DNA of 64,000 nt from Trypanosoma brucei (taxonomy: Eukaryota), in contig CH464491.1 of the NCBI GenBank assembly GCA_000002445.1, forward strand, positions 4,448,001 through 4,512,000. The letters run 5' to 3'. Shown here piece by piece: positions 1 to 64,000 of the stretch. How positions within the stretch are numbered: the first letter of the stretch is position 1; every line of letters starts with the position of its first letter. The notes under the pieces are model-generated. The model was not told where the DNA came from. It saw nothing but the letters and a program-made list of their open reading frames with translations, and did no database searches. The position numbers and the translations under genes were made by a program.

Positions 1-2343
1 AGAGCAGCGGCCAGGACCGCCTGAACGCCTGTTGTTGTATCAGGGTGCATTGGGCTAAAAAACTCACGCAACTCCACCAGGGCCTTCATCGCCCTTTTCC
101 TTACGGCGTCCGTGACGTTTGCAGGGGCCCCATCGACTTCTTCGAAGCTGTGATCACCGGGCACGTAGCGAACAGCGCCCACCTGTCGTAAGAAAAGGAG
201 ATTGCATTCCATTTTGGCGGACATTTGAACAAGGGTTTCGTTCGGGTAGCGCTCCTTCAGGGTACAAATCAACTTGTCCGCCGCGCACCGCATATCTGCC
301 TTGTTGAGCGCTACAACTATGGGAAACCGCAGATGGACAAATGTAGCCACAAGCAAGTGCAGCTCGGCAGCCCCCCACGCTGGCAGGCGCCGAACCAGCT
401 CCACTTCAGTAGAGATTCCAAGACACCGCAGCAATGCATCGATGGATGACGGTGGACTGTGGTACCCCGTGAACACCGTTCGTATTTTCAATGGTTTTCG
501 AACTACGGCAGCCCACTGTGCACGGAGATTGTCATATATCCAGCTGTGCAATTCTCCTCGAACCCACATGATGTCGTCGAAGGTGGATCCTTCCCCTGGT
601 GCACACGCTGATCCGTCCGCGTAAGTCGCGCCTGCACCATCAACAATGTGTACGAGAACATCTGCATCGCACAAATCGTTGAGGAATCGATTCCCCTTTC
701 CCTTACCCCGGTAGGCACCTTGCACGAGACCAGCGACATCCTTCACCACTATGGGGTGTCGCCGGTGTGGAGCTCCAAAAGTAGTAACATGACCATACTT
801 GGCGCCACACTGTCCCGTGCTTGACGGCGAGGGTTGTGACAAACTACACGGACAGAAAATGGGACCGAAACCACAGCCGACATTGGGGTCGATTGTGGTG
901 AAAGGGAACGCTGCAACCCTTGCAGCCTTGCTCTCGTTATCGGGATTAGTTACCGCATTGTAAAACGTGCTCTTCCCTGCCGACGGTTTGCCAATGAGGC
1001 CGATAGTAAACTCGAGACTCCTACCCCTCCCACCAGCATCGTAACAACCTCCACCTTCGCAATCCCCTCTGCCATACGGCCGAAAAGACGGAGAACCACC
1101 CGCAAGCACTTCTTGCGCACGTCGGTGCGACTCGGCAATGCATGCACTCCTCGCACCTTCACTGTCATCCTCCTCCCACAGCCAATCATTCACTTTTCGT
1201 TCTTTCCATTGCTCTCCCGTCGCAACACCAGCACTGTCGTGCATTTCCCCTCCCTCCGCGAAAACGGACTTCAGGAAATCAAGAGCACCAACTGCTTGTT
1301 CTCCGGTGAACATTATCGCAGGTAGCAACATACCACTTTTGCCCTCAGGTCCCTCTCGCATGAACGCTGTGGTGTCAGAAACTAGCTTTGCCCTCCAGCG
1401 CTCGTAGAAAACATGGTGATTGGAAGGTCCGCCCACGATATCGAACTTTGGAATTTCAGCAGGGTATCCCTTTGACAAAGCCACACACAGTCGTAGCGCT
1501 GCGAGTGGGCTGCCCTCCAGGTCTCCGTCCGCGCAGTTCAACAGCAACGGCAGCGACACGGTGGTCATCTTTCCACGATGAACGCATTCCTCGCCGTAAA
1601 CACATGAAATCATTTCTAACTCCTCCTCGCAAGCCGCGGTAAGAGTACTATCCCCACCATCATTACCAGGGTTTCTCTGCGCAATGCGCTCAAAGAATGA
1701 CTTCAGAGACATGACAATATTCTGTAGCGTTGGGAAGCTGTGTGCGTGCTCATGCCACAAAACGTCAGCGTGAGGTCGACATGCATCCGCGAAAGATGCG
1801 CTCTCCGCTGGGTCCACAACCCCATCTTTCCTGCCCACGATATGCAGGGAAGGTAAAGGTCCCAGGAAACCATCGTTTTCAGCATCGTAACGAGCACTGT
1901 CTTTAAATGCTGAGGCAAGCCCAGGGAAGGTACGACGGGGATCTGGTGTCGCAGCTAATATAAGTCCCTTCAGCGGGGGCCCGTAGCCGTCACCGCCGTG
2001 AAGCTCACGAAGCATTACGTAACGGGCGGCGACAAGGCCACCCTGAGAAAATCCCAAAATGACGTCGTAGCGCATCCCCTCAGCAGCCATGTGGCGCTTC
2101 ACCACCGCGTCCCCGATACTGTAATCATCATCCGCTTCGCTGGGCTCTTCGCCGCACGGCTGCCTGCACCACGAATACGTTGCAATGGAGTTGGAGCCCG
2201 TGTGGTCATGCGGTAACGGATAGGGGGCATCCACAAAATCAAATTCTGCGACAGAAGAAAGCTTAACACACAACCTATTCAGCTGATGCTCAAATATTTC
2301 ACCTGTTTGGCCGAACCCGTGCAGACATAAAACTTTCACCATT
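1..2343 (-). CDS. FSH1/OVCA2-type serine hydrolase domain fused to an Obg-family (YchF/OLA1-like) GTPase. It is 3'-truncated by the window edge and has an apparent +1 frameshift about 64 nt after the ATG at 2343.
   Basis: Minus-strand translation from 2343 gives MVKVLCLHGFGQTGEIFEHQL, then a stop. The adjacent frame continues with no stop down to nt 1. It encodes LCVKLSSVAEFDFVDAPYPL, the nucleophile elbow GFSQGG, then HEHAHSFP. After a linker come the GTPase motifs: G1 GLIGKPSAGKST, FPFTTIDPNVG, G3 DVAGLVQGAYRGKGKGNRFL, G4 NKAD. The ORF is absent from the track because it has no in-window stop. Confidence 0.6.
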
Positions 2344-4001
2344 ATATTTAAATGTATTTTTTTGTCTTGGACCTGCATGGAAGAAAAACAAAAATATGAA
2401 TACATACACGACGTAAACAAATGCACCCGGAGAGTTATAGTCGTGCTCTTTTTTTTGTTGTTTGTAAGGCAGCCCGTTGCCTCACTTCAACCTATGTATA
2501 GCGACGAAAGGATTTACGTGTCTTTTTCACATATGCTTATTGGCATATCCAACTGTGATGAACTGTCAACGCGGCGAATTCAAACGGCCACCACATGCGG
2601 ATTTTCAGCCGCTATCATGTCAGAACCGCGGAAAAACTTGGAAAATGGAACGAGATCCTTCAATGATTTGGGAATGGAATGGAATGTAAAGAAGCTCCGT
2701 CACCTTCATTTCATCCCTTCCCTCCCTTTTGTTTCCTGGCGATTTCGCTTTTCAATAAGGATTTTCCCGACCTCCGCAGGACCTAAGAAATTTCGGGGCT
2801 AACAGCCAAAACGATAACGGCCTGTAGGAAGTTTATAAAATATATAACCAACAAATGAACAAATGGGCATTGGCGCGACTAACAACTGTCCAACTACGTT
2901 TGAGTTATACGGTTTGTTCCTCCTCTCCGCGTCTACTCGTGGTTGTTAAAACAGTCACCGCACTGCAGCTGCCGCGTAGCATTCACATTACTTCTACCGT
3001 TGTTTCCTTCCTCCATCTCCTCCACTGTTCTACGGAAAATGGCATTGCCATCATCATCATCATCATCTGTTTTAAAGGCAATTCGATACAGCTTAAACAA
3101 TGAAGCATAGATTTGCGTGTACATGTGCCTAGGTAAGCAACTATGAAAGAAAAGTAGGAGAACGATAACACCAAATGACCCTGCCAACGGGCAAAAGAGA
3201 TAACGTAACTGCGGTTTGCCACCTCTAAAGAAACAAATAAACAGAAATATAACGCACAATGCGCGCGCACTATTCGGGAAACTGAGTAAGCGGTTGGCAA
3301 TGCGCATCGTCGTGAAAACGTACATCTATCCATCTATAGATGAGGAGGCATGCTTAGACGAATTTATTGATTTAATTTGGTTTTATATTGGTCCAATTTA
3401 CTCTTTACTTCTCCTCATGAGTTGTTATGACGGCATATACTGGCAAAAGCGTACCGCCTCTACTTCCATGCCACCGAGAGAAAATATCAAACAGACGAAC
3501 TAGGGGGGAGGGTCCGCAACACGATAAAATATAATACATTACACCAAAAAAGAAAACAATGCAGAAAGTAGTTTGGGAAAATATCAGAGAGTTGAAAATA
3601 AAAATACCAGAAACAAAAAACAAAACGCCATCATCGCAGGCACGACCGCGCGGGGCGGAACCCTGGACCCCCTTCCCGCCTTCCTCTCCACGTTATCATT
3701 CTCCGTTACACGCTTTCTCAACGTCATCTCCTCCACCACTCCCGTCCTTTAGCCACCCTATCGCCCCCAGTTCAACCCAAAGAACGCGCAGAGGCCTTCA
3801 GCCACCTTCCCTGATAGGACGAGTAAACATGATGAAGCATCACCAACGAAATGAATTAATGAAACCAAGCTTTATAAGTACAGATATATATGTATGCATG
3901 TATGTATGTGCAGTCGCACACTGTCAACCATATGTTGGCGGCACGAATTGTTTGGCTGAAACTAAGTTGATTACACCACCACCTCACAATGCCAATGGTG
4001 G

Positions 4002-6755
4002 TTACGAGCCCACACCTAACCAACTGGCTAGGCGGCTGTTCGTGGCCAACTCCAGAACCGTTACATCAAATTGGTCTGATTCCTCCGTCAGTGCGGAAAG
4101 TTGCGTTATGGAAATGTCGCCGTTTCGCTCAAAGTGATGCCTTTTTCTCGGTGGTCCCAACGGTTTCGGTATGTCCTCCCTCATGTTCTTCGAACACAAA
4201 GAAGAGTTGAAGGTGAAATGGCAGTGTGCGACGCCGCGTGAGTGACAGTCAGCGCCTCTCACAGCCCCCACAGGCATTCTCAACGCGTAGTGGGGGTCAT
4301 CAGCTATGTCCTGAAGCAGCCAATACACTGACTGCGCCAAGTGCCGACACCGCTTCTGCCCGGTTTCCGTCTTTAAAATTCGCTCGTGTGCCCTCGGCTT
4401 ACAAGTGCAGGATAGGTGCTGAAACACGCTTGACCAGTGCGGGTCGCCGGCACCAATTTTGACATCCTCGTTCAACAACGGCTGTAAGTTCATATGCACC
4501 ATAACGTATAAGTGACGGCGCACAGAGCACGCCAACGCAAAGCGTCCGTACCCAAGTATCTGGAAGTGACAGTCGGAAAAGTAACCTTCTGCTGCTGACC
4601 GCACCGCGTCGACAGACGCGTTGAAAACATTCTTGGTAAAAAAAGCTGACATGAATTCGTATATCCGGAGTCGTTGTGCTGGAGAGAGTGACCCAAACAA
4701 CTTCGGTCGTGCATCCGGATTGAACCTCGGTGGATACGTTGAAGATAGTGAAACATCGTCGCAAATAGTAGGACGGGCAATGCCCACGCGCATAGTTCCC
4801 ACATGCTTCATCAACATTTCTGGTCGGCATGCTTGGCTACGCAAATCTCGCGCTAACATACTAGTCCCGCACAACTCATCAAAAAGGCGATCACGTTCCC
4901 TTTCCACGTCAAAGTTGGCACGGTCAGAAGGGGTCAGCGAATCAACAGTTTCATTAAATTTATCGACCCACTCCTTGACACAATTGTAGTCGCCTGCAGC
5001 GTGAACACCCACATGATTAGCCGCCTCCGAAAAAGCTGCTGTTCGCGACAAACACCCACTACTCTTAACGTCTATTCGGAAATATTGCACAGCAAAAGCA
5101 AGAATTCGCACAAAGTGGTGGATATCCCGCGAAGTATCCGTCAATGAGTTCACACACGCTGAGATAGAAGCCAATTCTTTGTCAACTCTACGACAGAAAC
5201 TGGTGTCACCTACAGCGAATATCGGTAGTATGAAAGCATTTTCGTTCCATGCAGTCCTAACCCACGACCTCAGGACCTCTGAGAAGCGGTGGTCGCCGTC
5301 GGCAACCACAACGATGAGGCGCTGCCTGTCTCTCCGCTCGGTCGACAGCGCCGTCCACGACACGCACAACTGTCGTAGTGCTATGTCGTCACTAATTGGA
5401 AAAAGGTGAGAGTTACTCGGAGTTTCAAGAAATAAGCAAGCAGCACCATCCGTTATCACAGGCACTTGCGGGAATGGGTCGCCTACCGAAGACCGGTTGA
5501 TGGTGCCATTAGGTACCCATTCAGCTATGACCTCCTCATCAGACTCGGTTTTCAGCTGTAGCGGTTGTACCTCGTGGATTTCTTCCTTAGCAGTGTTTGA
5601 AGGAAGAAAGCACGCCTCTCGCTTCACAACAGGTTTATCATCGCAATCACCACCGAATCCATTAACGCCCACACCGCGCCCCAGATTATCATGGGTGTCA
5701 CTGGTAGCAGCAGCGCCGAGCGAAGCAGGGTGAAGTGATACGGTAGGCACTGACCTAGTACCATTCTTTCTTTGCACAGCACGGCCAAATGCAGCTGTTG
5801 TCTCCTCGTTCCCCTTCAGCAACATCGATAACCAATCGCTGACAACCGCATTACGGTCACCGTCCGAGCATGCCCATCCCTGTTGTCGCACACACTCCTC
5901 CTTACAGAAAGTTTCACCCACACCACAGTGGTTGTGCCCCGGCTTAAGTTGGTCGACCACGTTTTCCCCCGTGCTCTGGACACGACGGTCGTCGTCCCCA
6001 GCTGGATGAAACGGTGGCACAACCGCCTCTTTCGGTGCTACAGCCGCCGTCAGAAGGAGAGAGCCCACAAGCCCAGACCAAACCATGCGCACGCTCTCTA
6101 ATCCAGGCACATTATGTTCAGGACTGAGAACACCGGTGAAGTCAACATGAATCCTTGTCTGAAATGGCTCTGGCATGAACAGTAAAGCGACACGTGTAAC
6201 CTGCAACGCGCTGCGATACGCAGAAACGCAGTCCACCTTTGGAAGATCGTCCCACGCTAGCTGTACATAAAGCACCGGCATCGCATGCTTAAATTCGGCA
6301 CCCAAGACAACCACATCCAACAGCAACCACGCCGCCACGATGCCGTCAGCTCTTACGGTGTCCTTTTCCCTTGTGTCCCCTTGCCCCTCGATTTTCGGCT
6401 CAACGCGTACACCATTACGCAAACACGGTCTCGCACCTAACCCGGTACCGCGCAGGCTGCTCATAAAGGTCGTTGATGATGCTAGAAACTGCATAACAAC
6501 ACCACACGCATCTGTTTTTGATCCTGTTGTCGCCAACGTCTCCATAGGTTCCTTGCCGAACACAACGACAATGGAATCGCGAGCATCCCTCCTACAGTTG
6601 TTCCGCTTTGCTGCCCTTTCCCATTGGGCCTTAATGCTCTCCTGGTTGCCCATAAGCTCCACAATATTTACGGCAAGGGCTCGTTGAACACCCGCAGAAG
6701 AACATACTAAACGCGACGGTGAGAATGTGTTGGACGAGATGGGTATGTGATGCAT
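4002..6755 (-). CDS. Large conserved hypothetical protein (917 aa ORF). No family recognised.
   Basis: Uninterrupted 2.75 kb minus-strand ORF in the same orientation as neighbouring genes, with protein-like composition. The start may be an internal Met. Confidence 0.55.
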   Translation of the reverse strand: MHHIPISSNTFSPSRLVCSSAGVQRALAVNIVELMGNQESIKAQWERAAKRNNCRRDARDSIVVVFGKEPMETLATTGSKTDACGVVMQFLASSTTFMSSLRGTGLGARPCLRNGVRVEPKIEGQGDTREKDTVRADGIVAAWLLLDVVVLGAEFKHAMPVLYVQLAWDDLPKVDCVSAYRSALQVTRVALLFMPEPFQTRIHVDFTGVLSPEHNVPGLESVRMVWSGLVGSLLLTAAVAPKEAVVPPFHPAGDDDRRVQSTGENVVDQLKPGHNHCGVGETFCKEECVRQQGWACSDGDRNAVVSDWLSMLLKGNEETTAAFGRAVQRKNGTRSVPTVSLHPASLGAAATSDTHDNLGRGVGVNGFGGDCDDKPVVKREACFLPSNTAKEEIHEVQPLQLKTESDEEVIAEWVPNGTINRSSVGDPFPQVPVITDGAACLFLETPSNSHLFPISDDIALRQLCVSWTALSTERRDRQRLIVVVADGDHRFSEVLRSWVRTAWNENAFILPIFAVGDTSFCRRVDKELASISACVNSLTDTSRDIHHFVRILAFAVQYFRIDVKSSGCLSRTAAFSEAANHVGVHAAGDYNCVKEWVDKFNETVDSLTPSDRANFDVERERDRLFDELCGTSMLARDLRSQACRPEMLMKHVGTMRVGIARPTICDDVSLSSTYPPRFNPDARPKLFGSLSPAQRLRIYEFMSAFFTKNVFNASVDAVRSAAEGYFSDCHFQILGYGRFALACSVRRHLYVMVHMNLQPLLNEDVKIGAGDPHWSSVFQHLSCTCKPRAHERILKTETGQKRCRHLAQSVYWLLQDIADDPHYALRMPVGAVRGADCHSRGVAHCHFTFNSSLCSKNMREDIPKPLGPPRKRHHFERNGDISITQLSALTEESDQFDVTVLELATNSRLASWLGVGS

Positions 6756-7262
6756 CTACTCAAGGCCACGATCCACACCTAACACATAGTAAGGATAAAA
6801 ACAAAAAGTCAAGGGAAAAGAGTTACTGTTTGGTCCGTGCCAATTACATTTTTATGACAGTTGCTACCATGACATCAAAAAAAAAAAAGTAAAGCGGATA
6901 CGGTAAGACATTGCTTATCACCTTTCCCTGCTTGGGGTTTTTTATACTTACTGTCATCACCATCACTAGAACCTTCCCACTACACCCGCATGAAGGAAGC
7001 CAGTGTAAAATAAGCGCGTGAGGAAACGGAGGGAGAAGCAGGTGTTCACAGGCACACGTGTTGTAACACTCTGCAGCCTGCGCTTATCCGCAAGTACCCC
7101 ATGCAAAGACATAAACTTACGAAATGGGCACCCATTCCGCTCATATGCGTCCGTCCATGCGTACTTCTGTTGTCTCTCCTTATTGAAAGGTTTGCGTTCA
7201 CGTCGATCGCAACCCATCCACACACACACACACGTACTCTGCAACGGGAACCTTCGCTTCCA

Positions 7263-9422
7263 CTACTCCTCAGCACGATGTGCATCATGGAGTTGCTTAG
7301 ACCAAAGCTCGCTATACAAACCGCCTCTCTGTAGCAGCTCCTCGTGGGTGCCGCTCTCACTCAGGGACCCTTTCCCGTCAAGCACGAAAATTTTGTCAGC
7401 ACTCATGATGCTTGTGAGCCGATGTGCTATAAGTATGAGGGTGCGTCTCTTCCCACCAGCGTCACGCAGTTGCTGCATCACATGCATTTCCGTTACGCTG
7501 TCCAGAGCCGCAGTAGCCTCGTCTGCCAGTAGGATTGGCGGATTGCTGAGAACAACACGCGCGATAGCTATCCGTTGCTTCTCACCACCGGAAAGTTTTA
7601 GCCCCCGTTCCCCCACAACCGTATCGTATTTATCACTCATGTTCATTATGCTGTCATGTATACAAGCCACCTTTGCGGCCCTTATCATCTCCTCCTCCGT
7701 AGCGTCCGGCCTGCCATAACAGATGTTGTACCGCAATGATTCATTAAAAAGTACCGTATCTTGCGGTATTACACCGATAGACTCACGAAAGCTCGGTATT
7801 TGCAAATCCGTCAATGGCTGCCCGTCGATGAGAACGGACCCCGAAAGCGGGTCGTAGAAACGATAAATCAAGCGGAAAATAGTACTTTTTCCACTTCCGG
7901 AGGGGCCGACGAAGGCAACAGTGCTTCCACCAGGTATGGCAAGTGAGAGGTTACGCAAGACGAATCGATCATCGCCGCCGGTTTTGAAAGCGAAACACAC
8001 GTCTCGCAACTCAATGGTACCACTTACTAACTCTAGCGCCTTCGCATTTGCCTTCTGCTTCACACTGTTTTGCACGTCGAGGAGGGCGATCATTGCTTGC
8101 ATATTCTGTGTAGATGCCTGTATATCTCTGTAAATCATACCCAGGAAACTTAGCGGAGTATAAAGTTGCATGAGCAAGGCGTCCACCAATACCAAATCGC
8201 CCACAGTCATCGAACCCGCGAGCACACCACATGTGGAAAGGTACAATGAGACCAGAGCAGCTAAGACAAATATCGCATGCTGACCAAAATTCAAGAGCGA
8301 CATAGACTGATCCAGCCGCATGAGCTGATGATTCATGTCCGCCGTCTCGCGCCGAAGGCGCGACTCCTCATAACTTTCGCGGCCGAAGTACTTTACCGTT
8401 TCGTAATTAAGAAGGGAGTCCACGGTTAGCCCTCCTACGCGGCTGTCTCCCTTGTTGAAGCGCGCCCGGTACTCAGCACGCCAATTAGATACAACGTATG
8501 TCCACCCAATGTACAACACAACCGCAGAAAATGCTGTTAAGATAAAAGGGGTTCCCGCACAACTCTTCATGACTGTGCAAACCAACACCACTTCAAATGC
8601 TGTGGGAATCACCATAAACAAAAGCGCATGCGCAAGGGACCAAAACGCACGGCTGCCGCGATCAAGATCCTTGCTTAGAACACCCGTCTCCCGACCAAGA
8701 TGGTACTGTAAGTCAAGGGAGTGTAATTTTGCGAAGAGTTCCATTGCAATCGTTGTTGATGCATGACAGCCAACGGGAGCGAACAAAGCAGACTTCATTT
8801 CCTCAGTGAAAGAGCTTAACAACCTACTGATGCCATACGCAACTACCAGACCGAACACACCCAAATGCAATGCTTCTGTCACCGTTGTGACACAAGCGCC
8901 AACCTCAGTACTATTTGTGAGCACATCTATAATCGTCTTGAACCAAAATGGCACTGCCACCTTCAGCACCTTGGCCAGGACGACACACGTTACGCTGGCA
9001 ACTACCAGTGCACGATACCCCGGCTTCCCAGCCGGCCACAAATGGTGTAGCACGTGCCCCATCACTCTGTAAATTGGTATTTTATTAGAATCCTCATCCG
9101 TCACTACAGAACCCCCTACAATATCAGGCTTTTTGGAGGGTTCCCACTGTTCCTGATCCTTCCGCTGCGTGGGCTTGGCGTTACGCTTTCCTTTTCGGTC
9201 GGTGCCAACTGACGGAGAGGGCCCGAACATCGGTCGATTCGGATGATGAAAAGCGCGGACGGCTGTCCTCAGTGCCGGAACCGCCGTTGCGATCGGCAAT
9301 GTCAGCCCATGGATACGGCAAAAAAATGCGATTCCGCAAAAATGATGCCCATTCAAAACGGAGACACTACTTGAACGCACACGAACGCAATGTACCAAAT
9401 GACAGAACGCAGCGCGCCGCAT
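7263..9422 (-). CDS. ABC transporter, ABCB-type half transporter (ATM1/ABCB7-like), probably mitochondrial. The likely start is the Met at 9422; the ORF extends upstream to 9578.
   Basis: N-terminal basic presequence MRRAAFCHLVHCVRVRSS and six TM-type hydrophobic segments. NBD with Walker A GPSGSGKST, ABC signature LSGGEKQRIAIARV, Walker B ILLADEATAALD and H-loop IAHRL. Confidence 0.8.
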   Translation of the reverse strand: MRRAAFCHLVHCVRVRSSSVSVLNGHHFCGIAFFCRIHGLTLPIATAVPALRTAVRAFHHPNRPMFGPSPSVGTDRKGKRNAKPTQRKDQEQWEPSKKPDIVGGSVVTDEDSNKIPIYRVMGHVLHHLWPAGKPGYRALVVASVTCVVLAKVLKVAVPFWFKTIIDVLTNSTEVGACVTTVTEALHLGVFGLVVAYGISRLLSSFTEEMKSALFAPVGCHASTTIAMELFAKLHSLDLQYHLGRETGVLSKDLDRGSRAFWSLAHALLFMVIPTAFEVVLVCTVMKSCAGTPFILTAFSAVVLYIGWTYVVSNWRAEYRARFNKGDSRVGGLTVDSLLNYETVKYFGRESYEESRLRRETADMNHQLMRLDQSMSLLNFGQHAIFVLAALVSLYLSTCGVLAGSMTVGDLVLVDALLMQLYTPLSFLGMIYRDIQASTQNMQAMIALLDVQNSVKQKANAKALELVSGTIELRDVCFAFKTGGDDRFVLRNLSLAIPGGSTVAFVGPSGSGKSTIFRLIYRFYDPLSGSVLIDGQPLTDLQIPSFRESIGVIPQDTVLFNESLRYNICYGRPDATEEEMIRAAKVACIHDSIMNMSDKYDTVVGERGLKLSGGEKQRIAIARVVLSNPPILLADEATAALDSVTEMHVMQQLRDAGGKRRTLILIAHRLTSIMSADKIFVLDGKGSLSESGTHEELLQRGGLYSELWSKQLHDAHRAEE

Positions 9423-10281
9423 TTTTTTTTTTTTAATTACTGACAGCGTGTCTGCAGAAGCTATCAGCACTGTCTCCCAAATATATATATATAATAGGCA
9501 GGTGGCGTGAGAAAAAAATAAAGAAAAGGGGAGACTAGCACCACTGAAGCCATGCAACAAGGTTCTTGTGGGTACCAACAGATGAACTTATGACCGCAGG
9601 ATGACTTGGACACTAGGAAGGTACCAAAAGAGAACCAAAAAGACTAACACAGCCCCCACCACAGCATAACGGTAGGCAGCAATGCTGAATACACCAGGAC
9701 GTCAGTACAAACATCGTAAAACAAAAATACGGAAAAAGTGGCCCAATTTGAACTCTCAGCTAGCCCGATCTTCCAGTGGACCCATGCGCGTAGAGGCATG
9801 CACGAATACTCTTTACTCGAGGCGTCGAGCGGGCACTTTGCTCCATTGAATCACATTACCAGACATTGCGCAAACCAATGGTACAAATAAATGCCAACCT
9901 CCACACACAAACCATCGCAGACTCAAAAACAAGACTAACACCAGAACACACGGAGCATGAAAAGAACTTGGCACTGAACAGATAACTGGTGAAAGCAATA
10001 AAAAATGTGACACCGACTTACAGGGTCACTGCAACCCCATCAACAGAAAACGCGCTCGGTGCTTTCTTCTCTTTCCTCTATGCACGTTTCGGGACCCACG
10101 AAACCATTTCCACAACCCAGCGTGTTTTAAGAGAAGGGAAATTTTTGACAGTCACCCACATACACATACATGCGCTATGAAGGAACGAACAAAGTAAAAG
10201 AAGTCCACAAAACAAAAAAAACGGGGGGAGCACGGGCCGCCCCATCATGTAACACCAAAGCTGTTGCATCATACACTGCAG

Positions 10282-11664
10282 CTATCTCCCGGAACCACTG
10301 AGACTAAGCTGAGAGAATCTCTCAGAGCGCCGCTGGCCCGGGACGCGGAACAGCCACGGCGTCTCCGGAATGTTTCCTACCGCCTCATTCCGCGAAACAC
10401 GCTCACAGCATGCCTCGACAAAATCCAATTCGTACCTAGTAAACCTAAAAGTGCTATACCAGACTCCTACACCACGCCATCGATGAGCACCAGCGGGGGG
10501 ATCAACAAAGACCTCACGGTTAAATCCCGCTCGCCACAGATACGGCGCCATCGCGTCCACACCACGTAGTAAGATTGTGCCATCACCAGTTAGCTCCAGT
10601 GTCACATGGGAATTGGGAAAGCGGCGGACGAGAGTCCAGCCGCTCTTTTCAACACCACAGGCGCCACATTGACTCGGAGAGGCATCCTCACTGTTGCATG
10701 ACATTTCCTGCTTACACTTGGGACAGTGTGCGGTCCAAAGGCGTAGCTGACTGGGTAGCACACGCACCTCCACTGCAGGAGCTTCGTACTGTACCACCAC
10801 GACGTCATCGTCGGGTGTCGCCTCCAAACTGGCATCAGACTCTAAGGAAGGTGAATCTGTCAAGCGTTCCAATGAATGTCGTTCGCGCTTAACCCGGATG
10901 AACTCAGACTTGGAAAATGCTGCGTCCGGCATCGCACTAGAAGAAACACTGGTAGGAACGCCGGTACCCTCCTCGGTGAATACTTTCTGCGTAGACGTCT
11001 GCGTCATATCTAAAACCTCCGTTACCTCCTCTTCCTTCCGCTGCTTACGCGAAATGTCTCCGCTGCAGTAGCTACCATCGGCATTCAACACCAACTTTTG
11101 TGTCCCTTGGGGCATCTCCGAAAGGACGTGCAGCTGCCATAAGTCAACCTCAAGGCTCGACACGAGCACACCTCCCTTGCAGACGGGACATGGTGCTCTC
11201 CTGTCCCGCAGGGAGCGCTGCTTCCTGAATAACGTAATCCACGACTCCAAATCACAGCATTGCACATGGAGGCAGGTTTCGCCTCGAACAGGGCAATACA
11301 TCGCAGTGCGGGAGTAAGGGCAATAGAGAGAGAACTCCATTGTGGAAACTTCAATATCATCCCCACCCGGTTTCCCAAAAGCGATATCCCACGCTCGCTT
11401 CCGATGGATCTGAAGTAACTCCACGCTACGAGCGTCCCAGCGCTTTGCCAATTCCATGTCGCGAAGAAGGCGTCTCTTTACATCTAAAAGGTCATCCATT
11501 CCGTCAGAAGACGATACGGCAACCCTCCCGTGTGCTACTGCTCGCGCCCTCGAGCTCCGAGCGTTGGCTTGTGAGCCGAAAAGGAGAACTGGGGGCAATG
11601 GTACCCCTTCGCCGTGACGAACTGAGGAGCGTGTTGGCATCAACAAACCAGTACTACACCCCAC
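10282..11664 (-). CDS. SP-RING/MIZ-type zinc finger protein (putative SUMO E3 ligase-like) with an additional C-terminal zinc ribbon.
   Basis: CPYSRTAMYCPVRGETCLHVQCCDLESWITL...CPVCKG matches the SP-RING pattern (CP..C.H.QCFD..W...CPVC). A later CPKCKQEMSCN...CGACG forms a zinc ribbon. The true start may be an internal Met (MDDLLDVK). Confidence 0.55.
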   Translation of the reverse strand: MGCSTGLLMPTRSSVRHGEGVPLPPVLLFGSQANARSSRARAVAHGRVAVSSSDGMDDLLDVKRRLLRDMELAKRWDARSVELLQIHRKRAWDIAFGKPGGDDIEVSTMEFSLYCPYSRTAMYCPVRGETCLHVQCCDLESWITLFRKQRSLRDRRAPCPVCKGGVLVSSLEVDLWQLHVLSEMPQGTQKLVLNADGSYCSGDISRKQRKEEEVTEVLDMTQTSTQKVFTEEGTGVPTSVSSSAMPDAAFSKSEFIRVKRERHSLERLTDSPSLESDASLEATPDDDVVVVQYEAPAVEVRVLPSQLRLWTAHCPKCKQEMSCNSEDASPSQCGACGVEKSGWTLVRRFPNSHVTLELTGDGTILLRGVDAMAPYLWRAGFNREVFVDPPAGAHRWRGVGVWYSTFRFTRYELDFVEACCERVSRNEAVGNIPETPWLFRVPGQRRSERFSQLSLSGSGR

Positions 11665-13439
11665 TAGAAGTAACTAAACTAGTACGGTATGCGTCGCTGG
11701 CAAATGTAAACGTTGAATTGTGTGTATAAAAAGATATCTATGTGTATCAAAGGAACAGGAAGCCACGTGAGGCGCCCGCTCCCCTGCAGTCCTTTAACCT
11801 GTATATGTTAATATTTTAATATATATATATATATATAAACTCTTCCGGAAGGGAAAGGAAAAGTAAACAAAAAGGGAGGAAAACGTCGTGAAGGAGCTGG
11901 TGTCATCGGTTTTTTTTTACAGAAGGGAGAGGGCTGACCCTTGACACAAGCGCACGTCCCCACACACATGCACATACTTGCACACACACACACACACTCT
12001 GTCCTCCAACAAATGCCTCATTTTCTCTTTATCATACAAAAAAAAAAACACCTCAGCCGCACCTTAGTGTATCAAAAGGTGTGAAGACATCAACAGAGAA
12101 AACACCGGCAGTGTTCTTCTGAATGGGGTGACGCGGTAAAATGCTGTTGTATACAAACCACCAAAGTCAACGGTCACAGAGTAGGCGGGGCAACGTGAAA
12201 CCCCCGAACATGTGTGGAACCGCCAAAGCTGGTATTCAAATAACGTCGGACATCGAAACGCATATTCGTCTGACGTTCAGTAGTGGTATCACACGCTGAT
12301 CACTACCCTTGAAACGTAGCCACACCCATCAAGTGAGCACCCGCACACCATCACCCACAACAACTCGCATATCACCTTCCCCACTTAGAGGCAGCTGCTT
12401 CCGCAACGATAACGACCATAACGCCAGCATCTAACACTTACGGCAAAAAGGAAAAAAAAAAACGGACACAAACAGCATCCTCCTCGGCAGTCTGCATCTG
12501 CGTCAACATCTCAACTACTGGCAACCCATACTCATCTGTTTGAACTAATTGTACTTGGGTTCGCGCGCGTATGCACTTTCATTTATGGATCACAGCTACC
12601 TTACGTTGGTGAATGCAAGCCCTTACTCGAGTATTTTTCCCATTAGATTATCAATCATGCCGAAGGGTATAGGCCCACCGGCCGCGGTGAATGCCAAAGG
12701 CGAGGAGGGAAATGCACCAACAGAAATGCAGGAATGACATAGCAGAGGGCCGAAGAAGCGCCTTCGTGCGGAAAGCATGCAATCCGAAATGGCCAAAGGC
12801 ACTAATGGAGGCGATAGAAGTGCACGCATTAGAGAGCGTAGGATCAAACGAGTGAGTATAAACAGCAACAGCACCGAGCGAAGAATTAAGAGAACCGCTA
12901 ACAAGCATCATGTGGCGTTGTGTCATGTACCATGCATGCAGTGAGCCAACAGCATTGAAAGTCGAAAAAAAGAATGCCTGATAAACAAAGGGAATGTACC
13001 ACACCATGCGGCCACTCTACACACACACGCACGTACCGTAACGTCGATCTCGTCCCCTATATGCTCTCCCCACGTTGCAAACAACAGTTAATACCGTACA
13101 AGTGGTTGTTCGTACTGGTGGAAGGCATGCTGCCCCTCGCGTGGTTCAGCCAAAGTAGTCGCACAGCAGAAGAAAGAGAATAACGGAGGTCGAGAAAAAG
13201 TGGAAAGTAAGGAGAGATTGTGTACTACAAGTAAAGGATCACACTCTCTGGCTTAGATCACCCTGTGAGTAAATGCCGCGCACCATGAGTCACATAGTAT
13301 TTTCTCACATTCCGCTTTTATAAGCAAAACGCAGAGTGGCAGCTCAACACCACCACTGGGGTCAACCATCCAACGACTAGGAAGCACAAAAAATATACAC
13401 GTAACCTTAATCTCCAAAATTTCTGCGAAAAAAAAAAAC

Positions 13440-15956
13440 TCACTCAAGGGAAAAACTTTCGGTGGTTACAACCAACGCGCAGTGCCTCGTCTTCTGTTTC
13501 CACGACGAAACTGTCGTCACATCCGGAGGAGAATCATCATATCTCTCTCGACACACTCCCTCATCCTCTGTACGTGGGGTTGCTACCGCTAACAACTGTG
13601 ACTGACGAAGACTTGGAATAAATATCTCTTCCGTATCAGAAACCGATGTAACAAAAGAAGCCGACGAAGCCGAGAGCTGCGCTTCTGTGCGCCGCCTCTT
13701 CTTGCCTAGTGGCGGAGAGGACAGACGAGGCGGACTACTGCTGCACCCATTCCGAGGGGTACTACACAAGCTATGCGGAATACCCAACGATGGAGAAGGA
13801 GATAAGGCCATAGGGGTGTTCACTCGACTTGCCACGGCGCTGTAGCATGCGGATGCCTGACCAAAAACAAGGTTGGGCCGCCGCGAGTATATCGACATTA
13901 CGCTCCGTGCCAATAGCACTATTCTCCCGAGGAAATGCTCTTCTTCACCGCACCATGGGGCTTCTGCAACAAGCCGTGTTGCGAAGTCAAAATATGCAGA
14001 AAGTGAGGCAACCTCATCGCGGCGAAGCTTCCGTGAAATCTCTACTTCATTCCACTCTTGCTTAACCACCTTTTCCCCTCGCTCGAGTATCGGCGAAGAA
14101 GTTTTAGTACCGATGACTTCATCCCTGCTCTGCGCGGTGGCAGGCACATCAAAAATCTGGGGCGGCAGCGAGTTCTCCAGCCATGTAAACCACTGACTCA
14201 TGCAAGCCATATTTGACTCAGCGTACTCCTTAAGTTTAAACAACTCCGCGATAACCGGGAGAAGAGGGGCTGCGCACAACATATTCCCCTCATCGAAACC
14301 CCCACAGCAGCACTTCCCGAGAACGCCACTTAGCACACCAACCACCACGCTGTAGGCACCGCTATCAAAGCTAGCAATTTGTTGTACGCACGCAACTACC
14401 TGGCCCCACTCAGAACGAAGACGGCATACATCCCTTTTGTCAGTCACACGTGCAGAGAACTGGAGAAGGGACAGGCATATGACTCGGATGTCTTCCAGGT
14501 GGGACACCCATGCAGTACAACGCACCATGGCTTTAGAGCTGGTGGCGGCACCAGGCCCCTCTGTCAAGTCAGGCGCTGTTACCCACTGCAATATGCTGAG
14601 ACAGTGATCAAGAAGAAACGAGGAAGGTTCCGTATCCACACTGAACCCCACAGTTGCGGAGTCACCCCGCTTTATATCTTCCCAGCTCCACGATGCTGTC
14701 CCATATTCACCCCGCGTCTGAACCGGCAGGTGCGCACCCCCAGTGGTCACTCGATGTATGCCCTCCCGAATTGACGAAATTAAACCAGCCTCAACCATTC
14801 TATCCAGTACGCGGGCACGCATCCTCGGCTCCACAAACGAAACCATGCTGACAAGGGCTGATAACGCACGCAAGGGAAGTTCATGCAACAAGGCGTCGAG
14901 CCCCTGGCGACCGGAAAAAATGTCAGTGACTAACCTCCCCTTTTTTTGGTAGAGAGCCGTCACCATACCTTCGTACTTTGTTGAACAAACAGCGGGCGGC
15001 AGAGCGGCGTCTAAAAGGAATTCTAGCAGGTAGCATTCCTGAAGCGCCCCTACGAAAGGTTTCGTCAGTGAAAACAGCTCCCAGTAAGAGCTATAGCGGC
15101 TTAGCTCGGTGAGGAAATCACGACTCGCCGTACCACCTGGCGCAACCTCAGACTTCCTGGCCTCCATGCAAACGAAGCAAAATAACTTTAAAAGAGCAAC
15201 GTTAGACGTTACCATATTGCGTAACGGCAAAGACTCGTTGGTATACACCAAAAGAGAGCCCACGCATTTGTCAAGCAGCCGCACAAGTTTTTCATTTGGC
15301 TTGGATTGTGGAATACAAGACGATGGGATGTCAGAAGCAGCACGCTGCGCAGGTACAGTCACGGTACCTTTGCCTCGGCTACCCGTGGCGCGAGTTGAAG
15401 ACGACAGGGAACGTGAAGAATTGTTTCGGTTGCCCGACGTAATCTTCGGCAAACCACCAGTGTACCTCCAAGTTAGTGCGTATCCATGACAAAGGAGCTT
15501 CAGTGTTTCCGCTGCGGCCTTCCTACTTCGTAAGAGCGCTTTCCCATCAAAATCCTGCACAGTGTCTGAAAACTGCTGACACGTAATGGGAGAGTCCAAA
15601 TCCACGACAGAGGCCGTGGGTGGCACCAACACCTGTCCACATACGGCAAGCCCAGATTGTTGCCCACATTGTACATCCCGATTAAAAGAAATGCAAGTGA
15701 CCTCCGCATCACCACAGTCATTCTGCGGATCATCCCACTGAGGCAAAGACGCATGCGCCGAGCGTGTTGGCGATTGGGTCGGTGATTGCGGTGGTGAGCC
15801 CCCAGGTGGAGGATGCTCCATGAACCCAACGTCCTCCTCTGTGAATTCCGGCTGAGAGGCAATCAAACGTGCATGAAGCCTCTGCAACGCAGTCTGTACA
15901 ATAACCTCACCTTCAATACAGTTATCCAAGGCGCCACTGATGCTCCCTGTCCACAT
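13440..15956 (-). CDS. Conserved hypothetical protein (838 aa) with a C-terminal basic KKRRR patch.
   Basis: Long uninterrupted minus-strand ORF with no recognisable catalytic motifs. Confidence 0.5.
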   Translation of the reverse strand: MWTGSISGALDNCIEGEVIVQTALQRLHARLIASQPEFTEEDVGFMEHPPPGGSPPQSPTQSPTRSAHASLPQWDDPQNDCGDAEVTCISFNRDVQCGQQSGLAVCGQVLVPPTASVVDLDSPITCQQFSDTVQDFDGKALLRSRKAAAETLKLLCHGYALTWRYTGGLPKITSGNRNNSSRSLSSSTRATGSRGKGTVTVPAQRAASDIPSSCIPQSKPNEKLVRLLDKCVGSLLVYTNESLPLRNMVTSNVALLKLFCFVCMEARKSEVAPGGTASRDFLTELSRYSSYWELFSLTKPFVGALQECYLLEFLLDAALPPAVCSTKYEGMVTALYQKKGRLVTDIFSGRQGLDALLHELPLRALSALVSMVSFVEPRMRARVLDRMVEAGLISSIREGIHRVTTGGAHLPVQTRGEYGTASWSWEDIKRGDSATVGFSVDTEPSSFLLDHCLSILQWVTAPDLTEGPGAATSSKAMVRCTAWVSHLEDIRVICLSLLQFSARVTDKRDVCRLRSEWGQVVACVQQIASFDSGAYSVVVGVLSGVLGKCCCGGFDEGNMLCAAPLLPVIAELFKLKEYAESNMACMSQWFTWLENSLPPQIFDVPATAQSRDEVIGTKTSSPILERGEKVVKQEWNEVEISRKLRRDEVASLSAYFDFATRLVAEAPWCGEEEHFLGRIVLLARSVMSIYSRRPNLVFGQASACYSAVASRVNTPMALSPSPSLGIPHSLCSTPRNGCSSSPPRLSSPPLGKKRRRTEAQLSASSASFVTSVSDTEEIFIPSLRQSQLLAVATPRTEDEGVCRERYDDSPPDVTTVSSWKQKTRHCALVVTTESFSLE

Positions 15957-18684
15957 TAATCAACGATATATTTCGAATACTGCCACTAGTATGTATATAA
16001 ATATATATTTATTTAATATGTATGTGTGTGTGTGTGTACGTGTTTCCTCGCCTGCACTTGCGTTTGTGTGCTCGGTTCCTGTGGCCCTCCTTAGGGGGAA
16101 AAAATCAAAAAGGCAGGCGATACGCCAAACACCTTCAGCGCACAGCAGTTTATAAGGAACAAAACAACAACAAAAAAAAAAAAAAGAAACACAGTTGTGG
16201 AGCAGAGGAAAGCAAAAGCATGGACAGTGAACAGACGCATTCATCCAACTGGAGCCCAGTCGGTAGACACCGCACTGGCAAAGGCAGCGAACAGGTAAAA
16301 AAAGAGTAGTAATTGCCGTGAACGTATGCACTCGAGTGGGAACTGAGAAAGCAAAATGATGCGGCAGTGGGGCGAGGGTGAGGGACGCCCCCCCCCCCTT
16401 CAAAAAAAAAAGGGTGATGAAGCAGCGGCAATCGCAGAGATATTAGCAAAAATGAAAAAAACATGAAGGAGAACGGACTCACAATAATCGAGCCAAAGCC
16501 GGTGTGTGGGCGTGTGGGCGTGTGGGGAGGGGGAGGAGGAGGAGGAGGAACAGCACCGACGCACGTGCAACACGCAATTCCGGACTCCCCCGCCTTCAAA
16601 AGCACAGCTCCACCAAAGTGACGCCCTCATATCACGTAAGCACATCATGATACAACGTAGGTACCGTCCTATAAGCCGAACAAAAACTGGGAAAGTAAAC
16701 GCTATTGAGAGAATCTTGTGTCTCCTGGCCACGGCAGAACACACACACGTACACACACACATACATGCATACATGCATACATGCATACATACATGCCTCC
16801 CCTTACATGTAATAAAAAAAAGCAGAAGGGAGTTCGCCTCACACTCAACTGTGGCTTAAAATGTGTTGTGGGTTTTCAGTTCATTCCCCTCCACACGATG
16901 CGGTGTCATGGGGGAGGGGAAAAAAAAAGCGAGCCTTTCGCAGAGCGTCACGCAAACACGGCTCTTCCCGTACACGTTGACGAGCCGCGTCGCCGCGTTC
17001 GACCGCTAAAAGTTATCATTTCTGCCGTTGCCTCATTTTTAGTGCACAGCACTCTCCTTAGTGTGTAGCGTGCAGAGAAAGAGAAAAAAAGGAATAAGTG
17101 AGAAGATAGTCTCAGCGACAGTGGAAGGGAACAACCGACGGGGAGTTTTAAAAATATTTTTAAGGGCATCAGCGACCAATGTTCAAACAAGCGTTGGTTA
17201 ACACACAAGTCTGACAAGTGAAAGGGGAGGGATAAAATTGAAAAAGACGAGGAGGTGAAGTAAAAGGGGAAGTGGCAAGCATGTCAGCACACCAGCATGA
17301 TATATGTATATATAACAAAACAAAAAGAAAAAAATCAGCATCGTCGAGGTCATTCTCGAACCGCGGTCGTGTCGAGAAGGTACTCAAATAAGCTGAGATA
17401 ACGGGACGAAGTACGAATGTACGGAACAATGGAAACAAAAGCATCCATTCCTCGTACTCATGCGATGCGCGGCTCGCAGTTGCCAATATCGAACACCTGA
17501 ACGAAACATATACCAATGAACAAGAAAAAAAAAAAAGAAGGATTAGGGGGAAAGAGGAAAGGGGAAAGGAAAGGCACTGGAGGGAAAGCAAAAGTTGCCC
17601 TCACCCCTCCTTGCACACCTCATAAAATACCTCCTCCTCCGTCTACGCTCAACCTGATCCACGTAACTCTGAATGAGACGAAAGAGTCCACACAAATATT
17701 TTTTCCCCCCGTCTTTTTTTCTGTCTTACCCAAAATAATAATAGTAATAATGATAACGACAATAATAGGCAACAACCACCCGCCCTTGTAAGAGGAAAAA
17801 GTGGAAACAAATGCGTAACCATCCATGGCACCATATATGCCACCAAATGGGCGATTGCTCATTTGAATGGAAAATGAAAACGAGAGCTGCGTTTGGGACA
17901 AGAGAAAGAGAAAAAGCATGTAAATACACTTAGACTCCTTCACTTTCCGTTTTTTCTCCTATCGTTTCCCAAACAAGCATCATCATACGCATAGCTCTTA
18001 TTTTCGTTCTTTTCAGTAAAATATTTCTGTCACTTACAAAGACGGTGGGCACCATTCCCTCTCTAGCACGTCATACATTCTGCGTTAGAAGAAGGAAAGC
18101 GAAATGGTATTCTCCTCAATACTTTTTTATTCCTTACCTCCCACTCTCCAACCTAATAACAACACAAAAGTGCAAACTCTTATGCACTTTTTTTTTCCTT
18201 TCCTTCTTTTTTTGTTTCGGGAGGGGGGGAGTTCTTCTCTCTCACTCTCCCTTCTTCTTCTCTCTACAGCATTCCTCTCCTATGCTAGGTGGTTTGCTCG
18301 CCTCTGTCGTCACATGACCCAAGCCCATTCTTTTTACTCCCCCTCCCCTAACTTCTGACTTGGCTTTTACTTTTCGGGTTCCATTACGCTCTCTCCTCCC
18401 CGCCGCAGATGATACACACAAACCAACCCCCCTCCCCCACTTTCCCTCCTCTTCTGCACATATTTTATATTACTTCCTCCTTTTCCCAGTTCCCCTCACC
18501 AGAGTTAAATACCTCTTTGTGTGTTAGCCTTCTCTTACCACCTCTCCCTTCCCAGGCAACAAGAAAGCCGAACAACAACTCACACTGATATATCCCTCAA
18601 CTACACAAGTAAATACGGAGAATAGGAGAAGGTGACTGACGAAGTCGTTCCAAATGTTCCCCTCCAAATCAACCGATTTTTCTG

Positions 18685-19596
18685 TTACAAGAAATAATCC
18701 GGCACAGTAGGCTTGGACGACTCCCGTGCATCATCCGGAGCGGCCTCAAAAAGTTTAAAATTTTTGTTGAGGTGTTCGTCTAACTCTAGAATCGAGGCGA
18801 CATTCATGCAGCGATAGCAATAGTTCGGCGCCGACCAGACAGTCACAAGCGCATCGTTGAACATTACCTTGTAACCTTCCATCACAAGCTGGTGCGAACG
18901 GCACAGAAGGTCCAGTTTATTCGATTCAAGGAAAGTACGTACGACATCCTCGCCGTAGAGGTATCCAGCGCCGCGCGGGCTTAGGCCCCACCCTTCAATT
19001 TCCTCAGGATCTGACCATAAGAGATCACACATGGCCCCTTCATGCGGTACCTCACACCGGCGCTCGATAGCCTCCATTTGACTTACAGTGGAAATCATTG
19101 GCGAAAGCCCAGCGTGCACACACAGTATCTTTTCCTCGACAACACACACGAGAGGAAGGAGATCAAATACATCTGTGCAGTAGCGCCACACGTTTACACT
19201 TCCGTACTTACGAAGGCACTCGTCGTAGAAACCGTAGACTTGGGTGATTTGGCGGGACTCGTGATTGCCGCGAAGGAGTGCTACGCGACTGGTATACTTC
19301 ACCTTAAGGGCAAGCAGTAAGAGAAATGTCTCCACACCATGGTGGCCGCGATCGACGTAGTCGCCCATAAATACATAATTGACGTCAGGAACATCACCTC
19401 CCACACGAAACATCTCAATAAGATCAAAGAATTGAGCATGAATGTCACCCACGATCGTACACGGTGCGCGAATAACATGCGTGTTTGATTCCCCATCAAG
19501 AATACTGCGCGCCTTATTACACAACTTCATAACCTCAGATTCCCGGGGGCATACCCCCTTCCCGACAGTTTCCAGGAACTGGTCTATCGTGTCCAT
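18685..19596 (-). CDS. PPP-family Ser/Thr protein phosphatase catalytic subunit (PP2A/PP4/PP6-like).
   Basis: [37 protein letters not shown], a SAPNY motif, and a C-terminal PDYFL tail typical of PP2A-type catalytic subunits. The size, 303 aa, fits. Confidence 0.85.
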
Positions 19597-20207
19597 GAGG
19601 GGCTGCTCTAAGAACAGTGGCGCAAACTACAAAACCTTCTTCAAAATGAAAAAATGAGTGCGGCAGCGTAAGCAGTCAAACAGCGAGGCAAATATGAATA
19701 TATGCACACATACGAAGAAAAGAAAAAGAACGCTTCCGTCAGTGCAAACAGTGATAAAGGCAACAAAGCATACGATGACCGAGTAGCTTGGAAAAGGCAC
19801 CTGCACGTGCAGGTGGAAACATAAAGTTGCGCGCTAACGTAGATGTTGACTCAAACGTTATATGCAAGTCCGAAAAAAAAAATCTGAGAGGGGAGGTAAG
19901 GCAATAAATATACTCATAGAGAACCACATACAACCCACTTGGATGTCAAGAAGATATGGTTTACCCCCGCGGCACATCTCAAGGCTTTCCTCGAGAAAAG
20001 TGGGTGAACAGGTAAAGGAGGGAAAGAGACAGAAATAAAATAATAATAAGGTGGCTACAAAAGAGAAAGTATGAGCAATCGAAACCGGTCGGCAAATGCA
20101 AATGATGAAAAACACACCTTACAGTGCCTTTACTTTACCGTGGCGGCGCGCGTCCACATGTGCGCTCGAGTGTTCACGTCTAAAGACACAAGGAGATACA
20201 ACCGCAC

Positions 20208-21134
20208 CTATCTACTTCGGTCATAGTTTCCCAGGGCGTCGGCTAAGATGGCAGCTTCCATAACACCATCGCCATCGACGATCCCCTTCTCAACAAAGTC
20301 TCTATAGTTAAAGTTCGAATACTTCCCAATGAGTTTCTCCATCTCACATGTATACGATTTTTCATTCTGCTTCCCTACAAAGTCCAGTCGACTACTCTGA
20401 GCGGGGGGCTGTGCTCTCAACTGCATGCTCTCCGCAGTCGGTGGGGCGCTGTCGTGGCGTGTACGGAAATCGTTCAACATGCTTCGTTTTATTGATGACA
20501 AACCCGAACTGGGATTTGCTCCGCTCTTGCCGGGGTCCCCGCTCCTCACGCGGCCAATACCAGAATTCGTTGCCTCCTGCTGCTTCATTTCTAGGCGTTG
20601 CATCAACTCTGCAGTGGTTAAATGGCGCATGGCTGACGCAGCAGACGCACGCTGAGACCCCTCTTCCTTTGCACGAGCACGCATTCGCTCGTACTCGGCC
20701 TTAAAGTCAGGATTTTGAGCGTCATACTCAGCTCGGCGGCGCATCTCCTCCTCACGCTGTTTCTCGAATTCACTCCGGTTCCTCATCTTCTCTTCATCCT
20801 CCTTGCGCTTCCGCTCCACAAACAGGCGGAGCTCCTCCGCTGACAGCTCGACATTGGGATCCATCATCGGATCATATTTCCGCGCCTGTCCCTCAATGTG
20901 GGTGCGAAGGCGCTGGTTATCATACATTTCACGCTGCGTGGGATCGGAAAGTATGCTGTGCGCGAAGCTGACCTCCTTGAAGACCTCTACACCCTCAGGA
21001 TTCTTATCGGGGTGGTATACAACCGCAAGCTTGTAGTACGCACGGCGGATTTCTGCGTCTGTTGCGGTCCTCGGGACACCGAGCACCTCGTAAAGGGCGG
21101 TATTGCCAATCAGCTCAAACACATCTGACCCCAT
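20208..21134 (-). CDS. DnaJ (J-domain) protein with a charged coiled-coil middle region. The probable start is MGSDVFEL at 21134; the ORF extends upstream to 21332.
   Basis: J-domain: [59 protein letters not shown]. An ATG (cat on the plus strand) lies at 21132-21134. Confidence 0.75.
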
Positions 21135-21661
21135 TTGAAAGTAGCCGGTCCACACCACAAAATGTATAGTTGGGCAACAATGCGGCAGTATAATATGTGC
21201 ACGAAGGTAATATCCTTCCCCCCTCGCAGTGTAAAACTTAATCCGGACCCTTTCTGTATTCTCAGCCTTTTTTTTTCTTCTTTGTGCCGTTTCCCCTTGC
21301 CCTATTGCAACAACGACAGACACCCAACTCAAACGAAACGTTACCTAGCTCACAGCCCCTAACGTCGCACACCTAATGAACAGCGTGTAAAGCAAGTAAA
21401 ATCGAGCAGGGAAATCAACCTAAAACACAAACAGCAGGGATTTAAGTAGAAACGCTCTTAAGAGTACAAATGTATGTGCGGCATTGGCGAAAATTATTCT
21501 TGTAACGAAAACTTTTGACTTAACTCGCTGCCTGGTATGCTCTCTGTTACTACAATCATCTTTTCCCACGCACCAAAAGCAAGACCCGTCAAGTAGAGGG
21601 GGGGGAGAAATGCTTTGGCTTTGATGAGCCAAGGACCTTGGCCCAACACAACCTACGCCTC

Positions 21662-23650
21662 TTACGCAGCCCAGAAACCGGTCTTCTTCGTCGACCGTCC
21701 ACGGTTCTTCATGGTACGCGCGGAGTAACTCTGACCACCGAAGCCTGTACGCTTTAGGCCCTTCAGAACTTCCATGCCACCTGCGTGGGCCCGACTACGT
21801 GTAACCCCAAAGACGGCGCTTCGTGCCTGTTGGCCCGCACCGGCGAGCCAGGGGCACATGTAACCCTCAGCCTGCATGTGAAGTGAGCGCTGCTTCCGCC
21901 CACAGGCAACATACCTTTTGAGTACCTTATCGAGAGCGCATCGCCGCATGCTCTTTTCCCGGGGGCGGCGTAGCGACCTTCCTTTATTTTCCAGTGTGTC
22001 TTCACTTCCTGTAGCCTCCAAGAACGTTCCACTCCCAGTTGCGTCCCCAGTCAAAAACTCCTCGTAAGCGTTGGCTCCCGAATGCTGAGCAAACGCTGCA
22101 AAGGACCCCGCCTGACCAGCGGCCAGCTGAACCACCGAGGGAGGCACCATGCTTTTAGGTATACACACGCCGTTAATGGTTCTAATAGTTTCCATATGCG
22201 CACCAAAGCGGGAAGGGGAGAAGGGTGGAGCGCCTGGTGCATCTCCCCCCAAAGAGCCCGTGGGTTTACAAGAAAGATGCTCGGAGCTCTTGTGTTTTAT
22301 TGTCGGTGAAGGGCAAGGGGAAACTGGTTGAACTCTGTTGACTGCTTCTTCCTGCTGCAAATCAGTGTGACCGACTCTGGAAGTGCGCAGAAGTCCCTCT
22401 CGAATCGAGGGATGCTCGTGGAAACACTGTGGCATTTTTGTCGGTGAAACGGCAACGACTCCGAGAGGCACCCCCTCTAACAAAGAGGAGTCCGGTATGG
22501 TTCCTTCTGCAGCTATCGTTAGCCTCGCCAACAACGGGGAGTGCGCAACGATGGTACCTTCATCTATGTCTATCCCCTTGCTGCCACCATCGTCACCAAT
22601 GAGGTTAGCACCTAATTTTTCCTTGGTGGAGAGTCGCATGGCCATGGGTGAGGTGGTCAGGTGCCTTGACTTGGCCTCCTGGTGTAGAGAAACGAAGTGT
22701 TGCAATGATAAGTTGTCATCCTGGGGGACGATGAAAGACTCCACCGGGTAACGCTCCTCCACTGCACGCACTTCATCAAAGGTGGGTGGCGCATAGCTCA
22801 GCTCTTTAAGCCCATTGTAACTCAGATCTTCGACACGAACAAGATCTGTCGTGCAGTAGTGGGTAATATCATGTTGCAAGGCTGTCATGTTAATGCACCT
22901 TTCCGGTCGACTTGAATCAGCTCTCACACCCAAGACAGGAACGTCCTCCGTGCCCAAAAAATTGTAGATGCTTTCCACTTGGCGTCGGAGTGCAGCACCG
23001 TCACCGCCAAAGTAGTCAAGCTTGCTGATAATGATGGAGAATGGTATTTGCTCATTCCGCAGAAACACAAATATTTCCTCGTCCCGGGGTTGCACAGGCT
23101 TTGTGGCCTCCATTACCCAATACACTCGCTTTAGTGGTCCCTTCGAACGCAGCGCTAAGTAACGGAACAGAATTGCGAAGGCACTCGCACGTTCGGCCAC
23201 ACTCTGTGGGAGATGTCGACCTTTCCATCCACCGTAACCAGGGGTGTCAACAAGCAATAAGGCGTCACCCACGTTGAAGAACTGCAGCAACCGCGTGGTT
23301 CCACGCACTCTTCCGGCACGACCCAGTCTCGGGTTGCGTAAAAGGCAGGAAATGATGGATGACTTCCCCACGTTGGGTTTTCCGATAAAACAAACCTCCG
23401 GAAACGAATGTAGGCCCTCAGGTAAGGCGGAGACGACATCAACATTCTTAAGGTGCATGTTGCCCCTAGAAAATACTTCATCACTGAGCTTCGCCACTAA
23501 CTCATCCTGTGGCGACATTAAATGGGGCGGGTCGTTACCCCACGGCTTCTGACGTGACGAGGCAGGCGTGAGCTGCCGCCGTGCTTGTCCAATCCCGCTG
23601 CAGCACAAGAGACGTGTACATATGCACATCGCTGTGCCAGTTGAGCGCAC
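21662..23650 (-). CDS. EngB/YihA-like GTP-binding protein (putative organellar ribosome-biogenesis GTPase) with long extensions.
   Basis: G1 GKPNVGKSS, G3 DTPGYG, G4 SKLD. The N-terminus is presequence-like, and the C-terminal tail is Arg/Lys-rich. Confidence 0.6.
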   Translation of the reverse strand: MRSTGTAMCICTRLLCCSGIGQARRQLTPASSRQKPWGNDPPHLMSPQDELVAKLSDEVFSRGNMHLKNVDVVSALPEGLHSFPEVCFIGKPNVGKSSIISCLLRNPRLGRAGRVRGTTRLLQFFNVGDALLLVDTPGYGGWKGRHLPQSVAERASAFAILFRYLALRSKGPLKRVYWVMEATKPVQPRDEEIFVFLRNEQIPFSIIISKLDYFGGDGAALRRQVESIYNFLGTEDVPVLGVRADSSRPERCINMTALQHDITHYCTTDLVRVEDLSYNGLKELSYAPPTFDEVRAVEERYPVESFIVPQDDNLSLQHFVSLHQEAKSRHLTTSPMAMRLSTKEKLGANLIGDDGGSKGIDIDEGTIVAHSPLLARLTIAAEGTIPDSSLLEGVPLGVVAVSPTKMPQCFHEHPSIREGLLRTSRVGHTDLQQEEAVNRVQPVSPCPSPTIKHKSSEHLSCKPTGSLGGDAPGAPPFSPSRFGAHMETIRTINGVCIPKSMVPPSVVQLAAGQAGSFAAFAQHSGANAYEEFLTGDATGSGTFLEATGSEDTLENKGRSLRRPREKSMRRCALDKVLKRYVACGRKQRSLHMQAEGYMCPWLAGAGQQARSAVFGVTRSRAHAGGMEVLKGLKRTGFGGQSYSARTMKNRGRSTKKTGFWAA

Positions 23651-24922
23651 ACGAGAATCAACCAGAACAAGCGGTGGTTAGTTGTGTCTGCGCGCAGAAA
23701 ACACAAGGAAACGAAAGTGATTTCCTGTACCTGCTGGTCAGACCCGAAGAAGAAAACATTCTGGCGCATATTCCGAATAAGTTGGTTGAGAAGAAACATA
23801 AAAAGGGGGGAAAAGAAAAAAAAAGTTGAAGAACACAAACATTCAGAGTAGGTTAAGGTCAGGGGGAAAACGGACAGTAACAGAAGCAAAGCACAACTAA
23901 AGAAGAATAGGTGCAGTTAGTGTTCTCCCTTCCGTGTGGAGAAAGAAAACGAATATTGCTGGAGGGTCAGACTACTGAAATACATGCAACCCCTTTCCTT
24001 TACTACAAAACAGTCTTATTTGTCTCTTTTTTTTTCCTCTTTTCGCGTAACTACCAATTGGGTGGACATCCCTCACGCAACCCCCTCTCTTTTTGTTCAT
24101 GCTTTCAGCATTGTTTTCCTCTGTATGTTGTTTTTTGTTTTTGCCGTTGCTGCGTTTTCTTTCCGATGCCGACCACAATTTACCTTTTTCTCTCTTAAAT
24201 GATTTCTTCAGGGCATACATTTTATACACACGTGTGCGTATACTTCTCATTCCCTTTCCTACCCCCATCGTCGGTGATGAGCCCATTTTTCTTGTGCGTT
24301 TGATACAGTTAGGTGCACGATCTATACACAAAGCTCACCACGAAGGGGTTCTCACTCAACATTTCTTTACTGATTTCTCTTGAACTTATCCTTGTTTCTC
24401 CTTCACTCTGTCTTGTTTTTGTTCGTGTATACCAGAAATAACCTTCCCCCTATCACCTCGCAAATTTATTTCTACATATATTGTCGAAGACAATGATAAT
24501 ATGGAGCGCACACACAAGCCACACTTCCCACATGCAGCATCGCTCCTTGTCAAATGCCGTTTGTACCCTGGAAATAAATGGGATGCTTTGTTTTTTTACT
24601 ATTTTAAAGAAAAAACAGACGATCTTTCCAGCGCAGCTCCTCACTCATCATATCCCAATATGATGTTGCCACCGAAGATGACGGAGTATACAGTCCTTTG
24701 CATCCACGCTTCTGGCATATGCACCCCAGCCTGCTGCAGCACTCATACGCCTCTAAAGCATGGAACCCTGAATAAACAACCGGCCTCACTGCAACATCCA
24801 TTAACCACTTCTCCATCTATCGATGTTACCTCTCACTACCCAACGCAACGACTTCCGGAACCACCCCGATGCACTATCATCATCCTCTCCCCTCCGCCAC
24901 AAAAGTTGTGCGCAGCGGGAGG

Positions 24923-27900
24923 CTATGCGCCGTCAGTCCGGGTGGTACTTGCTGCACTGGAGGTGACCGAGTTTAAGGCCGCTGCCAGTGCTTGCGCAGC
25001 ACCAGGCATTGGAGCAGGAGCGGATGTGGATGTCTCATCAGTGCTAGAGGCATCCAACCGAACAGCGGCCTCCGCCGAGGGATTGGCATCAGTGGGCTTC
25101 TCAGCGTCCTCATCGGCGGCTGCTTCAGTAGATTTCTCAGCACCCTCATCGGCGGCTGCTTCAGTAGATTTCTCAGCACCCTCATCGGCGGCTGCTTCAG
25201 TAGATTTCTCAGCACCCTCATCGGCGGCTGCTTCAGTAGATTTCTCAGCGTCCTCATCGGCGGCTGCTTCAGTAGATTTCTCAGCGTCCTCATCGGCGGC
25301 TGCATCAGTGGGCTTCTCAGCATCTTCTTCACCACCCGCAGCGCCAAGTTCTGCAGCGGCGATTTCCGCAGTCGTGACTGCGTCTGCAGCGTTCAAGCTG
25401 GCGGGATCCACGTGGAGGTCATCGGCGCCCCTCAAACGGGTCGTCTCCCCACCGTCATCACCATGTGGCACTTGAACGATGCGGCTTTTTGCCTCACCCT
25501 GCATACCGTCCTTGCGAACAGGCGTGTAAGTGACGCGAATCATCTTCCCCTGGTCCTCTTCCTGCACCCTGTAGGTACGCACACCTGTGTCAATCACTTC
25601 AAACTCCTCTGTCAGAGGCACCTCCCGCGCCCATTCGATAATTGGCTCTCCCGCCTCTCCACCGAAGTACTCCACTTCCAACTCAAGAGTGCTCCCAACT
25701 ACAGGATCTCCCACCACATTCAGGAAGTTCGTCTGGGGAATGCCAGCAGAGACAGCGCACTCGCTTGTGGCACGAACCGCACGGCCCTGTACACCGTCAA
25801 ATCGTACGGGTGTCACCGTGACTTCAATTGTGCAGTCTACTTCTCGCCGGGTAAGGGCAAGTGTCGCAGTGTTGGGGCGGCCAACCTTCGCGCGGCGGTC
25901 CTGGCGATCTCGGCGGAACCACTGAATCATATGAGCCCCGGCGTGACCACCTGTGTACTGATACTCGAGCGTCAGTACATGCTGCTCGACCAGTTCACCC
26001 GTAATCCGCAAGTCGCGAATCTCTGGGGGTGAAGGCTCGATAGGCTTCTCGAGCACACAGAGGCAAGTCTTTCCCTCTTCTCCCAGCTTGTTAACCGGAG
26101 TGTATTCAACAGCCAAACACTTGCCCACATCCTCAAGGGTAGGAACATACCGCGTTGAATTTTCACCCTCAATGGGGAAGTACTCCTCCGAGTTGTCATC
26201 TTTGCGGAGCCACTGGTAGTAGCTCTCACCCTCTGTACCGCCGGAATAGACAACCTCAACCTCCAGGTCACTCTCTTGAATAAGGTTACCAATAATCTTG
26301 ATGGATTCGCATTCAGGCGGGCCTGCCGCCACAGGACCCGTGATGGCGGACTTGGGCTCACCCGCAACCCAGTCATTTCGCATGGGAGTGAACTCCACCT
26401 TGATGCGACAATCAACATCCTTCGATGTGAGCTTGTAACCTGCCCATGGGTCATTGACATCAATGGAAATTTCCTCGTTGTCGGGAGTAATTCGAAACCA
26501 ATTAAGGGAGGAGTTACCTTCAATACCACCGGAGTAGTCTGCCTCAGCCAACAGCACGTGTCCCTCGGTAGCCTTGCCCTTTATTTCAAGATGAGGGCAG
26601 GTAGGTGGGCCTGCAACGATTGGGGCTGATATGTCAAAGTACAGGAAGGAAAATACCCCGTCAATGTACGCGAGCACTTCAGCACGCAGGCAGCATCCAA
26701 CGTCGGAAACCGTTGGCGTGTAGGTCAGTGTGTTGTTGTCTTCGATCACCTCATAAAAATTATTCTGAGTGCTTCTCATCCAACGAATGTGCAAAATGGT
26801 ATCCTTCTCGTCGTCAGATTGAGTCAATTCCGTGACTTTATACAAATAGCAGTAACCTTGTTTGTGTTTTGACAGTACACCATTGGACTCAGGTACAATT
26901 TCTACACCATCCACAATATACCGGTACTCGTAGTCACCGGCTGGTAAGTAAAGTGTGGTGTGAAAGTAAATCTCACCCTCCTCCTCACAACGCTCGAGTT
27001 CAATGGGATCGGCCCAGTTATTCATTGAACCGACGACGAACACTTCAGTTGCTTCACCAGAAACCTTGAAGGTAACTGGGTAAAGGTAACGAGAGTGGAA
27101 TATGTCCTCAGTTCTCTGCTCGTACGACCGTACGTCCTGCATGCAGCAACTCAACCTAACCGGAACACCCTCGGTGAGGACATTGCGGCTCTCATCATCT
27201 GGTACGAGTCGAATAGAGCAGAGCTGCAGGCACTTAGACTTTTCCCTCGCACGCTGAAGCTTCAGCAGGAACGCATCAGCGGACTCCTCCACATTGTCGC
27301 CATCGACGACAAACCCATCCGCAATACAGTACCCAATCTTCCCCTGATAGTGCTCCAAAGCTGCACGTTCCTCAGCAGTGACGGGGTGCCCGTCAATGGA
27401 AACAAGGTTACTGTTGTTGATGGCTATAGCCATGCTGCGGTACGAAGGAACCTCTGTCAATGGGTTTCCCACAAGGTTTAAGGTGTGTAGCGAGGGGAAT
27501 TTACCATAATGTTTGAAGGACGAAATCTTGTTGAAGTTGAGGGAAAGCACACGCAGATTGGGGAGTTTTTCCAATCCCTCAAAACTGTTGATAGCGTTGT
27601 CGCTTAGGCACAAAGTTTCGAGGGAGGAAAAGTTTGAGATGCCGTGCAGGTGCTCGATCTTATTACCCGACAAGTAGAGATGACGAAGATACGGCGTTTT
27701 CCTCAGGAAATCCACCGATCCAATCTCATTAATAGAAAGATCCAGGACCCTAAGGTGCTCCATGGTAATGTCAATATCAAAATCTGTCAGCTCATTTTCC
27801 CGAAGATAAAGGTACTCCGTCGCGTAATTTGCCTGCGTTAATTCCCTGGCGCTCCTGATATCCTTCCTGTTCATGACCAACCCACTGGGTTTCACATTTG

Positions 27901-27937
27901 AGAATGGGCCTGCTCGCCTTATCGCAGACGCACTCAT
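24923..27937 (-). CDS. Leucine-rich-repeat protein with a CBM48/AMPK-beta-type glycogen-binding-like domain, about five ~100 aa beta-rich repeats, and a C-terminal acidic 12-aa tandem repeat.
   Basis: N-terminal LRRs (LRVLDLSINEIGSV, LYLSGNKIEH, LCLSDNAINSF, LSLNFNKISS). VFVVGSMNNWADPIELE...YFHTTLYLPAGDYEYRYIVDG resembles CBM48. Modules of the form GPPxCxxLxIxG...YSGG.EG...W.R recur. The C-terminus is (AADEDAEKSTEA)n. Confidence 0.6.
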   Translation of the reverse strand: MSASAIRRAGPFSNVKPSGLVMNRKDIRSARELTQANYATEYLYLRENELTDFDIDITMEHLRVLDLSINEIGSVDFLRKTPYLRHLYLSGNKIEHLHGISNFSSLETLCLSDNAINSFEGLEKLPNLRVLSLNFNKISSFKHYGKFPSLHTLNLVGNPLTEVPSYRSMAIAINNSNLVSIDGHPVTAEERAALEHYQGKIGYCIADGFVVDGDNVEESADAFLLKLQRAREKSKCLQLCSIRLVPDDESRNVLTEGVPVRLSCCMQDVRSYEQRTEDIFHSRYLYPVTFKVSGEATEVFVVGSMNNWADPIELERCEEEGEIYFHTTLYLPAGDYEYRYIVDGVEIVPESNGVLSKHKQGYCYLYKVTELTQSDDEKDTILHIRWMRSTQNNFYEVIEDNNTLTYTPTVSDVGCCLRAEVLAYIDGVFSFLYFDISAPIVAGPPTCPHLEIKGKATEGHVLLAEADYSGGIEGNSSLNWFRITPDNEEISIDVNDPWAGYKLTSKDVDCRIKVEFTPMRNDWVAGEPKSAITGPVAAGPPECESIKIIGNLIQESDLEVEVVYSGGTEGESYYQWLRKDDNSEEYFPIEGENSTRYVPTLEDVGKCLAVEYTPVNKLGEEGKTCLCVLEKPIEPSPPEIRDLRITGELVEQHVLTLEYQYTGGHAGAHMIQWFRRDRQDRRAKVGRPNTATLALTRREVDCTIEVTVTPVRFDGVQGRAVRATSECAVSAGIPQTNFLNVVGDPVVGSTLELEVEYFGGEAGEPIIEWAREVPLTEEFEVIDTGVRTYRVQEEDQGKMIRVTYTPVRKDGMQGEAKSRIVQVPHGDDGGETTRLRGADDLHVDPASLNAADAVTTAEIAAAELGAAGGEEDAEKPTDAAADEDAEKSTEAAADEDAEKSTEAAADEGAEKSTEAAADEGAEKSTEAAADEGAEKSTEAAADEDAEKPTDANPSAEAAVRLDASSTDETSTSAPAPMPGAAQALAAALNSVTSSAASTTRTDGA
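25083..25334. repeat. 36-bp tandem repeat inside the LRR/CBM48 CDS (unit gcttcagtagatttctcagcaccctcatcggcggct, about 7 copies). It encodes the AADE(D/G)AEKSTEA repeats.
   Basis: Near-identical 36-nt units are directly visible at 25083-25334. Two variants occur (…gcaccc… and …gcgtcc…). Confidence 0.9.
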
Positions 27938-29643
27938 TGGTAGCAGTTACACAGGTATTTTCACTTATTTTTTTTGTCGTTGCTTCCCTCTTTATTTTTC
28001 TTGTTTTCTCGTTTGTTGTTGTTGTTCGCTTCCTAATTTTTTTCTTAAAAAATGACTTTAACTTGGCCTTGTCGAGGTAACTGAAACTAGGAAAAAAAAA
28101 GCAACAGGGAAGATTTGATGCAGTGTCAGTTGCTCTGCCTATTATCGCAACGCCTCACCAAGCTATGTTGTTTGGGGAAAGTTAAGCACACAGCACGCAA
28201 CCGTGAATCCCCACAGGCCAGTGTGCAAAGCCCGTAAAGTCAAAAAAGTGGGAGGAAACGATGCCAGGCAAAAGAAATCATTCATAAACACACAATGCAC
28301 TCTCTCCCAACTAAAATACGCGAGTCTCAAACCAGAGAGATTCGTAAACCAACCCTTTTCATTAGAACCGCACTGCAGCAGTGGGGAAATATGCGACTTG
28401 AATCCCCTCTGTATGAACCCTCTTATCAAGCGAAAGAGGAACAGGGTGTGTTATGCGCAGCGACCGACAAAACTACAAGGGTATCTTACAGGCTTGGTCA
28501 TCCAGTATGGGAGTAGTAACTTAGTCTTGGTGAAATCTCCACGGTAAACATTACCCTCTAGTGAGAGTTTGACGATGTTACCACAATGAAATGCCTCTGA
28601 CTCCCCCCTCCAATACCGTGTTTAGTTCGCCACACCGCCCTCAGCTTGAACGTTTTTTTAGGCGTGTCCCCTCCCATTTTGAAAATACAAACAGTGTCTA
28701 TGCATGGCACTTGATGGACTCACGCACACAGCGTAACAGGATATTAAGTCTCAAAGTCTCTGCATAAACGCACAGATATGAGCATGTGTAACTCGAACAA
28801 CGCGGATGCACGAGTCACAACACGACGTACAGGAGCGTCTGCATCGGTAGGGAGATATCCGACTGCCAACAGTAGCCATAACAAGACCTGTCTCTCTTCT
28901 TAATAGCGACAAATGACAACTTACCTTTAAATGCTGTGGCGCAACAAAAACACAGCCACTCTTCCAAGTACACGCACGCCTCCCAAGTCAAAAAGGTCGT
29001 ATCACCCCGAGGAAATTGCCCCAATTGGTGTGAGGGACGTTATGCAGCACCTTCCTGTGTACACCTTGCTGTCCTTGGTAGTGCACACCAACCTTAATCA
29101 ATGCGCGTGCCCATCGAAACTGGATGTTACTCCAACGCCTGGCTGTTAAAGCCCGGTTCTCTACAAAAATTCCTCGCAAACAAACTAAGGGATCACACAC
29201 AGCCATCAGCGCAACTGAGAACACTACATGGGACAATCAACTTACTGGATCCTAATCAAACAAATCATACGGGGTTGGAGAACCCTGCTCCTTGTGGAAA
29301 GGGGCTGAAAACCGTAGGCCTTGAATTACTGGCTCTAGAGTACGCACGGACACCTCCAACTGTCCACCAGTAAAGCAGTCGCGTGTCGTCTGGTACCGTT
29401 TTCTACATAGCAAACTACATGCCCTTTGTAAAGAGATGGGAAAATTGAGCCTGCAGTCCACGGATTCAAACCTCTTGTTTCAATCATAATGTATGTAACA
29501 ACTATGCAGATATAAAGTACCCTGATAAAAGTCACTAGATTTTTTTTTCTTTAATCCGGAGTATATATAAAGAACAGGGGATTGGGTCAAAACAAAGACT
29601 TCCCACATCTCTTACGCAGATGAAAAATGTGTTGTCGTGCCTT

Positions 29644-29967
29644 CTAGAATATATAAATTGCGTCATATGCTACAGTCCAAGCCAAAATGTATGTCATACC
29701 ACCCGTAAAGAGGCTTCCAAATGAAAAAAGCTCCTTCTTCCCCGAGGGGAAATACCTTTCAGGACCGCCCTCGCACCCAAAGCAGAGTATGGCAAAAGAA
29801 GTGAACAGCGCACTCACCACAAAAAATAAGGCGCCGGCCAAATTAGTTAGTCCCAGCAGTCCAGCACCAACACCGGCCACAAGGGCGCTCATTATGCGTA
29901 TCCGTGACACGCACCCCACATTTTCTCCAAGTTCCTTGTCAACATAAATAGTTTTCCCTAAGCTCAT
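29644..29967 (-). CDS. ER membrane protein complex subunit 6 (EMC6/Rab5ip family)-like small two-TM protein (107 aa).
   Basis: ALVAGVGAGLLGLTNLAGALFFVVSALF and FTGGMTYILAWTVAYDAIYIF parallel EMC6 ALSGATAGILGLTGLYGF and [21 protein letters not shown]. The orientation matches the polycistronic unit. Confidence 0.6.
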   Translation of the reverse strand: MSLGKTIYVDKELGENVGCVSRIRIMSALVAGVGAGLLGLTNLAGALFFVVSALFTSFAILCFGCEGGPERYFPSGKKELFSFGSLFTGGMTYILAWTVAYDAIYIF

Positions 29968-30270
29968 ACTTGTGAGCGAATAATGAAAAGGCTGGCAATA
30001 TTTTCCCTGGGGTATGGGGGAGCACCTAAAATATATGTGTGCGAAAAAACGGGGTTTGCGTTATCACTTTTTTCAAAGGAGGGAGAGCAAAGAGTGGTAC
30101 GCATAGTCAGACAATAGCAACGGTAATAATAGGGAGGAAACATCAATACATTCATTATTTTCGCCAACCTCAAAGCACGTCTCATCACTTGCAAAACAGT
30201 CATAGTCAACCCCACACAAAACTTACGTTTACAAAACAATAATAGCGATAATAAAACTGTACCTTCTGCG

Positions 30271-30489
30271 CTACTCCGAAGTATTGTTATGGCCCAACTG
30301 CATGGAAAGTATCATTTCCCTTTCCCTCTGCTTTTCGAAAAAAATAATCCAACTGGCAGGGCATGCAGCACTCAACAAGTTCAACTGTTCAGCGCACTTC
30401 TTTTCCGGCATCTCGGGGAGCGAATCAAGACATCTGTGGTATGAGTCTCGAGCTTCGTAGCATAATTCTCTCTTGTGTGCGTTTTGCAT
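30271..30489 (-). CDS. Cytochrome c oxidase subunit 6B (COX12)-like CHCH protein (72 aa).
   Basis: Twin Cx9C / Cx10C: CYEARDSYHRC and CAEQLNLLSAAC, followed by CPASWIIFFEKQRE. Compare COX6B CWQNYLDFHRC, CEWYQRVYQSLC, CPTSWVTDWDEQR. Confidence 0.55.
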   Translation of the reverse strand: MQNAHKRELCYEARDSYHRCLDSLPEMPEKKCAEQLNLLSAACPASWIIFFEKQREREMILSMQLGHNNTSE

Positions 30490-30777
30490 ACGCCCAACGA
30501 GAACAGGTGTATTCCCTTCCCTACGGGAATATGGGCAAATTTGCTATTGAAATGAGGTAAAGAACCCGCAGAAAGTGTTGAGAGTCCCTTGATGTCGAAA
30601 CTAAAACATGCAAGCACAAGAAGGACAAAAGAGAACGATGATCGCGTGACATCCACTGCAACACATATGTACAACAAATCAATGGGCACAGCAAATTTTT
30701 CATAAATTGCTAGCGAACAGAAAAATACTCACCTTAGGGGTCATAGTGCAATGGTCCCTCTTTCTCCTTACGTCAAT

Positions 30778-31347
30778 TTATCCTTTTTTGTTCGCACTGC
30801 ACCTGTAAATTGACGCCAGTCGAAGTGGTGTGGTCCGTCTCTTGACACCAACAGGGGAATTTCTTGCTTGTATCAACCTAAACAGTACAATTACCACAAA
30901 TATCACACAAATATGATACCCTTTCTCCCTCCATACTGGAACCGGCTCCTTTTGCAAGTGGCGATCAAAGACAAACACACGAACTGTATCGCTGATCTGC
31001 GCAACATTTAAAATTCCGTTCGAATACGTCAACAATACATAGCCACCATTTGTCAAGTACTCTGAAGCAACCCATTCCCGCACACCCGAAGAAATGAATT
31101 TGACGAGAATGCCATATAATTCAGAGCCTTTCGCACTAGATTCCAGCTGGCACTGGTTGAAATAATCGGAATGACAACTTATATTTATCGCCTCAAATCG
31201 CGATTTACCAGCAGATACCCAATGCCCACCAACTGCGTCGCGGAGAATCCGACTAGATCTTCCACTATAACTAAAATAAGCCACCAACAGCACCACCGCA
31301 ACAGCAACATATGGAAGCGCACATTGAACCTTACGTATTATCGGCAT
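30778..31347 (-). CDS. Hypothetical membrane protein (189 aa) with an N-terminal signal-anchor and a C-terminal TM segment.
   Basis: ORF in the polycistronic orientation. Hydrophobic stretches YVAVAVVLLVAYF and ICVIFVVIVLF. No family assigned. Confidence 0.45.
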   Translation of the reverse strand: MPIIRKVQCALPYVAVAVVLLVAYFSYSGRSSRILRDAVGGHWVSAGKSRFEAINISCHSDYFNQCQLESSAKGSELYGILVKFISSGVREWVASEYLTNGGYVLLTYSNGILNVAQISDTVRVFVFDRHLQKEPVPVWREKGYHICVIFVVIVLFRLIQARNSPVGVKRRTTPLRLASIYRCSANKKG

Positions 31348-31536
31348 CCCATCGGTAATTTAACGGCTTTCCACTAAAACCTTCACAGTGTCCATTGATG
31401 GATCACATTGAAATAGCAGTGGCAACAAGAAATTATCAACGACGTAGGCTTGGGAAAGATGCTACTACAGAAGTTCCATAAGCGCTGCTGAATAAGCAAC
31501 AATTCACTTTCTTTTACAAGGAACCACCATCACTCC

Positions 31537-34110
31537 CTATGAAGATGATGTCTTCATGAGATGAAGGTAGTACGGGTGATTCTCGTGTGAATCGTTTAAA
31601 AACGCGAATCCCTTTACCGTCTTAAACCGCTTTTCTGCATTCTCTCGGCCTAACCTCTTCGCTAAGTTGACAAACTCCTTAATTGTTTCCACTTCAGCAT
31701 CGGATGGGACTTTAAGCGACTCTAAGGCTTCGCGTCTCGGTCGCTTTAAGGAACAACCACTTTCCTCTCGTTTTCTGAGAGACCGACCACAGTTACACAA
31801 CCCAAGAAAAGAAACCGTTCTCCCCATAAGGGAGCCAAGTTCCATCGCATCCGAAGGTGATGGATTATCACCTATACAGTTGTCAAGCCACATACCTGTG
31901 CGTGCATCACCGGAGCCGCGTGTCATACGTTTAAATAATGGAGACTCTAACAGGGCTAGGGGTATTGACAGAAGTGGCGTCTTTCCAATCTCCTGAGCAC
32001 ACTCCAGAAAGACAGCATTGTTCCACAACGCTGTATGAAGAATAACGTGGCTGGCTATCAAGGGATATGAAACATCCAAAGGGCATTGTAACACTTTCCC
32101 TCCAAAATGTATTTCACATAGCTCATGGTGGGAAGGGTAACAATAAATATTCACGGGCGACTTCTGCGGTCCGCACATATCCGTGCCAGGAGATGCTTGA
32201 TCAAACCAACCTCGACAAGAAGTTGATATCATTCTCGTTGATTGCCTTGAAAGTGTTGTCCTTTTCCCCGTTGTGCAACAAAGAAAAAGTTCAACGCGCG
32301 AAACACTGTCATAATATTTTGGGATAGAAGAAAGTGCCCGAACGAGGGTCTCGTCCCCCATGCTCAGGTTCTCAGTGAAAACAATTTGGTATCTCGAACA
32401 GAATCGGTTTATCGCATCCCTCACCCATGAAGTAAACTTGTGAGAATTGCAAATTAGCTTTTCCGCAACTGCCTTGGGTTGTCTCAGAGCGTGACACCAA
32501 AAAATACACTTTACGTCGAAAGGCGATAACTCAGGAAAACTGCTATCATACGGTAAACGGAAGCGATATGAAAGCGCCCGCCCGATGACACTCAACTGGT
32601 ACGACGGCAACCCGTCACTGTTACGCAACTGCGACAGTAGTCCGAATGAGCACATAGCACTCATGACTTCGTCAAAAAACAAAGACGCGTCCATAGTAGC
32701 AAAGAAACTCTCCGGTATGCGTAAAACTGGGCCTGTATCTTCCTTCCTACTTTCAAACCGAAAGCGTCTAAACAGCCATAACACAACATTCATCGCATCT
32801 TGAAGGCAGTCATTACTAACACGTTCCGTGTCAACGAAGTTATTCTCGCTGCTACAATGGCCCGGATACGGTACATAGATTGTGTGGGGAAGTCGGTGAA
32901 AAAGTGCCCGAATTATGTCCAGATCCTCTCCCCTATTTGACTCACCGAAAACAAGAAACTTTATATCCATATAACCAAAGCAACATTCGTGATGCGGTCT
33001 CAGAAACTCCCTTTCAATTTTCTTCTTGGAACAAAAAACCGTCAACGGTACACCATTGGCACGAGCTGCTAAAAGTTCAGGGAAGTGGTCTAAACTCGCC
33101 GCGATTGACATGGGCGACGAAGTGTAGCTATCGTGTAGGCATTGCTCCAACATGCTAACCAACGAATCCTCTTCAGGGATTATCAGCAATATGCACGAAG
33201 GGTTACTGTTTACACATTCCACTCCGGTGTCACACAATTCTTCGTGGCAGTTTGTAACAATTTCGGTCATTTTTTCGAGCCATGCCTCCTGGTTCGCAGT
33301 CGCAAACGAGTCTGTGAAGCAGTTCTCCATATTATTGGTCGATCCGGTGCTGGTATCCAGCTTGTTAACGACGCAAACTTTAAGTTTGCTTTCAATGAAC
33401 AGATAAATGTCATCTACAGTGGTACTCCGGACACAATCTTTAGAGAATTTTAATATTACCTTCACGTGACTTAGTCTCTCCTGGATACGATCGTTAGGGA
33501 ACGACGCAAAGTGATGGAGAAGCGATGAAATCGCTAACGCCCAAATGGAAAACATAAAACTCCCGTACGGAGCCCCCATGTGAAAATAAATATCAACGTC
33601 TGTCAAAACATACACGACATCATCGTTATCAGTGCCACCCAGAAGAAAAATAAGAAGTGACTGCCACATATGATCGATACCTTTAAGGTCTAGTGTTACG
33701 AAAATGCAGTGGGAGATCCTGCTCGCCTCCTCCGTTCTGTCACGACCCACCTCCTGTGACGATTCATTCAACTCAATAGCTATATAGCAACCGCCAGTGC
33801 AATCGTTACAGGCAATCCGATCCGCAGGAGACGCACAATGTAGGTATGGAATCAAGTCCATTATCCCAATGGGATCACCTGTGCTCGGGTTACCTCTCCT
33901 ATTAATTGTTCCTCTTTCCCCTGAAAGCAAATTGTGGAAACGAGTATTCTTGTCGGTATAATACGCCTCGCTGTCAATCCTTGACATCATCGATTGAGGG
34001 ATGCGGTGTAGCCTCGAAGATGTGAGCGCATCAAAAAAGGCACTGCATTCCAGTGGAAGACAGTAAGGAATATCACCGAAATAACCCGAAGCGACTTCGT
34101 TTAAATTCAT
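31537..34110 (-). CDS. Large conserved hypothetical protein (857 aa). It is the first gene of the minus-strand unit.
   Basis: Uninterrupted 2.6 kb ORF. Upstream of it at 34.1-34.6 kb lie a (GT)n tract and pyrimidine-rich sequence. Confidence 0.5.
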   Translation of the reverse strand: MNLNEVASGYFGDIPYCLPLECSAFFDALTSSRLHRIPQSMMSRIDSEAYYTDKNTRFHNLLSGERGTINRRGNPSTGDPIGIMDLIPYLHCASPADRIACNDCTGGCYIAIELNESSQEVGRDRTEEASRISHCIFVTLDLKGIDHMWQSLLIFLLGGTDNDDVVYVLTDVDIYFHMGAPYGSFMFSIWALAISSLLHHFASFPNDRIQERLSHVKVILKFSKDCVRSTTVDDIYLFIESKLKVCVVNKLDTSTGSTNNMENCFTDSFATANQEAWLEKMTEIVTNCHEELCDTGVECVNSNPSCILLIIPEEDSLVSMLEQCLHDSYTSSPMSIAASLDHFPELLAARANGVPLTVFCSKKKIEREFLRPHHECCFGYMDIKFLVFGESNRGEDLDIIRALFHRLPHTIYVPYPGHCSSENNFVDTERVSNDCLQDAMNVVLWLFRRFRFESRKEDTGPVLRIPESFFATMDASLFFDEVMSAMCSFGLLSQLRNSDGLPSYQLSVIGRALSYRFRLPYDSSFPELSPFDVKCIFWCHALRQPKAVAEKLICNSHKFTSWVRDAINRFCSRYQIVFTENLSMGDETLVRALSSIPKYYDSVSRVELFLCCTTGKRTTLSRQSTRMISTSCRGWFDQASPGTDMCGPQKSPVNIYCYPSHHELCEIHFGGKVLQCPLDVSYPLIASHVILHTALWNNAVFLECAQEIGKTPLLSIPLALLESPLFKRMTRGSGDARTGMWLDNCIGDNPSPSDAMELGSLMGRTVSFLGLCNCGRSLRKREESGCSLKRPRREALESLKVPSDAEVETIKEFVNLAKRLGRENAEKRFKTVKGFAFLNDSHENHPYYLHLMKTSSS

Positions 34111-34546
34111 CTACCGCCAGTACTGAAATAGTGAAAGGGAGAACTTAAGAACGAAGTTAAAACAAAGATAAAACCACATATGTCACAGATTCATGGGAGA
34201 ATGCAAATTAGGTCACATTAACCTCCGCATATTTTTTTTGTGCTTTGGTTAAACATTGATCCCTCCCCCTATGCAACCACCACACCTCGGTAGATCAGAG
34301 GGACGGCAGAATGTAGAAGCAGACAATTTGGGTGAAATCAAACCACCCTCTAAAAAGTCCTGAAAGACCACCGCAGCCGACCAACACATCAGGTACTTCA
34401 CAACTTTTTCTTTAATTAACACGTTTAATTGTCGTTGTTGTTATTGCTGCTGGCGTCAACACAGCTCCAATAGGTACCTTTGCGGTTAAACATGGTCTAT
34501 GTTTCGCTTTGTTTTTTGCTTTCAACAAAACAAATTCGTTATTAGC

Positions 34547-34572
34547 GTGTGTGTGTGTGTGTGTGTGTGTGT
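34547..34572. promoter_or_regulatory. (GT)13 dinucleotide tract about 440 bp upstream of the first minus-strand gene. GT-rich tracts mark divergent transcription start regions in T. brucei.
   Basis: gtgtgtgtgtgtgtgtgtgtgtgtgt is seen directly. It sits at the edge of a 9.6 kb gene-free strand-switch region. Confidence 0.3.
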
Positions 34573-35847
34573 ATTTGTTTTCATATGGTCGGTCCCTGTT
34601 GATAAGGCTACATCGTTAAGCAGGGGAACAATGCTGCAAGCAGCACTTTACATGTACGAAAACGTTCCAACGCTTACACAGATACATACAAATAAAGAAA
34701 AAAGAAACCATCACAGAGGAATAACCCAACAGCATGTCACGCCCCAAAGCACAGGCACCCCGTCCCTGCCTTTTGATAAGTGAAAATGAACAAAGTTAAG
34801 AACGAGTATGGGAAGACGTCGGCACACAACATGGCAAAGCGGGAACCGGCCGTTGCACCGCTCGAACACATATGCGGCAGACGTCCACAATATCACGTCA
34901 TCACCGACGTACAAAACGAGGTCAGCGGCCGTGTGGCAGCCGCCCGCCGCGCAAGGCCGGCACAGACACGGCCAAAAAGTCCGGGCGGACGCAAGCACCC
35001 ACCTGCGAAAACCAAAGAGTCGGAAGGACACGCTCCCTCGCTCTTTCTTCCCCCCTCCCCCTTCGGTTCGACAGCGGCCCTCCGCTGGCAGCCGCGCGCC
35101 TCCGGACCACGGACGGCTTCTCCCGTAGAAAACTGTGGAATCTCACATCCCACCCCCACGTTAAAGCAAATTCCTTCTCTGTTGTGCGCACAGATCACAC
35201 ACACACCTTCCACATTTTCCTCGGCCGAAAATGCTGGCCGGGATTTCTGAGGGCCCTTGACCCACAGCGGCGGCACACTCGGCCAAGAAGTGCAAAGGAA
35301 GGGAGATGCAACGCGCAATAAATCGCTCTTTTCCCCCACACTCGTGCGGCACCACGCCTGCCTACCGCTTGCGTCGACGCGCCAGTCGCCGAACCATTGC
35401 GGCCATCTGGGATATGCGCAGGTGGTGGTGAGTCGGGCACTGGCATCGATGTCGAAGGGTTGGGGTGGCGTAGTCGGCGCGTTCAAGCTGATCTGGAGGA
35501 GCAACCTTGTACCTACAGACGTCTTCGGTGAGAAAGAGCGGCTAGTCGCTGTGGGGGACCCGTCGCCTCTACGCGAGGAAGTTTGGAATCCGGCACCTGG
35601 CCACTCCTTGCCGCCTCGTACCCGATATGGGGAAAATTGGCTGTTATGCTCTGCCCGCGGAACCAGCCGGTACGGGTTGTGTGGGTCTTCGGAACCTCGG
35701 GCAGTGTGAAGCTTGATTCGGATGCGCCCAGAAGCCCATGGAAACAGTACAGATCCGAACCTAGGCCTAGTCGCCGATTTCTTTTACGGAAGCCAGAGTA
35801 TTGTGGGAGGTCTTTTTCATTTCCGTTCGTTTCGAAGGCAAGCATTT

Positions 35848-35862
35848 GGGGGGGGGGGGGGG
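35848..35862. repeat. G15 homopolymer inside a ~1.1 kb GC-rich island (34.8-35.9 kb). All six frames are open there, with no coherent coding signal.
   Basis: gggggggggggggggg at 35848-35862. Overlapping track ORFs occur on both strands at 34780-35940. Confidence 0.6.
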
Positions 35863-38513
35863 AAGAGATATCAGTTTTTTCCCCCATCACCGATGCAGTG
35901 CGCTGAATATCTTTGAGTTGGTTTTTAACGTTGACCTTCATTTCTGAGGTTCAAGAGCGGTAGCGACCTGGGACTCTTAGTAGATTTCTGTGTTACGTTC
36001 CATTTCCGGTACCGGTTCTCCCGGTACGTGAAGCCGGCTGGGGGATTATGTATTTTAGATGCAACAAGATTCGGAACCCTATATATTTTTTCTAAAATTA
36101 ATCATTCATGGGGAGAGATTGCTGCATTTTCTCCCTTCTTTAATTGGGTGAGAACACATAAAAAGTCATCAGGTCGTGCGACATTTTTTAACAAGTTATG
36201 TCTGACCGGTCACTACAAAGCAAGGTGGAGACTTGTGGCTCTTTCGAGCATACCCACGGCTACGCATTGGTAATGAGGGGTGAATACTAGCAAAGAGATT
36301 AGACATAAACCGCAGGGGAGTTCACCGTTAAGATTGTGCCGGCATGAATGTAACGCGTAGGACGCCACGCCGCTGTACGGACGATGCACGTGACTGTTAG
36401 GGGCTTTGAAAGAGATGTTTGCATCCTGAAACAGATTTCACGGCGAAAGAAAAAGAACTTCTTTTGTTAACATGCAAATTTACTTCGACACACTTGCTTC
36501 TGTGGTTAGTCGAAAGTGTGTGCTCTCAGGATTTAAGCAACACACATCATGTCACTGGTTGCTGCAATGTGGTCATAGCATTTGCATTTGCGACAAACGT
36601 ACTGAACAAAGAAATGCGCAGTGGTAGCGAAGAATTTACTTTTTGTCCATACCATGCTCAACTGTGCGTTCCGAAGTTTTTATACTTTCGTCATTACGCG
36701 ACGATGTGTCTCCATCATATCTAACGTCTCCCCCCTTTACACACTTGTGACAAGGAGGAAGAGCCGGCCAAGCCCCCAGCATGCGCACAAGGAAACCAAC
36801 TACTACTAAACAACGCATCGTGGACAAGCATGACAACAGTTCTCCGGACGAGGTGAGAAATATGGAAAGATTAAATTTATGAGTCGTGACTTATACACAG
36901 ACCTCGATAGTCGCAATGTCATTGTTTACTATTGTTGCATCCAATTTAGTAACATCACCTTTCTGTGGTTTATAGGCCGAGTGCTCTAGGCATAACAGAG
37001 GAGAACTTTATGTCCCTTAGAACACATTGTGGCCTCAGCTGACTTTCACTATTTAAAAACCTTCACTGCAGGAGGCATCTGTGTTTGCCGCGCGGATCGG
37101 CACTTCGCTGTGTCAACCCTCTTGATCACCGGAGCTTGGCACCGATTTCCCCATTGACCGGAAGCAACCTCCTGGATCTTCATTAGAAAGTAAGATATGG
37201 GTTGGCTGTCCCCAACATACGTTATGGGGGTGGGTCTCTGAAAGATTCGGAGTGCCACGCGGTGCCGCCCGAACATTCGTAAATGCAGATTTTACCACGA
37301 CTTCCGAACCAACTTCTCATCGCCCCTTTATTTGTATTCCCCTCTAGACAAGGAGTGGGTTCTTCAAAGGAATCGTATTGCGATTGATTCAGTCCCATTG
37401 CAACGTTGCGGGGCAGTTGCGTGAGAGGTCCTTCTCAGACCGCATGTCCCTGCCCACACAACGTTTGCTGGAAGAAATGTTTGTGAGGTACCCTAGGGGA
37501 ACATAGCCACCCAACTACTACTGCCCACACGCACAAACTCTATGTACAGTGCCGCCGCCGTGCTGGATACTCTTTAATCCATATACTGGAAGACTTTTTT
37601 TTTTTTAATGGTAGGGTTGTTATGCGCATGCGCCACTCTCACCGTAGATTGGTGCAGTACTTGGTCAGCGAGCTGATGGTGCGGTTAAAGTCCTTGACGT
37701 CATTTTTATCTGTTTAATCAACTTCCGGTAACATACCGTAATTTTTGAAGTACTTCTCTCTTGTGTTTGGTGGAAAATGCACTGTAGCTGGTGTCTGATG
37801 TAGGCACAGTCATTTCCGTAATACGCAGTGAGAACACACTTTTTACGAGAGGTGGTTGAAACCGACACGAGTTACCAACATAGTGCCATCAAACGGTCCT
37901 TCCTTTCGTGTTAATGTCAGTACAAATGCGAACTCCATCGCTACCAACGAGGGAACAAACAACACATAGATAACCCTTCGAACCGTGCCCGAGGTGACGC
38001 TCTGCTTATATTTTGGACCACAACATAAAGGCGGATGTGATGCCGCTGTGGCTTATGACGAGGTAAGCGATCAGGTCGCGTAGTGTTGTCAACGCTTCGT
38101 GTATCCTACAAAGCGACGTAACATAGCGCCCGAATCGTCACCACCATCAGTGGGAAACAAAGCAGCTGTTGGAAAAGTATAAGTCATTCTGGAGGTGTTG
38201 TGAACTCCCGTTGAAACCGAGTCAGGAACCATGAGTGGGAATGGACGCGAAAAGCAAAATTTTATGCACATTTTAGCCGAGCGTGGTCGTAAAACTATAT
38301 CACCTGGAATCGGAGATTCCACTGTCATAAAGGTGGATGTTGTCCAGTACATGTTGTTGAAACCTCGTGAACACTCGTCTTTGGTATTGTTGGGCCTTGT
38401 TGTAGAAGCAAGACAGCTGGGTCTATGACAGCCGGTTGTCTCAAGGCAATTTGAGCGGTTGAACACTGAAAGTCTCTGATGGTAGACTGTCTAACTCGAC
38501 TTCACTCACGGGA

Positions 38514-38953
38514 ATGCTTCGACTGAAGAAGCTTCAAATCAGGGGCAACCTCGACAACAGCAACGGCGCTGGGGAAATATTTCGTATTGAAATGCTGAAA
38601 GAGATGGTGCCGACGTATAAAGAGGTGGGAATAATTGGAGAGGTGCGCCTCTCCCCGAACCCCACGATTCACAACTTGGAACAGACATCAGCAAATGACG
38701 ACTTCATAAAGTAACTTTCCGTATGGAAGAAACTATATGAAAGTTGACACTATCTGTGTCCCTAAAACTGGATAATGTCGAACAGCTGTCAAAGATTACA
38801 ACACTAAAGGGGTTGAGCCTTTCATGGTGCACTAATATTATACATGGGTGGGAAAGCAATGATAAACTTCCACAGCTCCGAGTTCTTTATTTGGAAGGGG
38901 GCGGCAAATATGCTGGGGGTGCAACCTATGAGAGGTATCAGCAACATGTTTAA
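38514..38953 (+). pseudogene. Degenerate leucine-rich repeat protein (LRRP/ESAG8-like) gene fragment.
   Basis: Two adjacent short ORFs encode LRR-like text: LKKLQIRGNLDN, LSKITTLKGLSLSWCTNIIHGWESNDKLPQLRVLYLEG. This is the L..L..LxLS.C..I pattern of trypanosome LRRP/ESAG8. They are broken by stops. Confidence 0.3.
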
Positions 38954-41920
38954 ATGTTACAGTGAGGGTAAGTGGGGCATACACAAAACTGACCGCGCGG
39001 AATTTGCCTTCCTGTGCTGTTATTATTTTTCCATTATCCCTCTTAACATGGTATGCGATCTCCTGCACCACGGAAGGAAACAACATATGCTACTGGGGTA
39101 AATGCCGACGCCTCAGAGGAGTATATCTTCTGCAGAGCTCAGCACAGGATCTGCAGACCCCCACGGCAGCGAAGGAGGCTGGCCGTCACACAGCAGCAGC
39201 CGTCTGCTCCTAAACGTTGTGGTAGGGCACGGAAGATTCATAAGACTAGCCACTGTTTGACTGACAAGAGCTTGAATGCGACGAGAAATGCTCCCGAGGT
39301 GCGCACGTCGCTGTGAGAAAAGTGATGCCAAAAGATTATTGCAACTCGCTGGTGATGGCACCAGCCCGATGCCTCAATTGTTTTACTGGAGTTTGTTTGG
39401 CAACGGGTGGCACTGGGAAAGAGCCACTGAATGCGTCTTTATGACACACAGACACGTTGCTGACGAGAAGGAAGCGGAAGCACTACCGAGTTTTCGTTTG
39501 GTAACACTTTGGATTAGTACATGATTCCAGTTGGCATAAGCGCTGGACCTCCAGAGGCGTGTTGGGGCCATGGTCATGACTAAGCGCACTGAGGGACAAA
39601 GCGTAGCAATGGTAGTAGGTCGGGAACAAAACGTCGATTGAGACTCCGTTAAGGATTGGTTAGTTGATCGGGACAGGAGGACAAGCAATGACGAACACCA
39701 CTGTTTTGCTTGTTGGTACAGAGAAACGCGACAACTAGCACAATATTCCAGGTTGGACTGCAGAACAAATTGGAAATTAGCAAAAAAAAAATGGCCGAGT
39801 GGCTGAATCAAATTACAAAGAGTGGCAGCCCAACTGCGTCGCAGAAAGGAGTAACGATGAACGGGAGGCAGAATGTTGTAATACAAAAGCAAGAACAGAA
39901 CGGGAAGCAGGCAATTAAAGCGCATCCGGGTCCAACAGCAAAGATCGTAGAGCCATGTCAATGAGGGTGCTAGAAGCCGAGAAAGACGTGCTGAAAAGGG
40001 GTGTTTCGGACAACCACGACCGTCTTCAAGAGAAATTTGAAGTGTGTGTTATCCGTCAGCATGTAATGAGGGGGGGCTGTTTCGCGATTTCCCGATCACA
40101 CGAGAGGAGTTGAATTTACGTGATGTTTCTGACCAGTCGTAACCGCGTCTTTGTGATCGCTGGTTTCCACGGCCTCTTTCAACTGATTTTTTTATTGTGT
40201 AGCCCACCGCAGTTTAATGGATTTTTTGTTGGAATCCATTGCACGTGCTATGGTGCGCTATGTCGTGGCTTGTGCTTTGTTATGTTTAGTTGGCGTTGTT
40301 GTTGTTGTTGTTCTTGTTCATAGGCTTCTTTCATGGCATGCAGTGACCTCGCACATTTGGTCTCAGATTTCATCCGTAGTAGTTCATCCTTTCGTTTCGA
40401 TAACCGAGTATTCCTTTGTTGTTGTTTTTTTTTTGAACGCTTTTACTTCTCATTTACTGTGTATTGCTGATCCAGCTCCCGCATGTCACTACACAGCTGC
40501 TCCGTAGCACCCCTCAGCTTTGACTTATACGCACGAACAACCCTTCCCTGTTGTCCTGCTGTTACAGTCACTGGGCATACAGAACGAAACAGCTTCTTAA
40601 CTCCACGCAAAATATTTGTTAGCTGTAAGTGCCCTCTGTCAAAGGGGACACAGACACAGTAATAACAGGCACTTCTTCGTTCGCTGCATAACCGGTTATG
40701 CGATGTCGTTGCGTTCCTGTTTGACGCTGCAAGAACGATTCCCTGTGGGGTTTTCCGATTGGTCACCTCATTAACGGTAACAGCGCGTGTGTCATGGACC
40801 GCAGTACCTGGACGTATTCGGAAAGGTCGTGGTAACGTCCTTGGCGCCCCACTTCATTTTTTACCGCTTTTCTTATGCATATCATCGCTTTCGGTGAATC
40901 GCGAACTGTTAGTGTACTTCTTGGAGATCGGTTAAGACCCATAGCTGTCCAGCAGGTCGTTTTGCTGCGTTCGGTGCCGAGATTTGCTTGGCAGGGATCA
41001 TTTTTCCAAAATGCAATACATAGGCTCACACACAGGTCCCGGTGATCGGCCTCTACAACCAATAACCTGCGACTGCTGAACTTCCTTGGAAAGTCTTCCG
41101 TATGCACCGTTAGCATCTCATATTTGCTTTTACTTTCGTAAGCGCTGAAAACAGAGCGATTTTCATTGGTGGTCTGCTCTGTAGCGCTTGCCTGCCAGGG
41201 AAGTTGAGATGACAAAATTAAATAGAGGTCCACATAGGTTTGGTATCCTTCACGCGATTCTTCAAGGATGTGTTGTTCCTTTCGTCTGCGGAGTGACGAC
41301 GGGAAAAGCGGAACTTGCTGCTGGAGAAACGTTGCAGTACGACACGTAAACTATTGTTTTTGCGAAATTCATAAATATGATTTCCACAAGGAGACAGGGA
41401 GTGCATCGTGTTGTGCTATGCAAAGGCGACAGGGCAATTATAAAAAACGTGCTGTCGCAACCAGTCAGCTTCCATCAATTTAACAGCGATGCAATAAGTG
41501 GATCTTGACTACCCCAGAGATGCGTATTGCGGTAAGGGGAACGTCACCCCCCCCCCCCGTACATCATTTTAACCGGTAGGGACGAGTAGTCTCATACCTT
41601 ACCTACAGTTGGAGGAGCTTTAAGCCGAAAATTTTCGACTTTTTTGAGGGTAGAAGCAAGCTCCCCAGGTTTCCCTCAAAAGCAGAAAGAGCATCCATCC
41701 TCGCTTTGATACACCGCATTGGGTGTTTTCCGTTTCTCGCTCCTTGGGCATACAGAGTGGCGGTTCCCCCGATGCTATCCTTTCCCCCCCCCCCCGCAAA
41801 AAAAAAAAAAAAATCTTTTGGGTTGCCCTTTCGGGCCCGCTCCGCCGCGGTAAACCTTTTACCGGCCGAAAACCCCGGGCAAAATGTTTTCCCTGACTGG
41901 GTGGCGGACCCCCGATCTTN

Positions 41921-42019
41921 NNNNNNNNNNNNNNNNNNNNNNNNNNNNNNNNNNNNNNNNNNNNNNNNNNNNNNNNNNNNNNNNNNNNNNNNNNNNNNNN
42001 NNNNNNNNNNNNNNNNNNN
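41921..42019. other. Scaffold gap (N run). The flanking sequence at 41540-41920 has long homopolymers (C14, C12, A16) typical of low-quality read ends.
   Basis: Ns are seen directly. Track ORFs contain X runs. Confidence 0.95.
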
Positions 42020-42812
42020 TGACAATTGCGGCAGGACGATGAGCAGAAGTAACAACGCGACTGGAGCTCTCAATATCACGGGAAGTACGTCCATGGCGAC
42101 ACGACACACAGCTCCTCCCGTCGGAAGGGAATGTTCCCCGCCACTCGGTGCGAGTGAGGCATTGCGGTCGCTCAAGTGAAGCATATTCATCGCAGTGTCT
42201 TTGATAGTCTACGTGTAAAAGTGGTTGTCACACTGGAACAAATGAAAGGGAGGGGTTGGGCAAGAGTTGTTAGGTGAAACTGGGAACCACGTAACGCCAA
42301 GAACGTGATGCCCATATCGAGGGGAAAAAATATAAACGGTTGCACGCAACAAGCCATATTAAGATTTAAGGACGCCAACACACGCATCGTTCCATCAGAG
42401 CCAAACACACCAGTAACGTAGGCGCGAAACTGCGCTTGTTGTGTCAGAGGCGGCGGTCACAATGCACAAGACCACCCCACAACAGTACAGAACTCCCAAG
42501 GTATGCGCCGCGCGCGGTGGAGTGGACCATCGATAGGTAAAACAACAATGTACCATTAAGAGGTCAACGGTTCCTCCAATCACGGCGGATGTGCCGCCCC
42601 TTTGCCACTAATTGATTGGAGGAACGGGGGCGTATTTTTCGCGACACACGACCACTGCAAAGCGGCTGGAGACTTGACACAATCCGAAGGGCGCGTCAGC
42701 TGCGTCGCAACTGTGTGCACGCTTCTATACCCCTGGCATCGGCGACAAAGTATCCGCAGCCACAATAGCCACCAAAGAACCGCCTCTCCTTCCAGCTTAG
42801 ACATAGTAGGTG
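42020..42812. repeat. Left arm of an inverted duplication. It is the reverse complement of 43116-43908, i.e. the adenylate cyclase 5' flank plus its first ~170 nt of coding sequence.
   Basis: Track ORFs 42395-42583(-) and 43345-43533(+) are identical, as are 42187-42408(-) and 43520-43741(+). ORF 41603-42190(-) begins MNMLHLSDRNASLAPSGGEH, identical to the cyclase N-terminus. Nucleotide reverse-complement identity was checked by eye across the arm ends. Confidence 0.85.
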
Positions 42813-43115
42813 TCCGCCACACACACACACACAATCTCTTTTGTGTTTGCTCTTTTCGTGCCCCGCTCCGCGCGGGTAAACCACTTTCAGCGGCCGGAGA
42901 ACTCCCGTGCGAAAATGTTTTCTCACCTGACTCGGTGTGTGCTGACACTCCGAGTCACTTCGCAGGTAAGGGAGTCATACGCCCTCTGGAACGGGTGAAC
43001 CAGTTCCAGTAGGATAGCACTATCCTTGATCAATGGCACCGCGTAAATGCTGCATCACTACCGAAAGCAAGTAAGAAGGCATATGACCCCGTTTCGCGCC
43101 GGTTCGTCCACCCGA

Positions 43116-43908
43116 CACCTACTATGTCTAAGCTGGAAGGAGAGGCGGTTCTTTGGTGGCTATTGTGGCTGCGGATACTTTGTCGCCGATGCCAGGGGTA
43201 TAGAAGCGTGCACACAGTTGCGACGCAGCTGACGCGCCCTTCGGATTGTGTCAAGTCTCCAGCCGCTTTGCAGTGGTCGTGTGTCGCGAAAAATACGCCC
43301 CCGTTCCTCCAATCAATTAGTGGCAAAGGGGCGGCACATCCGCCGTGATTGGAGGAACCGTTGACCTCTTAATGGTACATTGTTGTTTTACCTATCGATG
43401 GTCCACTCCACCGCGCGCGGCGCATACCTTGGGAGTTCTGTACTGTTGTGGGGTGGTCTTGTGCATTGTGACCGCCGCCTCTGACACAACAAGCGCAGTT
43501 TCGCGCCTACGTTACTGGTGTGTTTGGCTCTGATGGAACGATGCGTGTGTTGGCGTCCTTAAATCTTAATATGGCTTGTTGCGTGCAACCGTTTATATTT
43601 TTTCCCCTCGATATGGGCATCACGTTCTTGGCGTTACGTGGTTCCCAGTTTCACCTAACAACTCTTGCCCAACCCCTCCCTTTCATTTGTTCCAGTGTGA
43701 CAACCACTTTTACACGTAGACTATCAAAGACACTGCGATGAATATGCTTCACTTGAGCGACCGCAATGCCTCACTCGCACCGAGTGGCGGGGAACATTCC
43801 CTTCCGACGGGAGGAGCTGTGTGTCGTGTCGCCATGGACGTACTTCCCGTGATATTGAGAGCTCCAGTCGCGTTGTTACTTCTGCTCATCGTCCTGCCGC
43901 AATTGTCA
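43116..43908. repeat. Right arm of the inverted duplication. The spacer between arms is 42813-43115, ~303 bp.
   Basis: As for the left arm. Arm boundaries: gacatagtaggtg (42800-42812) and cacctactatgtc (43116-43128). Confidence 0.85.
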
Positions 43909-46900
43909 GTGGGCGCCGAGGCTAATGCGACAGTCAAGGTTCTCTCCGCCGCGTGGAACTCGTACATGCCGCAGGAGTATGTGACCGCGATCAATGCTGG
44001 CTTCAGTGCCTCACTAGAGTCACGACAATGGACTGTGGCTGGAAGCGTGAAAGTTGAGGTAGTTTATCCAGAGCGGTACGAAACACTACCCGAAGATTTC
44101 ATTAAAGAGCAGTTGGAATTGGAAACGGACCAGAATAAGATTGTTATAGTGTATGGACCCCTCGGTGACAAAAGCGTAATATACTCGATCCCGTATCTGG
44201 TGAATCACAGCGTAGTGGCCTTAGGGTTGATGACCGGCTCCGGGGAGGTGCGGCGGTGGAATCCGTACCTTTACTTTCTGCGTGCCGACCCCGCTGCTGA
44301 AACATTGGCTCTCATTCGGTATGCTCTATGCCAGTTGCGCGTGCTGCGCTTGGGTTTTATGTACCTTCAGGGTGTTCATTATGGCGACGAGGAGTATGCA
44401 TTGACAGTGAACGTGATGTCTCAGATGGGTTATGAGCTGCATGGTGTGTTCACCGTGATGAGTCCAGACGGTGAGCCTGCTCCTGATGATGAGTTCAAAG
44501 AGGCGTTCGAGCGTTTCGCCGCCGCCCTTCCTCAGGCCATCATTGTCTTTGGTGCGCCAGAAAAGGATACTGCGAAGTTCTTGATGATGATGGTAGCGGA
44601 GGAGCGCGTTGCTCGGTCTTATATTCTTGGTCCATCATCCGTCCAGGTGTCACTTGCAGAAATGTGGCGACTCGCTCTGGAAGCTGCAGGGGCCTCATTC
44701 GCGCCCGGGCAGCTACTTTTCACAGGCACCAATCCGCTTGCGAAGGACAGCCAGTACATAGCAATCAAGCGTTTTCAAGGAGTTATGAGTGAATACCTGA
44801 AAGCTCACGTCGGCGAAACCAACATCACTGAAACAGATTATTTCCTGACCCACGATCCTGAGGGAGAGTTGATGGTGTATGGGTGGATTGCTGGGGAGGT
44901 ATTGACCCAGGCACTTAGTAGTCTTGAATGGCTCAAGGACCGCGCTACGTTTGTCAGGTCGCTATACAGCCAACGGCGCTACGTCATCAATGACATTGTG
45001 ATCGGTGATTATGGCGGTACGTGTGAGGGGGAGGCGGCCAAGCATGGCGCCACCTGTGAGTGTAACCAAGGCAGTAAGGCGGTGTATGTGAAAGAGGTGT
45101 TGGAGGATGGCCGGACGACGACGATGGCGAGTGGATTCACGGTGGTGAAAGCTTCGCAGTGCTATGCTGAATCTTCGGAGCTTCACGGGCCACTGAATGG
45201 ACTCGCCGTTTTCATGGAAGACGACGACACCGCGTCGAAGGCAGCTGCGCTGTGGCACAAGGGGGCCTCCCATCTTGTCGGCAAGGGTGATTTGGGACAC
45301 TCGGACAGGTTCTTTCTGCACGCATTTAATACTACCATAGCTGAGGCAGCGAACGATCTTCGGCATGAACAAGGTGAAAGAATCGTAACCGCTGTGTTTG
45401 GCCCCGTGACCGAGGCGATGTTGGACACGCCGAATATAACCTTTATCGATCCCCTGGAACTCAAACCACGGCTGAATAAGTTCAGAAGGAATGTGATTCA
45501 TCTCTCGCCCACCCTGGAACAACAACTTTACGTTCTTTCATCGTACCTCGCAGGCGACGGGGTCGGCACTGTTGATGCCGTGATCTGCAGCAACGAAGCG
45601 GATGGGATTGCAGATTTTCTGCGGAGGTCACTAACTGAGTTCGGTGTCTCGCTACGTTCCGCTGTCATACGTGAGGATGGGGAAGGTGTTGGTAAATACC
45701 TTCCGATGAGTGGGATCGTGTTTGTCATTGGTCTTTCCGTTCCAGATGTGAGGGAAATCGCGAGGAAACTTGAGGAACGTAACGATTTGCGTGTGATTGT
45801 TCTCTTCGCGGAGTTTTCGTTACTGTATGATCTGTTTACTTCGACCCTCAACAACACCGCAGGCGCCGCGCGTCTTGTGTTTGCCACCAGCTTGCCACAT
45901 TGGGGTGATACTGAAACCTCATCGAAGACTACTCAACTGTTCCATGATGTCGAAAAAGACTCACGATTGTGGACACCCCTATCACTTCTGGCATTCGCAA
46001 CCGGTCGATTGATGCGGGCAATACTTCTTCGTGTAGAAGAAATGAGTCCAGAAACGTTGGTAAATTTCTTCTATGCCGATTCTTCCATCATCTCTGATGA
46101 CATGCGGTACGGTGTCTTCGACGACACAAAGTGCGACGGCGCAGAGAACATTTCGGAGGGTGATTGTGCCTCGAACTATGGCGCAACGCAGATATCCGTG
46201 TGGTCTATGGCCCGTGCTCTCAACGCCTCCATTCTTCCACTTACAAATCCCATGACACCGTCAATGAGCTTCAGAGACCCTAGCGAAGGAAAACTCTCCG
46301 GGGCACCGCTGGTGGGCGTCATCATCGGTGCTACCTTTGCTTTGTTTCTTGTGGTGGCTCTGGGCGTGGTTCCATACTTTGTCCTGCGCAACACCCGTGA
46401 TAACAACAGCGCGCCAAAGGAACCCACAGAGCCTGTGACAATTGTTTTCACAGATATTGAAAGCAGCACGGCACAGTGGGCTGCCCACCCCGATGTCATG
46501 GCTGATGCTGTCGCCGCACACCACAAGTTGATCCGCGCGCTGATCTCCCAGTACGAGTGTTACGAGGTGAAGACCGTTGGGGACTCGTTCATGATCGCGA
46601 GCCGAAGTGCGTTTATGGCGGTGCAACTTGTGCGGGATCTGCAGAGGGCGTTCCTTCGCCACAACTGGGGCGCGTCCGTGTTTGACGAGTATTATTGCAG
46701 ACTTGAGCAGGACCGTGCGTTAGAAAGTGAGGGATACGTGCCGCCAACCGCACGCCTGGACCCCGACGTGTACCGAAAGTTGTGGAATGGCCTCCGAGTG
46801 CGAGTTGGTGTGCACACCGGATTGTGTGACATTCGCCACGATGAGGTGACAAAGGGTTACGACTACTATGGTCATACGTCGAACATGGCTGCCCGCACAG

Positions 46901-47499
46901 AGAGCGCTGCGAATGGTGGACAGATATTGCTGACACGTGCAACATACCTTTCGCTAAGCACAGCGGAGCGTGAGCAACTTGACGTCACTGCGCTGGGCGC
47001 CGTCCCACTGCGTGGCGTTCCCGATCCGGTGGAAATGTACCAAGTTGATGCTGTGGTCGGTCGGTCCTTCGCTGCACTGCGCCTCGACAGGGAGGTCGAT
47101 CTGGTCGCAGATAGTGGGGTAACAAACCTATCCACCAGCGACTGCGCGTCCTTATGTGAGTTGGGTCAGTCAGCACAGACGATAGTGGCAGTCATGCGCG
47201 CACTTTTCGGCACTTTTACAGCATCACAGCGGGAAAAGTTGTTAGTGCCCTTCTGCGAGCGTTGGCGTGTGACGCTACCACCCAAAACGAAGTCCGTGTG
47301 GGATGATAACTACTGTCAGGAGGTTGTGCGGCGTATAGCAGCAAAAGTGGGACACGTCGTTGACTTCACGGCTTACAACATCGCTGAGCCCCCCCTCACA
47401 ACGTCAAGCAGCTCGTCCGTCATATTCATTTCCGACGCCGCCGTGGGTTTGTGCGCAGTGGGAGAACGAAATGTCTCAACCCCAAAGGAGGAAAACTGA
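43738..47499 (+). CDS. GRESAG4: Receptor-type adenylate cyclase (trypanosome ESAG4/GRESAG4 family), 1253 aa.
   Basis: Signal peptide (LLLLLIVLPQLSVGA) and a large extracellular domain. Single TM segment LVGVIIGATFALFLVVALGVVPYFVL. Class III cyclase catalytic core VTIVFTDIESSTAQWA...YEVKTVGDSFMIAS...YDYYGHTSNMAARTES. Confidence 0.9.
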   Translation: MNMLHLSDRNASLAPSGGEHSLPTGGAVCRVAMDVLPVILRAPVALLLLLIVLPQLSVGAEANATVKVLSAAWNSYMPQEYVTAINAGFSASLESRQWTVAGSVKVEVVYPERYETLPEDFIKEQLELETDQNKIVIVYGPLGDKSVIYSIPYLVNHSVVALGLMTGSGEVRRWNPYLYFLRADPAAETLALIRYALCQLRVLRLGFMYLQGVHYGDEEYALTVNVMSQMGYELHGVFTVMSPDGEPAPDDEFKEAFERFAAALPQAIIVFGAPEKDTAKFLMMMVAEERVARSYILGPSSVQVSLAEMWRLALEAAGASFAPGQLLFTGTNPLAKDSQYIAIKRFQGVMSEYLKAHVGETNITETDYFLTHDPEGELMVYGWIAGEVLTQALSSLEWLKDRATFVRSLYSQRRYVINDIVIGDYGGTCEGEAAKHGATCECNQGSKAVYVKEVLEDGRTTTMASGFTVVKASQCYAESSELHGPLNGLAVFMEDDDTASKAAALWHKGASHLVGKGDLGHSDRFFLHAFNTTIAEAANDLRHEQGERIVTAVFGPVTEAMLDTPNITFIDPLELKPRLNKFRRNVIHLSPTLEQQLYVLSSYLAGDGVGTVDAVICSNEADGIADFLRRSLTEFGVSLRSAVIREDGEGVGKYLPMSGIVFVIGLSVPDVREIARKLEERNDLRVIVLFAEFSLLYDLFTSTLNNTAGAARLVFATSLPHWGDTETSSKTTQLFHDVEKDSRLWTPLSLLAFATGRLMRAILLRVEEMSPETLVNFFYADSSIISDDMRYGVFDDTKCDGAENISEGDCASNYGATQISVWSMARALNASILPLTNPMTPSMSFRDPSEGKLSGAPLVGVIIGATFALFLVVALGVVPYFVLRNTRDNNSAPKEPTEPVTIVFTDIESSTAQWAAHPDVMADAVAAHHKLIRALISQYECYEVKTVGDSFMIASRSAFMAVQLVRDLQRAFLRHNWGASVFDEYYCRLEQDRALESEGYVPPTARLDPDVYRKLWNGLRVRVGVHTGLCDIRHDEVTKGYDYYGHTSNMAARTESAANGGQILLTRATYLSLSTAEREQLDVTALGAVPLRGVPDPVEMYQVDAVVGRSFAALRLDREVDLVADSGVTNLSTSDCASLCELGQSAQTIVAVMRALFGTFTASQREKLLVPFCERWRVTLPPKTKSVWDDNYCQEVVRRIAAKVGHVVDFTAYNIAEPPLTTSSSSSVIFISDAAVGLCAVGERNVSTPKEEN

Positions 47500-50400
47500 G
47501 GGTCGTAGGCATGCGCCATTTTTTAATGTGACGGTAAATGTTAGCGAAAGTTCTTTTAAATTTGACTTCTTTTTTTTTTTCATTCCATGGCTTATAACCG
47601 CATGTAGACATACAGTCGTGGGCACTTTCCTTCTGGCTTCGTCACTTGAGCGCGTATATCTTACAGCTAAAATGCTTTCGTTGTTACTTTTGTTATCGTC
47701 TGGGGATATAGCATCAACACCTCTATGGAGGTTACCGTATAAGCATATTGATATGGTGACTAACCACACGCACTATATGCCCCTTTTTGATTTTTCCCGT
47801 TGGCTTTTATGAGTTTTGTTCCGGGATGAACAAGCACTACCAAAATAAATGGAAATAGTGTTTTGCCTTTAATTCTTCCCATTGGGTGTTATTATTATTA
47901 TTTTTTTCGCATATATTAAATAAAACAGTCTTTGATCGTAGACAGTTCTCAGAAACAGTGAACTTACATTATAACCACCTTTCGTATGTTGTGTTTTGTC
48001 GTAATGTTGAAAAGTCTTCCTCCGTCAAACATGAATGTCTTTCTTACTCCTCCAACGCTAATAGTGCCTACTCAATTTTGAATTGAGGCGCCTGCTCCCC
48101 CACAAGGGTCCTTGGCATGACGAAAAAAAAAAAAGCGTACGCATTGCAGTGTGTTCAACTCGTGAATTTACGAATATTCGATGTTACGCCTCTATTCTTC
48201 TCATGTTGGTTTTCTCATTCCAAGGTGGCCTGAGCATTTGTTTCCGGCCATGGCACCACGTTGCGCCCATATAAACCGCCCTCCAGAGACCCTGTTTTGC
48301 CAGCGCGCTGTGGCTCTGCGTAATGCGGCTTGACGGCTCGCTTACTTAACTGAATCCCTGCATCATTTCTCCATCCCCTTGCTTGTGTTTCCCAACCCCC
48401 TGTTGTTTTGCTGCACACTTTCCTCCCTATTTCTACATTCCACAAGGGTCCCAAGTGTGTGTATGTGTGTACGTGTATGTTGTTGTTGTTTTGGCGACAG
48501 CAATCCCAGTGCTTACGCACGCACAACTATGCTAAGAACACCCGTGGCGGGAACTCTGTCACAACAGCCACACACAAATAAAAAAAAACTCGCAACCTAG
48601 TTGAGATTATCACAGAGGCAATGTTGCCGCTTTGCCGTGGAGCATTCAGGGAGGTTCGGGGTACAGAATGTGCGGCCCTTTAACATTAATAGTAGCGAGG
48701 CGGTAGACGGAGTAGCTGAGTTGCGTGAGCCCTAAGCGCCACGGGCCCCAGCGCAGAATATACAACAGAGAGCGAAGCTGATGTATTTTTCCCTCTTGGT
48801 GATGCACAATCCGTATTCTCGTGTCGTGAACTCTTGTGACATGCGAGCGGGCGATGGTGCTTCGTGTCCTGAACCATCTCTAAAGGGCTCGGCTGGATGC
48901 TTTTGGATGTGTTTTCATCCCTCAATGCTCCGCGACAAATATCTAAACCTATTCCCCACGCTGTGTGTGTGTGGGGGGGGGGGGGAGATCAACTTGCTCT
49001 CGATTGATGTGTGAAACGGACCACTCTCGGAATGTGCACAAGCAGAGCGACGAGTCGCTGTATGAAAAAAATAAAATAAAATAACCCAAACCCGTGAAAC
49101 TGTCAACCGGATCCGCACCAGTTGAGTTTGGGAAAAGTTGGAGTTGGGCGCAACCTGCCGAGTGGCACATCGCTTTACGGGATATCGCTGCTGCATGGAG
49201 GAAAATATGATTAGTGCAACCGTCGCAACACCCGCGGCGTCAGCAACCCCGCATGGTTCGGTACGGCCACCGCCACCCGACCTTAACTGAGCCGTCGCCT
49301 TGTTTGTTTTTTTTTTTTTAGCGGGAACGCGTAAAGAGTTTGAACCCGGTGGCCTCTGAATCTGCGGGGAATTATTTCTCCCATCGATGGCGTCATAGCG
49401 AGAGCGCCAACAATAATGAGGAACTTAACAGAACGGACGTGGTGCGCACAGTGCGGAAGCCCTAATGGGAATAATCGCCGTCACGTTGGGAAGGTGACTG
49501 ACGCTGCTAAATATGAATGTGCTCAGCAGGCATTAGAGAAAATATCAGCGTGAAGTGCAGGCGTTCGCCGCCGTGTGGTATCGAATTCAAGATGTTAAGC
49601 TGAGAAAGTTGGATGACACTTCGGGCGCCGTCACCATTTTATGGGAAGAAGAGAGAGAGAGAGATCGGTGGCAATGCGTCAGAACCACAATATTACCGAG
49701 CAGTAAGGGGCGAAATGCAATGCATAAAATACATTGAACATATTAACTGATAGAACTAAAGGACATATAAAAGTGCGGAGGTAAAAAGGCATTGCTCAAC
49801 AGCATCACGTCCATTTCGCCGATGCTGAGACGCCGTCCCACCCTCAGTCTTTACATATTTCGTCACACGTGTAGCGGACTGACCCCAGCGCGTATCCAAG
49901 TGAATGTGCCGATGCGGGCGCGCGCTGTACAATAAATGCCGCGCTGACAGGAACGAATCAGAAGGTGCTGCTGGCCTTAAAGCTTCAGCACATCGCAAAT
50001 GTATAAACAATAACGCTGCGGGAGCAATGAAATGGAAGTGTAATGGAATATGCATTACGTTTTACACCTTTTCGGAAGCATATGTGCGCTGGTGGCGCAT
50101 CCTTGCTCACATTCGTCCCGCATCAAATGGGATCACTCTGAAAATAAAGAGAGATACGACCACGTTTCCGCATGGGCGTATCGGTATGGCTGTTCGACTC
50201 AACGCATCTCCGCCGAAAGCATACAAAAAAAAATAAAACGATGGAGACGCCGTATTTTCGAGTATGAACGAGTCCACGGTGGCAGCGGCGGGACCTGAAC
50301 CCACAGTGGTGGTGGTGGGGGGGGGGTGTGAGGACGTTGCTCCGTAATCATTTTCTAATGTGAAATGTAATTCGGTCACCCCTCATATGCAAAGGTGTCG

Positions 50401-51055
50401 GGTACATGTAAGGTAGCCAAACGCAATTGTGCTGCATGAATGGTGAAGAGTATTTAAAACGGTAGCTGAAGGCATTGATTTTTAAAAAAACAAAAAAAAC
50501 AGAGACCTCATCGGTGCTTTGTCTGGAGTATTGCCATTTGGAATGAAAACGGGCACATAAAAACCCCCTGTGGGGAACTTTAAATCCTAGAAAAGGGCAA
50601 TCAGAAGGTGAATGTAATGAAAGTCCACTGAGAGCGGGAGGCACTCGGGACGCAAAATGCCACCTCATGTTACCATGCCTGAGGTGTCGCTTTACCTCGA
50701 AACAGAAAGACAAGGAAACTATGACCAGGAAAAGGTGGAACCGCATCATACAAGAACCCTTCGCAAATAAGGCAGTGCTGACGGTGTGTCGGCATCAGGA
50801 GCACAGACCGAATCAAGAGCGTTACCGCAACCCAAACATAAGTGGAGCGATGGCATCAAAACAGCGTCTTGCCACTTGCAAATTGCTTGGGAGTGGAAAG
50901 GCAGACGCACACCACTGAGGGTCGAGGTTACTCAAACCCCGCACACGTGGCAAAATACACAAATGAAAAAATCATTGTCTGGTGAATGAAGTCGCTTCAG
51001 CACGTCTGGCGCACGTTCCGCGGCACTCAAAAGTTTCGTATTTGAAGCCTCAAAA

Positions 51056-51172
51056 GGTTAGGGTTAGGGAGATGTGTAAAATCAAGGCTGCAGAGGGCCC
51101 TGATCGGTTATGAAGTCGTGCCCGAAGAACCCTAACACCAACCCTAATCATAATGATCGTCTCTGTAACCCT
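51056..51172. repeat. Interstitial telomere-like hexamers in head-to-head orientation. ggttagggttaggg is followed ~60 bp later by degenerate ccctaa units (ccctaacaccaaccctaatca ... aaccctcag).
   Basis: Seen directly at 51056-51070 and 51128-51172. Confidence 0.7.
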
Positions 51173-52104
51173 CAGTGCTATAGAAAGATGCGTCCGCGCA
51201 CACGGCAGCACAAACACATGTCAATTGAGGTCTACAACGAAAACTCGCTGCTCAACTCAAGAAAACAAACTTTAAAAACAAAGAGCTATGAAGCAATATG
51301 CGGCGCTCAACCCTCGCGCATCCGCCCTTACAATATGCCACCAAAACGTGAGTTCAAGGAAATGGCCTACCAACAAAAGAGAAGCAACAGACAGCACCCA
51401 AGTGAGCGGTAAACACTAAGAAAAAAGGAAACATTTTCAACCCAGCAGACGTGGCGTCAGCCCGACCGACACGCATGTCGCCTCCTCATCAAGCATGCAA
51501 AAATACACCGCCCCCGTCACCACCATCACTGCCACAATAACTCCAGTCACAAAAATAAAAAAACCTACTAAGAATAACATCACGCTCCTTAACAGAAAAG
51601 ACGATACAACGCCTCAACGGCACCTTCAACAATAGGGAACAGCATATACATTCTTCCATAGGTCCACTGAAACTCACGCCTACTAAGCATTATTGATGGC
51701 AACCCACTTAAACCACCATCTTCCGCAAGTTCCCATATATGTTTCGGCACCTGCACAGAAAAGCAACACAAGAGCACATGTCTTTCTCGCAACGCGTAAT
51801 ATTGCATGTATAATTGCACAGTATGCAACCAAAAATATACATATATGTTTTGCATGTATGTGTTTCTATATGCCGTTTGACATGGGAGATGAGGGATGCT
51901 ATACATAGTTCTGTTATTTTCTAACACGTATGTGTGTTAGAGTGTCTGTGTTAATATACTTTTTAATACATGCTCTACATAATATACAGTAGTAATAACA
52001 CAGAGAATACGTATGGAATGCGTATCTCTCTATATATATTTATGTATATATGCTATGTGTATATCAACCTCGCATATTTTCTCCCTGTTGACCATGGCTC
52101 CCAC

Positions 52105-52276
52105 AACGTGTCGCGATGGATGACTTGGCTTCCTATTTCGTTGAAGAACGCAGCAAAGTGCGATAAGTGGTATCAATTGCAGAATCATTTCATTGCCCAA
52201 TCTTTGAACGCAAACGGCGCATGGGAGAAGCTCTCTCGAGCCATCCCCGTGCATGCCACATTTCTCAGTGTCGAAT
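52105..52276 (+). rRNA. 5.8S rRNA.
   Basis: aacgtgtcgcgatggatgacttggcttcctatttcgttgaagaacgcagcaaagtgcgataagtggtatcaattgcagaatcatttcattgcccaatctttgaacgcaaacggcgcatgggagaag... This is a near-exact trypanosome 5.8S as recalled. Confidence 0.85.
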
Positions 52277-52870
52277 ATAAAAACATAACACACACCTATT
52301 TTGTGTTGTTCAACGCACGCACAAAATCCCGCCACCTCTTCTCCTCGTATGGTTCATATTCATGTTTGTGAGTGTGCACATATACGATATCTTTCAACTT
52401 TTTCTCCTCGCAAAATGGAGTATGTCGCGCATATACGTGTGTGTAGTGAGTGATATGGAAGAGAAATGGGAAAGGCATATATATATATATACGTATATAC
52501 ATAATATATATGTGTGTGGATTTGTGTGTTGAGCACATATAAGGAAAAAGGTCGTGTGTATATGCAGAGAGTCCGTGGCGGTTTAGACGTATGTATATAT
52601 ATCTATAATATATGCATATGTGTGTGTTCCGCTGTGGAGATTTTATATCATACGGAGAGTGTTCATATATATGTTTGTAGGCATGTATTTTGGCGCCCCG
52701 TATAGAGATTAAAAAAGAAGAGAAAAAGTATGCAAAAGAGGCGGCGGATAGTGTGTATGTGTGTATCACAGCAAGGAACTATATTTTGCAGCTTGAGTAT
52801 ATGCATATATGTACATTATGTGCTTGTGCTTCTTTCGTGTACGCTTCACTTTTTTATATTGCATTTTTCA
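52277..52870 (+). other. ITS2-like spacer between 5.8S and LSU. It is AT-rich with (TA)n and (TG)n microsatellites.
   Basis: Position between 5.8S and the LSU 5' end. tatatatatatata and tgtgtgtg tracts at 52470-52660. Confidence 0.6.
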
Positions 52871-54375
52871 GACCTGAGTGTGGCAGGACCACCCGCTAAA
52901 CTTAAGCATATTACTCAGCGGAGGAAAAGAAAACAACCGTGATTCTCTCAGTCAGCGGCGAGCGAAGAGGGATTCAACTCGTTGCCGAATCGGGTCTTAC
53001 ATGACCTCGAACTGTGGCACCATTTTTGTGGCCGTTCTTATAGGGCTGGTGCAGGCGTGGCGGAATTCAATTGCAAAGCAAACCCGTTGCTGAACACATT
53101 TACAACCCTTCATGTGAGTATTGAGCCAAAGAAGGTGTCAGCCCATTACATTCCTTAGCCACGGAGCCCACGCGCCTCCTCATGTTCGGTCCAAGAGAGT
53201 AGCACTGTTTGGGAATGCAGTGTCAAGCCGGCAGGTATTTGTCTGCCAAGGTTAAATATAGAGTAGGAAGACCGATAGCGAACAAGTAGCGTGAGCGAAA
53301 GTTTGAAAAGTACTTTGGAAAGAGAGTGACATAGAACCTGAAATCGTGACAACGACAATGGAAGTACCTCCATTTCTTTTTTTTACGGCCAGACCCAACC
53401 TCGCCGCGCAATTTCCTTCCGGGGCTCAACATCCGGTGGGTTTTCACTGTGCGGGTTTCTCTTTTGAGGTCATGGGGTGCGTGAGTGGGCGGAATAAAGG
53501 GTCGGTGTGTTGTGTGTGGGTTTTTTCTCTCACTCTCTTCCTCCTTCCCTGTCCGTGCGTCTCGACGCTGGCGATGGAAATGGGGTGCCCCCACCCGTCT
53601 TGAAACACGGACCAAGGAGTCAAACAGACGCGCAAGGGAGGAGTATGTATGTGAGAACTCTTTTCTCGTACTGAAAGGGAGGTGTGATTTTGCACCCGTG
53701 GCGTGCGCAATTTCTCTTTTTTGTGTTTTTGCCCAACGCCGGCCGGCCCCCCGTGGGCTGCGCGCGAGTGTGCCTGTTTGGACCCGAAAGGTGGTGAACT
53801 ATGCCTGAACAAGGTGAAGCCCGGGGAAACCCCGGTGGAGGCCTGTAGCGATGCTGACGTGCAAATCGCTCGTACGATTTGGGTATCGGAGCGAAAGACT
53901 CATCGAACCACCTAGTAGCTGGTTCACGTCGAAGTTTCCCTCAGGATAGCTGGTGCTTGTCTTTAAGAAGTATTGTGCGGTAAAGCAAATGATTAGAGGC
54001 ATTGGTGTTCTTGTAATATCGACCTATTCTCAAACTTTAAATGTGCAAACAACCCAGCCTTAGTTATCTTAACAAGGCTTTTGGGTACATAAGAATTGAG
54101 GCACCAAGTGGGCCTTCTTCGGTAAGCGGAGCAGGCGATGCGGAATGAACCGCTTAGGGATATGTGGCGTCAAAACTTGTGGGCTCATTCTCGATACGTG
54201 AAAAGGGTGTTAGCGGATAGGGACACTTGGACGGTGGCCATGGAAGTCGGCATCCGCTAATGAGTTTGTAACAACTCGCCAACCGAATTCACCGGCCCGG
54301 AAAATGGATGACGCTTAAGCCCCATGTGCGTGATTGCCAATTATTCCTTTGGTGAGGGCGGCTATATTTCTTTGT
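52871..54375 (+). rRNA. LSU (28S alpha) rRNA, 5' ~1.5 kb only. It is truncated or interrupted at the retroelement junction.
   Basis: Universally conserved LSU blocks are present. 5' end: gacc..acccgctaaacttaagcatat..agcggaggaaaagaaa. Then ggaaagagagt.a....acctgaaatcgtg, cccgtcttgaaacacggaccaaggagtc, gacccgaaaggtggtgaactatgcctg, gaaccacctagtagctggttc...gtttccctcaggatagctgg, ccatggaagtcggcatccgctaatgagtttgtaacaactcgccaaccgaat..accggcccggaaaatggatgacgcttaagc. Nothing rRNA-like follows the element. Confidence 0.85.
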
Positions 54376-54452
54376 CCCTGGCGATACCGGCCACCTCAAC
54401 GTGGTGCCAGGGTCCAGTACCCCGTATCATCGGGGGAAGCCAAGAGCCAGCA
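54376..54452 (+). promoter_or_regulatory. Pr77-like 5' signature of trypanosomatid retroposons. It is reported for L1Tc/ingi/RIME as an internal promoter-like element.
   Basis: The sequence begins CCCTGGCG and matches the remembered 77-79 nt signature. Confidence 0.6.
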
Positions 54453-54599
54453 GCTTTCCTTTCATGGGGAACACTGCTGTGCTCCGGCTACGGCATCATA
54501 CAGCACAGGGATCAGCAGCGTCTTGCTGGGACACCGTCTTTCATTTGTCGGTCCCTGGTCACGTGCCAGTGTGCCATCAGCAGTATCATCCGCACTAAG

Positions 54600-57458
54600 A
54601 TGCTGCTGTCCGGTGATGTGGAAGAGAATCCCGGCCCGTCGTTGCGCGGGATGCAGTGGAACTGCGCCGGGCTATCTCAAGGAAAGAGATTAGCACTCCA
54701 CAAAACCCTTGTTGATGAGCGGATCGCCTTTTGTCTGTTGAGCGAGACAAGGATGACGCCTGGAGTGGCGGCTTGCTTTAGTGTTGCTGGCTACCAACAT
54801 CACGGAATAGCTCGTAACTGCAAAGGAGGTGGTGTATCAATACTAGTGAGGGAGGACCTACCAGTCGAGACCGGTATGGCCGTTATTGGTCGCATTGAAA
54901 AAGTGCATGCAACAATTCACCTTGCACGTGGAACGGCGCTGACTGTCACGTCGGCATACATCCAACCAAAACACACCTTCACGGCAACTGACCTAGATAC
55001 GCTTCTGACGACTGACGGTGCCCAGCTCATCGGTGCAGAGGCTAACGCACACGCGTTGGCATGGGATCGCGCGAGCCCACCAAATACCAAGGGTGAAACC
55101 CTCACACAGTGGTGCATTGACAACCAGTTTCTGGTCTGCAACACTGGTGAGTGCACCAGGTACGCGCGCCACCACGGGGAGTCCACCCCTGATGTGACAC
55201 TGTCAAGGAATTGCACAGTGTACACGTGGACATCGCTGTATTCTCCCGATAGCGATCACCATCACATATTTTTCGACGTTATCGTTGGAGACGACACAGA
55301 TGCACTGAGTTGCCCGCGGCTTCGAAAGCCCATGTACGCATGGCTAAAAGCTAACTGGAGGAATTTCCGTCTCAAGGTTGACGAGCTCTGCAGGAAAATT
55401 GGTAGAGAAAAGAACATCAACACCCTGAAACAGAAATTGAGCTCCGCCATCCGCATTGCGACGAAGGTCTCCGTCCCCCGTGGCTGCAGAGCAACGCCAC
55501 CACATTGGACACCTGAGCTCGCGAAACTCGATGAAGAGATCGCTGGATGCGGACCCTCCCACCGAAGGGAAAAGTTGGTAGCCACGCGTAAGCAGATCCT
55601 GGACCGTACAACAAAGAAGAGATGGAGCACGCTATGCTCCAGACTTGCGGTGTCAGACCGCTGCAGTTGGCACATTGTCAAGAAGGTATATGCGCCACGA
55701 CCACTAACCACACCGGCTGTACTTGTTGATAACGCGGCCATCACGGACTACCGTCAAGCTGAGAGGTTCAGTAAACTGTACTCGTCCCGCGCAAGAAGGC
55801 ACCCCGACTCACACCCACCGGCACCCATAAAGATGACAAAGAGTGAGTTCAGTCCCATCACTATGGCTGAACTACGGAGATCGATCAAACTGCTACCGAG
55901 TGGATCCGCAGCCGGACCTGATTGCTTATACAACGAGGCACTGCAACATCTCGGTAGAACAGCGCTGAATGTTGTTCTGAGGCTATTCAATGAGAGCCTA
56001 CGAACGGGAGTCGTGCCGCCTGCATGGAAGACTGGTGTTATCATCCCCATCCTGAAGGCCGGAAAAAAGGCGGAGGACCTCGATTCTTACAGGCCTGTGA
56101 CGCTCACGAGCTGTCTCTGCAAAGTCATGGAGCGCATAATTGCCGCGAGGCTTAGAGACACTGTTGAGTCCCAGCTGACGCCGCAGCAATCAGGCTTTCG
56201 CCCCGGATGCTCAACGCTCGAACAACTCCTGCACGTCCGCGCTGCCCTCTGCCGTCCCACGCACCAATATCGTACGGGTGCTGTATTCGTCGACTACGAG
56301 AAGGCATTCGATACAGTAGACCACGACAAAATTGCGAGGGAAATGCACAGAATGAAGGTATCACCCCACATTGTGAAGTGGTGCGTATCATTTCTGAGTA
56401 ACCGAACTGGCAGAGTGAGATTCAAGGAGAAGCTCTCCAGAAGCAGAACATTTGAGCGAGGAGTGTCACAAGGAACTGTCCTTGGCCCAATCATGTTCAT
56501 TATTGTCATGAACTCGTTGAGCCAATGCCTTGCAGAAGTGCCGTTACTGCAGCATGGATTCTTTGCAGACGACCTGACGCTATTTTCGAGGCACACAGAG
56601 AGGGATGTCATCAACCACACACTACAGTGCGGCCTAAACGTGGTGTTACAGTGGTCACAAGAGTACTTCATGTTTGTCAACGTAGCGAAAACAAAGTGCA
56701 CACTCTTCGGGTGTATAGAGCGCCACCCCCTTACATTACAACTGGACGGCGAAAGAATAGGAGCTGACAGGACACCGAAGCTTCTAGGAGTAACATTCCA
56801 GTGTCTGCAAGGGATGGCAACACATGCGGCAGAGACAAGACGCAAGATGGACTTCAGACTACTGCAGATAGCAGCCATCTCAGCTTCTACATGGGGGCCA
56901 AGACGACAAGTGCTGAGAGCTTTTTATCTAGCACTCGTACAGGCACACACCATGTATGGCATCGAGGTATGGTACTGGGACGCTTCGAAACGAAGTCGCG
57001 ATCTCCTTTCAGCAGCACAACACAAAGCCAGTTGCATCATAGCTGGCATACCCCATGGGACGCGCAAAGAGGACTCTCTGCTGGAAGAAAACCTCCTGCC
57101 ACTCAAGACGGCCACTCTTGTGCGCAGCATGAAATTCATGCTGATGTGTGAGTCACGAGGCGGATGTTTGCGGCACAGTGCTGAGGAAGTATACCACAGC
57201 AAACACCCAGTCAGAGCCCTACATTCCCGCATCATGCGGTCCTACCCCCACCTCCACATTGAGCCACGCGAGCACCCACTAGAGACATCGACGCTCCGCC
57301 ACAGCTGCCGACCGTTATTTCACACGCAGATAAAGCCTGTGTGCGCTGATGACCCTGACGATGTCAAAAGAGAGGCTTCCGAAAAGTGGATTGCACGGCA
57401 TTTTGCACGGAGGGGGATAGGAGCCACCGCGGCGAGAGCACTACGAATTGTAGACTGA
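54600..57458 (+). CDS. ingi ORF segment 1: 2A-like peptide, AP endonuclease, reverse transcriptase. The track ORF starts at 54324 inside the rRNA flank; the first element-internal Met is at 54600.
   Basis: MLLSGDVEENPGP at 54600-54638. RT motif FADDLTLF. It ends at TGA 57456-57458, and the RNase H domain resumes in the +1 frame. Confidence 0.75.
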   Translation: MLLSGDVEENPGPSLRGMQWNCAGLSQGKRLALHKTLVDERIAFCLLSETRMTPGVAACFSVAGYQHHGIARNCKGGGVSILVREDLPVETGMAVIGRIEKVHATIHLARGTALTVTSAYIQPKHTFTATDLDTLLTTDGAQLIGAEANAHALAWDRASPPNTKGETLTQWCIDNQFLVCNTGECTRYARHHGESTPDVTLSRNCTVYTWTSLYSPDSDHHHIFFDVIVGDDTDALSCPRLRKPMYAWLKANWRNFRLKVDELCRKIGREKNINTLKQKLSSAIRIATKVSVPRGCRATPPHWTPELAKLDEEIAGCGPSHRREKLVATRKQILDRTTKKRWSTLCSRLAVSDRCSWHIVKKVYAPRPLTTPAVLVDNAAITDYRQAERFSKLYSSRARRHPDSHPPAPIKMTKSEFSPITMAELRRSIKLLPSGSAAGPDCLYNEALQHLGRTALNVVLRLFNESLRTGVVPPAWKTGVIIPILKAGKKAEDLDSYRPVTLTSCLCKVMERIIAARLRDTVESQLTPQQSGFRPGCSTLEQLLHVRAALCRPTHQYRTGAVFVDYEKAFDTVDHDKIAREMHRMKVSPHIVKWCVSFLSNRTGRVRFKEKLSRSRTFERGVSQGTVLGPIMFIIVMNSLSQCLAEVPLLQHGFFADDLTLFSRHTERDVINHTLQCGLNVVLQWSQEYFMFVNVAKTKCTLFGCIERHPLTLQLDGERIGADRTPKLLGVTFQCLQGMATHAAETRRKMDFRLLQIAAISASTWGPRRQVLRAFYLALVQAHTMYGIEVWYWDASKRSRDLLSAAQHKASCIIAGIPHGTRKEDSLLEENLLPLKTATLVRSMKFMLMCESRGGCLRHSAEEVYHSKHPVRALHSRIMRSYPHLHIEPREHPLETSTLRHSCRPLFHTQIKPVCADDPDDVKREASEKWIARHFARRGIGATAARALRIVD
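54615..54638 (+). other. 2A-like ribosomal-skipping motif DVEENPGP (D-x-E-x-NPGP) at the N-terminus of the retroelement ORF.
   Basis: gatgtggaagagaatcccggcccg. The motif is identical in form to the 2A-like sequence reported for T. brucei ingi/TSR1 (SSIIRTKML.SGDVEENPGP). Confidence 0.8.
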
Positions 57459-59421
57459 TGGATCCGTGTCCCTCGGTGAGAAGTCCGGGGCAGCTGCCCT
57501 GCTCTATAGAAACAACACGCTGATTTGTGCACCCAAAACCGAAGCAGGGGAACTCTCATGCAGTTACAGAGCGGAATGCGTAGCATTAGAGATAGGACTG
57601 CAACGGCTGCTGAAATGGCTTCCGGCATACAGAAGCACACCGAGCAGGTTGTCCATCTTCTCTGACTCGCTGTCAATGTTAACAGCCCTGCAGGCAGGTC
57701 CACTAGCCGTAACGGACCCAATTCTGAGACGACTATGGAGGCTTCTGCTTCAAGTTCAGAGAAGGAAGGTGCGTATCCGACTGCAATTTGTGTTTGGCCA
57801 TTGTGGCGTGAAACGGAATGAGGTTTGTGATGAAATGGCCAAAAAGGCTGCAGATTTACCACAGTTGCGAGACACATGGATCCCCAACATCATTGCTTAT
57901 GCGAAGCGAGTGCTTAGGTCGGAAGAAGTCCATGAGAACACTCATAGGTTTGGTGTCACGGGCAACCACTTTCCAACAAAACATAAAGAAGAACTAACGA
58001 GGGAAGAAGAAACGGCACTGGCACGCTTTCGGGTTGGGTCTTCAAGACACTATGGATGGATGTTGCGAAAGATCAACCCGAGTGTGCCTCCACAGTGCCG
58101 ATGGTGTAACCCGCAACATGCAGCGATAGGACCAACAATACAAACAGCCCCAACTGTTGCGACACGCATTCTTCATAAAACCTCCGAACCGACCAAATGT
58201 ACGGAATGTGATGCCACATACCAATGCCACTCAAGTGCTGTAACGCATATGGTAAACAAACACGGCTTTGTGCGAGCTGATGCACTCCGGAGGATCAAAT
58301 ACGGCGATGCAACACCTGCAGTGGACATCCCCCCGGAGCCCCCTCCAGTGGTGGCGATCGTTCCTTTACCATCGAGCACACGAGTCCCGATGAGACCGCA
58401 GGTGCTTCATTGTACCCTCTGTGCCTCCAAATTCGCAGTGCCAGGCCGACTATTACACCACCTTAGAACAATACATGGCATAGGCAGCGGTAGTTGCCGC
58501 GTGAAAAGGGGGCGAGAGAACGAGGACTCATAGCAAGGAGATGGTAGAGCCCCAGCAGCGCCAGCCTCTCAGGATACACGGAAGCTGCCGTTTCAATGTG
58601 ACCTGTGCGAGGCGAGCTTCGGTACACGTTCTTCCCTGTCACTACACAAGAAATTCAAACATAAGAGCATAGTGACGGAGGACGGTACCGTGGTGTTGGT
58701 GCAATTCCCTCGTAAGCGTGCCCGTGAGGGAAACGTTGACGTCCCGGGGAAGGGCGAGGTGCAGTGCGGTGTGTGCCAAAAAGTGCTCAGTTGCAGGGAC
58801 TCCCTCATCCGACACTGCAAGGCTTTTCACAAAGGTGAGGGAGTCGAGCTTAAATGCAGCAAAAGCACAAAATTTTGTGCCACTGATTCCCCGCATACAA
58901 ACACATCCATGTTGGTTTGCCAGACATGCGGAAGGCAGTGTGCTAGCAAAACTGGCCTCACCCTATATCAAAAGAAGATGCACGGTATGAAGGTAGAGCA
59001 CGCTGTTACCAGCCAACGCGGCGACTGCGAAGAAACGTCGCTGCACCTGATGAGCTGTCTTGGTTTGAAGGAGTTACGTGTCAGGTTTGCGGTAGAAGGT
59101 GTGTGTGTGCAGGATGTATGTTTTTCTAAAAGGCTGGCGCAGTTTCTTATTGCAGTTGAACGGGGCCGGCTGCAGGTGCTTAGCACAATGGTGTCGATGT
59201 TCTCAGCTTCGGCGCAGGTCGTGCTTTTGTCTTCTTGCGTTGTGTCCGCACATGTTTCTCCTCCAGGTGTCCCTGTGATCTGCTGTGAGCACAGTGCTTT
59301 ATTCAGCTTGGCCTTAATTTCCGTTATTAGGCTTTTGGCGTTAGTGTCCATAGGTTTGCTTTTTAGTGTCGTCACTAGGTCTGCCGTTTCCTCTGCAGTG
59401 CTGTTGACTACCAACTTTTGA
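57457..59421 (+). pseudogene. ingi ORF segment 2 (RNase H and C2H2 zinc-finger region). It is in a different frame from segment 1 and is interrupted by an in-frame TAG at 58531-58533.
   Basis: TDGSVSLGEKSGAAALLYRN (RNase H start) lies immediately after a stop in its own frame. Track ORFs 57466-58533 and 58672-59421 share a frame and are separated by a single TAG. Confidence 0.7.
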
Positions 59422-61925
59422 AGTCCCGTCAGCTCGGTGTTTGTTGGGGGTTTTTGTTTCTTGTTACATTAGCTGGTTGGGTCTTTGACTTGTTTCCGTG
59501 GCTGTAACCAGTTTGGCCACTGTGCTTGCCAGCCGACACCGGCTGTCTGAGAACAATACTTTTCTTTGCGAGCTTCCCACCCGTTTTTCCCTCTGGAGTG
59601 CCGAAAATCTCTTTCCACTTCTGGGAAGCCAAAGACATGTTCAGTTTGACGAGTTGGTCGAATTCAGTGGGCACGTCCGGTGCCTTATACGTTTGCAATT
59701 TCATCCTTTCCGCTACGTCCCAGTCCGGACACAAAGCATAAAACGGTACTAGTGCGTCTCCTACGGCTCAGTTTCCATGTCTGATTGCAGTCGAGACTAA
59801 CATAATTACAGCTTTAACAATGAATTGCATTTTGTTCCGCGGCCACTGGTGAAAATCACCCGGTGGTGCTAAAAAATGACTAAACCTTTAGATTAATATT
59901 AACATCTTAAAGACTGTAAATATTTATTGTAACACAACAGTTAAACTGCTTTTGCTGAATATTTCTTGTGCATTTCGCTACCAAACCGTTGCCTGAAATT
60001 CGAAAGTTGGTTACATTTAAAAAATCTAATTTTCTGCCATTAATCGCATATATTTGAATATTCCAGTGCTCTTTTCTTGTAAATCTCTTTACTTTCAACT
60101 CTCTATGCAAGGTAAACGTTTTAAAAATCAATTTAACTTTATCTTCTCAAGAAATAGTCTGTCCTGGTAAATGAATAAACGAAGCCTTTACAGTCACCCA
60201 ACTATTGGGAATAGTAAAAAATATCTCCTCATAATTTAATCCAATCATTCCTCTCCTCAAAACAAATCTCTATCCAACAGCTTCTTCCAACACAGCACTA
60301 CATATTAGCAACGGTTTGTAAATACTCTGCTCTGACTACCATTCACCACTTCCCTTTAGTAACTCTCCAAATGCATATTCAAACCTTTTAAATGCCCAAA
60401 CTCTTGCGATTATATTTCCACTACTAAGATAAGGTTTTCCACTTGGAGTTGATTTCAGTAAATGAGGTAACTCTTTATTCTCTTCTTTCCTGTCAGCCAC
60501 ATTAAAAAACCAAAAACATCTCTGCACATGCTCCTTGTGAACATCTTCTTCACTAAACTTATCTTCATTTTCCGCCGTATTTTCTATAAAATATTCCACC
60601 GAGTTCTCATATTTATTTCCATCACGAGCGCTACCTATAACGTCATACCCATCAACTTATATTACAATATCCTCATAACTTGCATTCTGTCTTTCCAAAA
60701 ACTCCATAACCCATCTAGGTCTTTTAACATGGCTATATAAACCTCCCATCGCAATTGTAATAATTTCAACATGGCTTAGTTTTGCACTCAATATTAGTCT
60801 GCACCATCCTTGAGTTGCATGAGTTTACACTAAAAATACAAACACTCTGGGTTTCTTAGTGTAATTCACTGACACTTTGTTTATGTTATTTATTTTCTCA
60901 CTTTCAAAAGATACTGTACTTAAATACACAATGTAATAACAGCGGTAGTAGTAAATTTCTCAATATACAAAACTTTATTGCCTAATATACCTTTATAATT
61001 TTATTCTGTTATTAGAAAAAATGTAGAAAACTCAAGAAAGATAAGCCAGATGTACTACTAAGCTGTTTAGTTAAGAAATAGTTTTATATACATAGGTATC
61101 GACTTGATATTGTTATGATGTATCTGCTGCTACATGTTTGCTTAGTGTGTGCAGCTTCTCTTTGAGCGTGCATCTACAGTCTTTTGTTTTAGAAGTCAGT
61201 TTTAGCAACAGCTGGTGCAGAGCACGCTAGAGTAATTCTACTTCTTTATTGCATTCTTTACATTTCACCTCTACACATAGTTATGTTGATGGAAGTAGCT
61301 GATTGCACTGATTAGTTCAGATATACTAGAAATTTTACCAGTTGCGTGTGCTAGCTATTCCAATTACACGGTTTCCATCATAAGACTCCCATCAGCGTAG
61401 CGTTTAAAGCTGCTGCTACTGCAATCATCTCTGAAAAGAATGTATCCATTATCAGTATAATACCGCAAATTTGTGGGTTATCCTCTTTATCATCAAGTAT
61501 CATTTTGTTTTTCGCCGTGCACTCGCATATATTTTTACTTCACTCCGTACTTTCTTTAATTTCTTTTCGTCTTCTGTTTCTTTTCCTATCGGTAATGATA
61601 ACGTAGCAACTCCATTTAGACTCTACACTGGACTGTTTCGCGCCTTCGTTTCCTCTTTAGTTAGCTCGATGTGTGTATAATACAAATTTTCATAGTTGCA
61701 GAAAAAGCTACACATATTACAGCTACATTTTTTTCTTCCTTCCCTTGACTTTCCTTCATCAATATTTTTCCTTCCCCTCGTCGTTCTATCTCATATTCAT
61801 TTACTCCCATTGCATCATTTTTCATATAGTACCCTTAGAATTAGTTTAAGTGCTTCTATTTCTGGTCTCCAGATGGTCCATACAACTTCTCTTATTATAA
61901 TATTTGTATATAAACACACTCATAA

Positions 61926-61933
61926 CACTCTCC

Positions 61934-62015
<82 letters not shown>

Positions 62016-62102
62016 TAATTATTTTTATTAATTAATTATTATTATTAATTATTATTATTATTATTATTATTATATTATTATTATTATTATTATTATTTAT
62101 TA
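61926..62102. repeat. (ATT)n trinucleotide array degenerating into ttaattaatt, abutting gap 2.
   Basis: Seen directly. The track translates it as poly-L. Confidence 0.95.
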
Positions 62103-62202
62103 NNNNNNNNNNNNNNNNNNNNNNNNNNNNNNNNNNNNNNNNNNNNNNNNNNNNNNNNNNNNNNNNNNNNNNNNNNNNNNNNNNNNNNNNNNNNNNNNNN
62201 NN
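62103..62202. other. Scaffold gap (100 N) inside the satellite array.
   Basis: Ns are seen directly. Confidence 0.95.
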
Positions 62203-62819
62203 AGGTATTATTATTATAATTAGTATAAGTATTATTAATATTATTATTATTAGTATTAGTATTAGTATTAGTATTAATAATATTATTAGTATTAGTATTA
62301 TTATTAGTATTAGTATTAGTATTATTAATAGTATTATTATTAATTATTATTAGTATTAGTAGTAGTATTATATTTATTATTATTATTAGTATTAGTATTA
62401 GTATTAGTATTATTATTAGTATTAGTATATTTATTATTATTAGTATTAGTATTATTATTATTAGTATTAGTATTAGTATTAGTATTAGTATTATTATTAT
62501 TATTAGTATTAGTATTATTATTATTATTAGTATTAGTATTATTATTAGTATTAGTATTAGTATTATTACTAGTATTATTATTATTATTATTAGTATTAGT
62601 ATTAGTATTAGTATTAGTATTATTATTATTATTAGTATTAGTATTATTATTAGTATTAGTATTAGTATTATTACTAGTATTATTATTATTATTATTAGTA
62701 TTAGTATTAGTATTAGTATTATTATTATTATTATTATTACTATTAGTATTATTATTATTATTAGTATTAGTATTAGTATTAGTATTAGTATTAGTATTAG
62801 TATTATTATTATTAGTATT

Positions 62820-62862
<43 letters not shown>

Positions 62863-63228
62863 GTATTAGTATTAGTATTATTACTAGTATTATTATTATT
62901 ATTATTAGTATTAGTATTAGTATTAGTATTATTATTATTATTATTATTAGTATTAGTATTAGTATTAGTATTAGTATTAGTATTAGTATTAGTATTATTA
63001 TTATTATTAGTATTAGTATTATTATTATTATTAGTATTAGTATTATTATTAGTATTAGTATTAGTATTATTACTAGTATTATTATTATTATTATTAGTAT
63101 TAGTATTAGTATTAGTATTAGTATTAGTATTAGTATTAGTATTAGTATTAGTATTAGTATTAGTATTAGTATTATTATTATTATTAGTATTAGTATTATT
63201 ATTATTATTAGTATTAGTATTAGTATTA
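62203..63228. repeat. Compound AT-rich satellite, (TATTAG)n interspersed with (TAT)n blocks, ~1 kb. It shows a recurring ~105-bp higher-order block (…(agtatt)3 attactagtatt (att)5 (agtatt)5…).
   Basis: Seen directly. The motif tattattactagtattattattatt recurs at ~62567, 62672, 62882 and 63071. The track ORF 62093-63250 (ILILIL…) is just a translation of it. Confidence 0.9.
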
Positions 63229-63497
63229 CAAGATAAACAAAATGAACCAATTCATAGTAGCACTAATTTTGTACTCTCTGTTATCCTTCTACTTTACATC
63301 AACACGTCACTTTCATACATAATATACCAAGTTTTTACATTTTTTAATCCTTAAATTTCATTATATTTCTTTTTCTTTACAAACAATGTTAAAATATATC
63401 AAATGTTAAAAATTCTCTCGAAAAAGCAAGTTTTCATAAAATTAAAAAAAACACTTATAATAATCAAAATACAAGCAACTCACAAAACCAGAAACAA

Positions 63498-64000
63498 TCA
63501 GAGCCAATTTCTTATTGACGAGAAAACTACCATTTCATAACTTTTCCGTATCCTTGTCATCCTCATTATCTTTGCCTTATCTAAATGCACGGCTTTGCTT
63601 GTCGCCTGTTTTTCTAGCGACGCAAACCTTCTTGTTGGTTCCGTGTTTTGACACACAGTTGAAGCTGTTCCCTCTGTAAACGTATCTCCTTTTCCCTCTG
63701 TGTTTGTCTGCTCTTTAACGTTGCTTTCATCTACTACGCACTTTCCATCTGTTTCTCTCTTTCCTTTCCATTTGCAGCCCTTTTGGACAAATTTTTCGTT
63801 ATTTTTGTGTTGTTTGCAGTCGTTGTTAGATGATTTTGGGGATACTGTCACACTGTTTTGGGTTAGTACTATTCCCAGTGAGTGCTCCACCGCTGCATAA
63901 GCAGTCGTATTCAGGTGCTCCGCCTTGGCCAGGACCTTTTTGTCGTCGTGGTTTGCTGTGTCTAGACTTTTGAGCGCTGTTTCTGCCTTGGCGGCTTCGT
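63498..64000 (-). CDS. Partial ORF (continues beyond the window) whose C-terminal region resembles a VSG-type cysteine-rich C-terminal domain. It may be a VSG-related pseudogene or gene fragment.
   Basis: The minus-strand frame is open from 64000 down to the stop at 63498. It encodes …DCKQHKNNEKFVQKGCKWKGKRETDGKCVVDES…CQN…, reminiscent of the VSG CTD CKW.G..CKDSS pattern. It lacks a hydrophobic GPI-signal tail. The track shows a GTG start. Confidence 0.25.
   Translation of the reverse strand, partial: EAAKAETALKSLDTANHDDKKVLAKAEHLNTTAYAAVEHSLGIVLTQNSVTVSPKSSNNDCKQHKNNEKFVQKGCKWKGKRETDGKCVVDESNVKEQTNTEGKGDTFTEGTASTVCQNTEPTRRFASLEKQATSKAVHLDKAKIMRMTRIRKSYEMVVFSSIRNWL

What the first reader, a model, noticed from the sequence alone, without database searches (positions are those of the whole stretch)
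1..2343. Serine hydrolase (FSH1/OVCA2) fused to an Obg-family GTPase, with a frameshift 64 nt into the CDS
A single >2.2 kb open frame joins a complete FSH1-type hydrolase (oxyanion region LHGFGQ, nucleophile GFSQGG, Asp/His triad context) to a YchF/OLA1-like G domain (GKPSAGKST, DPNVG, DVAGLVQGA…GNRFL). Two things are unusual. The G4 motif is NKAD rather than the YchF NxxE, which suggests GTP rather than ATP specificity. Between the two lies an acidic EEELEMISCVYGEE stretch reminiscent of an RWD-like module. I do not recall this fusion as a described architecture. The first 21 codons (MVKVLCLHGFGQTGEIFEHQL) are in a different frame from the rest (cagctgGaatagg). That is either a 1-nt sequencing error in a gg run or a genuine disabling mutation.
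Basis: partly seen in the sequence, partly recalled or inferred. Interest (0 to 1): 0.6.

Follow-up and report, generated by a model that had tools for sequence, protein, structure and literature searches.

The report
Intact esterase–RWD–GTPase fusion gene, no frameshift
This is the intact, already annotated Trypanosoma brucei gene for a protein that joins an FSH1-type esterase, an RWD docking domain and a Ygr210-type GTPase; the reported frameshift is a misreading, and the fusion is conserved across many eukaryotes but has never been studied functionally.

Summary
The open frame is real. It lies on the minus strand, starts at ATG 2342-2340 and runs 780 codons without a stop off the window start. 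About 111 C-terminal codons lie outside the window.

The frameshift is not there.

The 780 residues are 100% identical to T. brucei brucei TREU927 XP_829747.1 ("hypothetical protein, conserved").

Domains:
- FSH1 serine hydrolase, aa 2-211. Ser99, Asp173 and His201 are invariant in 36 orthologues.
- A complete RWD domain, about aa 235-364. By profile it is closest to RWDD1/DFRP2 and GCN2.
- An Obg-like G domain of the Ygr210 subfamily, from aa 445. It is not YchF, so NKAD is the family norm.

The fusion is conserved in kinetoplastids, green algae, dinoflagellates, diatoms, chytrids and an ichthyosporean. Marine invertebrates have RWD-GTPase only, and most fungi have the GTPase alone. Databases already list the architecture. 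I found no functional study.

My best inference (about 0.4) is a ribosome-associated GTP switch that its RWD domain docks onto GCN1 at stalled ribosomes, like DRG2-DFRP2 joined in one chain, carrying an active esterase.

Verdict: ordinary as a discovery, modestly interesting as a lead on the orphan Ygr210 GTPases.

The parts
1..2342 (-). Coding sequence, first 780 codons of an 891-codon gene. It starts at ATG 2342-2340, the last complete codon ends at position 3, and the gene continues beyond the window start.
   Evidence: Translation has no stop. It is 100% identical to residues 22-801 of T. brucei brucei TREU927 XP_829747.1 (P0123).
1710..2339 (-). FSH1/OVCA2-type alpha/beta serine hydrolase domain (aa 2-211).
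   Evidence: Pfam PF03959, E 1.3e-42, 146 bits against a cut-off of 21. The AF2 model matches yeast Fsh1 (1ycd) at E 1e-10 with TM 0.70-0.72 normalised to the target.
2046..2048 (-). Codon of the nucleophile Ser99, in the GFSQG nucleophile elbow.
   Evidence: Invariant in 36 of 36 orthologues. It corresponds to OVCA2 Ser117 in the GxSxG motif (PMC7077851).
1824..1826 (-). Codon of the catalytic Asp173 (GRKDG).
   Evidence: Invariant in 36 of 36 orthologues.
1740..1742 (-). Codon of the catalytic His201 (HAHSFP). His197 is also invariant.
   Evidence: Invariant in 36 of 36 orthologues. The Asp-to-His spacing is 28 residues, against 27 in OVCA2. The assignment of His201 as the catalytic histidine is inferred.
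2274..2285 (-). Site of the alleged frameshift (cag ctg aat agg = Q20 L21 N22 R23). It is in frame.
1251..1640 (-). RWD domain (about aa 235-364), including EEELEM (helix 1) and the YPAEIP motif at aa 293-298.
   Evidence: Pfam RWD scores 29.5 bits against a cut-off of 22.8, and 24 of 25 orthologues hit RWD. The family profile hits RWDD1 (2ebm) at 1.4e-17 and the GCN2 RWD at 1.7e-12. The AF2 model has pLDDT 84.8, and its top Foldseek hits are all RWD domains.
1011..1250 (-). Acidic helical linker followed by a Gly/Arg-rich, low-confidence segment (aa 365-444).
   Evidence: In the AF2 model, helices cover aa 377-413, and pLDDT is below 50 at about aa 424-440. The linker is poorly conserved across lineages.
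3..1010 (-). Ygr210-type Obg-like G domain (aa 445-780), cut by the window edge. It includes a helical insert at aa 587-672 (nt 327-584).
   Evidence: Pfam MMR_HSR1 and PF08438 YGR210-like_G4. NCBIfam PRK09602 at 6e-56. 1wxq by sequence at 1.3e-27. Foldseek 1wxq at 1.6e-17 with TM 0.72.
966..992 (-). G1/P-loop GKPSAGKST (aa 451-459; Lys457).
   Evidence: GLxGKPSxGKS is invariant in the 36 orthologues.
894..908 (-). G2/switch I FPFTT (aa 479-483).
   Evidence: PFTT is invariant.
729..740 (-). G3 DVAG (aa 535-538), followed by the Obg-type glycine-rich GAYRGKGKGNRFL.
   Evidence: Invariant D, V, A, G, L ... G.G.GN.FL.
294..305 (-). G4 NKAD (aa 680-683).
   Evidence: N and K are invariant and D is present in 35 of 36 orthologues. 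1wxq has the same NKAD.
213..221 (-). G5 SAK (aa 708-710).
   Evidence: The Ala is invariant.
2343..2405 (-). The 21 in-frame codons upstream that the TREU927 model includes. They are probably 5' UTR or intergenic and not coding. A polypyrimidine tract at 2379-2397 is followed by AG at 2373-2374.
   Evidence: Orthologues start at MV[KR][VI]LCL. The upstream ATG at 2405-2403 is GTG in another T. brucei isolate. The T. b. gambiense model starts at MVKV. The role of the splice acceptor is inferred from general knowledge of trypanosome trans-splicing.

Best explanation
What it is (shown; confidence above 0.95). This is the intact 5' 87% of the T. brucei gene XP_829747.1/Q380Z6. The gene encodes a conserved four-module protein: an FSH1-type Ser-Asp-His esterase, an RWD domain, a Ygr210-subfamily Obg-like GTPase with a helical insert, and a C-terminal beta-rich domain shared with P. 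horikoshii PH0525. That last domain lies outside the window. There is no frameshift.

How it most likely works (inferred; about 0.4).
1. The G domain is a GTP-specific switch (NKxD). Like its Obg-family relatives DRG/Rbg, YchF and Obg, it would bind the ribosome near the GTPase-associated centre.
2. The RWD domain is most similar to RWDD1/DFRP2 and GCN2. It would dock the protein onto the RWD-binding domain of GCN1 on stalled or collided ribosomes. The protein would then be a single-chain counterpart of the two-protein DRG2-DFRP2 (Rbg2-Gir2) module.
3. The N-terminal esterase keeps an invariant catalytic triad. It would be the effector brought to that site, hydrolysing an ester or thioester substrate that is still unknown.
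For: Identity:
- The frame is continuous and 100% identical to the deposited TREU927 protein.
- Pfam finds FSH1, RWD, MMR_HSR1 and YGR210-like_G4, all above their gathering thresholds.
- The AF2 model has pLDDT 83.7. It matches 1wxq at 1.6e-17 and yeast Fsh1 (1ycd) at 1e-10.

Both enzymes appear to be kept active: Ser99, Asp173, His201 and G1-G5 are invariant or nearly so across 36 orthologues spanning several eukaryotic supergroups.

The fusion is real and old:
- 137 of 237 retrieved relatives carry FSH1+RWD+GTPase, including complete transcriptome ORFs.
- 51 carry RWD+GTPase, mostly from marine invertebrates.
- Architecture tracks the G-domain tree.

Link between the RWD domain and GCN1:
- The family RWD profile hits RWDD1 at 1.4e-17, GCN2 at 1.7e-12 and RNF25 at 3e-11, and IMPACT at 0.005.
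- These four proteins are described as GCN1 binders (bioRxiv 10.64898/2026.04.27.721104; PMC8629797).
- The acidic residue equivalent to GCN2 D37, predicted to contact GCN1 R2312, is Glu252 here. It is D or E in 141 of 176 family members.
- GCN1 exists in trypanosomatids (PMC4889150 and PMC7176912).

Precedent: another Obg-family GTPase, DRG2/Rbg2, works with an RWD protein (DFRP2/Gir2) and Gcn1 on collided ribosomes.
Against: - No Ygr210-family member has a demonstrated ribosome or GCN1 association in the literature I could search.
- RWD domains also serve other partners, for example RWDD3 with Ubc9 (4y1l among the hits).
- Foldseek E-values for the RWD model are weak (0.03-0.15).
- There is no DFRP-like segment, and the RWD-to-GTPase linker is not conserved.
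- Characterised FSH1/OVCA2 enzymes prefer long-chain alkyl esters and resemble acyl-protein thioesterases (APT1/2 hits). That points to lipid or acyl substrates and not obviously to translation.
- The Chlamydomonas orthologue is deleted in the viable lf5-2 strain, and no phenotype has been attributed to it.
- The C-terminal domain gave no Pfam TGS hit.
Confidence: 0.45

Rival explanations
1. The protein is a GTP-regulated lipid or acyl-protein (thio)esterase with no connection to ribosomes. The G domain gates or localises an APT-like hydrolase, and the RWD domain is a generic E2-like protein-interaction module, for example linked to the ubiquitin or SUMO machinery.
For: After yeast Fsh1, the best structural matches of the hydrolase domain are acyl-protein thioesterases 1 and 2, lysophospholipase and carboxylesterases. 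OVCA2 and Fsh1 prefer long-chain alkyl esters. The RWD profile also hits RWDD3, a Ubc9 partner, and weakly hits E2 enzymes. No ribosome data exist for Ygr210 proteins.
Against: Every characterised branch of the Obg family (Obg, DRG, YchF, Nog1) acts on ribosomes (PMC8629797 and PMC3510508). The strongest RWD similarities are to the GCN1-binding group, not to RWDD3 or E2s. The RWD-Ygr210 pairing persists in animals that lack the esterase, so the conserved core is RWD plus GTPase and not esterase plus GTPase.
Confidence: 0.3
2. One reading: the gene carries a 1-nt frameshift 64 nt into the CDS, either a sequencing error or a disabling mutation that makes it a pseudogene.
For: None from the sequence.
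Against: That string is absent from the window. The frame is continuous with no stops. An independent assembly has the same sequence. Four deposited T. brucei subspecies proteins read through the site. Catalytic residues are fully conserved.
Confidence: 0.01
3. The long ORF is an artefact: two neighbouring genes, a hydrolase and a GTPase, that merely happen to be in frame or are misjoined in gene models.
For: Some database entries are fragments lacking one module, for example T. rangeli P0031 (FSH1+RWD only) and P0127 (GTPase only).
Against: The window has no stop anywhere in 780 codons. The RWD domain and linker fill the interval between the two enzymes. The full architecture recurs in 137 proteins from unrelated lineages, including de novo transcriptome ORFs marked complete. 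The fragmentary entries sit on short contigs or are flagged partial.
Confidence: 0.01
4. The G domain is a YchF/OLA1-type ATPase with an atypical G4 motif.
For: YchF structures are the second-best matches (8kie_y, 2ohf, 1jal; 8kie_y and 2dby). JGI pipelines label some orthologues 'ribosome-binding ATPase YchF'.
Against: The NCBIfam YchF equivalog TIGR00092 scores 56 bits against a cut-off of 279. PF08438 (Ygr210-specific) scores above its threshold. 1wxq beats YchF by about 17 orders of magnitude in sequence E-value. G4 is NKxD in 35 of 36 orthologues, not NxxE.
Confidence: 0.03

Closest known systems
Ygr210 subfamily of Obg-like GTPases (P. horikoshii PH0525, PDB 1wxq; S. cerevisiae YGR210C; S. 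pombe C428.15)
   Same: The G1-G5 motifs match, including NKAD and the Obg-type glycine-rich switch II. The helical insert between G3 and G4 is shared, as are the PF08438 region and the start of the C-terminal domain (1wxq residues 301-354). This is the best match by both sequence and fold.
   Different: The archaeal and fungal members are stand-alone proteins of about 400-436 aa that start at G1. Here about 445 residues (esterase, RWD and linker) precede G1. Kinetoplastids also have a longer G2-G3 insert with a Cys/His cluster. No member of the subfamily has a known function.
DRG2-DFRP2 (yeast Rbg2-Gir2), which acts with GCN1 on collided ribosomes
   Same: An Obg-family GTPase is combined with an RWD domain of the RWDD1/GCN2 type. 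RWDD1 is the top PDB hit of the family's RWD profile. The literature places this pair with Gcn1 on stalled disomes.
   Different: Here the RWD domain and the GTPase are one polypeptide. The GTPase is Ygr210-type, not DRG (no Pfam hit to DRG-specific domains). No DFRP domain was detected. An esterase domain is added. Ribosome or GCN1 binding is untested.
FSH1/OVCA2 family serine hydrolases (yeast Fsh1, PDB 1ycd; human OVCA2)
   Same: [quoted passage not shown]
   Different: Fsh1 and OVCA2 are single-domain enzymes. Sequence identity is only about 20%. Substrate preference here is unknown. His197, His167 and Trp58 are additionally invariant in this subgroup.
YchF/OLA1 ribosome-binding ATPases
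   Same: The overall layout is shared: a G domain, a helical insert and a C-terminal beta-rich domain. YchF structures are the second-best structural matches.
   Different: G4 is NKxD, not NxxE. The YchF equivalog model scores far below its cut-off. The RWD and esterase modules are absent from YchF.
Already annotated orthologues with the same architecture (Leishmania 'Serine hydrolase (FSH1)/50S ribosome-binding GTPase/GTPase of unknown function C-terminal'; Chlamydomonas Cre12.g538200; Novymonas 'Serine hydrolase/GTPase-like protein')
   Same: The four-module architecture is identical, at 40-57% identity within kinetoplastids and about 30% to algae and chytrids.
   Different: Nothing essential differs. 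One chytrid model (P0081) carries an extra N-terminal 2H/CPDase domain.

Membership tests
FSH1/OVCA2 serine hydrolase family (Pfam PF03959) | Match to the family HMM above the curated threshold | tested here: met
   146.3 bits against a cut-off of 21, E 1.3e-42, covering profile positions 5-209 of 211.
FSH1/OVCA2 serine hydrolase family (Pfam PF03959) | Ser-Asp-His catalytic triad with the serine in a GxSxG elbow | tested here: met
   Ser99 (GFSQG), Asp173 and His201 are invariant in 36 of 36 orthologues. The triad is defined for OVCA2 and Fsh1 in PMC7077851.
FSH1/OVCA2 serine hydrolase family (Pfam PF03959) | Alpha/beta-hydrolase fold like yeast Fsh1 | tested here: met
   The AF2 model matches 1ycd at E 1.1e-10 with TM 0.70-0.72 normalised to the target.
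FSH1/OVCA2 serine hydrolase family (Pfam PF03959) | Esterase activity or fluorophosphonate labelling | not testable with these tools
   This needs biochemistry.
Ygr210 subfamily of the Obg family of GTPases | Match to the subfamily-specific model PF08438 (YGR210-like_G4) above threshold | tested here: met
   62.7 bits for the window part and 78 bits for the full-length protein, against a cut-off of 24.7.
Ygr210 subfamily of the Obg family of GTPases | Canonical G1-G5 motifs with NKxD and the Obg-type glycine-rich switch II | tested here: met
   GKPSAGKS, PFTT, DVAGLVQGAYRGKGKGNRFL, NKAD and SAK are conserved across 36 orthologues.
Ygr210 subfamily of the Obg family of GTPases | Closest solved structure is a Ygr210-type protein and not Obg, DRG or YchF | tested here: met
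   1wxq scores 1.3e-27 by sequence, against 4.7e-10 for the best YchF. By Foldseek, 1wxq scores 1.6e-17 with TM 0.72.
Ygr210 subfamily of the Obg family of GTPases | Score above the cut-off of NCBIfam PRK09602 (YchF-related putative GTPase, archaeal type) | tested here: not met
   190 bits (E 6e-56) against a cut-off of 387. The query is truncated by the window and has lineage-specific inserts. The model is built for prokaryotic annotation, so this does not weigh against subfamily membership.
Ygr210 subfamily of the Obg family of GTPases | C-terminal TGS-like beta-grasp domain | tested here: inconclusive
   The domain lies outside the window. The orthologue profile matches 1wxq residues 301-354 at E 8e-4, but there is no Pfam TGS hit. 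The full model superposes over 441 alignment columns on 1wxq. That the Ygr210 C-terminus is TGS-like is from my own knowledge of CDD and was not tested here.
Ygr210 subfamily of the Obg family of GTPases | GTP binding and hydrolysis | not testable with these tools
   This needs biochemistry.
   56.2 bits against a cut-off of 279.2.
   The motif is NKAD at aa 680-683, and NKxD in 35 of 36 orthologues.
RWD domain (Pfam PF05773) | Match to the RWD HMM above threshold, with a complete domain | tested here: met
   29.5 bits against a cut-off of 22.8, covering only profile positions 3-71 for the T. brucei sequence alone. 24 of 25 orthologue segments hit RWD, the best at 1.1e-18. The family profile aligns to RWDD1 residues 13-125 at E 1.4e-17.
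RWD domain (Pfam PF05773) | YPxxxP motif and alpha+beta sandwich fold | tested here: met
   YPAEIP lies at aa 293-298, and its Y and P are at least 90% conserved. The AF2 model (pLDDT 84.8) shows one helix, three strands and two to three helices. Seven of the top nine Foldseek hits are RWD domains, with probability 0.69-0.99 but weak E-values of 0.03-0.15.
RWD domain (Pfam PF05773) | Binding to the RWD-binding domain of GCN1 (a property of the GCN2, RWDD1, IMPACT and RNF25 subgroup) | not testable with these tools
   There is only indirect support. The nearest relatives are GCN1 binders. Glu252 aligns with GCN2 D37 and is D or E in 141 of 176 members.
DRG-DFRP module (considered as a working analogy only) | DRG-type GTPase and a DFRP domain in the partner | tested here: not met
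   There is no Pfam hit to DFRP or DRG-specific domains in the T. brucei protein or its orthologues. The resemblance is functional and architectural; this protein is not a member.

The most novel reading that the evidence does not exclude
The fusion may work as a Rosetta stone for Ygr210, the only Obg-family branch without a known function. On this reading, Ygr210-type GTPases are GCN1-recruited factors of stalled or collided ribosomes. In the many protists, algae and chytrids that carry the fusion, the GTPase would deliver a dedicated serine esterase that cleaves an ester bond on the ribosome, for example that of peptidyl-tRNA or aminoacyl-tRNA. That would be a GTPase-coupled rescue hydrolase of a kind not described so far.
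Probability: 0.1. Interest if true: 0.75.

Novelty: already known. Interest (0 to 1): 0.3.

Why it matters
As a discovery it does not matter much. The gene is intact, it is identical to the annotated T. brucei reference gene, and its domain composition is already recorded for many organisms.

Its value is as a lead. Ygr210 GTPases are an orphan branch of a family whose other branches all act on ribosomes. The conserved fusion with an RWD domain of the GCN1-binding type gives a specific hypothesis about where they act. In protists, algae and chytrids an esterase with an intact catalytic triad is fused as well. The hypothesis can be tested cheaply in a genetically tractable parasite or in Chlamydomonas.

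The work also suggests a small annotation correction. The TREU927 gene model probably starts 21 codons too early.

Tried and rejected
- Frameshift or pseudogene: rejected. The string is absent, the frame is continuous, and an independent assembly is identical.
- YchF assignment: rejected.
- DFRP-like segment after the RWD domain: no Pfam hit in 25 orthologues. The linker helix motif seen in protist members is not conserved in the animal RWD-GTPase proteins.
- Pfam TGS in the C-terminal domain: no hit. Only the 1wxq C-terminus matches.
- Spliced-leader sequence in the Logan contig L001, to map the 5' end: none found, so the contig looks genomic.
- Looking up the TREU927 protein in the contig index: not on record.
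- Literature on the T. brucei or Leishmania protein: nothing was found with FSH1, GTPase, Trypanosoma or activity-based profiling terms. YGR210C appears only in large-scale lists.
- RWD-side residues for GCN1 binding from PMC5438488: the paper covers only the GCN1 side. I used bioRxiv 10.64898/2026.04.27.721104 instead.
- The neighbour-joining tree has no support values and is midpoint-rooted. I use it only to show that architecture tracks the main clades.
Full report
**1. The observation**

The feature lies on the minus strand. Reading the reverse complement from ATG 2342-2340 gives 780 codons without a stop, down to window position 3. The gene runs off the window start. Over the same stretch the other two frames on that strand are full of stops.

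- LHGFGQ, aa 7-12
- GFSQGG, aa 97-102
- EEELEMISCVYGEE, aa 239-252
- GKPSAGKST, aa 451-459
- DVAGLV...GNRFL, from aa 535
- NKAD, aa 680-683

The frameshift is not present. The real sequence at 2274-2285 is cag ctg aat agg, so ...FEHQL continues in frame as NRLCVKL. An independent T. brucei assembly (Logan ERR7929162, locus L001) is identical across this site.

**2. Identity of the gene**

The 780 residues are 100% identical to residues 22-801 of T. brucei brucei TREU927 XP_829747.1/EAN80635.1/Q380Z6, "hypothetical protein, conserved". They differ at 6-7 positions from the T. b. gambiense and T. b. equiperdum proteins and from another isolate. The window is therefore T. brucei reference sequence, and the gene is already annotated. 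About 111 C-terminal residues lie outside the window.

The TREU927 model starts 21 codons further upstream. Four observations favour ATG 2342 as the true start, giving 891 aa:
- The T. b. gambiense model starts at MVKV.
- Orthologues in other trypanosomes start MV[KR][VI]LCL.
- The upstream ATG is GTG in the other isolate.
- A polypyrimidine tract followed by AG lies between the upstream ATGs and ATG 2342. That this is the trans-splice acceptor is an inference from general knowledge of trypanosome trans-splicing.

**3. Domain anatomy**

Pfam finds four families above their gathering thresholds:

| Family | Residues | Score |
|---|---|---|
| FSH1 | aa 2-211 | E 1.3e-42 |
| RWD | aa 238-303 | 29.5 bits (cut-off 22.8) |
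| MMR_HSR1 | aa 446-570 | E 2.3e-12, 47.5 bits (cut-off 21.9) |
| YGR210-like_G4 | aa 678-780 | 62.7 bits (cut-off 24.7) |

The G domain belongs to the Ygr210 subfamily, not to YchF:
- The best NCBIfam model is PRK09602, "YchF-related putative GTPase" (6e-56). The true YchF and Obg equivalogs score about 55-60 bits against cut-offs of about 280-400.
- The best solved relative by sequence is P. horikoshii PH0525, 1wxq (1.3e-27). YchF/OLA1 score about 1e-9 to 1e-10.

An AlphaFold2 model of the full-length protein, built on 36 orthologues, has mean pLDDT 83.7. Foldseek against the PDB gives these matches:
- 1wxq first, at E 1.6e-17 with TM 0.72 normalised to the target over 441 alignment columns.
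- YchF on the 50S subunit second.
- Yeast Fsh1 (1ycd) at E 1e-10 with TM 0.70-0.72.
- Acyl-protein thioesterases and carboxylesterases after that.

The middle region needed a family profile. A 25-sequence alignment of aa 233-418 and its orthologous segments hits these RWD domains over the whole domain:

| PDB hit | E-value |
|---|---|
| RWDD1 (2ebm) | 1.4e-17 |
| GCN2 (1ukx, 2yz0, 7e2k, others) | 1.7e-12 to 8e-10 |
| RNF25 | 3e-11 |
| RWDD3 | 1.8e-7 |
| IMPACT | 0.005 |

Further support for the RWD assignment:
- 24 of 25 segments hit Pfam RWD.
- An AF2 model of this segment has pLDDT 84.8 and shows the helix, strands and helices expected of an RWD fold.
- Its top Foldseek hits are RWD domains, although with weak E-values.
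- The YPxxxP signature is present as YPAEIP at aa 293-298.

After the RWD domain comes an acidic helical linker and a low-confidence Gly/Arg-rich stretch. No DFRP-like domain is detectable.

The C-terminal domain lies outside the window. It matches only the corresponding part of 1wxq and gives no Pfam TGS hit.

**4. Conservation**

I aligned 36 full-length orthologues from these groups:
- kinetoplastids, including Bodo
- Tetraselmis and Dunaliella
- dinoflagellates
- diatoms
- chytrids
- Ichthyophonus
- several transcriptome-derived protists

Invariant or nearly invariant positions:
- In the esterase, Ser99, Asp173 and His201 are invariant, and so are His197, His167 and Trp58.
- G1 (GLxGKPSxGKS), G2 (PFTT), G3 with the glycine-rich switch II, and the N and K of G4 are invariant.
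- NKxD holds in 35 of 36 orthologues.

Both catalytic modules are therefore under purifying selection.

I reclassified 237 retrieved relatives with HMMs built from the four modules:

| Architecture | Number of proteins |
|---|---|
| FSH1 + RWD + GTPase | 137 |
| RWD + GTPase | 51 |
| GTPase only | 46 |

- The RWD+GTPase proteins are about 560 aa. They come mainly from amphioxus, molluscs, annelids, a nemertean and an ascidian, and are named "YGR210C-like" or "C428.15-like".
- The GTPase-only proteins come from fungi and Cystoisospora and start directly at G1.
- A neighbour-joining tree of the G domain separates these three groups. Kinetoplastids sit inside the fused group. The tree has no support values and is midpoint-rooted.
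- Ygr210 is absent from Arabidopsis, rice, C. merolae, human and E. coli, according to the table in PMC4263083.

**5. What is already known**

The architecture is recorded in public annotation:
- Leishmania: [quoted passage not shown].
- Novymonas: "Serine hydrolase/GTPase-like protein".
- Nitzschia: "translation-associated GTPase".
- Chlamydomonas Cre12.g538200. [quoted passage not shown]

I found no functional study of any member. YGR210C appears only in large-scale lists.

**6. Mechanism**

Shown:
- Domain identities.
- Intact catalytic motifs.
- Deep conservation of the RWD-Ygr210 pairing and of the triple fusion.

Inferred:
- (a) GTP specificity and switch behaviour, from NKxD and canonical G1-G5 motifs.
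- (b) Ribosome association. The Obg, DRG, YchF and Nog1 branches have ribosome-linked roles (PMC8629797 and PMC3510508), and YchF on the 50S subunit is the second-best structural match.
- (c) Docking on GCN1.
- (d) The esterase as the effector delivered to that site.

For (c), the closest RWD relatives are RWDD1/DFRP2, GCN2, RNF25 and IMPACT. These are the proteins described as binding the RWD-binding domain of GCN1 on collided ribosomes. RWDD1/Gir2 does so as the partner of the Obg-family GTPase DRG2/Rbg2. Glu252 aligns with GCN2 D37, which is predicted to contact GCN1 R2312, and this position is D or E in 141 of 176 family members. GCN1 exists in trypanosomatids. The protein therefore looks like a single-chain analogue of DRG2-DFRP2. 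It is not a member of that system, because it has no DFRP domain or DRG-specific domains.

For (d), the substrate is unknown. Characterised FSH1/OVCA2 enzymes prefer long-chain esters and resemble acyl-protein thioesterases. This supports the main rival: a GTP-regulated lipid or acyl-protein esterase unrelated to ribosomes.

My probabilities are about 0.4-0.45 for the ribosome/GCN1 reading, about 0.3 for the lipid/acyl reading, and about 0.1 for the specific idea that the esterase cleaves a tRNA-linked ester.

**7. Verdict**

The ORF, the fusion and the RWD module are real. The frameshift is not.
The GTPase is Ygr210-type, which makes NKAD normal. The fusion is not undescribed at the level of annotation.
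- Novelty: already known.
- Interest is low to moderate (0.3). What remains of value is a testable hypothesis for an orphan GTPase subfamily and a probable correction of the TREU927 start codon.

Noticed in passing
window 2343-2405 (minus strand): The TREU927 gene model (912 aa) starts 21 codons upstream of ATG 2342. Orthologues and the T. b. gambiense model start at MVKV. The upstream ATG (2405-2403) is GTG in another T. brucei isolate (L001). A polypyrimidine tract at 2379-2397 followed by AG at 2373-2374 lies downstream of both upstream ATGs. The reference start codon is probably annotated too far upstream.
   Followed up: partly
window 786-854 (minus strand; aa 497-518): The kinetoplastid sequences conserve a Cys/His cluster in the insert between G2 and G3: C497-P-C499 ... 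C512 ... H518, with the pattern CPC...C[DG]A.YGH. Other lineages keep only part of it (CPC or CPS). It may be a metal-binding knuckle. This was not tested.
   Followed up: partly
P0081 (Chytriomyces hyalinus, 995 aa), residues 7-164: One chytrid orthologue model carries an extra N-terminal 2H phosphoesterase/CPDase domain (PF07823 at 9e-17, PF13563 at 5e-10) in front of FSH1-RWD-GTPase. It could hint at an RNA-end or tRNA-related context, or it could be a merged gene model.
   Followed up: partly
window 52105-54382 (+) and 54324-58533 (+): A truncated rDNA unit is present: 5.8S rRNA at 52105-52273 and the 5' part of LSU rRNA (model positions 24-1445) at 52892-54382. No SSU was reported. It abuts a 1044-aa ORF with AP-endonuclease and reverse-transcriptase domains, followed by an RNase H ORF. 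This looks like a non-LTR retrotransposon of the ingi or SLACS type, next to or inserted into rDNA-derived sequence.
   Followed up: partly
window about 34110-43738: All large ORFs from 1 to 34110 are on the minus strand. From 43738 onward they are on the plus strand, starting with a receptor-type adenylate cyclase at 43738-47499. This indicates a divergent strand-switch region. There are no tRNA genes in the window.
   Followed up: no
window 4002-34110 (minus strand): Neighbouring genes on the same strand are a 917-aa ORF without Pfam hits (4002-6755), an ABC half-transporter (7263-9578), an SP-RING/MIZ zinc-finger protein (10282-11664) and an AIR9-like LRR/A9-repeat protein (24923-27937). 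None has an evident functional link to the finding.
   Followed up: no
one search hits P0132-P0170 (amphioxus, molluscs, annelids, nemertean, ascidian): Marine invertebrates encode RWD-Ygr210 proteins of about 560 aa that lack the esterase. According to the literature table in PMC4263083, human has no Ygr210 member. The RWD-GTPase core is therefore older or more widespread than the triple fusion, and it has been lost repeatedly.
   Followed up: partly

What the first reader, a model, noticed from the sequence alone, without database searches (positions are those of the whole stretch)
34111..43737. 9.6 kb gene-free divergent strand-switch region carrying GT tract, GC island, G15 run and gene relics
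All 14 upstream genes are on the minus strand and the next gene (adenylate cyclase) is on the plus strand, so this interval looks like a divergent transcription start region. It holds a (GT)13 tract at 34547, a ~1.1 kb island at >60 percent GC in which all six frames are open (34.8-35.9 kb), a G15 run, and several stop-riddled fragments including an LRRP/ESAG8-like relic at 38.5-39.0 kb. In T. brucei such regions carry H2A.Z/H4K10ac-marked Pol II start sites with GT-rich promoter elements. The GC island has no coding logic and could instead hold a structured ncRNA.
Basis: partly seen in the sequence, partly recalled or inferred. Interest (0 to 1): 0.5.

Follow-up and report, generated by a model that had tools for sequence, protein, structure and literature searches.

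The report
Known trypanosome divergent transcription start region
This gene-free stretch is the last place on Trypanosoma brucei chromosome 11 where two gene clusters are read outwards in opposite directions; it is an already catalogued start region with the usual G-run and GT-tract hallmarks, and about 1 kb of it is a reference-assembly artefact.

Summary
The window is T. brucei TREU927 chromosome 11, 4,448,001-4,512,000. Two genes fix this offset exactly. The interval lies between Tb11.01.8780 (857 aa, minus strand) and adenylate cyclase Tb11.01.8820 at the core/subtelomere boundary.

Confirmed:
- (GT)13 and G15.
- An island of 59-62% GC, the GC-richest 500 bp of the 64 kb.

Not confirmed:
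- Gene relics. The LRR hint never beats Pfam E=0.03.
- Any Rfam, tRNA or fold signal.

- A 100-N gap, a perfect 795-nt inverted copy of the cyclase 5' end, and a degraded duplicate. This 1,025-bp block is absent from DAL972 and from an independent Logan contig, so the true spacer is about 8.6 kb.
- Two minus-strand G12 runs and a (TG)n-G-run composite.

Kolev et al. 2010 (5'-triphosphate RNA-seq) list Tb11.01.8780 as first ORF of a 'Divergent' Pol II unit. Wedel et al. 2017 show that G10 and GT-type 10-mers are the most coding-strand-biased words at the 5' edge of start regions.

The island switches G+T skew at about 35.25 kb. A GC-rich, GT-skewed island lies upstream of the orthologue in T. 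theileri, T. melophagium and T. rangeli, without sequence similarity. That fits a dispersed bidirectional promoter, not an RNA gene.

Verdict: already known kind and locus; low interest.

The parts
34111..34143 (-). 5' UTR of Tb11.01.8780. The mapped spliced-leader acceptor site is at 34143 (chr11:4,482,143), with the AG on the minus strand at 34144-34145.
   Evidence: Kolev 2010 Table S3 coordinates; sequence
34146..34540 (-). Polypyrimidine and T/G-rich stretch on the minus (coding) strand. It holds six of the start-region-biased 10-mers of Wedel et al.
   Evidence: 10-mer scan
34547..34572 (+). (GT)13 microsatellite, variable in length between strains: 9 units in DAL972 and 14 in T. equiperdum.
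34751..35300 (-). Left half of the GC island. GC is 0.59 and G+T skew -0.19 on the plus strand, so it is GT-rich on the minus strand, which is the coding strand of the leftward unit. It holds GGTGTGTGTG (minus strand) at 35198.
35301..35950 (+). Right half of the GC island. GC is 0.57 and G+T skew +0.11 on the plus strand, so it is GT-rich in the rightward direction.
35848..35862 (+). G15 run. It is G13 in DAL972 and (TG)7G13 in T. equiperdum, whose contig ends in this run.
35951..41546 (.). 5.6 kb of ordinary-composition DNA with no recognisable gene, domain, repeat or RNA family. It includes the weak LRR-like ORFs at 38463-38950(+).
   Evidence: No novel transcript is listed here in Kolev Table S7.
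41547..41558 (-). G12 on the minus strand. It is interrupted in DAL972 and in one Logan contig. Two Logan contigs start at this run: G12 in one, G20 in the other.
41784..41794 (-). G-run half of a composite minus-strand element. In the true sequence it joins directly to 42815-42833 and reads (TG)8-9 GGC G9-12 on the minus strand.
41795..41919 (.). Error-ridden contig end, a degraded duplicate of 42815-42940.
41920..42019 (.). Assembly gap of 100 N.
42020..42814 (-). Perfect 795-nt inverted copy of 43114-43908: 624 nt of cyclase upstream sequence plus the first 171 nt of the CDS. It is absent from DAL972 and from Logan contig L008 and is most likely a fold-back assembly artefact.
42815..43737 (+). 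Genuine 923 bp upstream of the cyclase ATG. It starts with GCC(AC)8, the (TG)n part of the minus-strand composite element.
43738..47499 (+). Receptor-type adenylate cyclase. It is Tb11.01.8820 by its position at the subtelomeric boundary, and Tb927.11.17040/ACP1 by gene numbering. Shown for context.

Best explanation
The interval is the last divergent strand-switch region of the chromosome 11 core of T. brucei TREU927 (chr11:4,482,111-4,491,737, at the core/subtelomere boundary). It acts as a dispersed, intrinsically bidirectional RNA polymerase II transcription start region.

Shown:
- The minus-strand unit Tb11.01.8780 to Tb11.01.7880 is catalogued as starting here.
- Its first spliced-leader acceptor site is 33 nt upstream of the ATG.
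- The DNA carries the strand-biased words typical of the 5' edges of T. brucei start regions.
- The island is not coding, and no RNA family or fold signal was found in it.

Inferred:
- The GC island at 34.75-35.95 kb is the core of the start region. Its left half is G+T-rich on the minus strand and feeds the leftward unit. Its right half, ending in G15, is G+T-rich on the plus strand and launches rightward transcription that eventually reaches the adenylate cyclase.
- By analogy with Wedel et al. 2017, such GT/G-rich DNA would favour H2A.Z-containing, easily opened chromatin over a broad region rather than a point promoter.
- The second set of elements next to the cyclase (G12 and the (TG)n-G-run, both on the minus strand) adds leftward initiation. 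The 5.6 kb in between is then probably transcribed at a low level on both strands as unstable non-coding RNA.

About 1 kb of the interval (41795-42819) is a reference-assembly artefact and not part of the biology.
For: - Identity of the locus. The ORF coordinates of Tb11.01.8780 (4482110..4479537) and Tb11.01.8680 (start 4450405) equal the window coordinates plus 4,448,000, and the AG acceptor falls where predicted. The 857-aa protein is identical to TREU927 EAN80646.
- Experimental listing as a 'Divergent' Pol II unit start. The paper states that 5'-triphosphate reads were enriched at every divergent unit and on both strands.
- G10, GTGTGTGTGG, CGGGGGGGGG and GTGTGTGGCG are top coding-strand-biased 10-mers in the first fifth of 199 start regions. 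Three of the six G/C runs of 10 or more in the 64-kb window lie in this interval.
- 10-mer hits on the two sides of the island: 7 minus-strand against 4 plus-strand to the left of 35.25 kb, and 8 plus-strand against 0 minus-strand from 35.25 to 36.2 kb. G+T skew flips from -0.19 to +0.11.
- Position is conserved without sequence conservation.
  - T. theileri has (TG)6, G10 and a 59-64% GC, GT-skewed island 0.4-1.9 kb upstream on the coding strand.
  - T. melophagium has a similar island.
  - T. rangeli has one too.
- The orthologue is the first called gene of its cluster in the five species where the upstream side could be read. Four draft contigs break within 1.8 kb upstream of it.
- The island is non-coding. 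The two ORFs annotated in DAL972 are frame-shifted relative to TREU927 at a C-run and at the G-run. SNP density is 1.4-1.6% against mostly 0.2-0.8% in the neighbouring 500-bp bins (one bin, 36111-36610, reaches 3.6%).
- Start regions are about 10 kb wide and cover the first genes of a unit, so an 8.6-kb spacer is ordinary.
Against: - No plus-strand unit beginning with the cyclase is listed in Kolev's Table S14.
- The strongest G-run signatures are 'crossed'. G15 and (GT)13, which point right, lie next to the leftward gene. The two G12 runs and the (TG)n-G-run, which point left, lie next to the cyclase. That is the opposite of the textbook layout and does not fit a single island-centred core.
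- G-runs are not sufficient for a start. C11 at 16388 lies inside the same catalogued unit without a called internal start.
- The skew magnitudes in the island are within about 1.5-2 sd of window-wide variation.
- No chromatin or nascent-RNA data could be overlaid here.
Confidence: 0.8

Rival explanations
1. Interleaved (crossed) start regions. The leftward start region begins at the minus-strand (TG)n-G-run and G12 elements at 41.5-41.8 kb. The rightward one begins at G15 (35.85 kb). Two start regions of about 10 kb would then overlap, and roughly 6 kb (35.9-41.5 kb) would be transcribed convergently on both strands. This could give double-stranded RNA or transcriptional interference upstream of the cyclase.
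For: - Sense-strand G-runs mark the 5'-most fifth of start regions.
- Here each run lies about 7-8 kb upstream of the gene it points to. That fits the published width of about 10 kb, 'encompassing the first few genes'.
- In T. theileri the sense-strand (TG)n and G10 also lie upstream of the island.
Against: - In T. theileri the runs are only 1.3-1.9 kb from the gene, not 7.5 kb.
- The island itself shows a divergent skew switch.
- No siRNA locus at this position appears among the loci named in the main text of Tschudi 2012.
- No stable novel transcript is listed here.
Confidence: 0.25
2. The GC island and/or the 5.6-kb middle are decayed remnants of genes or of a retroelement. The open frames would be fossils, and the promoter-like features incidental.
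For: - Stop codons are mildly depleted in the island, and one minus-strand frame is open for 296 codons.
- In T. melophagium an element with reverse transcriptase and RNase H lies directly upstream of the orthologue.
- There is a weak LRR_4 hint at 38744-38953.
Against: - No Pfam domain is found in any tested ORF.
- There is no tblastx match to the ingi element in the same window or to the T. melophagium element.
- The 195-aa ORF has no homologue in 1.8 billion representatives.
- The open frames are in all six phases, which points to composition rather than one coding frame.
- Frame-shifting indels occur between strains.
- The 296-codon frame has no ATG until its last residues.
Confidence: 0.08
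3. The GC island encodes a structured non-coding RNA.
For: One 150-nt window at 34550-34699(+) has fold z = -3.4.
Against: - No Rfam family matches, even at E<=1, apart from two chance-level hits outside the island.
- There are no tRNAs.
- The mean fold z-score over 72 windows is 0.0.
- The positionally equivalent islands of other trypanosomes share no sequence.
- SNP density is raised within T. brucei.
- No novel transcript is listed here by Kolev 2010.
Confidence: 0.03
4. The 795-nt inverted duplication is real in strain TREU927. It would be a hairpin-forming palindrome upstream of the cyclase, present on at least one haplotype.
For: It is present in the reference sequence with 100% arm identity. 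T. brucei does hold genuine near-perfect long inverted repeats that make siRNAs.
Against: - One arm ends exactly at an N100 gap.
- The contig on the other side of the gap reads, with errors, straight from the C-run into the 'loop' sequence, as in DAL972.
- DAL972 and an independent Logan contig both lack it.
- It is not among the seven inverted repeats of 422 bp or more found in a genome-wide survey of this same reference.
Confidence: 0.08

Closest known systems
Divergent transcription start regions (dTSRs / divergent strand-switch regions) of T. brucei (Siegel 2009; Kolev 2010; Wedel 2017)
   Same: Head-to-head gene clusters; a spacer of several kb; G-runs and GT-rich words biased to the coding strand; listed as a 'Divergent' unit start from 5'-triphosphate RNA-seq; no focused promoter motif.
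   Different: The strongest G-runs lie in crossed positions relative to the genes they point to. The rightward 'cluster' is a single adenylate cyclase gene followed by an rDNA fragment, an ingi element and VSG-array repeats. No plus-strand unit is listed in Kolev's table.
Mammalian CpG-island (dispersed, bidirectional) promoters
   Same: A GC-rich island about 1 kb long; broad and bidirectional initiation (the analogy is drawn by Kolev et al.); conservation of composition and position rather than of sequence.
   Different: CpG observed/expected is about 1.0 both inside and outside the island, so there is no CpG-specific signal. The start region drives a polycistron and is marked by H2A.Z over about 10 kb.
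Leishmania major chromosome 1 strand-switch region
   Same: Bidirectional Pol II initiation in a short region with C/G tracts between divergent clusters. This rests on my own knowledge of Martinez-Calvillo et al. 2003, a paper cited.
   Different: The Leishmania region is under 1 kb. Here the spacer is 8.6 kb, with two separate groups of tracts.
T. cruzi GC-rich strand-switch centromere (Obado 2005, reference seen)
   Same: A GC-rich segment at a strand switch, with a retroelement nearby in one relative (T. melophagium).
   Different: The island here is 1.2 kb, not 16 kb, and has no retroelement content. There is no AT-rich satellite array in the interval. There is no evidence of centromere function.

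Membership tests
T. brucei divergent Pol II transcription start region | Flanking gene clusters point away from each other | tested here: met
   Minus-strand ORFs run up to 34110 and the plus-strand cyclase starts at 43738. Syntenic annotation in DAL972 agrees.
T. brucei divergent Pol II transcription start region | Primary (5'-triphosphate) transcripts arise here | tested here: met
   Taken from the literature, not recomputed. Kolev 2010 Table S14 lists Tb11.01.8780 to Tb11.01.7880, minus strand, 'Divergent'. No plus-strand partner unit is listed.
T. brucei divergent Pol II transcription start region | Enrichment of H2A.Z, H2B.V, H4K10ac and BDF3 over about 10 kb | not testable with these tools
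   No ChIP tracks are available. Kolev states that all sites marked by these histones showed 5'-triphosphate enrichment.
T. brucei divergent Pol II transcription start region | G-run and GT-rich 10-mers biased to the coding strand at the 5' edge | tested here: inconclusive
   The words are present and enriched. The island halves fit the divergent layout, but the longest runs are in crossed positions.
Structured ncRNA gene (Rfam families, tRNA) | Match to a covariance model, or a fold more stable than shuffles, or conservation | tested here: not met
LRRP / ESAG8 pseudogene | Significant similarity to leucine-rich-repeat proteins over several repeats | tested here: inconclusive
   Pfam LRR_4 gives E=0.03 for one ORF and E=0.3 for the joined ORFs, below the cut-off of 27 bits. 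No T. brucei LRRP or ESAG8 sequence was available for a direct comparison.
Retroelement relic (ingi/RIME, DIRE, VIPER, SLACS) | Similarity to reverse transcriptase, endonuclease or RNase H, or to an element copy | tested here: not met
   No Pfam hit. No tblastx hit to the ingi element at 54.3-58.5 kb or to the T. melophagium element.
Trypanosome centromere | AT-rich satellite array flanked by degenerate retroelements at a strand switch | tested here: not met
   No tandem array lies in 34.1-43.7 kb and there is no retroelement.
Assembly artefact (fold-back or duplicated contig end) | Perfect identity, abuts a gap, contradicted by the neighbouring contig end, and absent from independent assemblies | tested here: met

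The most novel reading that the evidence does not exclude
The crossed layout is real and functional. Sense-strand G-run/(TG)n elements lie 7-8 kb upstream of the genes they point to, so two start regions interleave and about 6 kb of spacer is transcribed convergently. This would set, by interference or double-stranded RNA, the output of the single gene to the right: ACP1/Tb11.01.8820, the closest chromosome-internal relative of ESAG4, at the core/subtelomere boundary. Alongside it, the GC-rich GT-skewed island would be an ancient promoter module kept by position and composition across the genus Trypanosoma.
Probability: 0.12. Interest if true: 0.55.

Novelty: already known. Interest (0 to 1): 0.2.

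Why it matters
Biologically this is a textbook trypanosome start region that has been catalogued since 2010, so little is new.

Two practical points do matter:
- The TREU927 reference holds a 1,025-bp artefact here: a gap, a fold-back copy of the cyclase 5' end and a degraded duplicate. It makes 795 bp of the ACP1 promoter-proximal region and 5' CDS map to two places. Unique-mapping ChIP-seq or RNA-seq will therefore show a false hole exactly where the rightward start would be seen. This may be why no plus-strand unit is listed.
- The same first gene of the cluster carries a GC-rich, GT-skewed island upstream in four trypanosome lineages, with no sequence similarity. This small natural data set supports composition-defined (dispersed) Pol II promoters.

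Tried and rejected
- Exact look-ups of the two flanking proteins found nothing. The locus was reached through the DAL972 and T. equiperdum orthologues instead.
- Two large word-indexed protein searches used concatenated stop-to-stop ORFs: 4,028 aa from 36.0-41.8 kb and 1,531 aa from the island. Both returned nothing.
  - The second search failed even to return the near-identical ORF products annotated in DAL972.
  - I therefore treat both as uninformative, not as evidence of absence.
It found only self-hits and a spurious match to a tandem-repeat fish protein.
- A first sliding fold scan of the whole interval timed out. Only 34.4-36.2 kb was scanned.
- Logan contigs carrying the 156-aa ORF were checked for spliced-leader sequence, to see whether they were transcripts. 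None was found, and their ends lie at homopolymers.
- Papers on H3.V/siRNA, Cordon-Obras 2022 and Siegel 2009 were either not specific to this locus or not held.
- The supplements of a 2025 histone-tail paper do not mention these genes.
- Centromere, retroelement and rDNA-spacer readings of the island were considered and dropped for lack of any match.
Full report
**Where the window comes from**

- The 857-aa minus-strand gene (31537-34110) is 99% identical to a conserved hypothetical protein of T. b. gambiense DAL972.
- It is 100% identical to the T. b. brucei TREU927 protein EAN80646.
- Kolev et al. 2010 (PMC2936537), Table S3, gives Tb11.01.8780 on the minus strand of Tb927_11_01_v4. The ORF is 4482110..4479537 and the transcript 5' end is 4482143.
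- The ORF length (2,574 bp) and position equal window 34110..31537 plus 4,448,000.
- The predicted acceptor at window 34143 is preceded on the minus strand by AG at 34144-34145.
- A second gene, Tb11.01.8680 (start 4450405), falls on an ATG-initiated open frame at window 2405.
- The window is therefore TREU927 chr 11, 4,448,001-4,512,000. The finding is chr11:4,482,111-4,491,737.
- TbAIR9 (Tb927.11.17000, old ID Tb11.01.8770) and the EMC6/Rab5ip gene (Tb927.11.17010) lie just to the left.
- The cyclase to the right fits Tb11.01.8820. Jackson et al. [quoted passage not shown]
- By gene numbering the cyclase is Tb927.11.17040 = ACP1. This last step is inference.

- The boundaries are correct, and so are (GT)13 at 34547-34572 and G15 at 35848-35862.
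- The GC island is real. Windows of 500 bp reach 0.59-0.62 GC between 34.7 and 35.8 kb, the highest values in the 64 kb.
- 'All six frames open' overstates the case. Each frame has 4-13 stops.
- Every frame does keep an open stretch of at least 112 codons, and total stops (44) fall below a first-order Markov expectation of 61 +/- 8.
- The 'gene relics' could not be substantiated.
  - The best signal is Pfam LRR_4 at E=0.03 for 38744-38953. It falls to E=0.3 when the two LRR-like ORFs are joined.
  - The ORFs of 55 aa or more in 36.0-38.5 and 39.1-41.8 kb, three low-complexity ones left out, gave no Pfam hit.
  - The interval has no tblastx match elsewhere in the window or in four orthologous loci.
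  - The longest non-island ORF (195 aa, 40766-41350, minus strand) has only T. brucei self-hits among 1.8 billion representatives, plus one spurious repeat-protein hit.

- The interval holds an N100 gap (41920-42019).
- Immediately to its right lies a 795-nt stretch (42020-42814) that is the perfect reverse complement of 43114-43908. That is 624 nt of cyclase upstream sequence plus the first 57 codons of the cyclase.
- To the left of the gap, 41795-41919 is an error-ridden copy of the sequence at 42815-42940.
- In DAL972 the sequence runs straight from the C-run at 41784-41794 into GCC(AC)n at 42815. The window has a 1,025-bp insertion (41795-42819) relative to DAL972, whose spacer is 8,600 bp.
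- An independent Logan contig (ERR7929164, L008) shows the same direct junction.
- A genome-wide survey of this reference for inverted repeats of 422 bp or more lists seven, and none is here.
- I conclude that this block is a fold-back or duplicated-contig-end artefact of the reference. I leave about 8% for a real strain-specific palindrome.
- A practical consequence, by inference: short reads from the 795 bp around the cyclase start map to two places. This may explain why no plus-strand unit is catalogued.

**Evidence that this is a start region**

- Kolev et al. built Table S14 from 5'-triphosphate RNA-seq. The last chr 11 entry is Tb11.01.8780 to Tb11.01.7880, minus strand, type 'Divergent'.
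- Their text says that enrichment was seen at every divergent unit and at all sites marked by variant and modified histones. It was seen on both strands, and they liken it to CpG promoters.
- No plus-strand partner unit is listed.
- No novel transcript in their uncut Table S7 has coordinates in 4,482-4,492 kb.
- Wedel et al. 2017 report that H2A.Z start regions are about 10 kb wide and cover the first genes, and that initiation is at their 5' ends.
- Their Dataset EV1 shows G10 as by far the most coding-strand-biased 10-mer in the first fifth of 199 start regions (132 against 17). It is followed by GTGTGTGTGG, GGTGTGTGTG, CGGGGGGGGG and, lower in the list, GTGTGTGGCG.

**Sequence anatomy against that yardstick**

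- On the plus strand, pointing right: (GT)13 at 34547 and TTTG15 at 35845-35862.
- On the minus strand, pointing left:
  - six T/G-rich words at 34159-34525;
  - GGTGTGTGTG at 35198;
  - G12 at 41547-41558;
  - in the true sequence, (TG)8-9 GGC G9-12 at 41784-41794 joined to 42815-42833. L008 reads TTGTGTGTGTGTGTGTGTGGCGGGGGGGGGGG.
- Three of the six G/C runs of 10 or more in the 64-kb window lie in this interval.
- All these tracts vary in length between strains:
  - (GT)9, (GT)13 or (GT)14;
  - G13, G15 or (TG)7G13;
  - C12 or C5AC6.
- The island is asymmetric. G+T skew is -0.19 over 34751-35300 and +0.11 over 35301-35950, and GC skew flips at the same place.
- Left of 35.25 kb the start-region words are 7 on the minus strand against 4 on the plus strand. 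From 35.25 to 36.2 kb they are 8 on the plus strand against 0.
- The island itself therefore has the layout of a bidirectional core.
- The longest runs, however, are crossed. G15 (rightward) lies next to the leftward gene, and the G12 and (TG)n-G-run elements (leftward) lie next to the cyclase.

**Comparative evidence**

The orthologue of the 857-aa gene is the first called gene of its cluster in T. vivax, T. grayi, T. melophagium, T. theileri and T. rangeli. The same genes follow it downstream.

Four draft contigs end upstream of it:

| Species | Distance of contig end upstream of the gene |
|---|---|
| T. equiperdum | 1.8 kb |
| T. vivax | 1.1 kb |
| T. grayi | 0.13 kb |
| T. rangeli | 0.7 kb |

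Where the upstream sequence exists, there is a GC-rich island skewed to G+T on the coding strand:

| Species | Feature on the coding strand upstream of the gene |
|---|---|
| T. theileri | 59-64% GC at -1.0 to -0.4 kb, in a locus averaging 40% GC; preceded by G10 at -1.3 kb and (TG)6G5 at -1.9 kb |
| T. melophagium | Island at -0.9 to -0.4 kb in 33%-GC surroundings; directly upstream lies an RT/RNase H retroelement |
| T. rangeli | The first 360 bp of the contig are the GC-richest part of the locus and are followed by a GT-rich tract |

None of these islands shares detectable sequence with another beyond T/GT low-complexity matches. Conservation of position and composition without sequence is what a dispersed promoter predicts. 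It is the opposite of what an RNA gene predicts.

**The island is neither coding nor a known RNA**

- DAL972 annotates two small ORFs in it and T. equiperdum annotates one.
- The DAL972 products change frame relative to TREU927 at the C-run near 35050 and at the G-run.
- SNP density in the island is 1.4-1.6%, against 0.2-0.8% in most flanking bins.
- The 296-codon open frame has no ATG until its last residues.
- Rfam finds nothing at gathering thresholds. At E<=1 it gives only two chance-level hits outside the island.
- ARAGORN finds no tRNA.
- The mean fold z-score is 0.0 over 72 windows, with a minimum of -3.4 at the (GT)13 flank.

**Conclusion**

- The interval is a catalogued divergent Pol II start region of an ordinary kind (confidence 0.8).
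- The detail I favour is that the GC island is the bidirectional core for the leftward unit and for rightward non-coding or cyclase-directed transcription, and that a second group of leftward-pointing elements lies next to the cyclase.
- The main rival (0.25) is that the two start regions of about 10 kb interleave, each beginning at its own sense-strand G-run. That would give convergent transcription over about 6 kb.
- These two readings are not exclusive in every detail. Existing 5'-triphosphate and H2A.Z data would separate them once mapped to a corrected locus.
- The relic, retroelement, ncRNA and real-palindrome readings are each below 10%.

**Context to the right of the cyclase**

- A 5.8S and LSU-alpha rRNA fragment without an SSU is cut at 54382 by an ingi-type element carrying endonuclease, reverse transcriptase and RNase H.
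- Beyond it lie 70-bp-repeat-like (TAT)n and (GTATTA)n arrays with a second N100 gap.
- This fits the core/subtelomere boundary described in the literature.

Noticed in passing
window 52105-54382 and 54324-58533: A partial rDNA unit (5.8S plus LSU rRNA model positions 24-1445, with no SSU upstream) is cut off at 54382 by a non-LTR retrotransposon. The element encodes endonuclease and reverse transcriptase (1,044-aa ORF) and RNase H (355-aa ORF) and is ingi-like.
   Followed up: partly
window 48962-48985 (+): (TG)6 is followed directly by G13, the same composite (TG)n-G-run as on the minus strand at 41.8 kb. It lies 1.5 kb downstream of the cyclase stop codon. G10 also occurs at 50317. This could be another start-region edge or a boundary element.
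   Followed up: no
window 61860-63230: On the minus strand there is a sequence that, from my memory of its consensus, matches the T. brucei 70-bp repeat. It is followed by (TAT)n and about 1 kb of (GTATTA)n at 11% GC, with a second N100 gap at 62103-62202. This is typical of the start of a subtelomeric VSG array.
   Followed up: partly
window 16388-16398: A C11 run (G11 on the minus, coding strand) and a cluster of 17 minus-strand start-region-type 10-mers lie at 16-18 kb, inside the minus-strand cluster. Kolev 2010 lists no internal start there, so such runs are not sufficient for a called start.
   Followed up: partly
L004 (T. melophagium) 1147-8409, minus strand: Long uncalled ORFs (609, 380, 1,022 and 349 aa) at 50-62% GC lie in a region whose genes are about 33% GC. 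Two of them carry reverse transcriptase and RNase H domains. A retroelement therefore lies directly upstream of the orthologous start region.
   Followed up: partly
L002, L003, L005, L007 (T. equiperdum, T. vivax, T. grayi, T. rangeli): All four draft contigs end 0.13-1.8 kb upstream of the orthologue of the 857-aa gene. The T. equiperdum contig ends in the G-run, and the T. vivax contig starts with (TTA)n. This start region breaks short-read assemblies again and again.
   Followed up: yes
window 34778-35250 and 35637-35972; L001 8139-8474 and 8992-9333; L002 623-1087; L006 8981-9469: Automatic annotations of DAL972, T. equiperdum and T. theileri each call small 'genes' inside the GC-rich island, on differing strands and in differing frames. 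The two DAL972 calls lose their frame in TREU927 and are spurious; the others look the same but were not checked.
   Followed up: yes
window 41603-42190 (-): The artefactual inverted copy creates a false minus-strand ORF that starts with the first 57 codons of the adenylate cyclase and runs through the N gap.
   Followed up: yes
window 40295-40318 and 40425-40434: A (GTT)8 tract (six bases shorter in DAL972) and a T10 run (four bases longer in DAL972) lie in the strongly T-rich stretch at 40.0-40.5 kb, where G+T skew reaches +0.26, the highest in the interval. I have no explanation for this stretch.
   Followed up: no
(tool behaviour): The word-indexed protein search returned nothing for concatenated ORF queries. 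It missed even the near-identical DAL972 ORF products that are called as genes on the DAL972 contig. Negative results from that kind of query should not be trusted.
   Followed up: partly

What the first reader, a model, noticed from the sequence alone, without database searches (positions are those of the whole stretch)
41540..43908. Inverted duplication of the adenylate cyclase 5' end flanking a scaffold gap: real palindrome or mis-assembly
An ~793-bp arm (42020-42812) is the exact reverse complement of 43116-43908 (the cyclase upstream region plus its first ~57 codons), separated by a 303-bp spacer. The arm starts exactly at the gap edge. The low-quality sequence left of the gap (41800-41920) is an error-laden copy, in direct orientation, of part of the spacer (…cccgctccgcgcgggtaaaccactttcagcggccgg…gaaaatgttttc…). 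There are two readings. (a) A genuine head-to-head partial GRESAG4 duplication, with a second, inverted cyclase copy continuing into the gap; this would be typical of recombination-prone ESAG/GRESAG loci. (b) A chimeric or fold-back assembly artefact, in which the contig left of the gap really joins at the spacer.
Basis: seen in the sequence. Interest (0 to 1): 0.6.

Follow-up and report, generated by a model that had tools for sequence, protein, structure and literature searches.

The report
Fold-back assembly artefact beside a gap
The "palindrome" upstream of this trypanosome adenylate cyclase gene is almost certainly a chimeric contig end in the Trypanosoma brucei TREU927 chromosome 11 reference; five independent assemblies of the same locus run straight through without it, so it is an error to fix, not biology.

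Summary
Bases 42020-42814 are the exact reverse complement of 43114-43908 (795 nt, 299-nt spacer). The arm starts at the first base after a 100-N gap (41920-42019). The poor sequence left of the gap is a degraded direct copy of the spacer.

The window is T. b. brucei TREU927 chromosome 11: six ORFs are 100% identical to TREU927 proteins, two of which are recorded only from TREU927. The gene is an ESAG4/GRESAG4-type receptor adenylate cyclase, probably AC1/ACP1 (Tb927.11.17040).

The palindrome is not supported. The T. b. gambiense DAL972 chromosome 11 assembly reads colinearly from the left contig through a poly-C/(CA)n tract into the spacer and the cyclase. So do four short-read contigs from separate sequencing runs. 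None carries an inverted arm.

Removing the arm, the gap and the bad read tail gives an 8,607-nt intergenic region, against 8,600 nt in DAL972. The fold-back junction lies exactly at the poly-C tract where the left contig's base-calling collapses.

Reading (b), a chimeric fold-back contig end with an unmerged overlap, is strongly favoured (about 0.9). A real TREU927-specific or heterozygous inversion cannot be formally excluded without TREU927 reads. Interest is low.

The parts
41784..41795 (+). Poly-C tract (C12 here; C9 in DAL972; about C11 in three of the four Logan contigs, interrupted in the fourth). These are the last reliable bases of the left contig and the true position of the join.
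   Evidence: the left contig matches DAL972 and the Logan contigs exactly up to this run, then degenerates.
41796..41919 (+). Low-quality read tail. It is an error-laden direct copy of 42816-~42953, with the (CA)n miscalled as A16 and many dropped bases. It is redundant sequence.
   Evidence: 78% identity, score 95 against 20.5 +/- 2.4 for shuffles, direct orientation only; alignments.
41920..42019 (.). 100-N placeholder gap between two contigs that actually overlap. No sequence is missing here.
   Evidence: the repaired intergenic length is 8,607 nt against 8,600 nt in DAL972.
42020..42814 (-). Inverted arm, an exact reverse complement of 43114-43908. It is interpreted as a chimeric fold-back extension of the right contig's end and is absent from all five independent assemblies.
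42815..43113 (+). The 'spacer'. It is genuine single-copy intergenic sequence, starting with CGCC(AC)n, that directly follows the poly-C tract in the real locus.
   Evidence: colinear with DAL972 and four Logan contigs.
43114..43908 (+). The genuine copy of the arm: 624 nt of cyclase 5' flank plus codons 1-57.
43738..47499 (+). Receptor-type adenylate cyclase gene (ESAG4/GRESAG4 family), 1253 aa. It is 100% identical to TREU927 EAN80648.1 and is probably AC1/ACP1 (Tb927.11.17040).
   Evidence: The gene name is inferred, not checked by sequence.
41603..42190 (-). Spurious 195-codon ORF. It consists of the inverted cyclase N-terminus read through the N-gap into the bad tail.
   Evidence: The 57-aa fragment is not in the protein collection.

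Best explanation
The window is T. b. brucei TREU927 chromosome 11, at the border between the core and the right-hand subtelomere. The real locus is an ordinary, colinear, roughly 8.6-kb gene-poor divergent strand-switch region. It lies between a conserved 857-aa hypothetical gene (minus strand) and a receptor adenylate cyclase gene (plus strand). About 930 bp upstream of the cyclase ATG lies a C9-12 homopolymer followed by G-CC-(AC)n.

No clean read crossed this tract in the original capillary shotgun. From the left, base-calling collapses after the poly-C, leaving a 124-nt garbage tail that is really the start of the 'spacer'. From the right, the contig end was extended by a chimeric fold-back sequence. 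At the poly-C/(CA)n boundary (42814/42815) it switches to the reverse complement of sequence only 299 nt away (43114 onward) and runs for 795 nt, about the length of one capillary read.

The two contig ends conflicted, so they were not merged, and a 100-N gap was placed between them.

Shown: the anatomy, the colinearity in other assemblies, the overlap of the two contigs, and the coincidence of the junction with the poly-C tract.

Inferred: that the arm derives from a chimeric clone or read, or from an intramolecular template switch during library preparation or cloning. The exact step that produced it cannot be determined here.
For: (1) Source. Six ORFs are 100% identical to TREU927 proteins EAN80636/40/41/44/46/48. 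EAN80636 and EAN80644 have UniRef100 n=1 (TREU927 only), and the orthologues of EAN80644 in DAL972 and T. equiperdum are 968 aa against 1004 aa here. TREU927 chromosomes 1 and 9-11 were made by shotgun capillary sequencing (PMC2854126).

(2) DAL972 chromosome 11 (L001, no N in the locus) aligns 1-9190 to window 32711-41903 and 9073-17934 to window 42820-51672. The two window contigs therefore overlap by about 118 nt, and only 42020-42814 is extra, hitting L001 in reverse. DAL972 was assembled de novo from its own reads with Phrap and only then ordered against 927.

(3) Four Logan short-read contigs from separate runs (ERR7929161-64; L004, L005, L006, L009) run without a break from window 40295 or 40407 through poly-C, (CA)n and spacer to 43343. 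They cross both would-be breakpoints (42814/5 and 43113/4). Each aligns end to end in a single HSP at 98.7-99.0% to a repaired model made of the left contig through the poly-C plus the window from 42816.

(4) The repaired intergenic length is 8,607 nt against 8,600 nt in DAL972; the assembled length is 9,627 nt.

(5) TREU927's own left contig reads through the poly-C into the spacer in direct orientation.

(6) The arm is 100% identical to its partner, starts at the contig end, and is read-sized.

(7) The fold-back junction coincides to the base with the poly-C tract where the left contig fails. Other assemblies also break at homopolymers nearby: three Logan contigs end at the C12 run at 41547-41558, and the T. 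equiperdum contig ends at the G15 run at 35848.
Against: None of the independent assemblies is shown to be TREU927. The Logan runs are unidentified, and their contigs differ from the window by 5-11 mismatches plus 15-16 gap positions over about 2 kb. A TREU927-specific or heterozygous structural variant is therefore not excluded.

The two breakpoints are only 299 nt apart. That is not expected from random ligation of unrelated fragments and points to an intramolecular event. Such an event could in principle be biological (a fold-back inversion) rather than technical.

I could not see reads, qualities or depth. A single 795-nt read tail with zero errors would be somewhat unusual, so the arm was probably built from several reads.
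Confidence: 0.9

Rival explanations
1. There is a genuine inverted partial duplication (fold-back inversion) of the cyclase 5' end in TREU927, on one homologue or in a subpopulation of the sequenced stock. It would have formed after a break or replication stall at the poly-C/(CA)n tract in the strand-switch region. The colinear left-contig tail would come from the other homologue.
For: The breakpoints are 299 nt apart, the geometry typical of intramolecular fold-back events. The junction sits at a homopolymer/microsatellite that could stall replication. The chromosome 11 shotgun mixed reads from both homologues (PMC2854126). Cyclase (ESAG4/GRESAG4) loci are known to be duplication-prone (own knowledge; Table 1 of PMC2854126 lists cyclase segmental duplications).
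Against: It is absent from DAL972 and from four other short-read assemblies, whose contigs pass both breakpoints unbranched. There is at most 1 nt of microhomology at the junction. The arm ends exactly at a contig end, is read-sized and is 100% identical to its partner. No second junction back to unique sequence exists anywhere in the window. The same tract demonstrably wrecked sequencing from the other side.
Confidence: 0.06
2. There is a genuine, fixed head-to-head duplication in TREU927, with a second, inverted cyclase copy lying in the gap. It would require the spacer to be present twice.
For: Only the assembled sequence itself.
Against: The left contig joins the spacer directly in direct orientation. 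The assembled excess length of 1,020 nt is fully accounted for by tail (124 nt), gap (100 nt), arm (795 nt) and 1 nt, leaving the same intergenic length as DAL972. The 100-N gap is a placeholder of fixed size, as is the second gap in the window. No divergent second cyclase copy is in the window.
Confidence: 0.02
3. The sequence left of the gap (41796-41919) is a real, diverged direct repeat of the spacer, not a bad read tail.
For: 78% identity could in principle reflect an old duplication.
Against: In DAL972 and four Logan contigs the poly-C is followed directly by the clean spacer, with no diverged copy. The differences are mostly dropped bases, and the (CA)n is collapsed to A16. That is a base-calling failure pattern, not a substitution pattern.
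Confidence: 0.02

Closest known systems
Chimeric or fold-back contig ends in shotgun assemblies: inverted chimeras from intramolecular template switching, or chimeric clones. One example is the inverted chimeras described for multiple-displacement amplification (Lasken and Stockwell 2007, recalled from memory and not checked here).
   Same: There is an exact inverted copy of nearby sequence, with the two breakpoints a few hundred bases apart. The chimera sits at a contig end next to a gap. It is absent from independent assemblies.
   Different: The TREU927 library was not MDA-amplified as far as I know. The step that generated the chimera (end repair, cloning in E. coli, or the assembler placing reads) is unknown. 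Almost no microhomology is present at the junction (1 nt).
Unmerged overlapping contigs separated by a fixed 100-N placeholder in finished or draft reference chromosomes.
   Same: The two contigs overlap by about 118-140 nt of real sequence. The gap size is the conventional 100 N, as at the second gap in the window (62103-62202).
   Different: Here the merge was blocked both by low-quality sequence after a homopolymer and by a conflicting chimeric extension. The second gap, by contrast, lies within a long (TAT)n-type simple repeat.
Genuine inverted-repeat or fold-back rearrangements in trypanosomatids, such as inverted-repeat-mediated linear amplicons in Leishmania and the palindromic cores of T. 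brucei minichromosomes (own knowledge, not checked here).
   Same: Head-to-head geometry with a short unique spacer.
   Different: Those structures are reproducible across reads and isolates and have defined outer junctions. This one is absent from five independent assemblies and has no outer junction (it ends in Ns).
ESAG4/GRESAG4 receptor adenylate cyclase family. This is the gene involved, probably AC1/ACP1 (Tb927.11.17040).
   Same: Pfam Peripla_BP_A-cyclase, Peripla_BP_A-cyclase_1 and Guanylate_cyc domains are all present. The protein is 100% identical to TREU927 EAN80648.1. It is 91% identical to a chromosome 10 paralogue, consistent with the AC1/AC2 pair.
   Different: Nothing unusual about the gene itself. 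Only its first 57 codons and 5' flank are spuriously duplicated in the assembly.

Membership tests
Assembly artefact (chimeric fold-back contig end plus unmerged overlap) | The duplicated arm abuts a contig end or gap | tested here: met
   The arm starts at 42020, the first base after the N-run 41920-42019.
Assembly artefact (chimeric fold-back contig end plus unmerged overlap) | The neighbouring contig overlaps the sequence beyond the chimeric junction, so the true join bypasses the arm | tested here: met
   41814-41915 aligns directly to 42837-42953. DAL972 positions 9073-9190 match both contig ends.
Assembly artefact (chimeric fold-back contig end plus unmerged overlap) | Independent assemblies of the same locus lack the structure | tested here: met
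   DAL972 chromosome 11 and Logan contigs from four runs are colinear.
Assembly artefact (chimeric fold-back contig end plus unmerged overlap) | Removing the arm restores the expected length and synteny | tested here: met
   8,607 nt after repair against 8,600 nt in DAL972.
Assembly artefact (chimeric fold-back contig end plus unmerged overlap) | Read-level support comes from a single clone or read only, with no 2x depth over the arm | not testable with these tools
   No TREU927 reads, qualities or depth are available.
Genuine inverted (head-to-head) duplication or palindrome | The inversion junction is reproducible in independent sequence data | tested here: not met
   Five independent assemblies cross 42814/5 and 43113/4 colinearly. 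None is known to be TREU927, so this is not decisive for a strain-private variant.
Genuine inverted (head-to-head) duplication or palindrome | The second copy continues beyond the arm, or there is an outer junction to unique sequence | not testable with these tools
   The arm runs into Ns. No other copy or junction is in the window.
Microhomology-primed fold-back (snap-back) inversion | A short inverted microhomology at the breakpoint allows the 3' end to prime on its own strand | tested here: not met
   At most 1 nt is ambiguous at the junction. The next inner bases are CGCCAC against GGGTGG.
Receptor-type adenylate cyclase (ESAG4/GRESAG4) | Extracellular periplasmic-binding-protein-like domains plus a class III cyclase catalytic domain | tested here: met
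   PF25495 (1.5e-58), PF25493 (5.6e-136), PF00211 (2e-37). Homologues are named ESAG4/GRESAG4.
AC1/ACP1 = Tb927.11.17040 | Sequence identity to the gene carrying that identifier | not tested
   Inferred from the chromosome 11 location, the 100% match to EAN80648.1 and a 91% chromosome 10 paralogue (the AC2 candidate). The mapping of the identifier to the sequence was not verified.

The most novel reading that the evidence does not exclude
TREU927 carries a real fold-back inversion on one chromosome 11 homologue or in a subclone. It would be nucleated at a poly-C/(CA)n tract inside a divergent strand-switch region (a transcription-start zone) just upstream of the AC1 cyclase. That would make this tract a natural fragile site that seeds palindromic duplication of the core/subtelomere border.
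Probability: 0.05. Interest if true: 0.5.

Novelty: not a real feature. Interest (0 to 1): 0.08.

Why it matters
This has practical value only. TREU927 is the reference genome that most T. brucei omics data are mapped to, and the affected gene is probably AC1/ACP1, a studied flagellar-tip cyclase involved in social motility (PMC8141408, PMC4534343).

The spurious exact copy of its 5' flank, likely including the 5' UTR and trans-splice acceptor region, and of its first 171 coding bases makes reads there multi-mapping. That can produce artificial coverage dips or ambiguity in RNA-seq, splice-site mapping, ChIP-seq and ribosome profiling. It creates a spurious ORF across the gap and inflates the intergenic region by about 1 kb.

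The fix is simple. Delete 41796-42815, that is, join the poly-C tract directly to G-CC-(AC)n at 42816. If the rival reading were true, the site would be a modestly interesting example of a fold-back inversion at a strand-switch region.

Tried and rejected
1. The exact look-up of the cyclase and of the 857-aa neighbour in the contig index found nothing. The TREU927 proteins P0058 and P0002 also returned no contig, so the TREU927 record itself could not be fetched.

2. T. equiperdum OVI contigs do not cover the junction. L002 stops at the G15 run at window 35848, and L003 covers only 47057-48579. An apparent second inverted repeat arose only because L002 and L003 were in one file.

3. I looked up ORFs that span the fold-back junction (42602-43012+, 42580-42948-, 42696-42926-, 42810-42998+) in the 15-billion-protein collection. 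They are absent, but so are control ORFs from the genuine sequence, so this is uninformative. The 57-aa inverted N-terminal fragment is also not an annotated protein there.

4. The ERR79291xx runs could not be identified from the literature.

5. A literature search for documented TREU927 chromosome 11 misassemblies found nothing relevant.

6. Tb11.27.0001, a cyclase segmental duplication on chromosome 11 in Table 1 of PMC2854126, is listed there as a duplication in T. b. gambiense of a single T. b. brucei locus. L001 shows one cyclase copy only, so I rejected it as relevant.

7. There are no tRNA genes in the window, and the only Rfam matches are the partial rDNA at 52.1-54.4 kb, so none lies in the strand-switch region.

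8. A microhomology-primed snap-back was considered as the mechanism, but only 1 nt of microhomology is present.
Full report
**Observation.** Reading the region and scanning for repeats confirm a perfect inverted repeat. 42020-42814 is the reverse complement of 43114-43908: 795 nt, 100% identical, 299 nt apart. A direct string comparison agrees, and one search shows it is the only long repeat in the window that involves this region. The window has two N-runs, each exactly 100 N: 41920-42019 and 62103-62202. The arm therefore begins at the first base after a gap. The right arm holds 624 nt of 5' flank and exactly the first 57 codons of a 1253-codon ORF, 43738-47499. The sequence left of the gap contains C12 and A16 runs. 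It aligns in direct orientation to the start of the spacer: 41814-41915 against 42837-42953, 92/118 identities, with differences dominated by dropped bases. The score is 95, against 20.5 +/- 2.4 for shuffles and 20 for the reverse complement.

**What the gene and the window are.** The ORF carries the two periplasmic-binding-protein-like cyclase domains and a class III cyclase catalytic domain. Its homologues are the trypanosome ESAG4/GRESAG4 receptor adenylate cyclases. It is 100% identical over 1253 aa to T. b. brucei TREU927 EAN80648.1. Five further ORFs of the window are 100% identical to TREU927 EAN80636, 80640, 80641, 80644 and 80646, all on the 5,261,801-bp chromosome 11 record. Two of these sequences are recorded only from TREU927. 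The orthologues of the 1004-aa AIR9-like protein are 968 aa in DAL972 and T. equiperdum. The window is therefore the TREU927 chromosome 11 reference. All large ORFs left of 41.3 kb are on the minus strand and those to the right are on the plus strand, so the finding lies in a divergent strand-switch region. The gene has a 91% paralogue on chromosome 10. It is probably AC1/ACP1 (Tb927.11.17040), the flagellar-tip cyclase that is knocked down together with AC2 (Tb927.10.16190) in social-motility work. I did not verify that identifier by sequence.

**Comparison with DAL972.** The orthologous protein of T. b. gambiense DAL972 gave its chromosome 11 locus (L001), which has no Ns. BLAST gave three matches:
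- L001 1-9190 matches window 32711-41903.
- L001 9073-17934 matches window 42820-51672.
- Window 42020-42814 matches only in reverse, to L001 9367-10171.

DAL972 is therefore colinear. The two TREU927 contigs overlap by about 118 nt of DAL972 sequence, and only the inverted arm is extra. The alignment shows DAL972 reading ...GATGCTATCCTTT-C9-G-CC-(AC)n-AATCTC... continuously. The TREU927 left contig follows it exactly up to the poly-C and then degenerates. The right contig follows it from 'CCGCC(AC)n' onward and is the inverted arm immediately 5' of that. DAL972 was assembled from its own capillary reads with Phrap and only afterwards ordered against 927 (PMC2854126), so it is independent sequence.

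**Comparison with short-read contigs.** A 156-aa ORF just left of the region (40763-41233, minus strand) turned out to be recorded in Logan short-read assemblies. Four contigs carry it, from four runs: ERR7929163, -62, -64 and -61 (L004, L005, L006, L009). All four run from window 40295 or 40407 through the poly-C, the (CA)n and the whole spacer to 43343. They cross both would-be breakpoints without a break. Against a repaired model (left contig through 41795 joined to 42816 onward), each aligns end to end in one HSP at 98.7-99.0%. Three further contigs stop at the other C12 run, 41547-41558, and the T. equiperdum contig stops at a G15 run at 35848. Homopolymers are evidently what breaks assemblies in this region.

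**Length check.** The assembled intergenic distance between the 857-aa gene and the cyclase is 9,627 nt. It is 8,607 nt after removing 41796-42815, and 8,600 nt in DAL972. Tail, gap and arm account for the whole excess, so nothing is missing in the 'gap'.

**Interpretation.** The best explanation is a technical one.
- TREU927 chromosome 11 was produced by shotgun capillary sequencing.
- No clean read crossed the C12/(CA)n tract.
- The left contig ends in a dephased read tail that is really the beginning of the spacer.
- The right contig end carries a read-sized (795 nt) chimeric extension. At the poly-C boundary it flips to the reverse complement of sequence 299 nt away.
- The conflicting ends could not be merged, and a conventional 100-N gap was inserted.

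The fold-back junction coincides to the base with the tract that defeated sequencing from the other side. I regard this as the strongest internal sign of an artefact. I cannot tell which step made the chimera. The closeness of the breakpoints argues for an intramolecular event (template switch or snap-back during library preparation or cloning) rather than ligation of unrelated fragments. Only 1 nt of microhomology is present.

**Rivals.** A real fold-back inversion private to TREU927, on one homologue or in a subclone, is not excluded. None of the comparison assemblies is known to be TREU927, and I had no reads. I give it about 5-6%. A fixed head-to-head duplication with a second cyclase copy in the gap is contradicted by the left contig's own read-through and by the length accounting (about 2%). 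The idea that the tail is a real diverged repeat is contradicted by the five colinear assemblies and by the error pattern (about 2%).

**Verdict.** Its only importance is as a correction to a heavily used reference, at the 5' end of a studied gene.

**Seen in passing.**
- Downstream of the cyclase there is a partial rDNA unit: 5.8S plus the first ~1.4 kb of LSU, with no SSU. It ends where a non-LTR retrotransposon ORF begins.
- The second 100-N gap lies inside a ~1.3-kb (TAT)n-type simple repeat.

Noticed in passing
window 52105-57458: There is a partial rDNA unit on the plus strand. It comprises 5.8S rRNA (52105-52273) and the 5' part of LSU rRNA (52892-54382, model positions 24-1445 of 3401), with no SSU upstream. 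The LSU match ends where a 1044-aa non-LTR retrotransposon ORF begins (54324-57458; RVT_1 plus an endonuclease domain). This looks like an rDNA fragment interrupted or truncated by an ingi/RIME-type element at the border between the chromosome 11 core and the subtelomere.
   Followed up: partly
window 61934-63228 (gap 62103-62202): The second 100-N gap lies inside a ~1.3-kb simple-repeat array, (TAT)n / GTATTAGTATTA. This is a different cause of assembly failure from the first gap.
   Followed up: partly
window 41547-41558, 41784-41795, 35848-35862: Long homopolymers (C12, C12, G15) in the gene-poor strand-switch region coincide with contig ends in three different assemblies: Logan contigs L007, L008 and L010, the TREU927 left contig, and the T. 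equiperdum OVI contig L002.
   Followed up: partly
L004, L005, L006 and L009 position 1, equivalent to window 43343: All four Logan contigs that span the junction end at exactly the same base, window 43343, about 395 nt upstream of the cyclase ATG. This may mark where the sequence becomes shared with the chromosome 10 paralogue (the AC2 locus) and the assembly graph branches. A 13-bp inverted repeat (GTTCCTCCAATCA...TGATTGGAGGAAC, about 43293-43359) also lies here.
   Followed up: no
window 24923-27937 (minus strand): The AIR9-like / leucine-rich-repeat protein is 1004 aa in TREU927 but 968 aa in DAL972 and T. equiperdum OVI. The ORF contains a 36-nt-period internal repeat (self-hits 25086-25322), so repeat copy number varies between strains.
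   Followed up: no
window 34111-43737: The strand-switch region upstream of the cyclase is about 8.6 kb once repaired and has no convincing protein-coding gene. DAL972 annotates only two small ORFs (113 and 111 aa), and no tRNA gene or Rfam family was found there.
   Followed up: partly

What the first reader, a model, noticed from the sequence alone, without database searches (positions are those of the whole stretch)
49280..54375. Orphan rDNA unit: intact 5.8S and 5' LSU but no recognisable 18S, with a possible decayed 18S relic upstream
5.8S and ~1.5 kb of LSU-alpha are near-canonical. The ~2.8 kb where ITS1 and 18S should lie (49.3-52.1 kb) carries no conserved SSU blocks (no GTGCCAGCAGCCGCGGTAAT, no GATCATTA 3' end). 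Only faint echoes remain. One is aaaatacaccgcccccgtcaccaccatcactg at ~51.49 kb, versus SSU GTACACACCGCCCGTCGCTACTACCGATTG. Another is ggcacctgcacagaaaag, versus GTGAACCTGCAGAAGGA. Either the 18S was deleted or replaced, or it decayed far faster than the adjacent 5.8S/LSU. Differential decay within one unit would be unusual and suggests a rearrangement breakpoint between ITS1 and 5.8S.
Basis: partly seen in the sequence, partly recalled or inferred. Interest (0 to 1): 0.5.

Follow-up and report, generated by a model that had tools for sequence, protein, structure and literature searches.

The report
Truncated ribosomal DNA copy, no 18S
This is a broken-off copy of a Trypanosoma brucei ribosomal RNA gene unit (most of ITS1, 5.8S, ITS2 and the first ~1.5 kb of the large-subunit gene), cut at its far end by an ingi retrotransposon. 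The DNA upstream is unrelated spacer, not a decayed 18S gene, so the finding is an ordinary rDNA pseudogene at a chromosome core/subtelomere boundary.

Summary
Window 51,790-54,375 holds ITS1 (minus its first ~25-35 nt), an intact 5.8S, ITS2 and nt 1-~1,508 of the 1,863-nt LSU-alpha. No 18S is present.

- **Breakpoint.** It lies at the 5' edge of ITS1, about 30 nt after the 18S end, not between ITS1 and 5.8S.
- **No relic.** The upstream 2.8 kb is not a decayed 18S. Rfam's SSU model finds nothing even at E<=10. nhmmer finds nothing. T. brucei's own 18S, rebuilt from published tiling oligos, gives only chance-level alignments (40 of 300 shuffles score as high).
- **3' end.** It is a precise insertion of a full-length ingi (Pr77 hallmark, 2A peptide, APE/RT/RNase H).

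The whole block (ESAG4-like cyclase, 4.3-kb spacer, rDNA fragment) is a segmental duplication. T. b. gambiense chr10 carries a paralog with the identical spacer/ITS1 junction but no ingi at that LSU site.

The mature-rRNA parts are nearly identical to functional rDNA (5.8S 100%, LSU body ~99.7%). The spacer differs 4.6% between paralogs. This points to gene conversion from functional rDNA and explains the apparent "differential decay".

rRNA genes at the chr9-11 subtelomere boundaries are already annotated and mentioned in the literature. Interest is low.

The parts
43738..47499 (+). ESAG4-like receptor adenylate cyclase. It is the upstream gene of the duplicated block that carries the rDNA fragment (context).
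   Evidence: Pfam PF25493, PF25495 and PF00211. 98% identical to the T. b. gambiense DAL972 chr11 'ESAG protein' and 91% to a TREU927 ESAG4.
47500..51789 (.). Non-coding spacer between the cyclase gene and the rDNA fragment.
   Evidence: No Rfam SSU hit at E<=10. No nhmmer hit with kinetoplastid or T. brucei 18S. Smith-Waterman score against T. brucei 18S is 16, reached by 40 of 300 shuffles. Conserved at 98.7% with DAL972 chr11 over 48,074-51,672 and at 95.4% with the DAL972 chr10 paralog over 48,074-51,793. No Pfam domains in its ORFs.
51790..52104 (+). ITS1 lacking its first ~25-35 nt. The 5' breakpoint of rDNA homology is at ~51,790-51,803.
   Evidence: BLAST homology to canonical DAL972 chr3 rDNA starts at 51,803. 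The four-way alignment shows a sharp onset of identity, and the chr10 paralog has the same junction.
52105..52276 (+). Intact 5.8S rRNA sequence.
   Evidence: RF00002 full length, 106.6 bits. Exact match to the 172-nt T. brucei 5.8S rebuilt from Muller et al. 2018 Table S4. 169 of 169 identical to the paralog.
52277..52868 (+). ITS2, in a variant form.
   Evidence: About 96% identical to canonical ITS2 copies. Canonical copies themselves differ by up to 4.2%.
52869..54375 (+). 5' ~1,508 nt of LSU-alpha (28S-alpha, 1,863 nt in full). It is truncated; the last ~356 nt of LSU-alpha, srRNA1, LSU-beta and the small rRNAs are absent from the window.
   Evidence: RF02543 model positions 24-1445 of 3401. 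99.1% identical to published 28S-alpha tile positions 1-1,495. There are 3 substitutions and 1 indel in the first 1,330 nt, and 9 substitutions in the last 164 nt. No LSU continuation elsewhere in the window.
54376..59421 (+). ingi non-LTR retrotransposon inserted into the LSU. Its 5' end is exact. Its 3' end was not determined, because no poly(A) tail or target-site duplication was found.
   Evidence: The Pr77 hallmark starts at 54,376 (compare the L1Tc Pr77 sequence printed in PMC1874656). A DVEENPGP 2A-like motif is present. Pfam finds Exo_endo_phos_2, RVT_1 and RNase_H in three consecutive ORFs. The DAL972 chr10 paralog and canonical LSU read straight through this point. No target-site duplication or LSU remainder lies downstream.

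Best explanation
The feature is a truncated rDNA pseudogene (an 'orphon') of the Trypanosoma brucei group. It sits at the right-hand core/subtelomere boundary of chromosome 11.

**Structure.** A piece of an rDNA transcription unit, starting ~30 nt inside ITS1, is joined to unrelated sequence 4.3 kb downstream of an ESAG4-like adenylate-cyclase gene. No 18S was ever carried into this junction, or it was removed cleanly. The upstream DNA is spacer.

**History.** The block (cyclase, spacer, rDNA fragment) was later copied between chromosome ends; chr10 and chr11 are shown here, and chr9 is inferred. In the chr11 copy a full-length ingi retrotransposon inserted after LSU-alpha nt ~1,508. Everything 3' of that point is missing from the window.

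**Why it looks intact.** The mature-rRNA parts are still almost identical to functional rRNA. The most likely reason is that they are repeatedly overwritten by gene conversion from the functional rDNA arrays (inferred). The non-homologous spacer, and the last 164 nt next to the ingi, escape this and show ordinary pseudogene drift of about 5%.

**Function.** The fragment most likely contributes nothing to ribosome supply (inferred).
For: - **Anatomy.** define ITS1 (truncated), 5.8S, ITS2 and LSU 1-~1,508.
- **No 18S.** Searches are all negative. This includes T. brucei's own 18S rebuilt from PMC6784898 Table S4.
- **Genomic position.** The window is syntenic with the end of DAL972 chr11 at 98% identity. 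That contig stops ~120 nt before the junction.
- **Paralog.** DAL972 chr10 carries cyclase, spacer and rDNA with the identical spacer/ITS1 junction. Its LSU reads through the ingi site, so the ingi insertion is later and specific to this copy.
- **ingi identity.** Pr77, a 2A-like motif and APE, RT and RNase H domains.
- **Concerted evolution.** Window versus paralog: spacer 95.4%, 5.8S 100%, LSU body 99.5%, last 166 nt 94.6%. Against canonical rDNA there are 38 window-only differences, 13 paralog-only differences and only 2 shared derived ones. Against the published 28S-alpha there are 3 substitutions in 1,330 nt, then 9 in 164 nt.
Against: - Gene conversion is inferred from identity patterns only. 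Purifying selection on the 5.8S and LSU parts would give the same pattern.
- The window's ITS2 is ~4% from the canonical copies sampled. This is compatible with a variant donor unit, since canonical units differ by up to 4.2%, but it is not proof.
- The origin of the 4.3-kb spacer is unknown. No T. brucei 5' ETS or promoter reference was available, so 'the spacer is old ETS/IGS with a clean 18S deletion' could not be tested directly.
- The missing LSU remainder after the ingi could be a mis-join inside the repetitive ingi in the assembly. The ingi's 3' end, poly(A) tail and target-site duplication were not found.
- The extent of the chr10 paralog's LSU is hidden by an assembly gap.
Confidence: 0.78

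Rival explanations
1. Decayed 18S relic. A complete rDNA unit once sat here. ITS1 to LSU is kept fresh by gene conversion, while the 18S and ETS part fell out of conversion and decayed beyond easy recognition.
For: - The rDNA part does appear to be refreshed by conversion, so differential ageing is possible in principle.
- With a non-brucei trypanosomatid 18S (L001), one 69-nt patch (49,988-50,056, 68% identity) and a 13/14 match (49,868-49,881) fell on the collinear diagonal. Smith-Waterman score was 20, reached by 3 of 400 shuffles.
Against: - With T. brucei's own 18S the same patch drops to score 16, reached by 40 of 300 shuffles. The top BLAST hits are off-diagonal or on the wrong strand, and nhmmer finds nothing. 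A real relic should match its own species' 18S at least as well.
- The Rfam SSU model finds nothing even in a 501-nt search space.
- Chaining of weak hits is within the null distribution (best chain 25; 8 of 54 null runs score as high), and the best chain lies off the collinear diagonal.
- Global alignment on the collinear footprint scores worse than control segments.
- The spacer differs only 4.6% between paralogs. A relic would have to be many times older than the duplication, yet its neighbour stayed convertible all that time.
Confidence: 0.05
2. Functional 18S-less module. The 5.8S and LSU fragment is kept by selection. It might serve as a cohesin-bound boundary or termination element at the core/subtelomere junction, or be transcribed to yield 5.8S.
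For: - 5.8S is 100% identical to the functional sequence and the LSU body ~99.7%, against ~5% drift around them.
- Paralogous modules sit at the chr9, chr10 and chr11 boundaries and contact each other in Micro-C (PMC11666725).
- SCC1 is reported enriched across rRNA genes, and the chr11 3' subtelomere locus is the illustrated example (PMC6784898).
- The fragment lies where a + strand transcription unit meets a - strand VSG array.
Against: - A truncated LSU-alpha cannot make a ribosome.
- The ingi insertion and the 5.5% decay of the adjacent 164 nt are pseudogene behaviour.
- ChIP and Micro-C signals at sequence 98-99% identical to canonical rDNA may come from multi-mapping reads.
- No promoter was identified.
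- Conversion explains the identity pattern without any need for function.
Confidence: 0.1
3. Retro-copy. An ingi sitting in a functional LSU was co-transcribed with pre-rRNA, and the chimeric RNA was reverse-transcribed here with 5' truncation in ITS1 (5' transduction).
For: The rDNA fragment abuts the exact 5' end of a full-length ingi, and its own 5' end is at an arbitrary point in ITS1.
Against: - The chr10 paralog has the same spacer/ITS1 junction, but its LSU continues uninterrupted past the ingi site. The rDNA fragment therefore existed before the ingi arrived.
- No poly(A) tail or target-site duplication flanks the composite.
Confidence: 0.01
4. Assembly artefact. The spacer/ITS1 or LSU/ingi joins are chimeric joins through repeats.
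For: - rDNA and ingi are multicopy.
- The DAL972 chr11 contig breaks ~120 nt before the junction.
- The window has an N gap at 62,105-62,203.
- The LSU remainder is missing after the ingi.
Against: - The spacer/ITS1 junction is reproduced in an independent assembly and chromosome (DAL972 chr10).
- The LSU/ingi join is at nucleotide 1 of the element, as a real insertion would be, not inside a repeat.
- The fragment carries private substitutions not seen in canonical copies.
Confidence: 0.05

Closest known systems
Canonical T. brucei rDNA transcription unit (18S, ITS1, 5.8S, ITS2, LSU-alpha, srRNA1, LSU-beta, small rRNAs; arrays on chr1, 2, 3, 6, 7 next to centromeric repeats)
   Same: ITS1, 5.8S, ITS2 and LSU-alpha nt 1-~1,508 are collinear with canonical units and 98-100% identical to them.
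   Different: - It has no 18S.
- No 5' ETS or promoter was identified.
- There is nothing beyond LSU-alpha nt ~1,508.
- It is a single fragment, not an array.
- It lies at a core/subtelomere boundary behind an ESAG4-like gene.
rDNA 'orphons' or dispersed rDNA pseudogene fragments of eukaryotes (own knowledge: Childs et al. 1981 coined 'orphons' for dispersed copies of tandem gene families)
   Same: It is a partial unit detached from the arrays, interrupted by a mobile element, and part of a segmental duplication.
   Different: The mature-rRNA parts remain almost identical to functional genes, which suggests continuing gene conversion rather than free decay.
RIME ('ribosomal inserted mobile element') and ingi insertions in T. 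brucei rRNA genes (RIME name per PMC4035085; original reports by Hasan et al. 1982/1984 recalled from own knowledge)
   Same: A member of the ingi/RIME family interrupts a large-subunit rRNA gene copy.
   Different: - Here it is a ~5-kb ingi with APE, RT and RNase H ORFs, not a 0.5-kb RIME.
- The host is an 18S-less orphan copy.
- I could not compare the insertion site with the historical clone.
rDNA-specific non-LTR retrotransposons R1/R2 (own knowledge)
   Same: A non-LTR element sits in the LSU gene. The L1Tc/ingi-clade Pr77 5' end has been shown in related elements to encode an HDV-like self-cleaving ribozyme that frees the element from co-transcripts (PMC4035085). This parallels R2.
   Different: - ingi is dispersed in the genome and is not rDNA-site-specific.
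- It uses an APE-type endonuclease (Pfam).
- The chr10 paralog and canonical units have an empty site.
Annotated 'rRNA genes' at the chr9, chr10 and chr11 subtelomere boundaries of T. brucei Lister 427
   Same: Very probably the same loci. 'Two rDNA genes' on the chr11 subtelomere matches 5.8S plus an LSU-alpha fragment (PMC11666725; PMC6784898).
   Different: In the passages I read, those papers treat them as rRNA genes or rDNA loci. Their 18S-less, ingi-truncated, duplicated nature is not described there.

Membership tests
5.8S rRNA (Rfam RF00002) | Full-length match to the covariance model above the gathering score | tested here: met
   Model positions 1-154 of 154, 106.6 bits against a threshold of 42. 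Exact identity to the published T. brucei 5.8S.
Eukaryotic LSU rRNA gene (Rfam RF02543), complete | Coverage of the whole model, including the peptidyl-transferase domains | tested here: not met
   Only model positions 24-1445 of 3401 are present. Canonical contig L014 covers 1-3222. No remainder is found in the window.
Eukaryotic SSU rRNA (Rfam RF01960), intact or relic | Any significant similarity to the SSU model or to T. brucei 18S upstream of ITS1 | tested here: not met
   No hit at E<=10. No nhmmer hit. Smith-Waterman against T. brucei 18S scores 16, reached by 40 of 300 shuffles.
Functional trypanosomatid rDNA transcription unit | Pol I promoter and 5' ETS upstream | not testable with these tools
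   No T. brucei ETS or promoter reference could be obtained. Indirect evidence: the spacer shows no similarity to the flanks available in the canonical locus L007, and it drifts at 4.6% between paralogs, unlike the rDNA part.
Functional trypanosomatid rDNA transcription unit | Contains 18S, 5.8S, LSU-alpha, srRNA1, LSU-beta and the small rRNAs in order | tested here: not met
   Only 5.8S and a partial LSU-alpha are present.
ingi/L1Tc-clade non-LTR retrotransposon | Pr77 hallmark at the 5' terminus | tested here: met
   Window 54,376-54,454 (ccctggcgataccggccacctcaacgtggtgccagggtcc...) compared by eye with the L1Tc Pr77 sequence printed in PMC1874656, with clear similarity. That paper states 76.6% similarity between L1Tc and ingi/RIME.
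ingi/L1Tc-clade non-LTR retrotransposon | APE endonuclease, reverse transcriptase and RNase H coding capacity | tested here: met
   PF14529, PF00078 and PF00075. The coding region is split into three ORFs (one in-frame stop and one frame change), so the element is probably inactive.
ingi/L1Tc-clade non-LTR retrotransposon | 3' poly(A) tail and flanking target-site duplication | tested here: not met
   No poly(A) run 5-6 kb downstream. No second copy of the LSU target sequence. The 3' end is rearranged, decayed or mis-assembled.
Processed retro-copy (5' transduction by ingi) | rDNA fragment and ingi always linked, with the composite flanked by a target-site duplication | tested here: not met
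   The chr10 paralog has the rDNA fragment without the ingi.

The most novel reading that the evidence does not exclude
The 18S-less rDNA modules behind ESAG4-like genes at the core/subtelomere junctions of chromosomes 9-11 may not be junk. They could be maintained, by selection or unusually frequent conversion, as cohesin-loaded boundary or termination elements, or as nucleolus- or centromere-tethering sequences that help partition the transcribed core from the silent VSG subtelomere. Under this reading their near-perfect 5.8S and LSU identity reflects that role.
Probability: 0.08. Interest if true: 0.6.

Novelty: already known. Interest (0 to 1): 0.2.

Why it matters
Mostly as a clean-up.
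- It shows that an apparent 'differentially decayed' rDNA unit is a simple truncated pseudogene with sharp breakpoints.
- It shows that near-canonical sequence in an orphan fragment need not mean function. Concerted evolution can reach dispersed copies.
- There is a practical consequence. These fragments are 98-100% identical to functional rDNA, so ChIP-seq, Micro-C and RNA-seq signals assigned to the 'rRNA genes' on chr9-11 subtelomeres can be multi-mapping spill-over. The nine private SNPs at 54,212-54,339 and the two junctions give unique handles to check this.
- If the fragments did prove to act as boundary elements, that would bear on how T. brucei separates its core from the VSG subtelomeres.

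Tried and rejected
1. **Transition-biased hypermutation of an 18S.** I suspected G>A/T>C changes by eye. Purine/pyrimidine and transition-tolerant alignments are at null levels. The LSU 'mutations' I thought I saw are simply the native T. brucei sequence.
2. **ingi-mediated 5' transduction.** Refuted by the ingi-free paralog.
3. **Spacer as a decayed ESAG8 or other expression-site gene.** tblastn with ESAG8 from the chr10 locus finds nothing in 47.5-51.8 kb. There are no Pfam domains in the spacer ORFs.
4. **Weak collinear patch at 49,868-50,056 seen with a foreign 18S**. It collapsed with the genuine T. brucei 18S and the Rfam model.
5. **Telomere-like (TTAGGG)2 at 51,058.** 15 of 100 shuffles of the window give such a match.
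6. **Obtaining a T. brucei 18S from databases.** The ORF trick found only other trypanosomatids. TREU927 records are not indexed. A metagenome scan was empty. I finally rebuilt the sequence from the tiling oligos in PMC6784898 Table S4.
7. **Defining the ingi 3' end.** No second ingi copy was available.

Full report
**What is in the window**

Rfam finds only three rRNA matches in the 64 kb:
- a full-length 5.8S at 52,105-52,273;
- two adjacent LSU matches at 52,892-54,382, which together cover only model positions 24-1445 of 3401.

No SSU match appears at the gathering threshold. None appears at E<=10 in 44-64 kb, in 48.9-51.9 kb, or in a 501-nt slice.

The surrounding genes identify a Trypanosoma brucei-group chromosome:
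- a run of minus-strand genes, including an ABC transporter, a GTPase and an AIR9-domain LRR protein;
- a plus-strand ESAG4-like receptor adenylate cyclase at 43,738-47,499;
- after the rDNA piece, an ingi retrotransposon, an AT-rich repeat array with an assembly gap, and a minus-strand VSG C-terminal-domain pseudogene.

Window 32.7-51.67 kb is 98% identical to the last 18 kb of T. b. gambiense DAL972 chromosome 11. That contig stops ~120 nt before the rDNA junction.

**Reference sequences**

An ORF inside the LSU led to several references:
- canonical T. brucei rDNA in DAL972 chr3 (L007);
- canonical T. brucei Logan contigs (L008-L019; L014 spans 5.8S to LSU model position 3222);
- a complete rDNA unit of another trypanosomatid (L001).

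No database route gave a complete T. brucei 18S. I therefore rebuilt it from the 44 tiling anti-18S oligonucleotides in Supplementary Table S4 of Muller et al. 2018 (PMC6784898). This gave 2,188 of the ~2,250 nt. It aligns over its full length to the L001 18S at 83.7%, and at 98% to the clean part of the DAL972 18S 3' end. The same table gave the 5.8S ('M3') and 28S-alpha sequences.

**Boundaries of the rDNA fragment**

- **5' boundary.** Homology to canonical rDNA begins abruptly at ~51,790-51,803. This is 25-35 nt downstream of the 18S 3' end, so ITS1 is nearly complete.
- **5.8S.** The 172-nt sequence is an exact match.
- **LSU-alpha.** It begins at ~52,869 and runs to 54,375, about nt 1,508 of 1,863.
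- **3' boundary.** At 54,376 the sequence switches to nucleotide 1 of an ingi. The evidence is the Pr77 hallmark (compared with the L1Tc Pr77 printed in PMC1874656), a DVEENPGP 2A-like motif, and endonuclease, reverse-transcriptase and RNase H domains in three consecutive ORFs.
- **Downstream.** The rest of the LSU is nowhere in the window. No target-site duplication or poly(A) tail was found. The ingi 3' flank is therefore rearranged, decayed, or possibly mis-assembled.

**Is the upstream DNA a decayed 18S?**

- The best alignment of the 18S 3' end to 51,560-51,795 scores 10.5 against a shuffle mean of 9.9. It is matched by 320 of 1,000 shuffles and by 63 of 128 other segments.
- The ACACCGCCC string at 51,506 is ~100 nt off the collinear position.

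Transition-tolerant and purine/pyrimidine scoring are also at null levels.

One lead needed chasing. With the foreign L001 18S, a 69-nt patch at 49,988-50,056 (68% identity) and a 13/14 match at 49,868-49,881 fell on the collinear diagonal. The Smith-Waterman score was 20, reached by 3 of 400 shuffles. With T. brucei's own 18S the lead disappeared:
- the patch falls to score 16, reached by 40 of 300 shuffles, and the minus strand scores the same;
- the top BLAST hits are off-diagonal or antisense;
- a global alignment on the collinear footprint scores worse than control segments;
- chaining of weak hits gives no collinear signal.

A genuine relic should match its own species' 18S best. I conclude there is no detectable 18S remnant.

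**The fragment is part of a duplicated block**

DAL972 chromosome 10 carries a paralogous arrangement near its right end (L021). It has an ESAG4-like cyclase, then the same spacer, then ITS1, 5.8S, ITS2 and LSU. L021 4,596-10,903 aligns to window 48,074-54,375 at 95.1%. The spacer/ITS1 junction is identical.

In that copy the LSU continues past the window's ingi site with canonical sequence, until an assembly gap. Beyond the gap lie an ESAG8 gene and another ESAG4 on the opposite strand. There is also a weak match (60% identity) to window 60,970-61,426.

Two conclusions follow.
- The junction predates the chr10/chr11 duplication.
- The ingi insertion is later and specific to the chr11 copy. 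This also rules out my idea that the fragment was carried in by ingi 5' transduction.

Protein-cluster records indicate further LSU-ORF copies on TREU927 chr9 and chr10. Cyclases are recorded on the same TREU927 contigs. I could not fetch these loci.

**Why the rDNA part looks 'undecayed'**

Identity between the window and the chr10 paralog:

| Region | Identity |
|---|---|
| Spacer | 95.4% |
| ITS1 | 94.8% |
| 5.8S | 100% |
| ITS2 | 95.3% |
| LSU body | 99.5% |
| Last 166 nt of LSU | 94.6% |

Other comparisons point the same way.
- Against a canonical contig there are 38 window-only differences, 13 paralog-only differences and just 2 shared derived ones. Each copy is closer to functional rDNA than to its paralog.
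- Against the published 28S-alpha, the window has 3 substitutions and 1 indel in the first 1,330 nt, then 9 substitutions in the last 164 nt before the ingi.
- Canonical ITS2 copies themselves differ by up to 4.2%. The window's ITS2 divergence is therefore compatible with a variant donor unit.

The simplest reading is inferred, not shown. Gene conversion from functional rDNA repeatedly overwrites the homologous part. It stops at the heterologies: the spacer on one side and the ingi on the other. The last 164 nt, and the spacer, show the true age of the locus. Purifying selection would give a similar pattern. It is hard to reconcile with a truncated LSU, an inserted retrotransposon and decay next to it.

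**Relation to what is known**

- T. brucei rDNA arrays lie next to centromeric repeats on chr1, 2, 3, 6 and 7, together with ingi and DIRE elements (PMC1868937; PMC3292466).
- The Lister 427 assemblies annotate additional rRNA genes on chr9, 10 and 11. [quoted passage not shown]
- A figure on cohesin SCC1 enrichment uses rRNA genes at the chr11 3' subtelomere (PMC6784898).
- RIME, the short relative of ingi, was named for its discovery in an rRNA gene (PMC4035085).

The locus is thus already annotated and of a familiar kind. The passages I read do not state that it is 18S-less, ingi-truncated and part of an ESAG4-linked duplication.

**Verdict**

The relic and 'differential decay' interpretation is not supported. 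The feature is an ordinary truncated rDNA pseudogene kept partly homogenised with functional rDNA.

Remaining uncertainties:
- the origin of the spacer, because no ETS or promoter reference was available;
- the true ingi 3' flank;
- whether any boundary or chromatin role attaches to these fragments.

Noticed in passing
window 42020-42814 and 43114-43908: A perfect (100%) 795-nt inverted repeat with a 299-nt spacer. The right arm covers the first 171 nt of the ESAG4-like ORF plus 624 nt upstream. The left arm is absent from the syntenic DAL972 chr11 sequence. It is either a very recent inverted duplication at the divergent strand-switch region or an assembly artefact.
   Followed up: partly
window 54212-54339: Nine window-specific substitutions are packed into the last 164 nt of the LSU fragment, immediately upstream of the ingi. 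The preceding 1,330 nt has only 3 substitutions and 1 indel. The chr10 paralog is canonical across this stretch. I read it as an unconverted edge next to the heterology, but it could be damage linked to the insertion.
   Followed up: partly
window 59422-61930: The ingi has no recognisable poly(A) tail or target-site duplication. The sequence after its last ORF turns into AT-rich (33% GC) non-coding DNA. Part of it (60,970-61,426) is 60% identical to the DNA just after the assembly gap in the chr10 paralog.
   Followed up: partly
window 61934-63228 (N run 62105-62203): An array of over 1 kb of (TAT)n and (TATTAG)n repeats, at 8.5% GC, interrupted by a 99-N assembly gap. On the minus strand it reads (ATA)n/(CTAATA)n and lies directly downstream of a VSG pseudogene. 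It may be 70-bp-repeat-like material of the VSG array.
   Followed up: no
window 63498-63890 (-): An ORF with a VSG C-terminal domain (Pfam PF10659, E = 3e-6). It marks the start of the subtelomeric VSG array on the strand opposite to the core transcription unit.
   Followed up: no
L021 (DAL972 chr10) 11986-14016 (-) and 14895-18701 (-): An ESAG8-type RING plus LRR gene and a second ESAG4-like cyclase point toward the rDNA fragment from the other side. The chr10 rDNA orphan therefore sits between two inverted expression-site-like gene arms.
   Followed up: partly
window 51058-51150: (TTAGGG)2 is followed ~60 nt later by a degenerate inverted CCCTAA-like stretch (ccctaacaccaaccctaatc). The exact dimer is within chance for the window (15 of 100 shuffles).
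   Followed up: yes
window 25098-25358: A 36-nt tandem repeat (6.2 copies, 95% matches) lies inside the minus-strand AIR9-domain/LRR protein gene at 24,923-27,937.
   Followed up: no
window 54324-59421: The ingi coding region is split into three ORFs of 1,044, 355 and 249 aa. The first ORF, as listed, starts inside the LSU sequence, so gene callers could produce an artificial LSU-ingi fusion protein.
   Followed up: no
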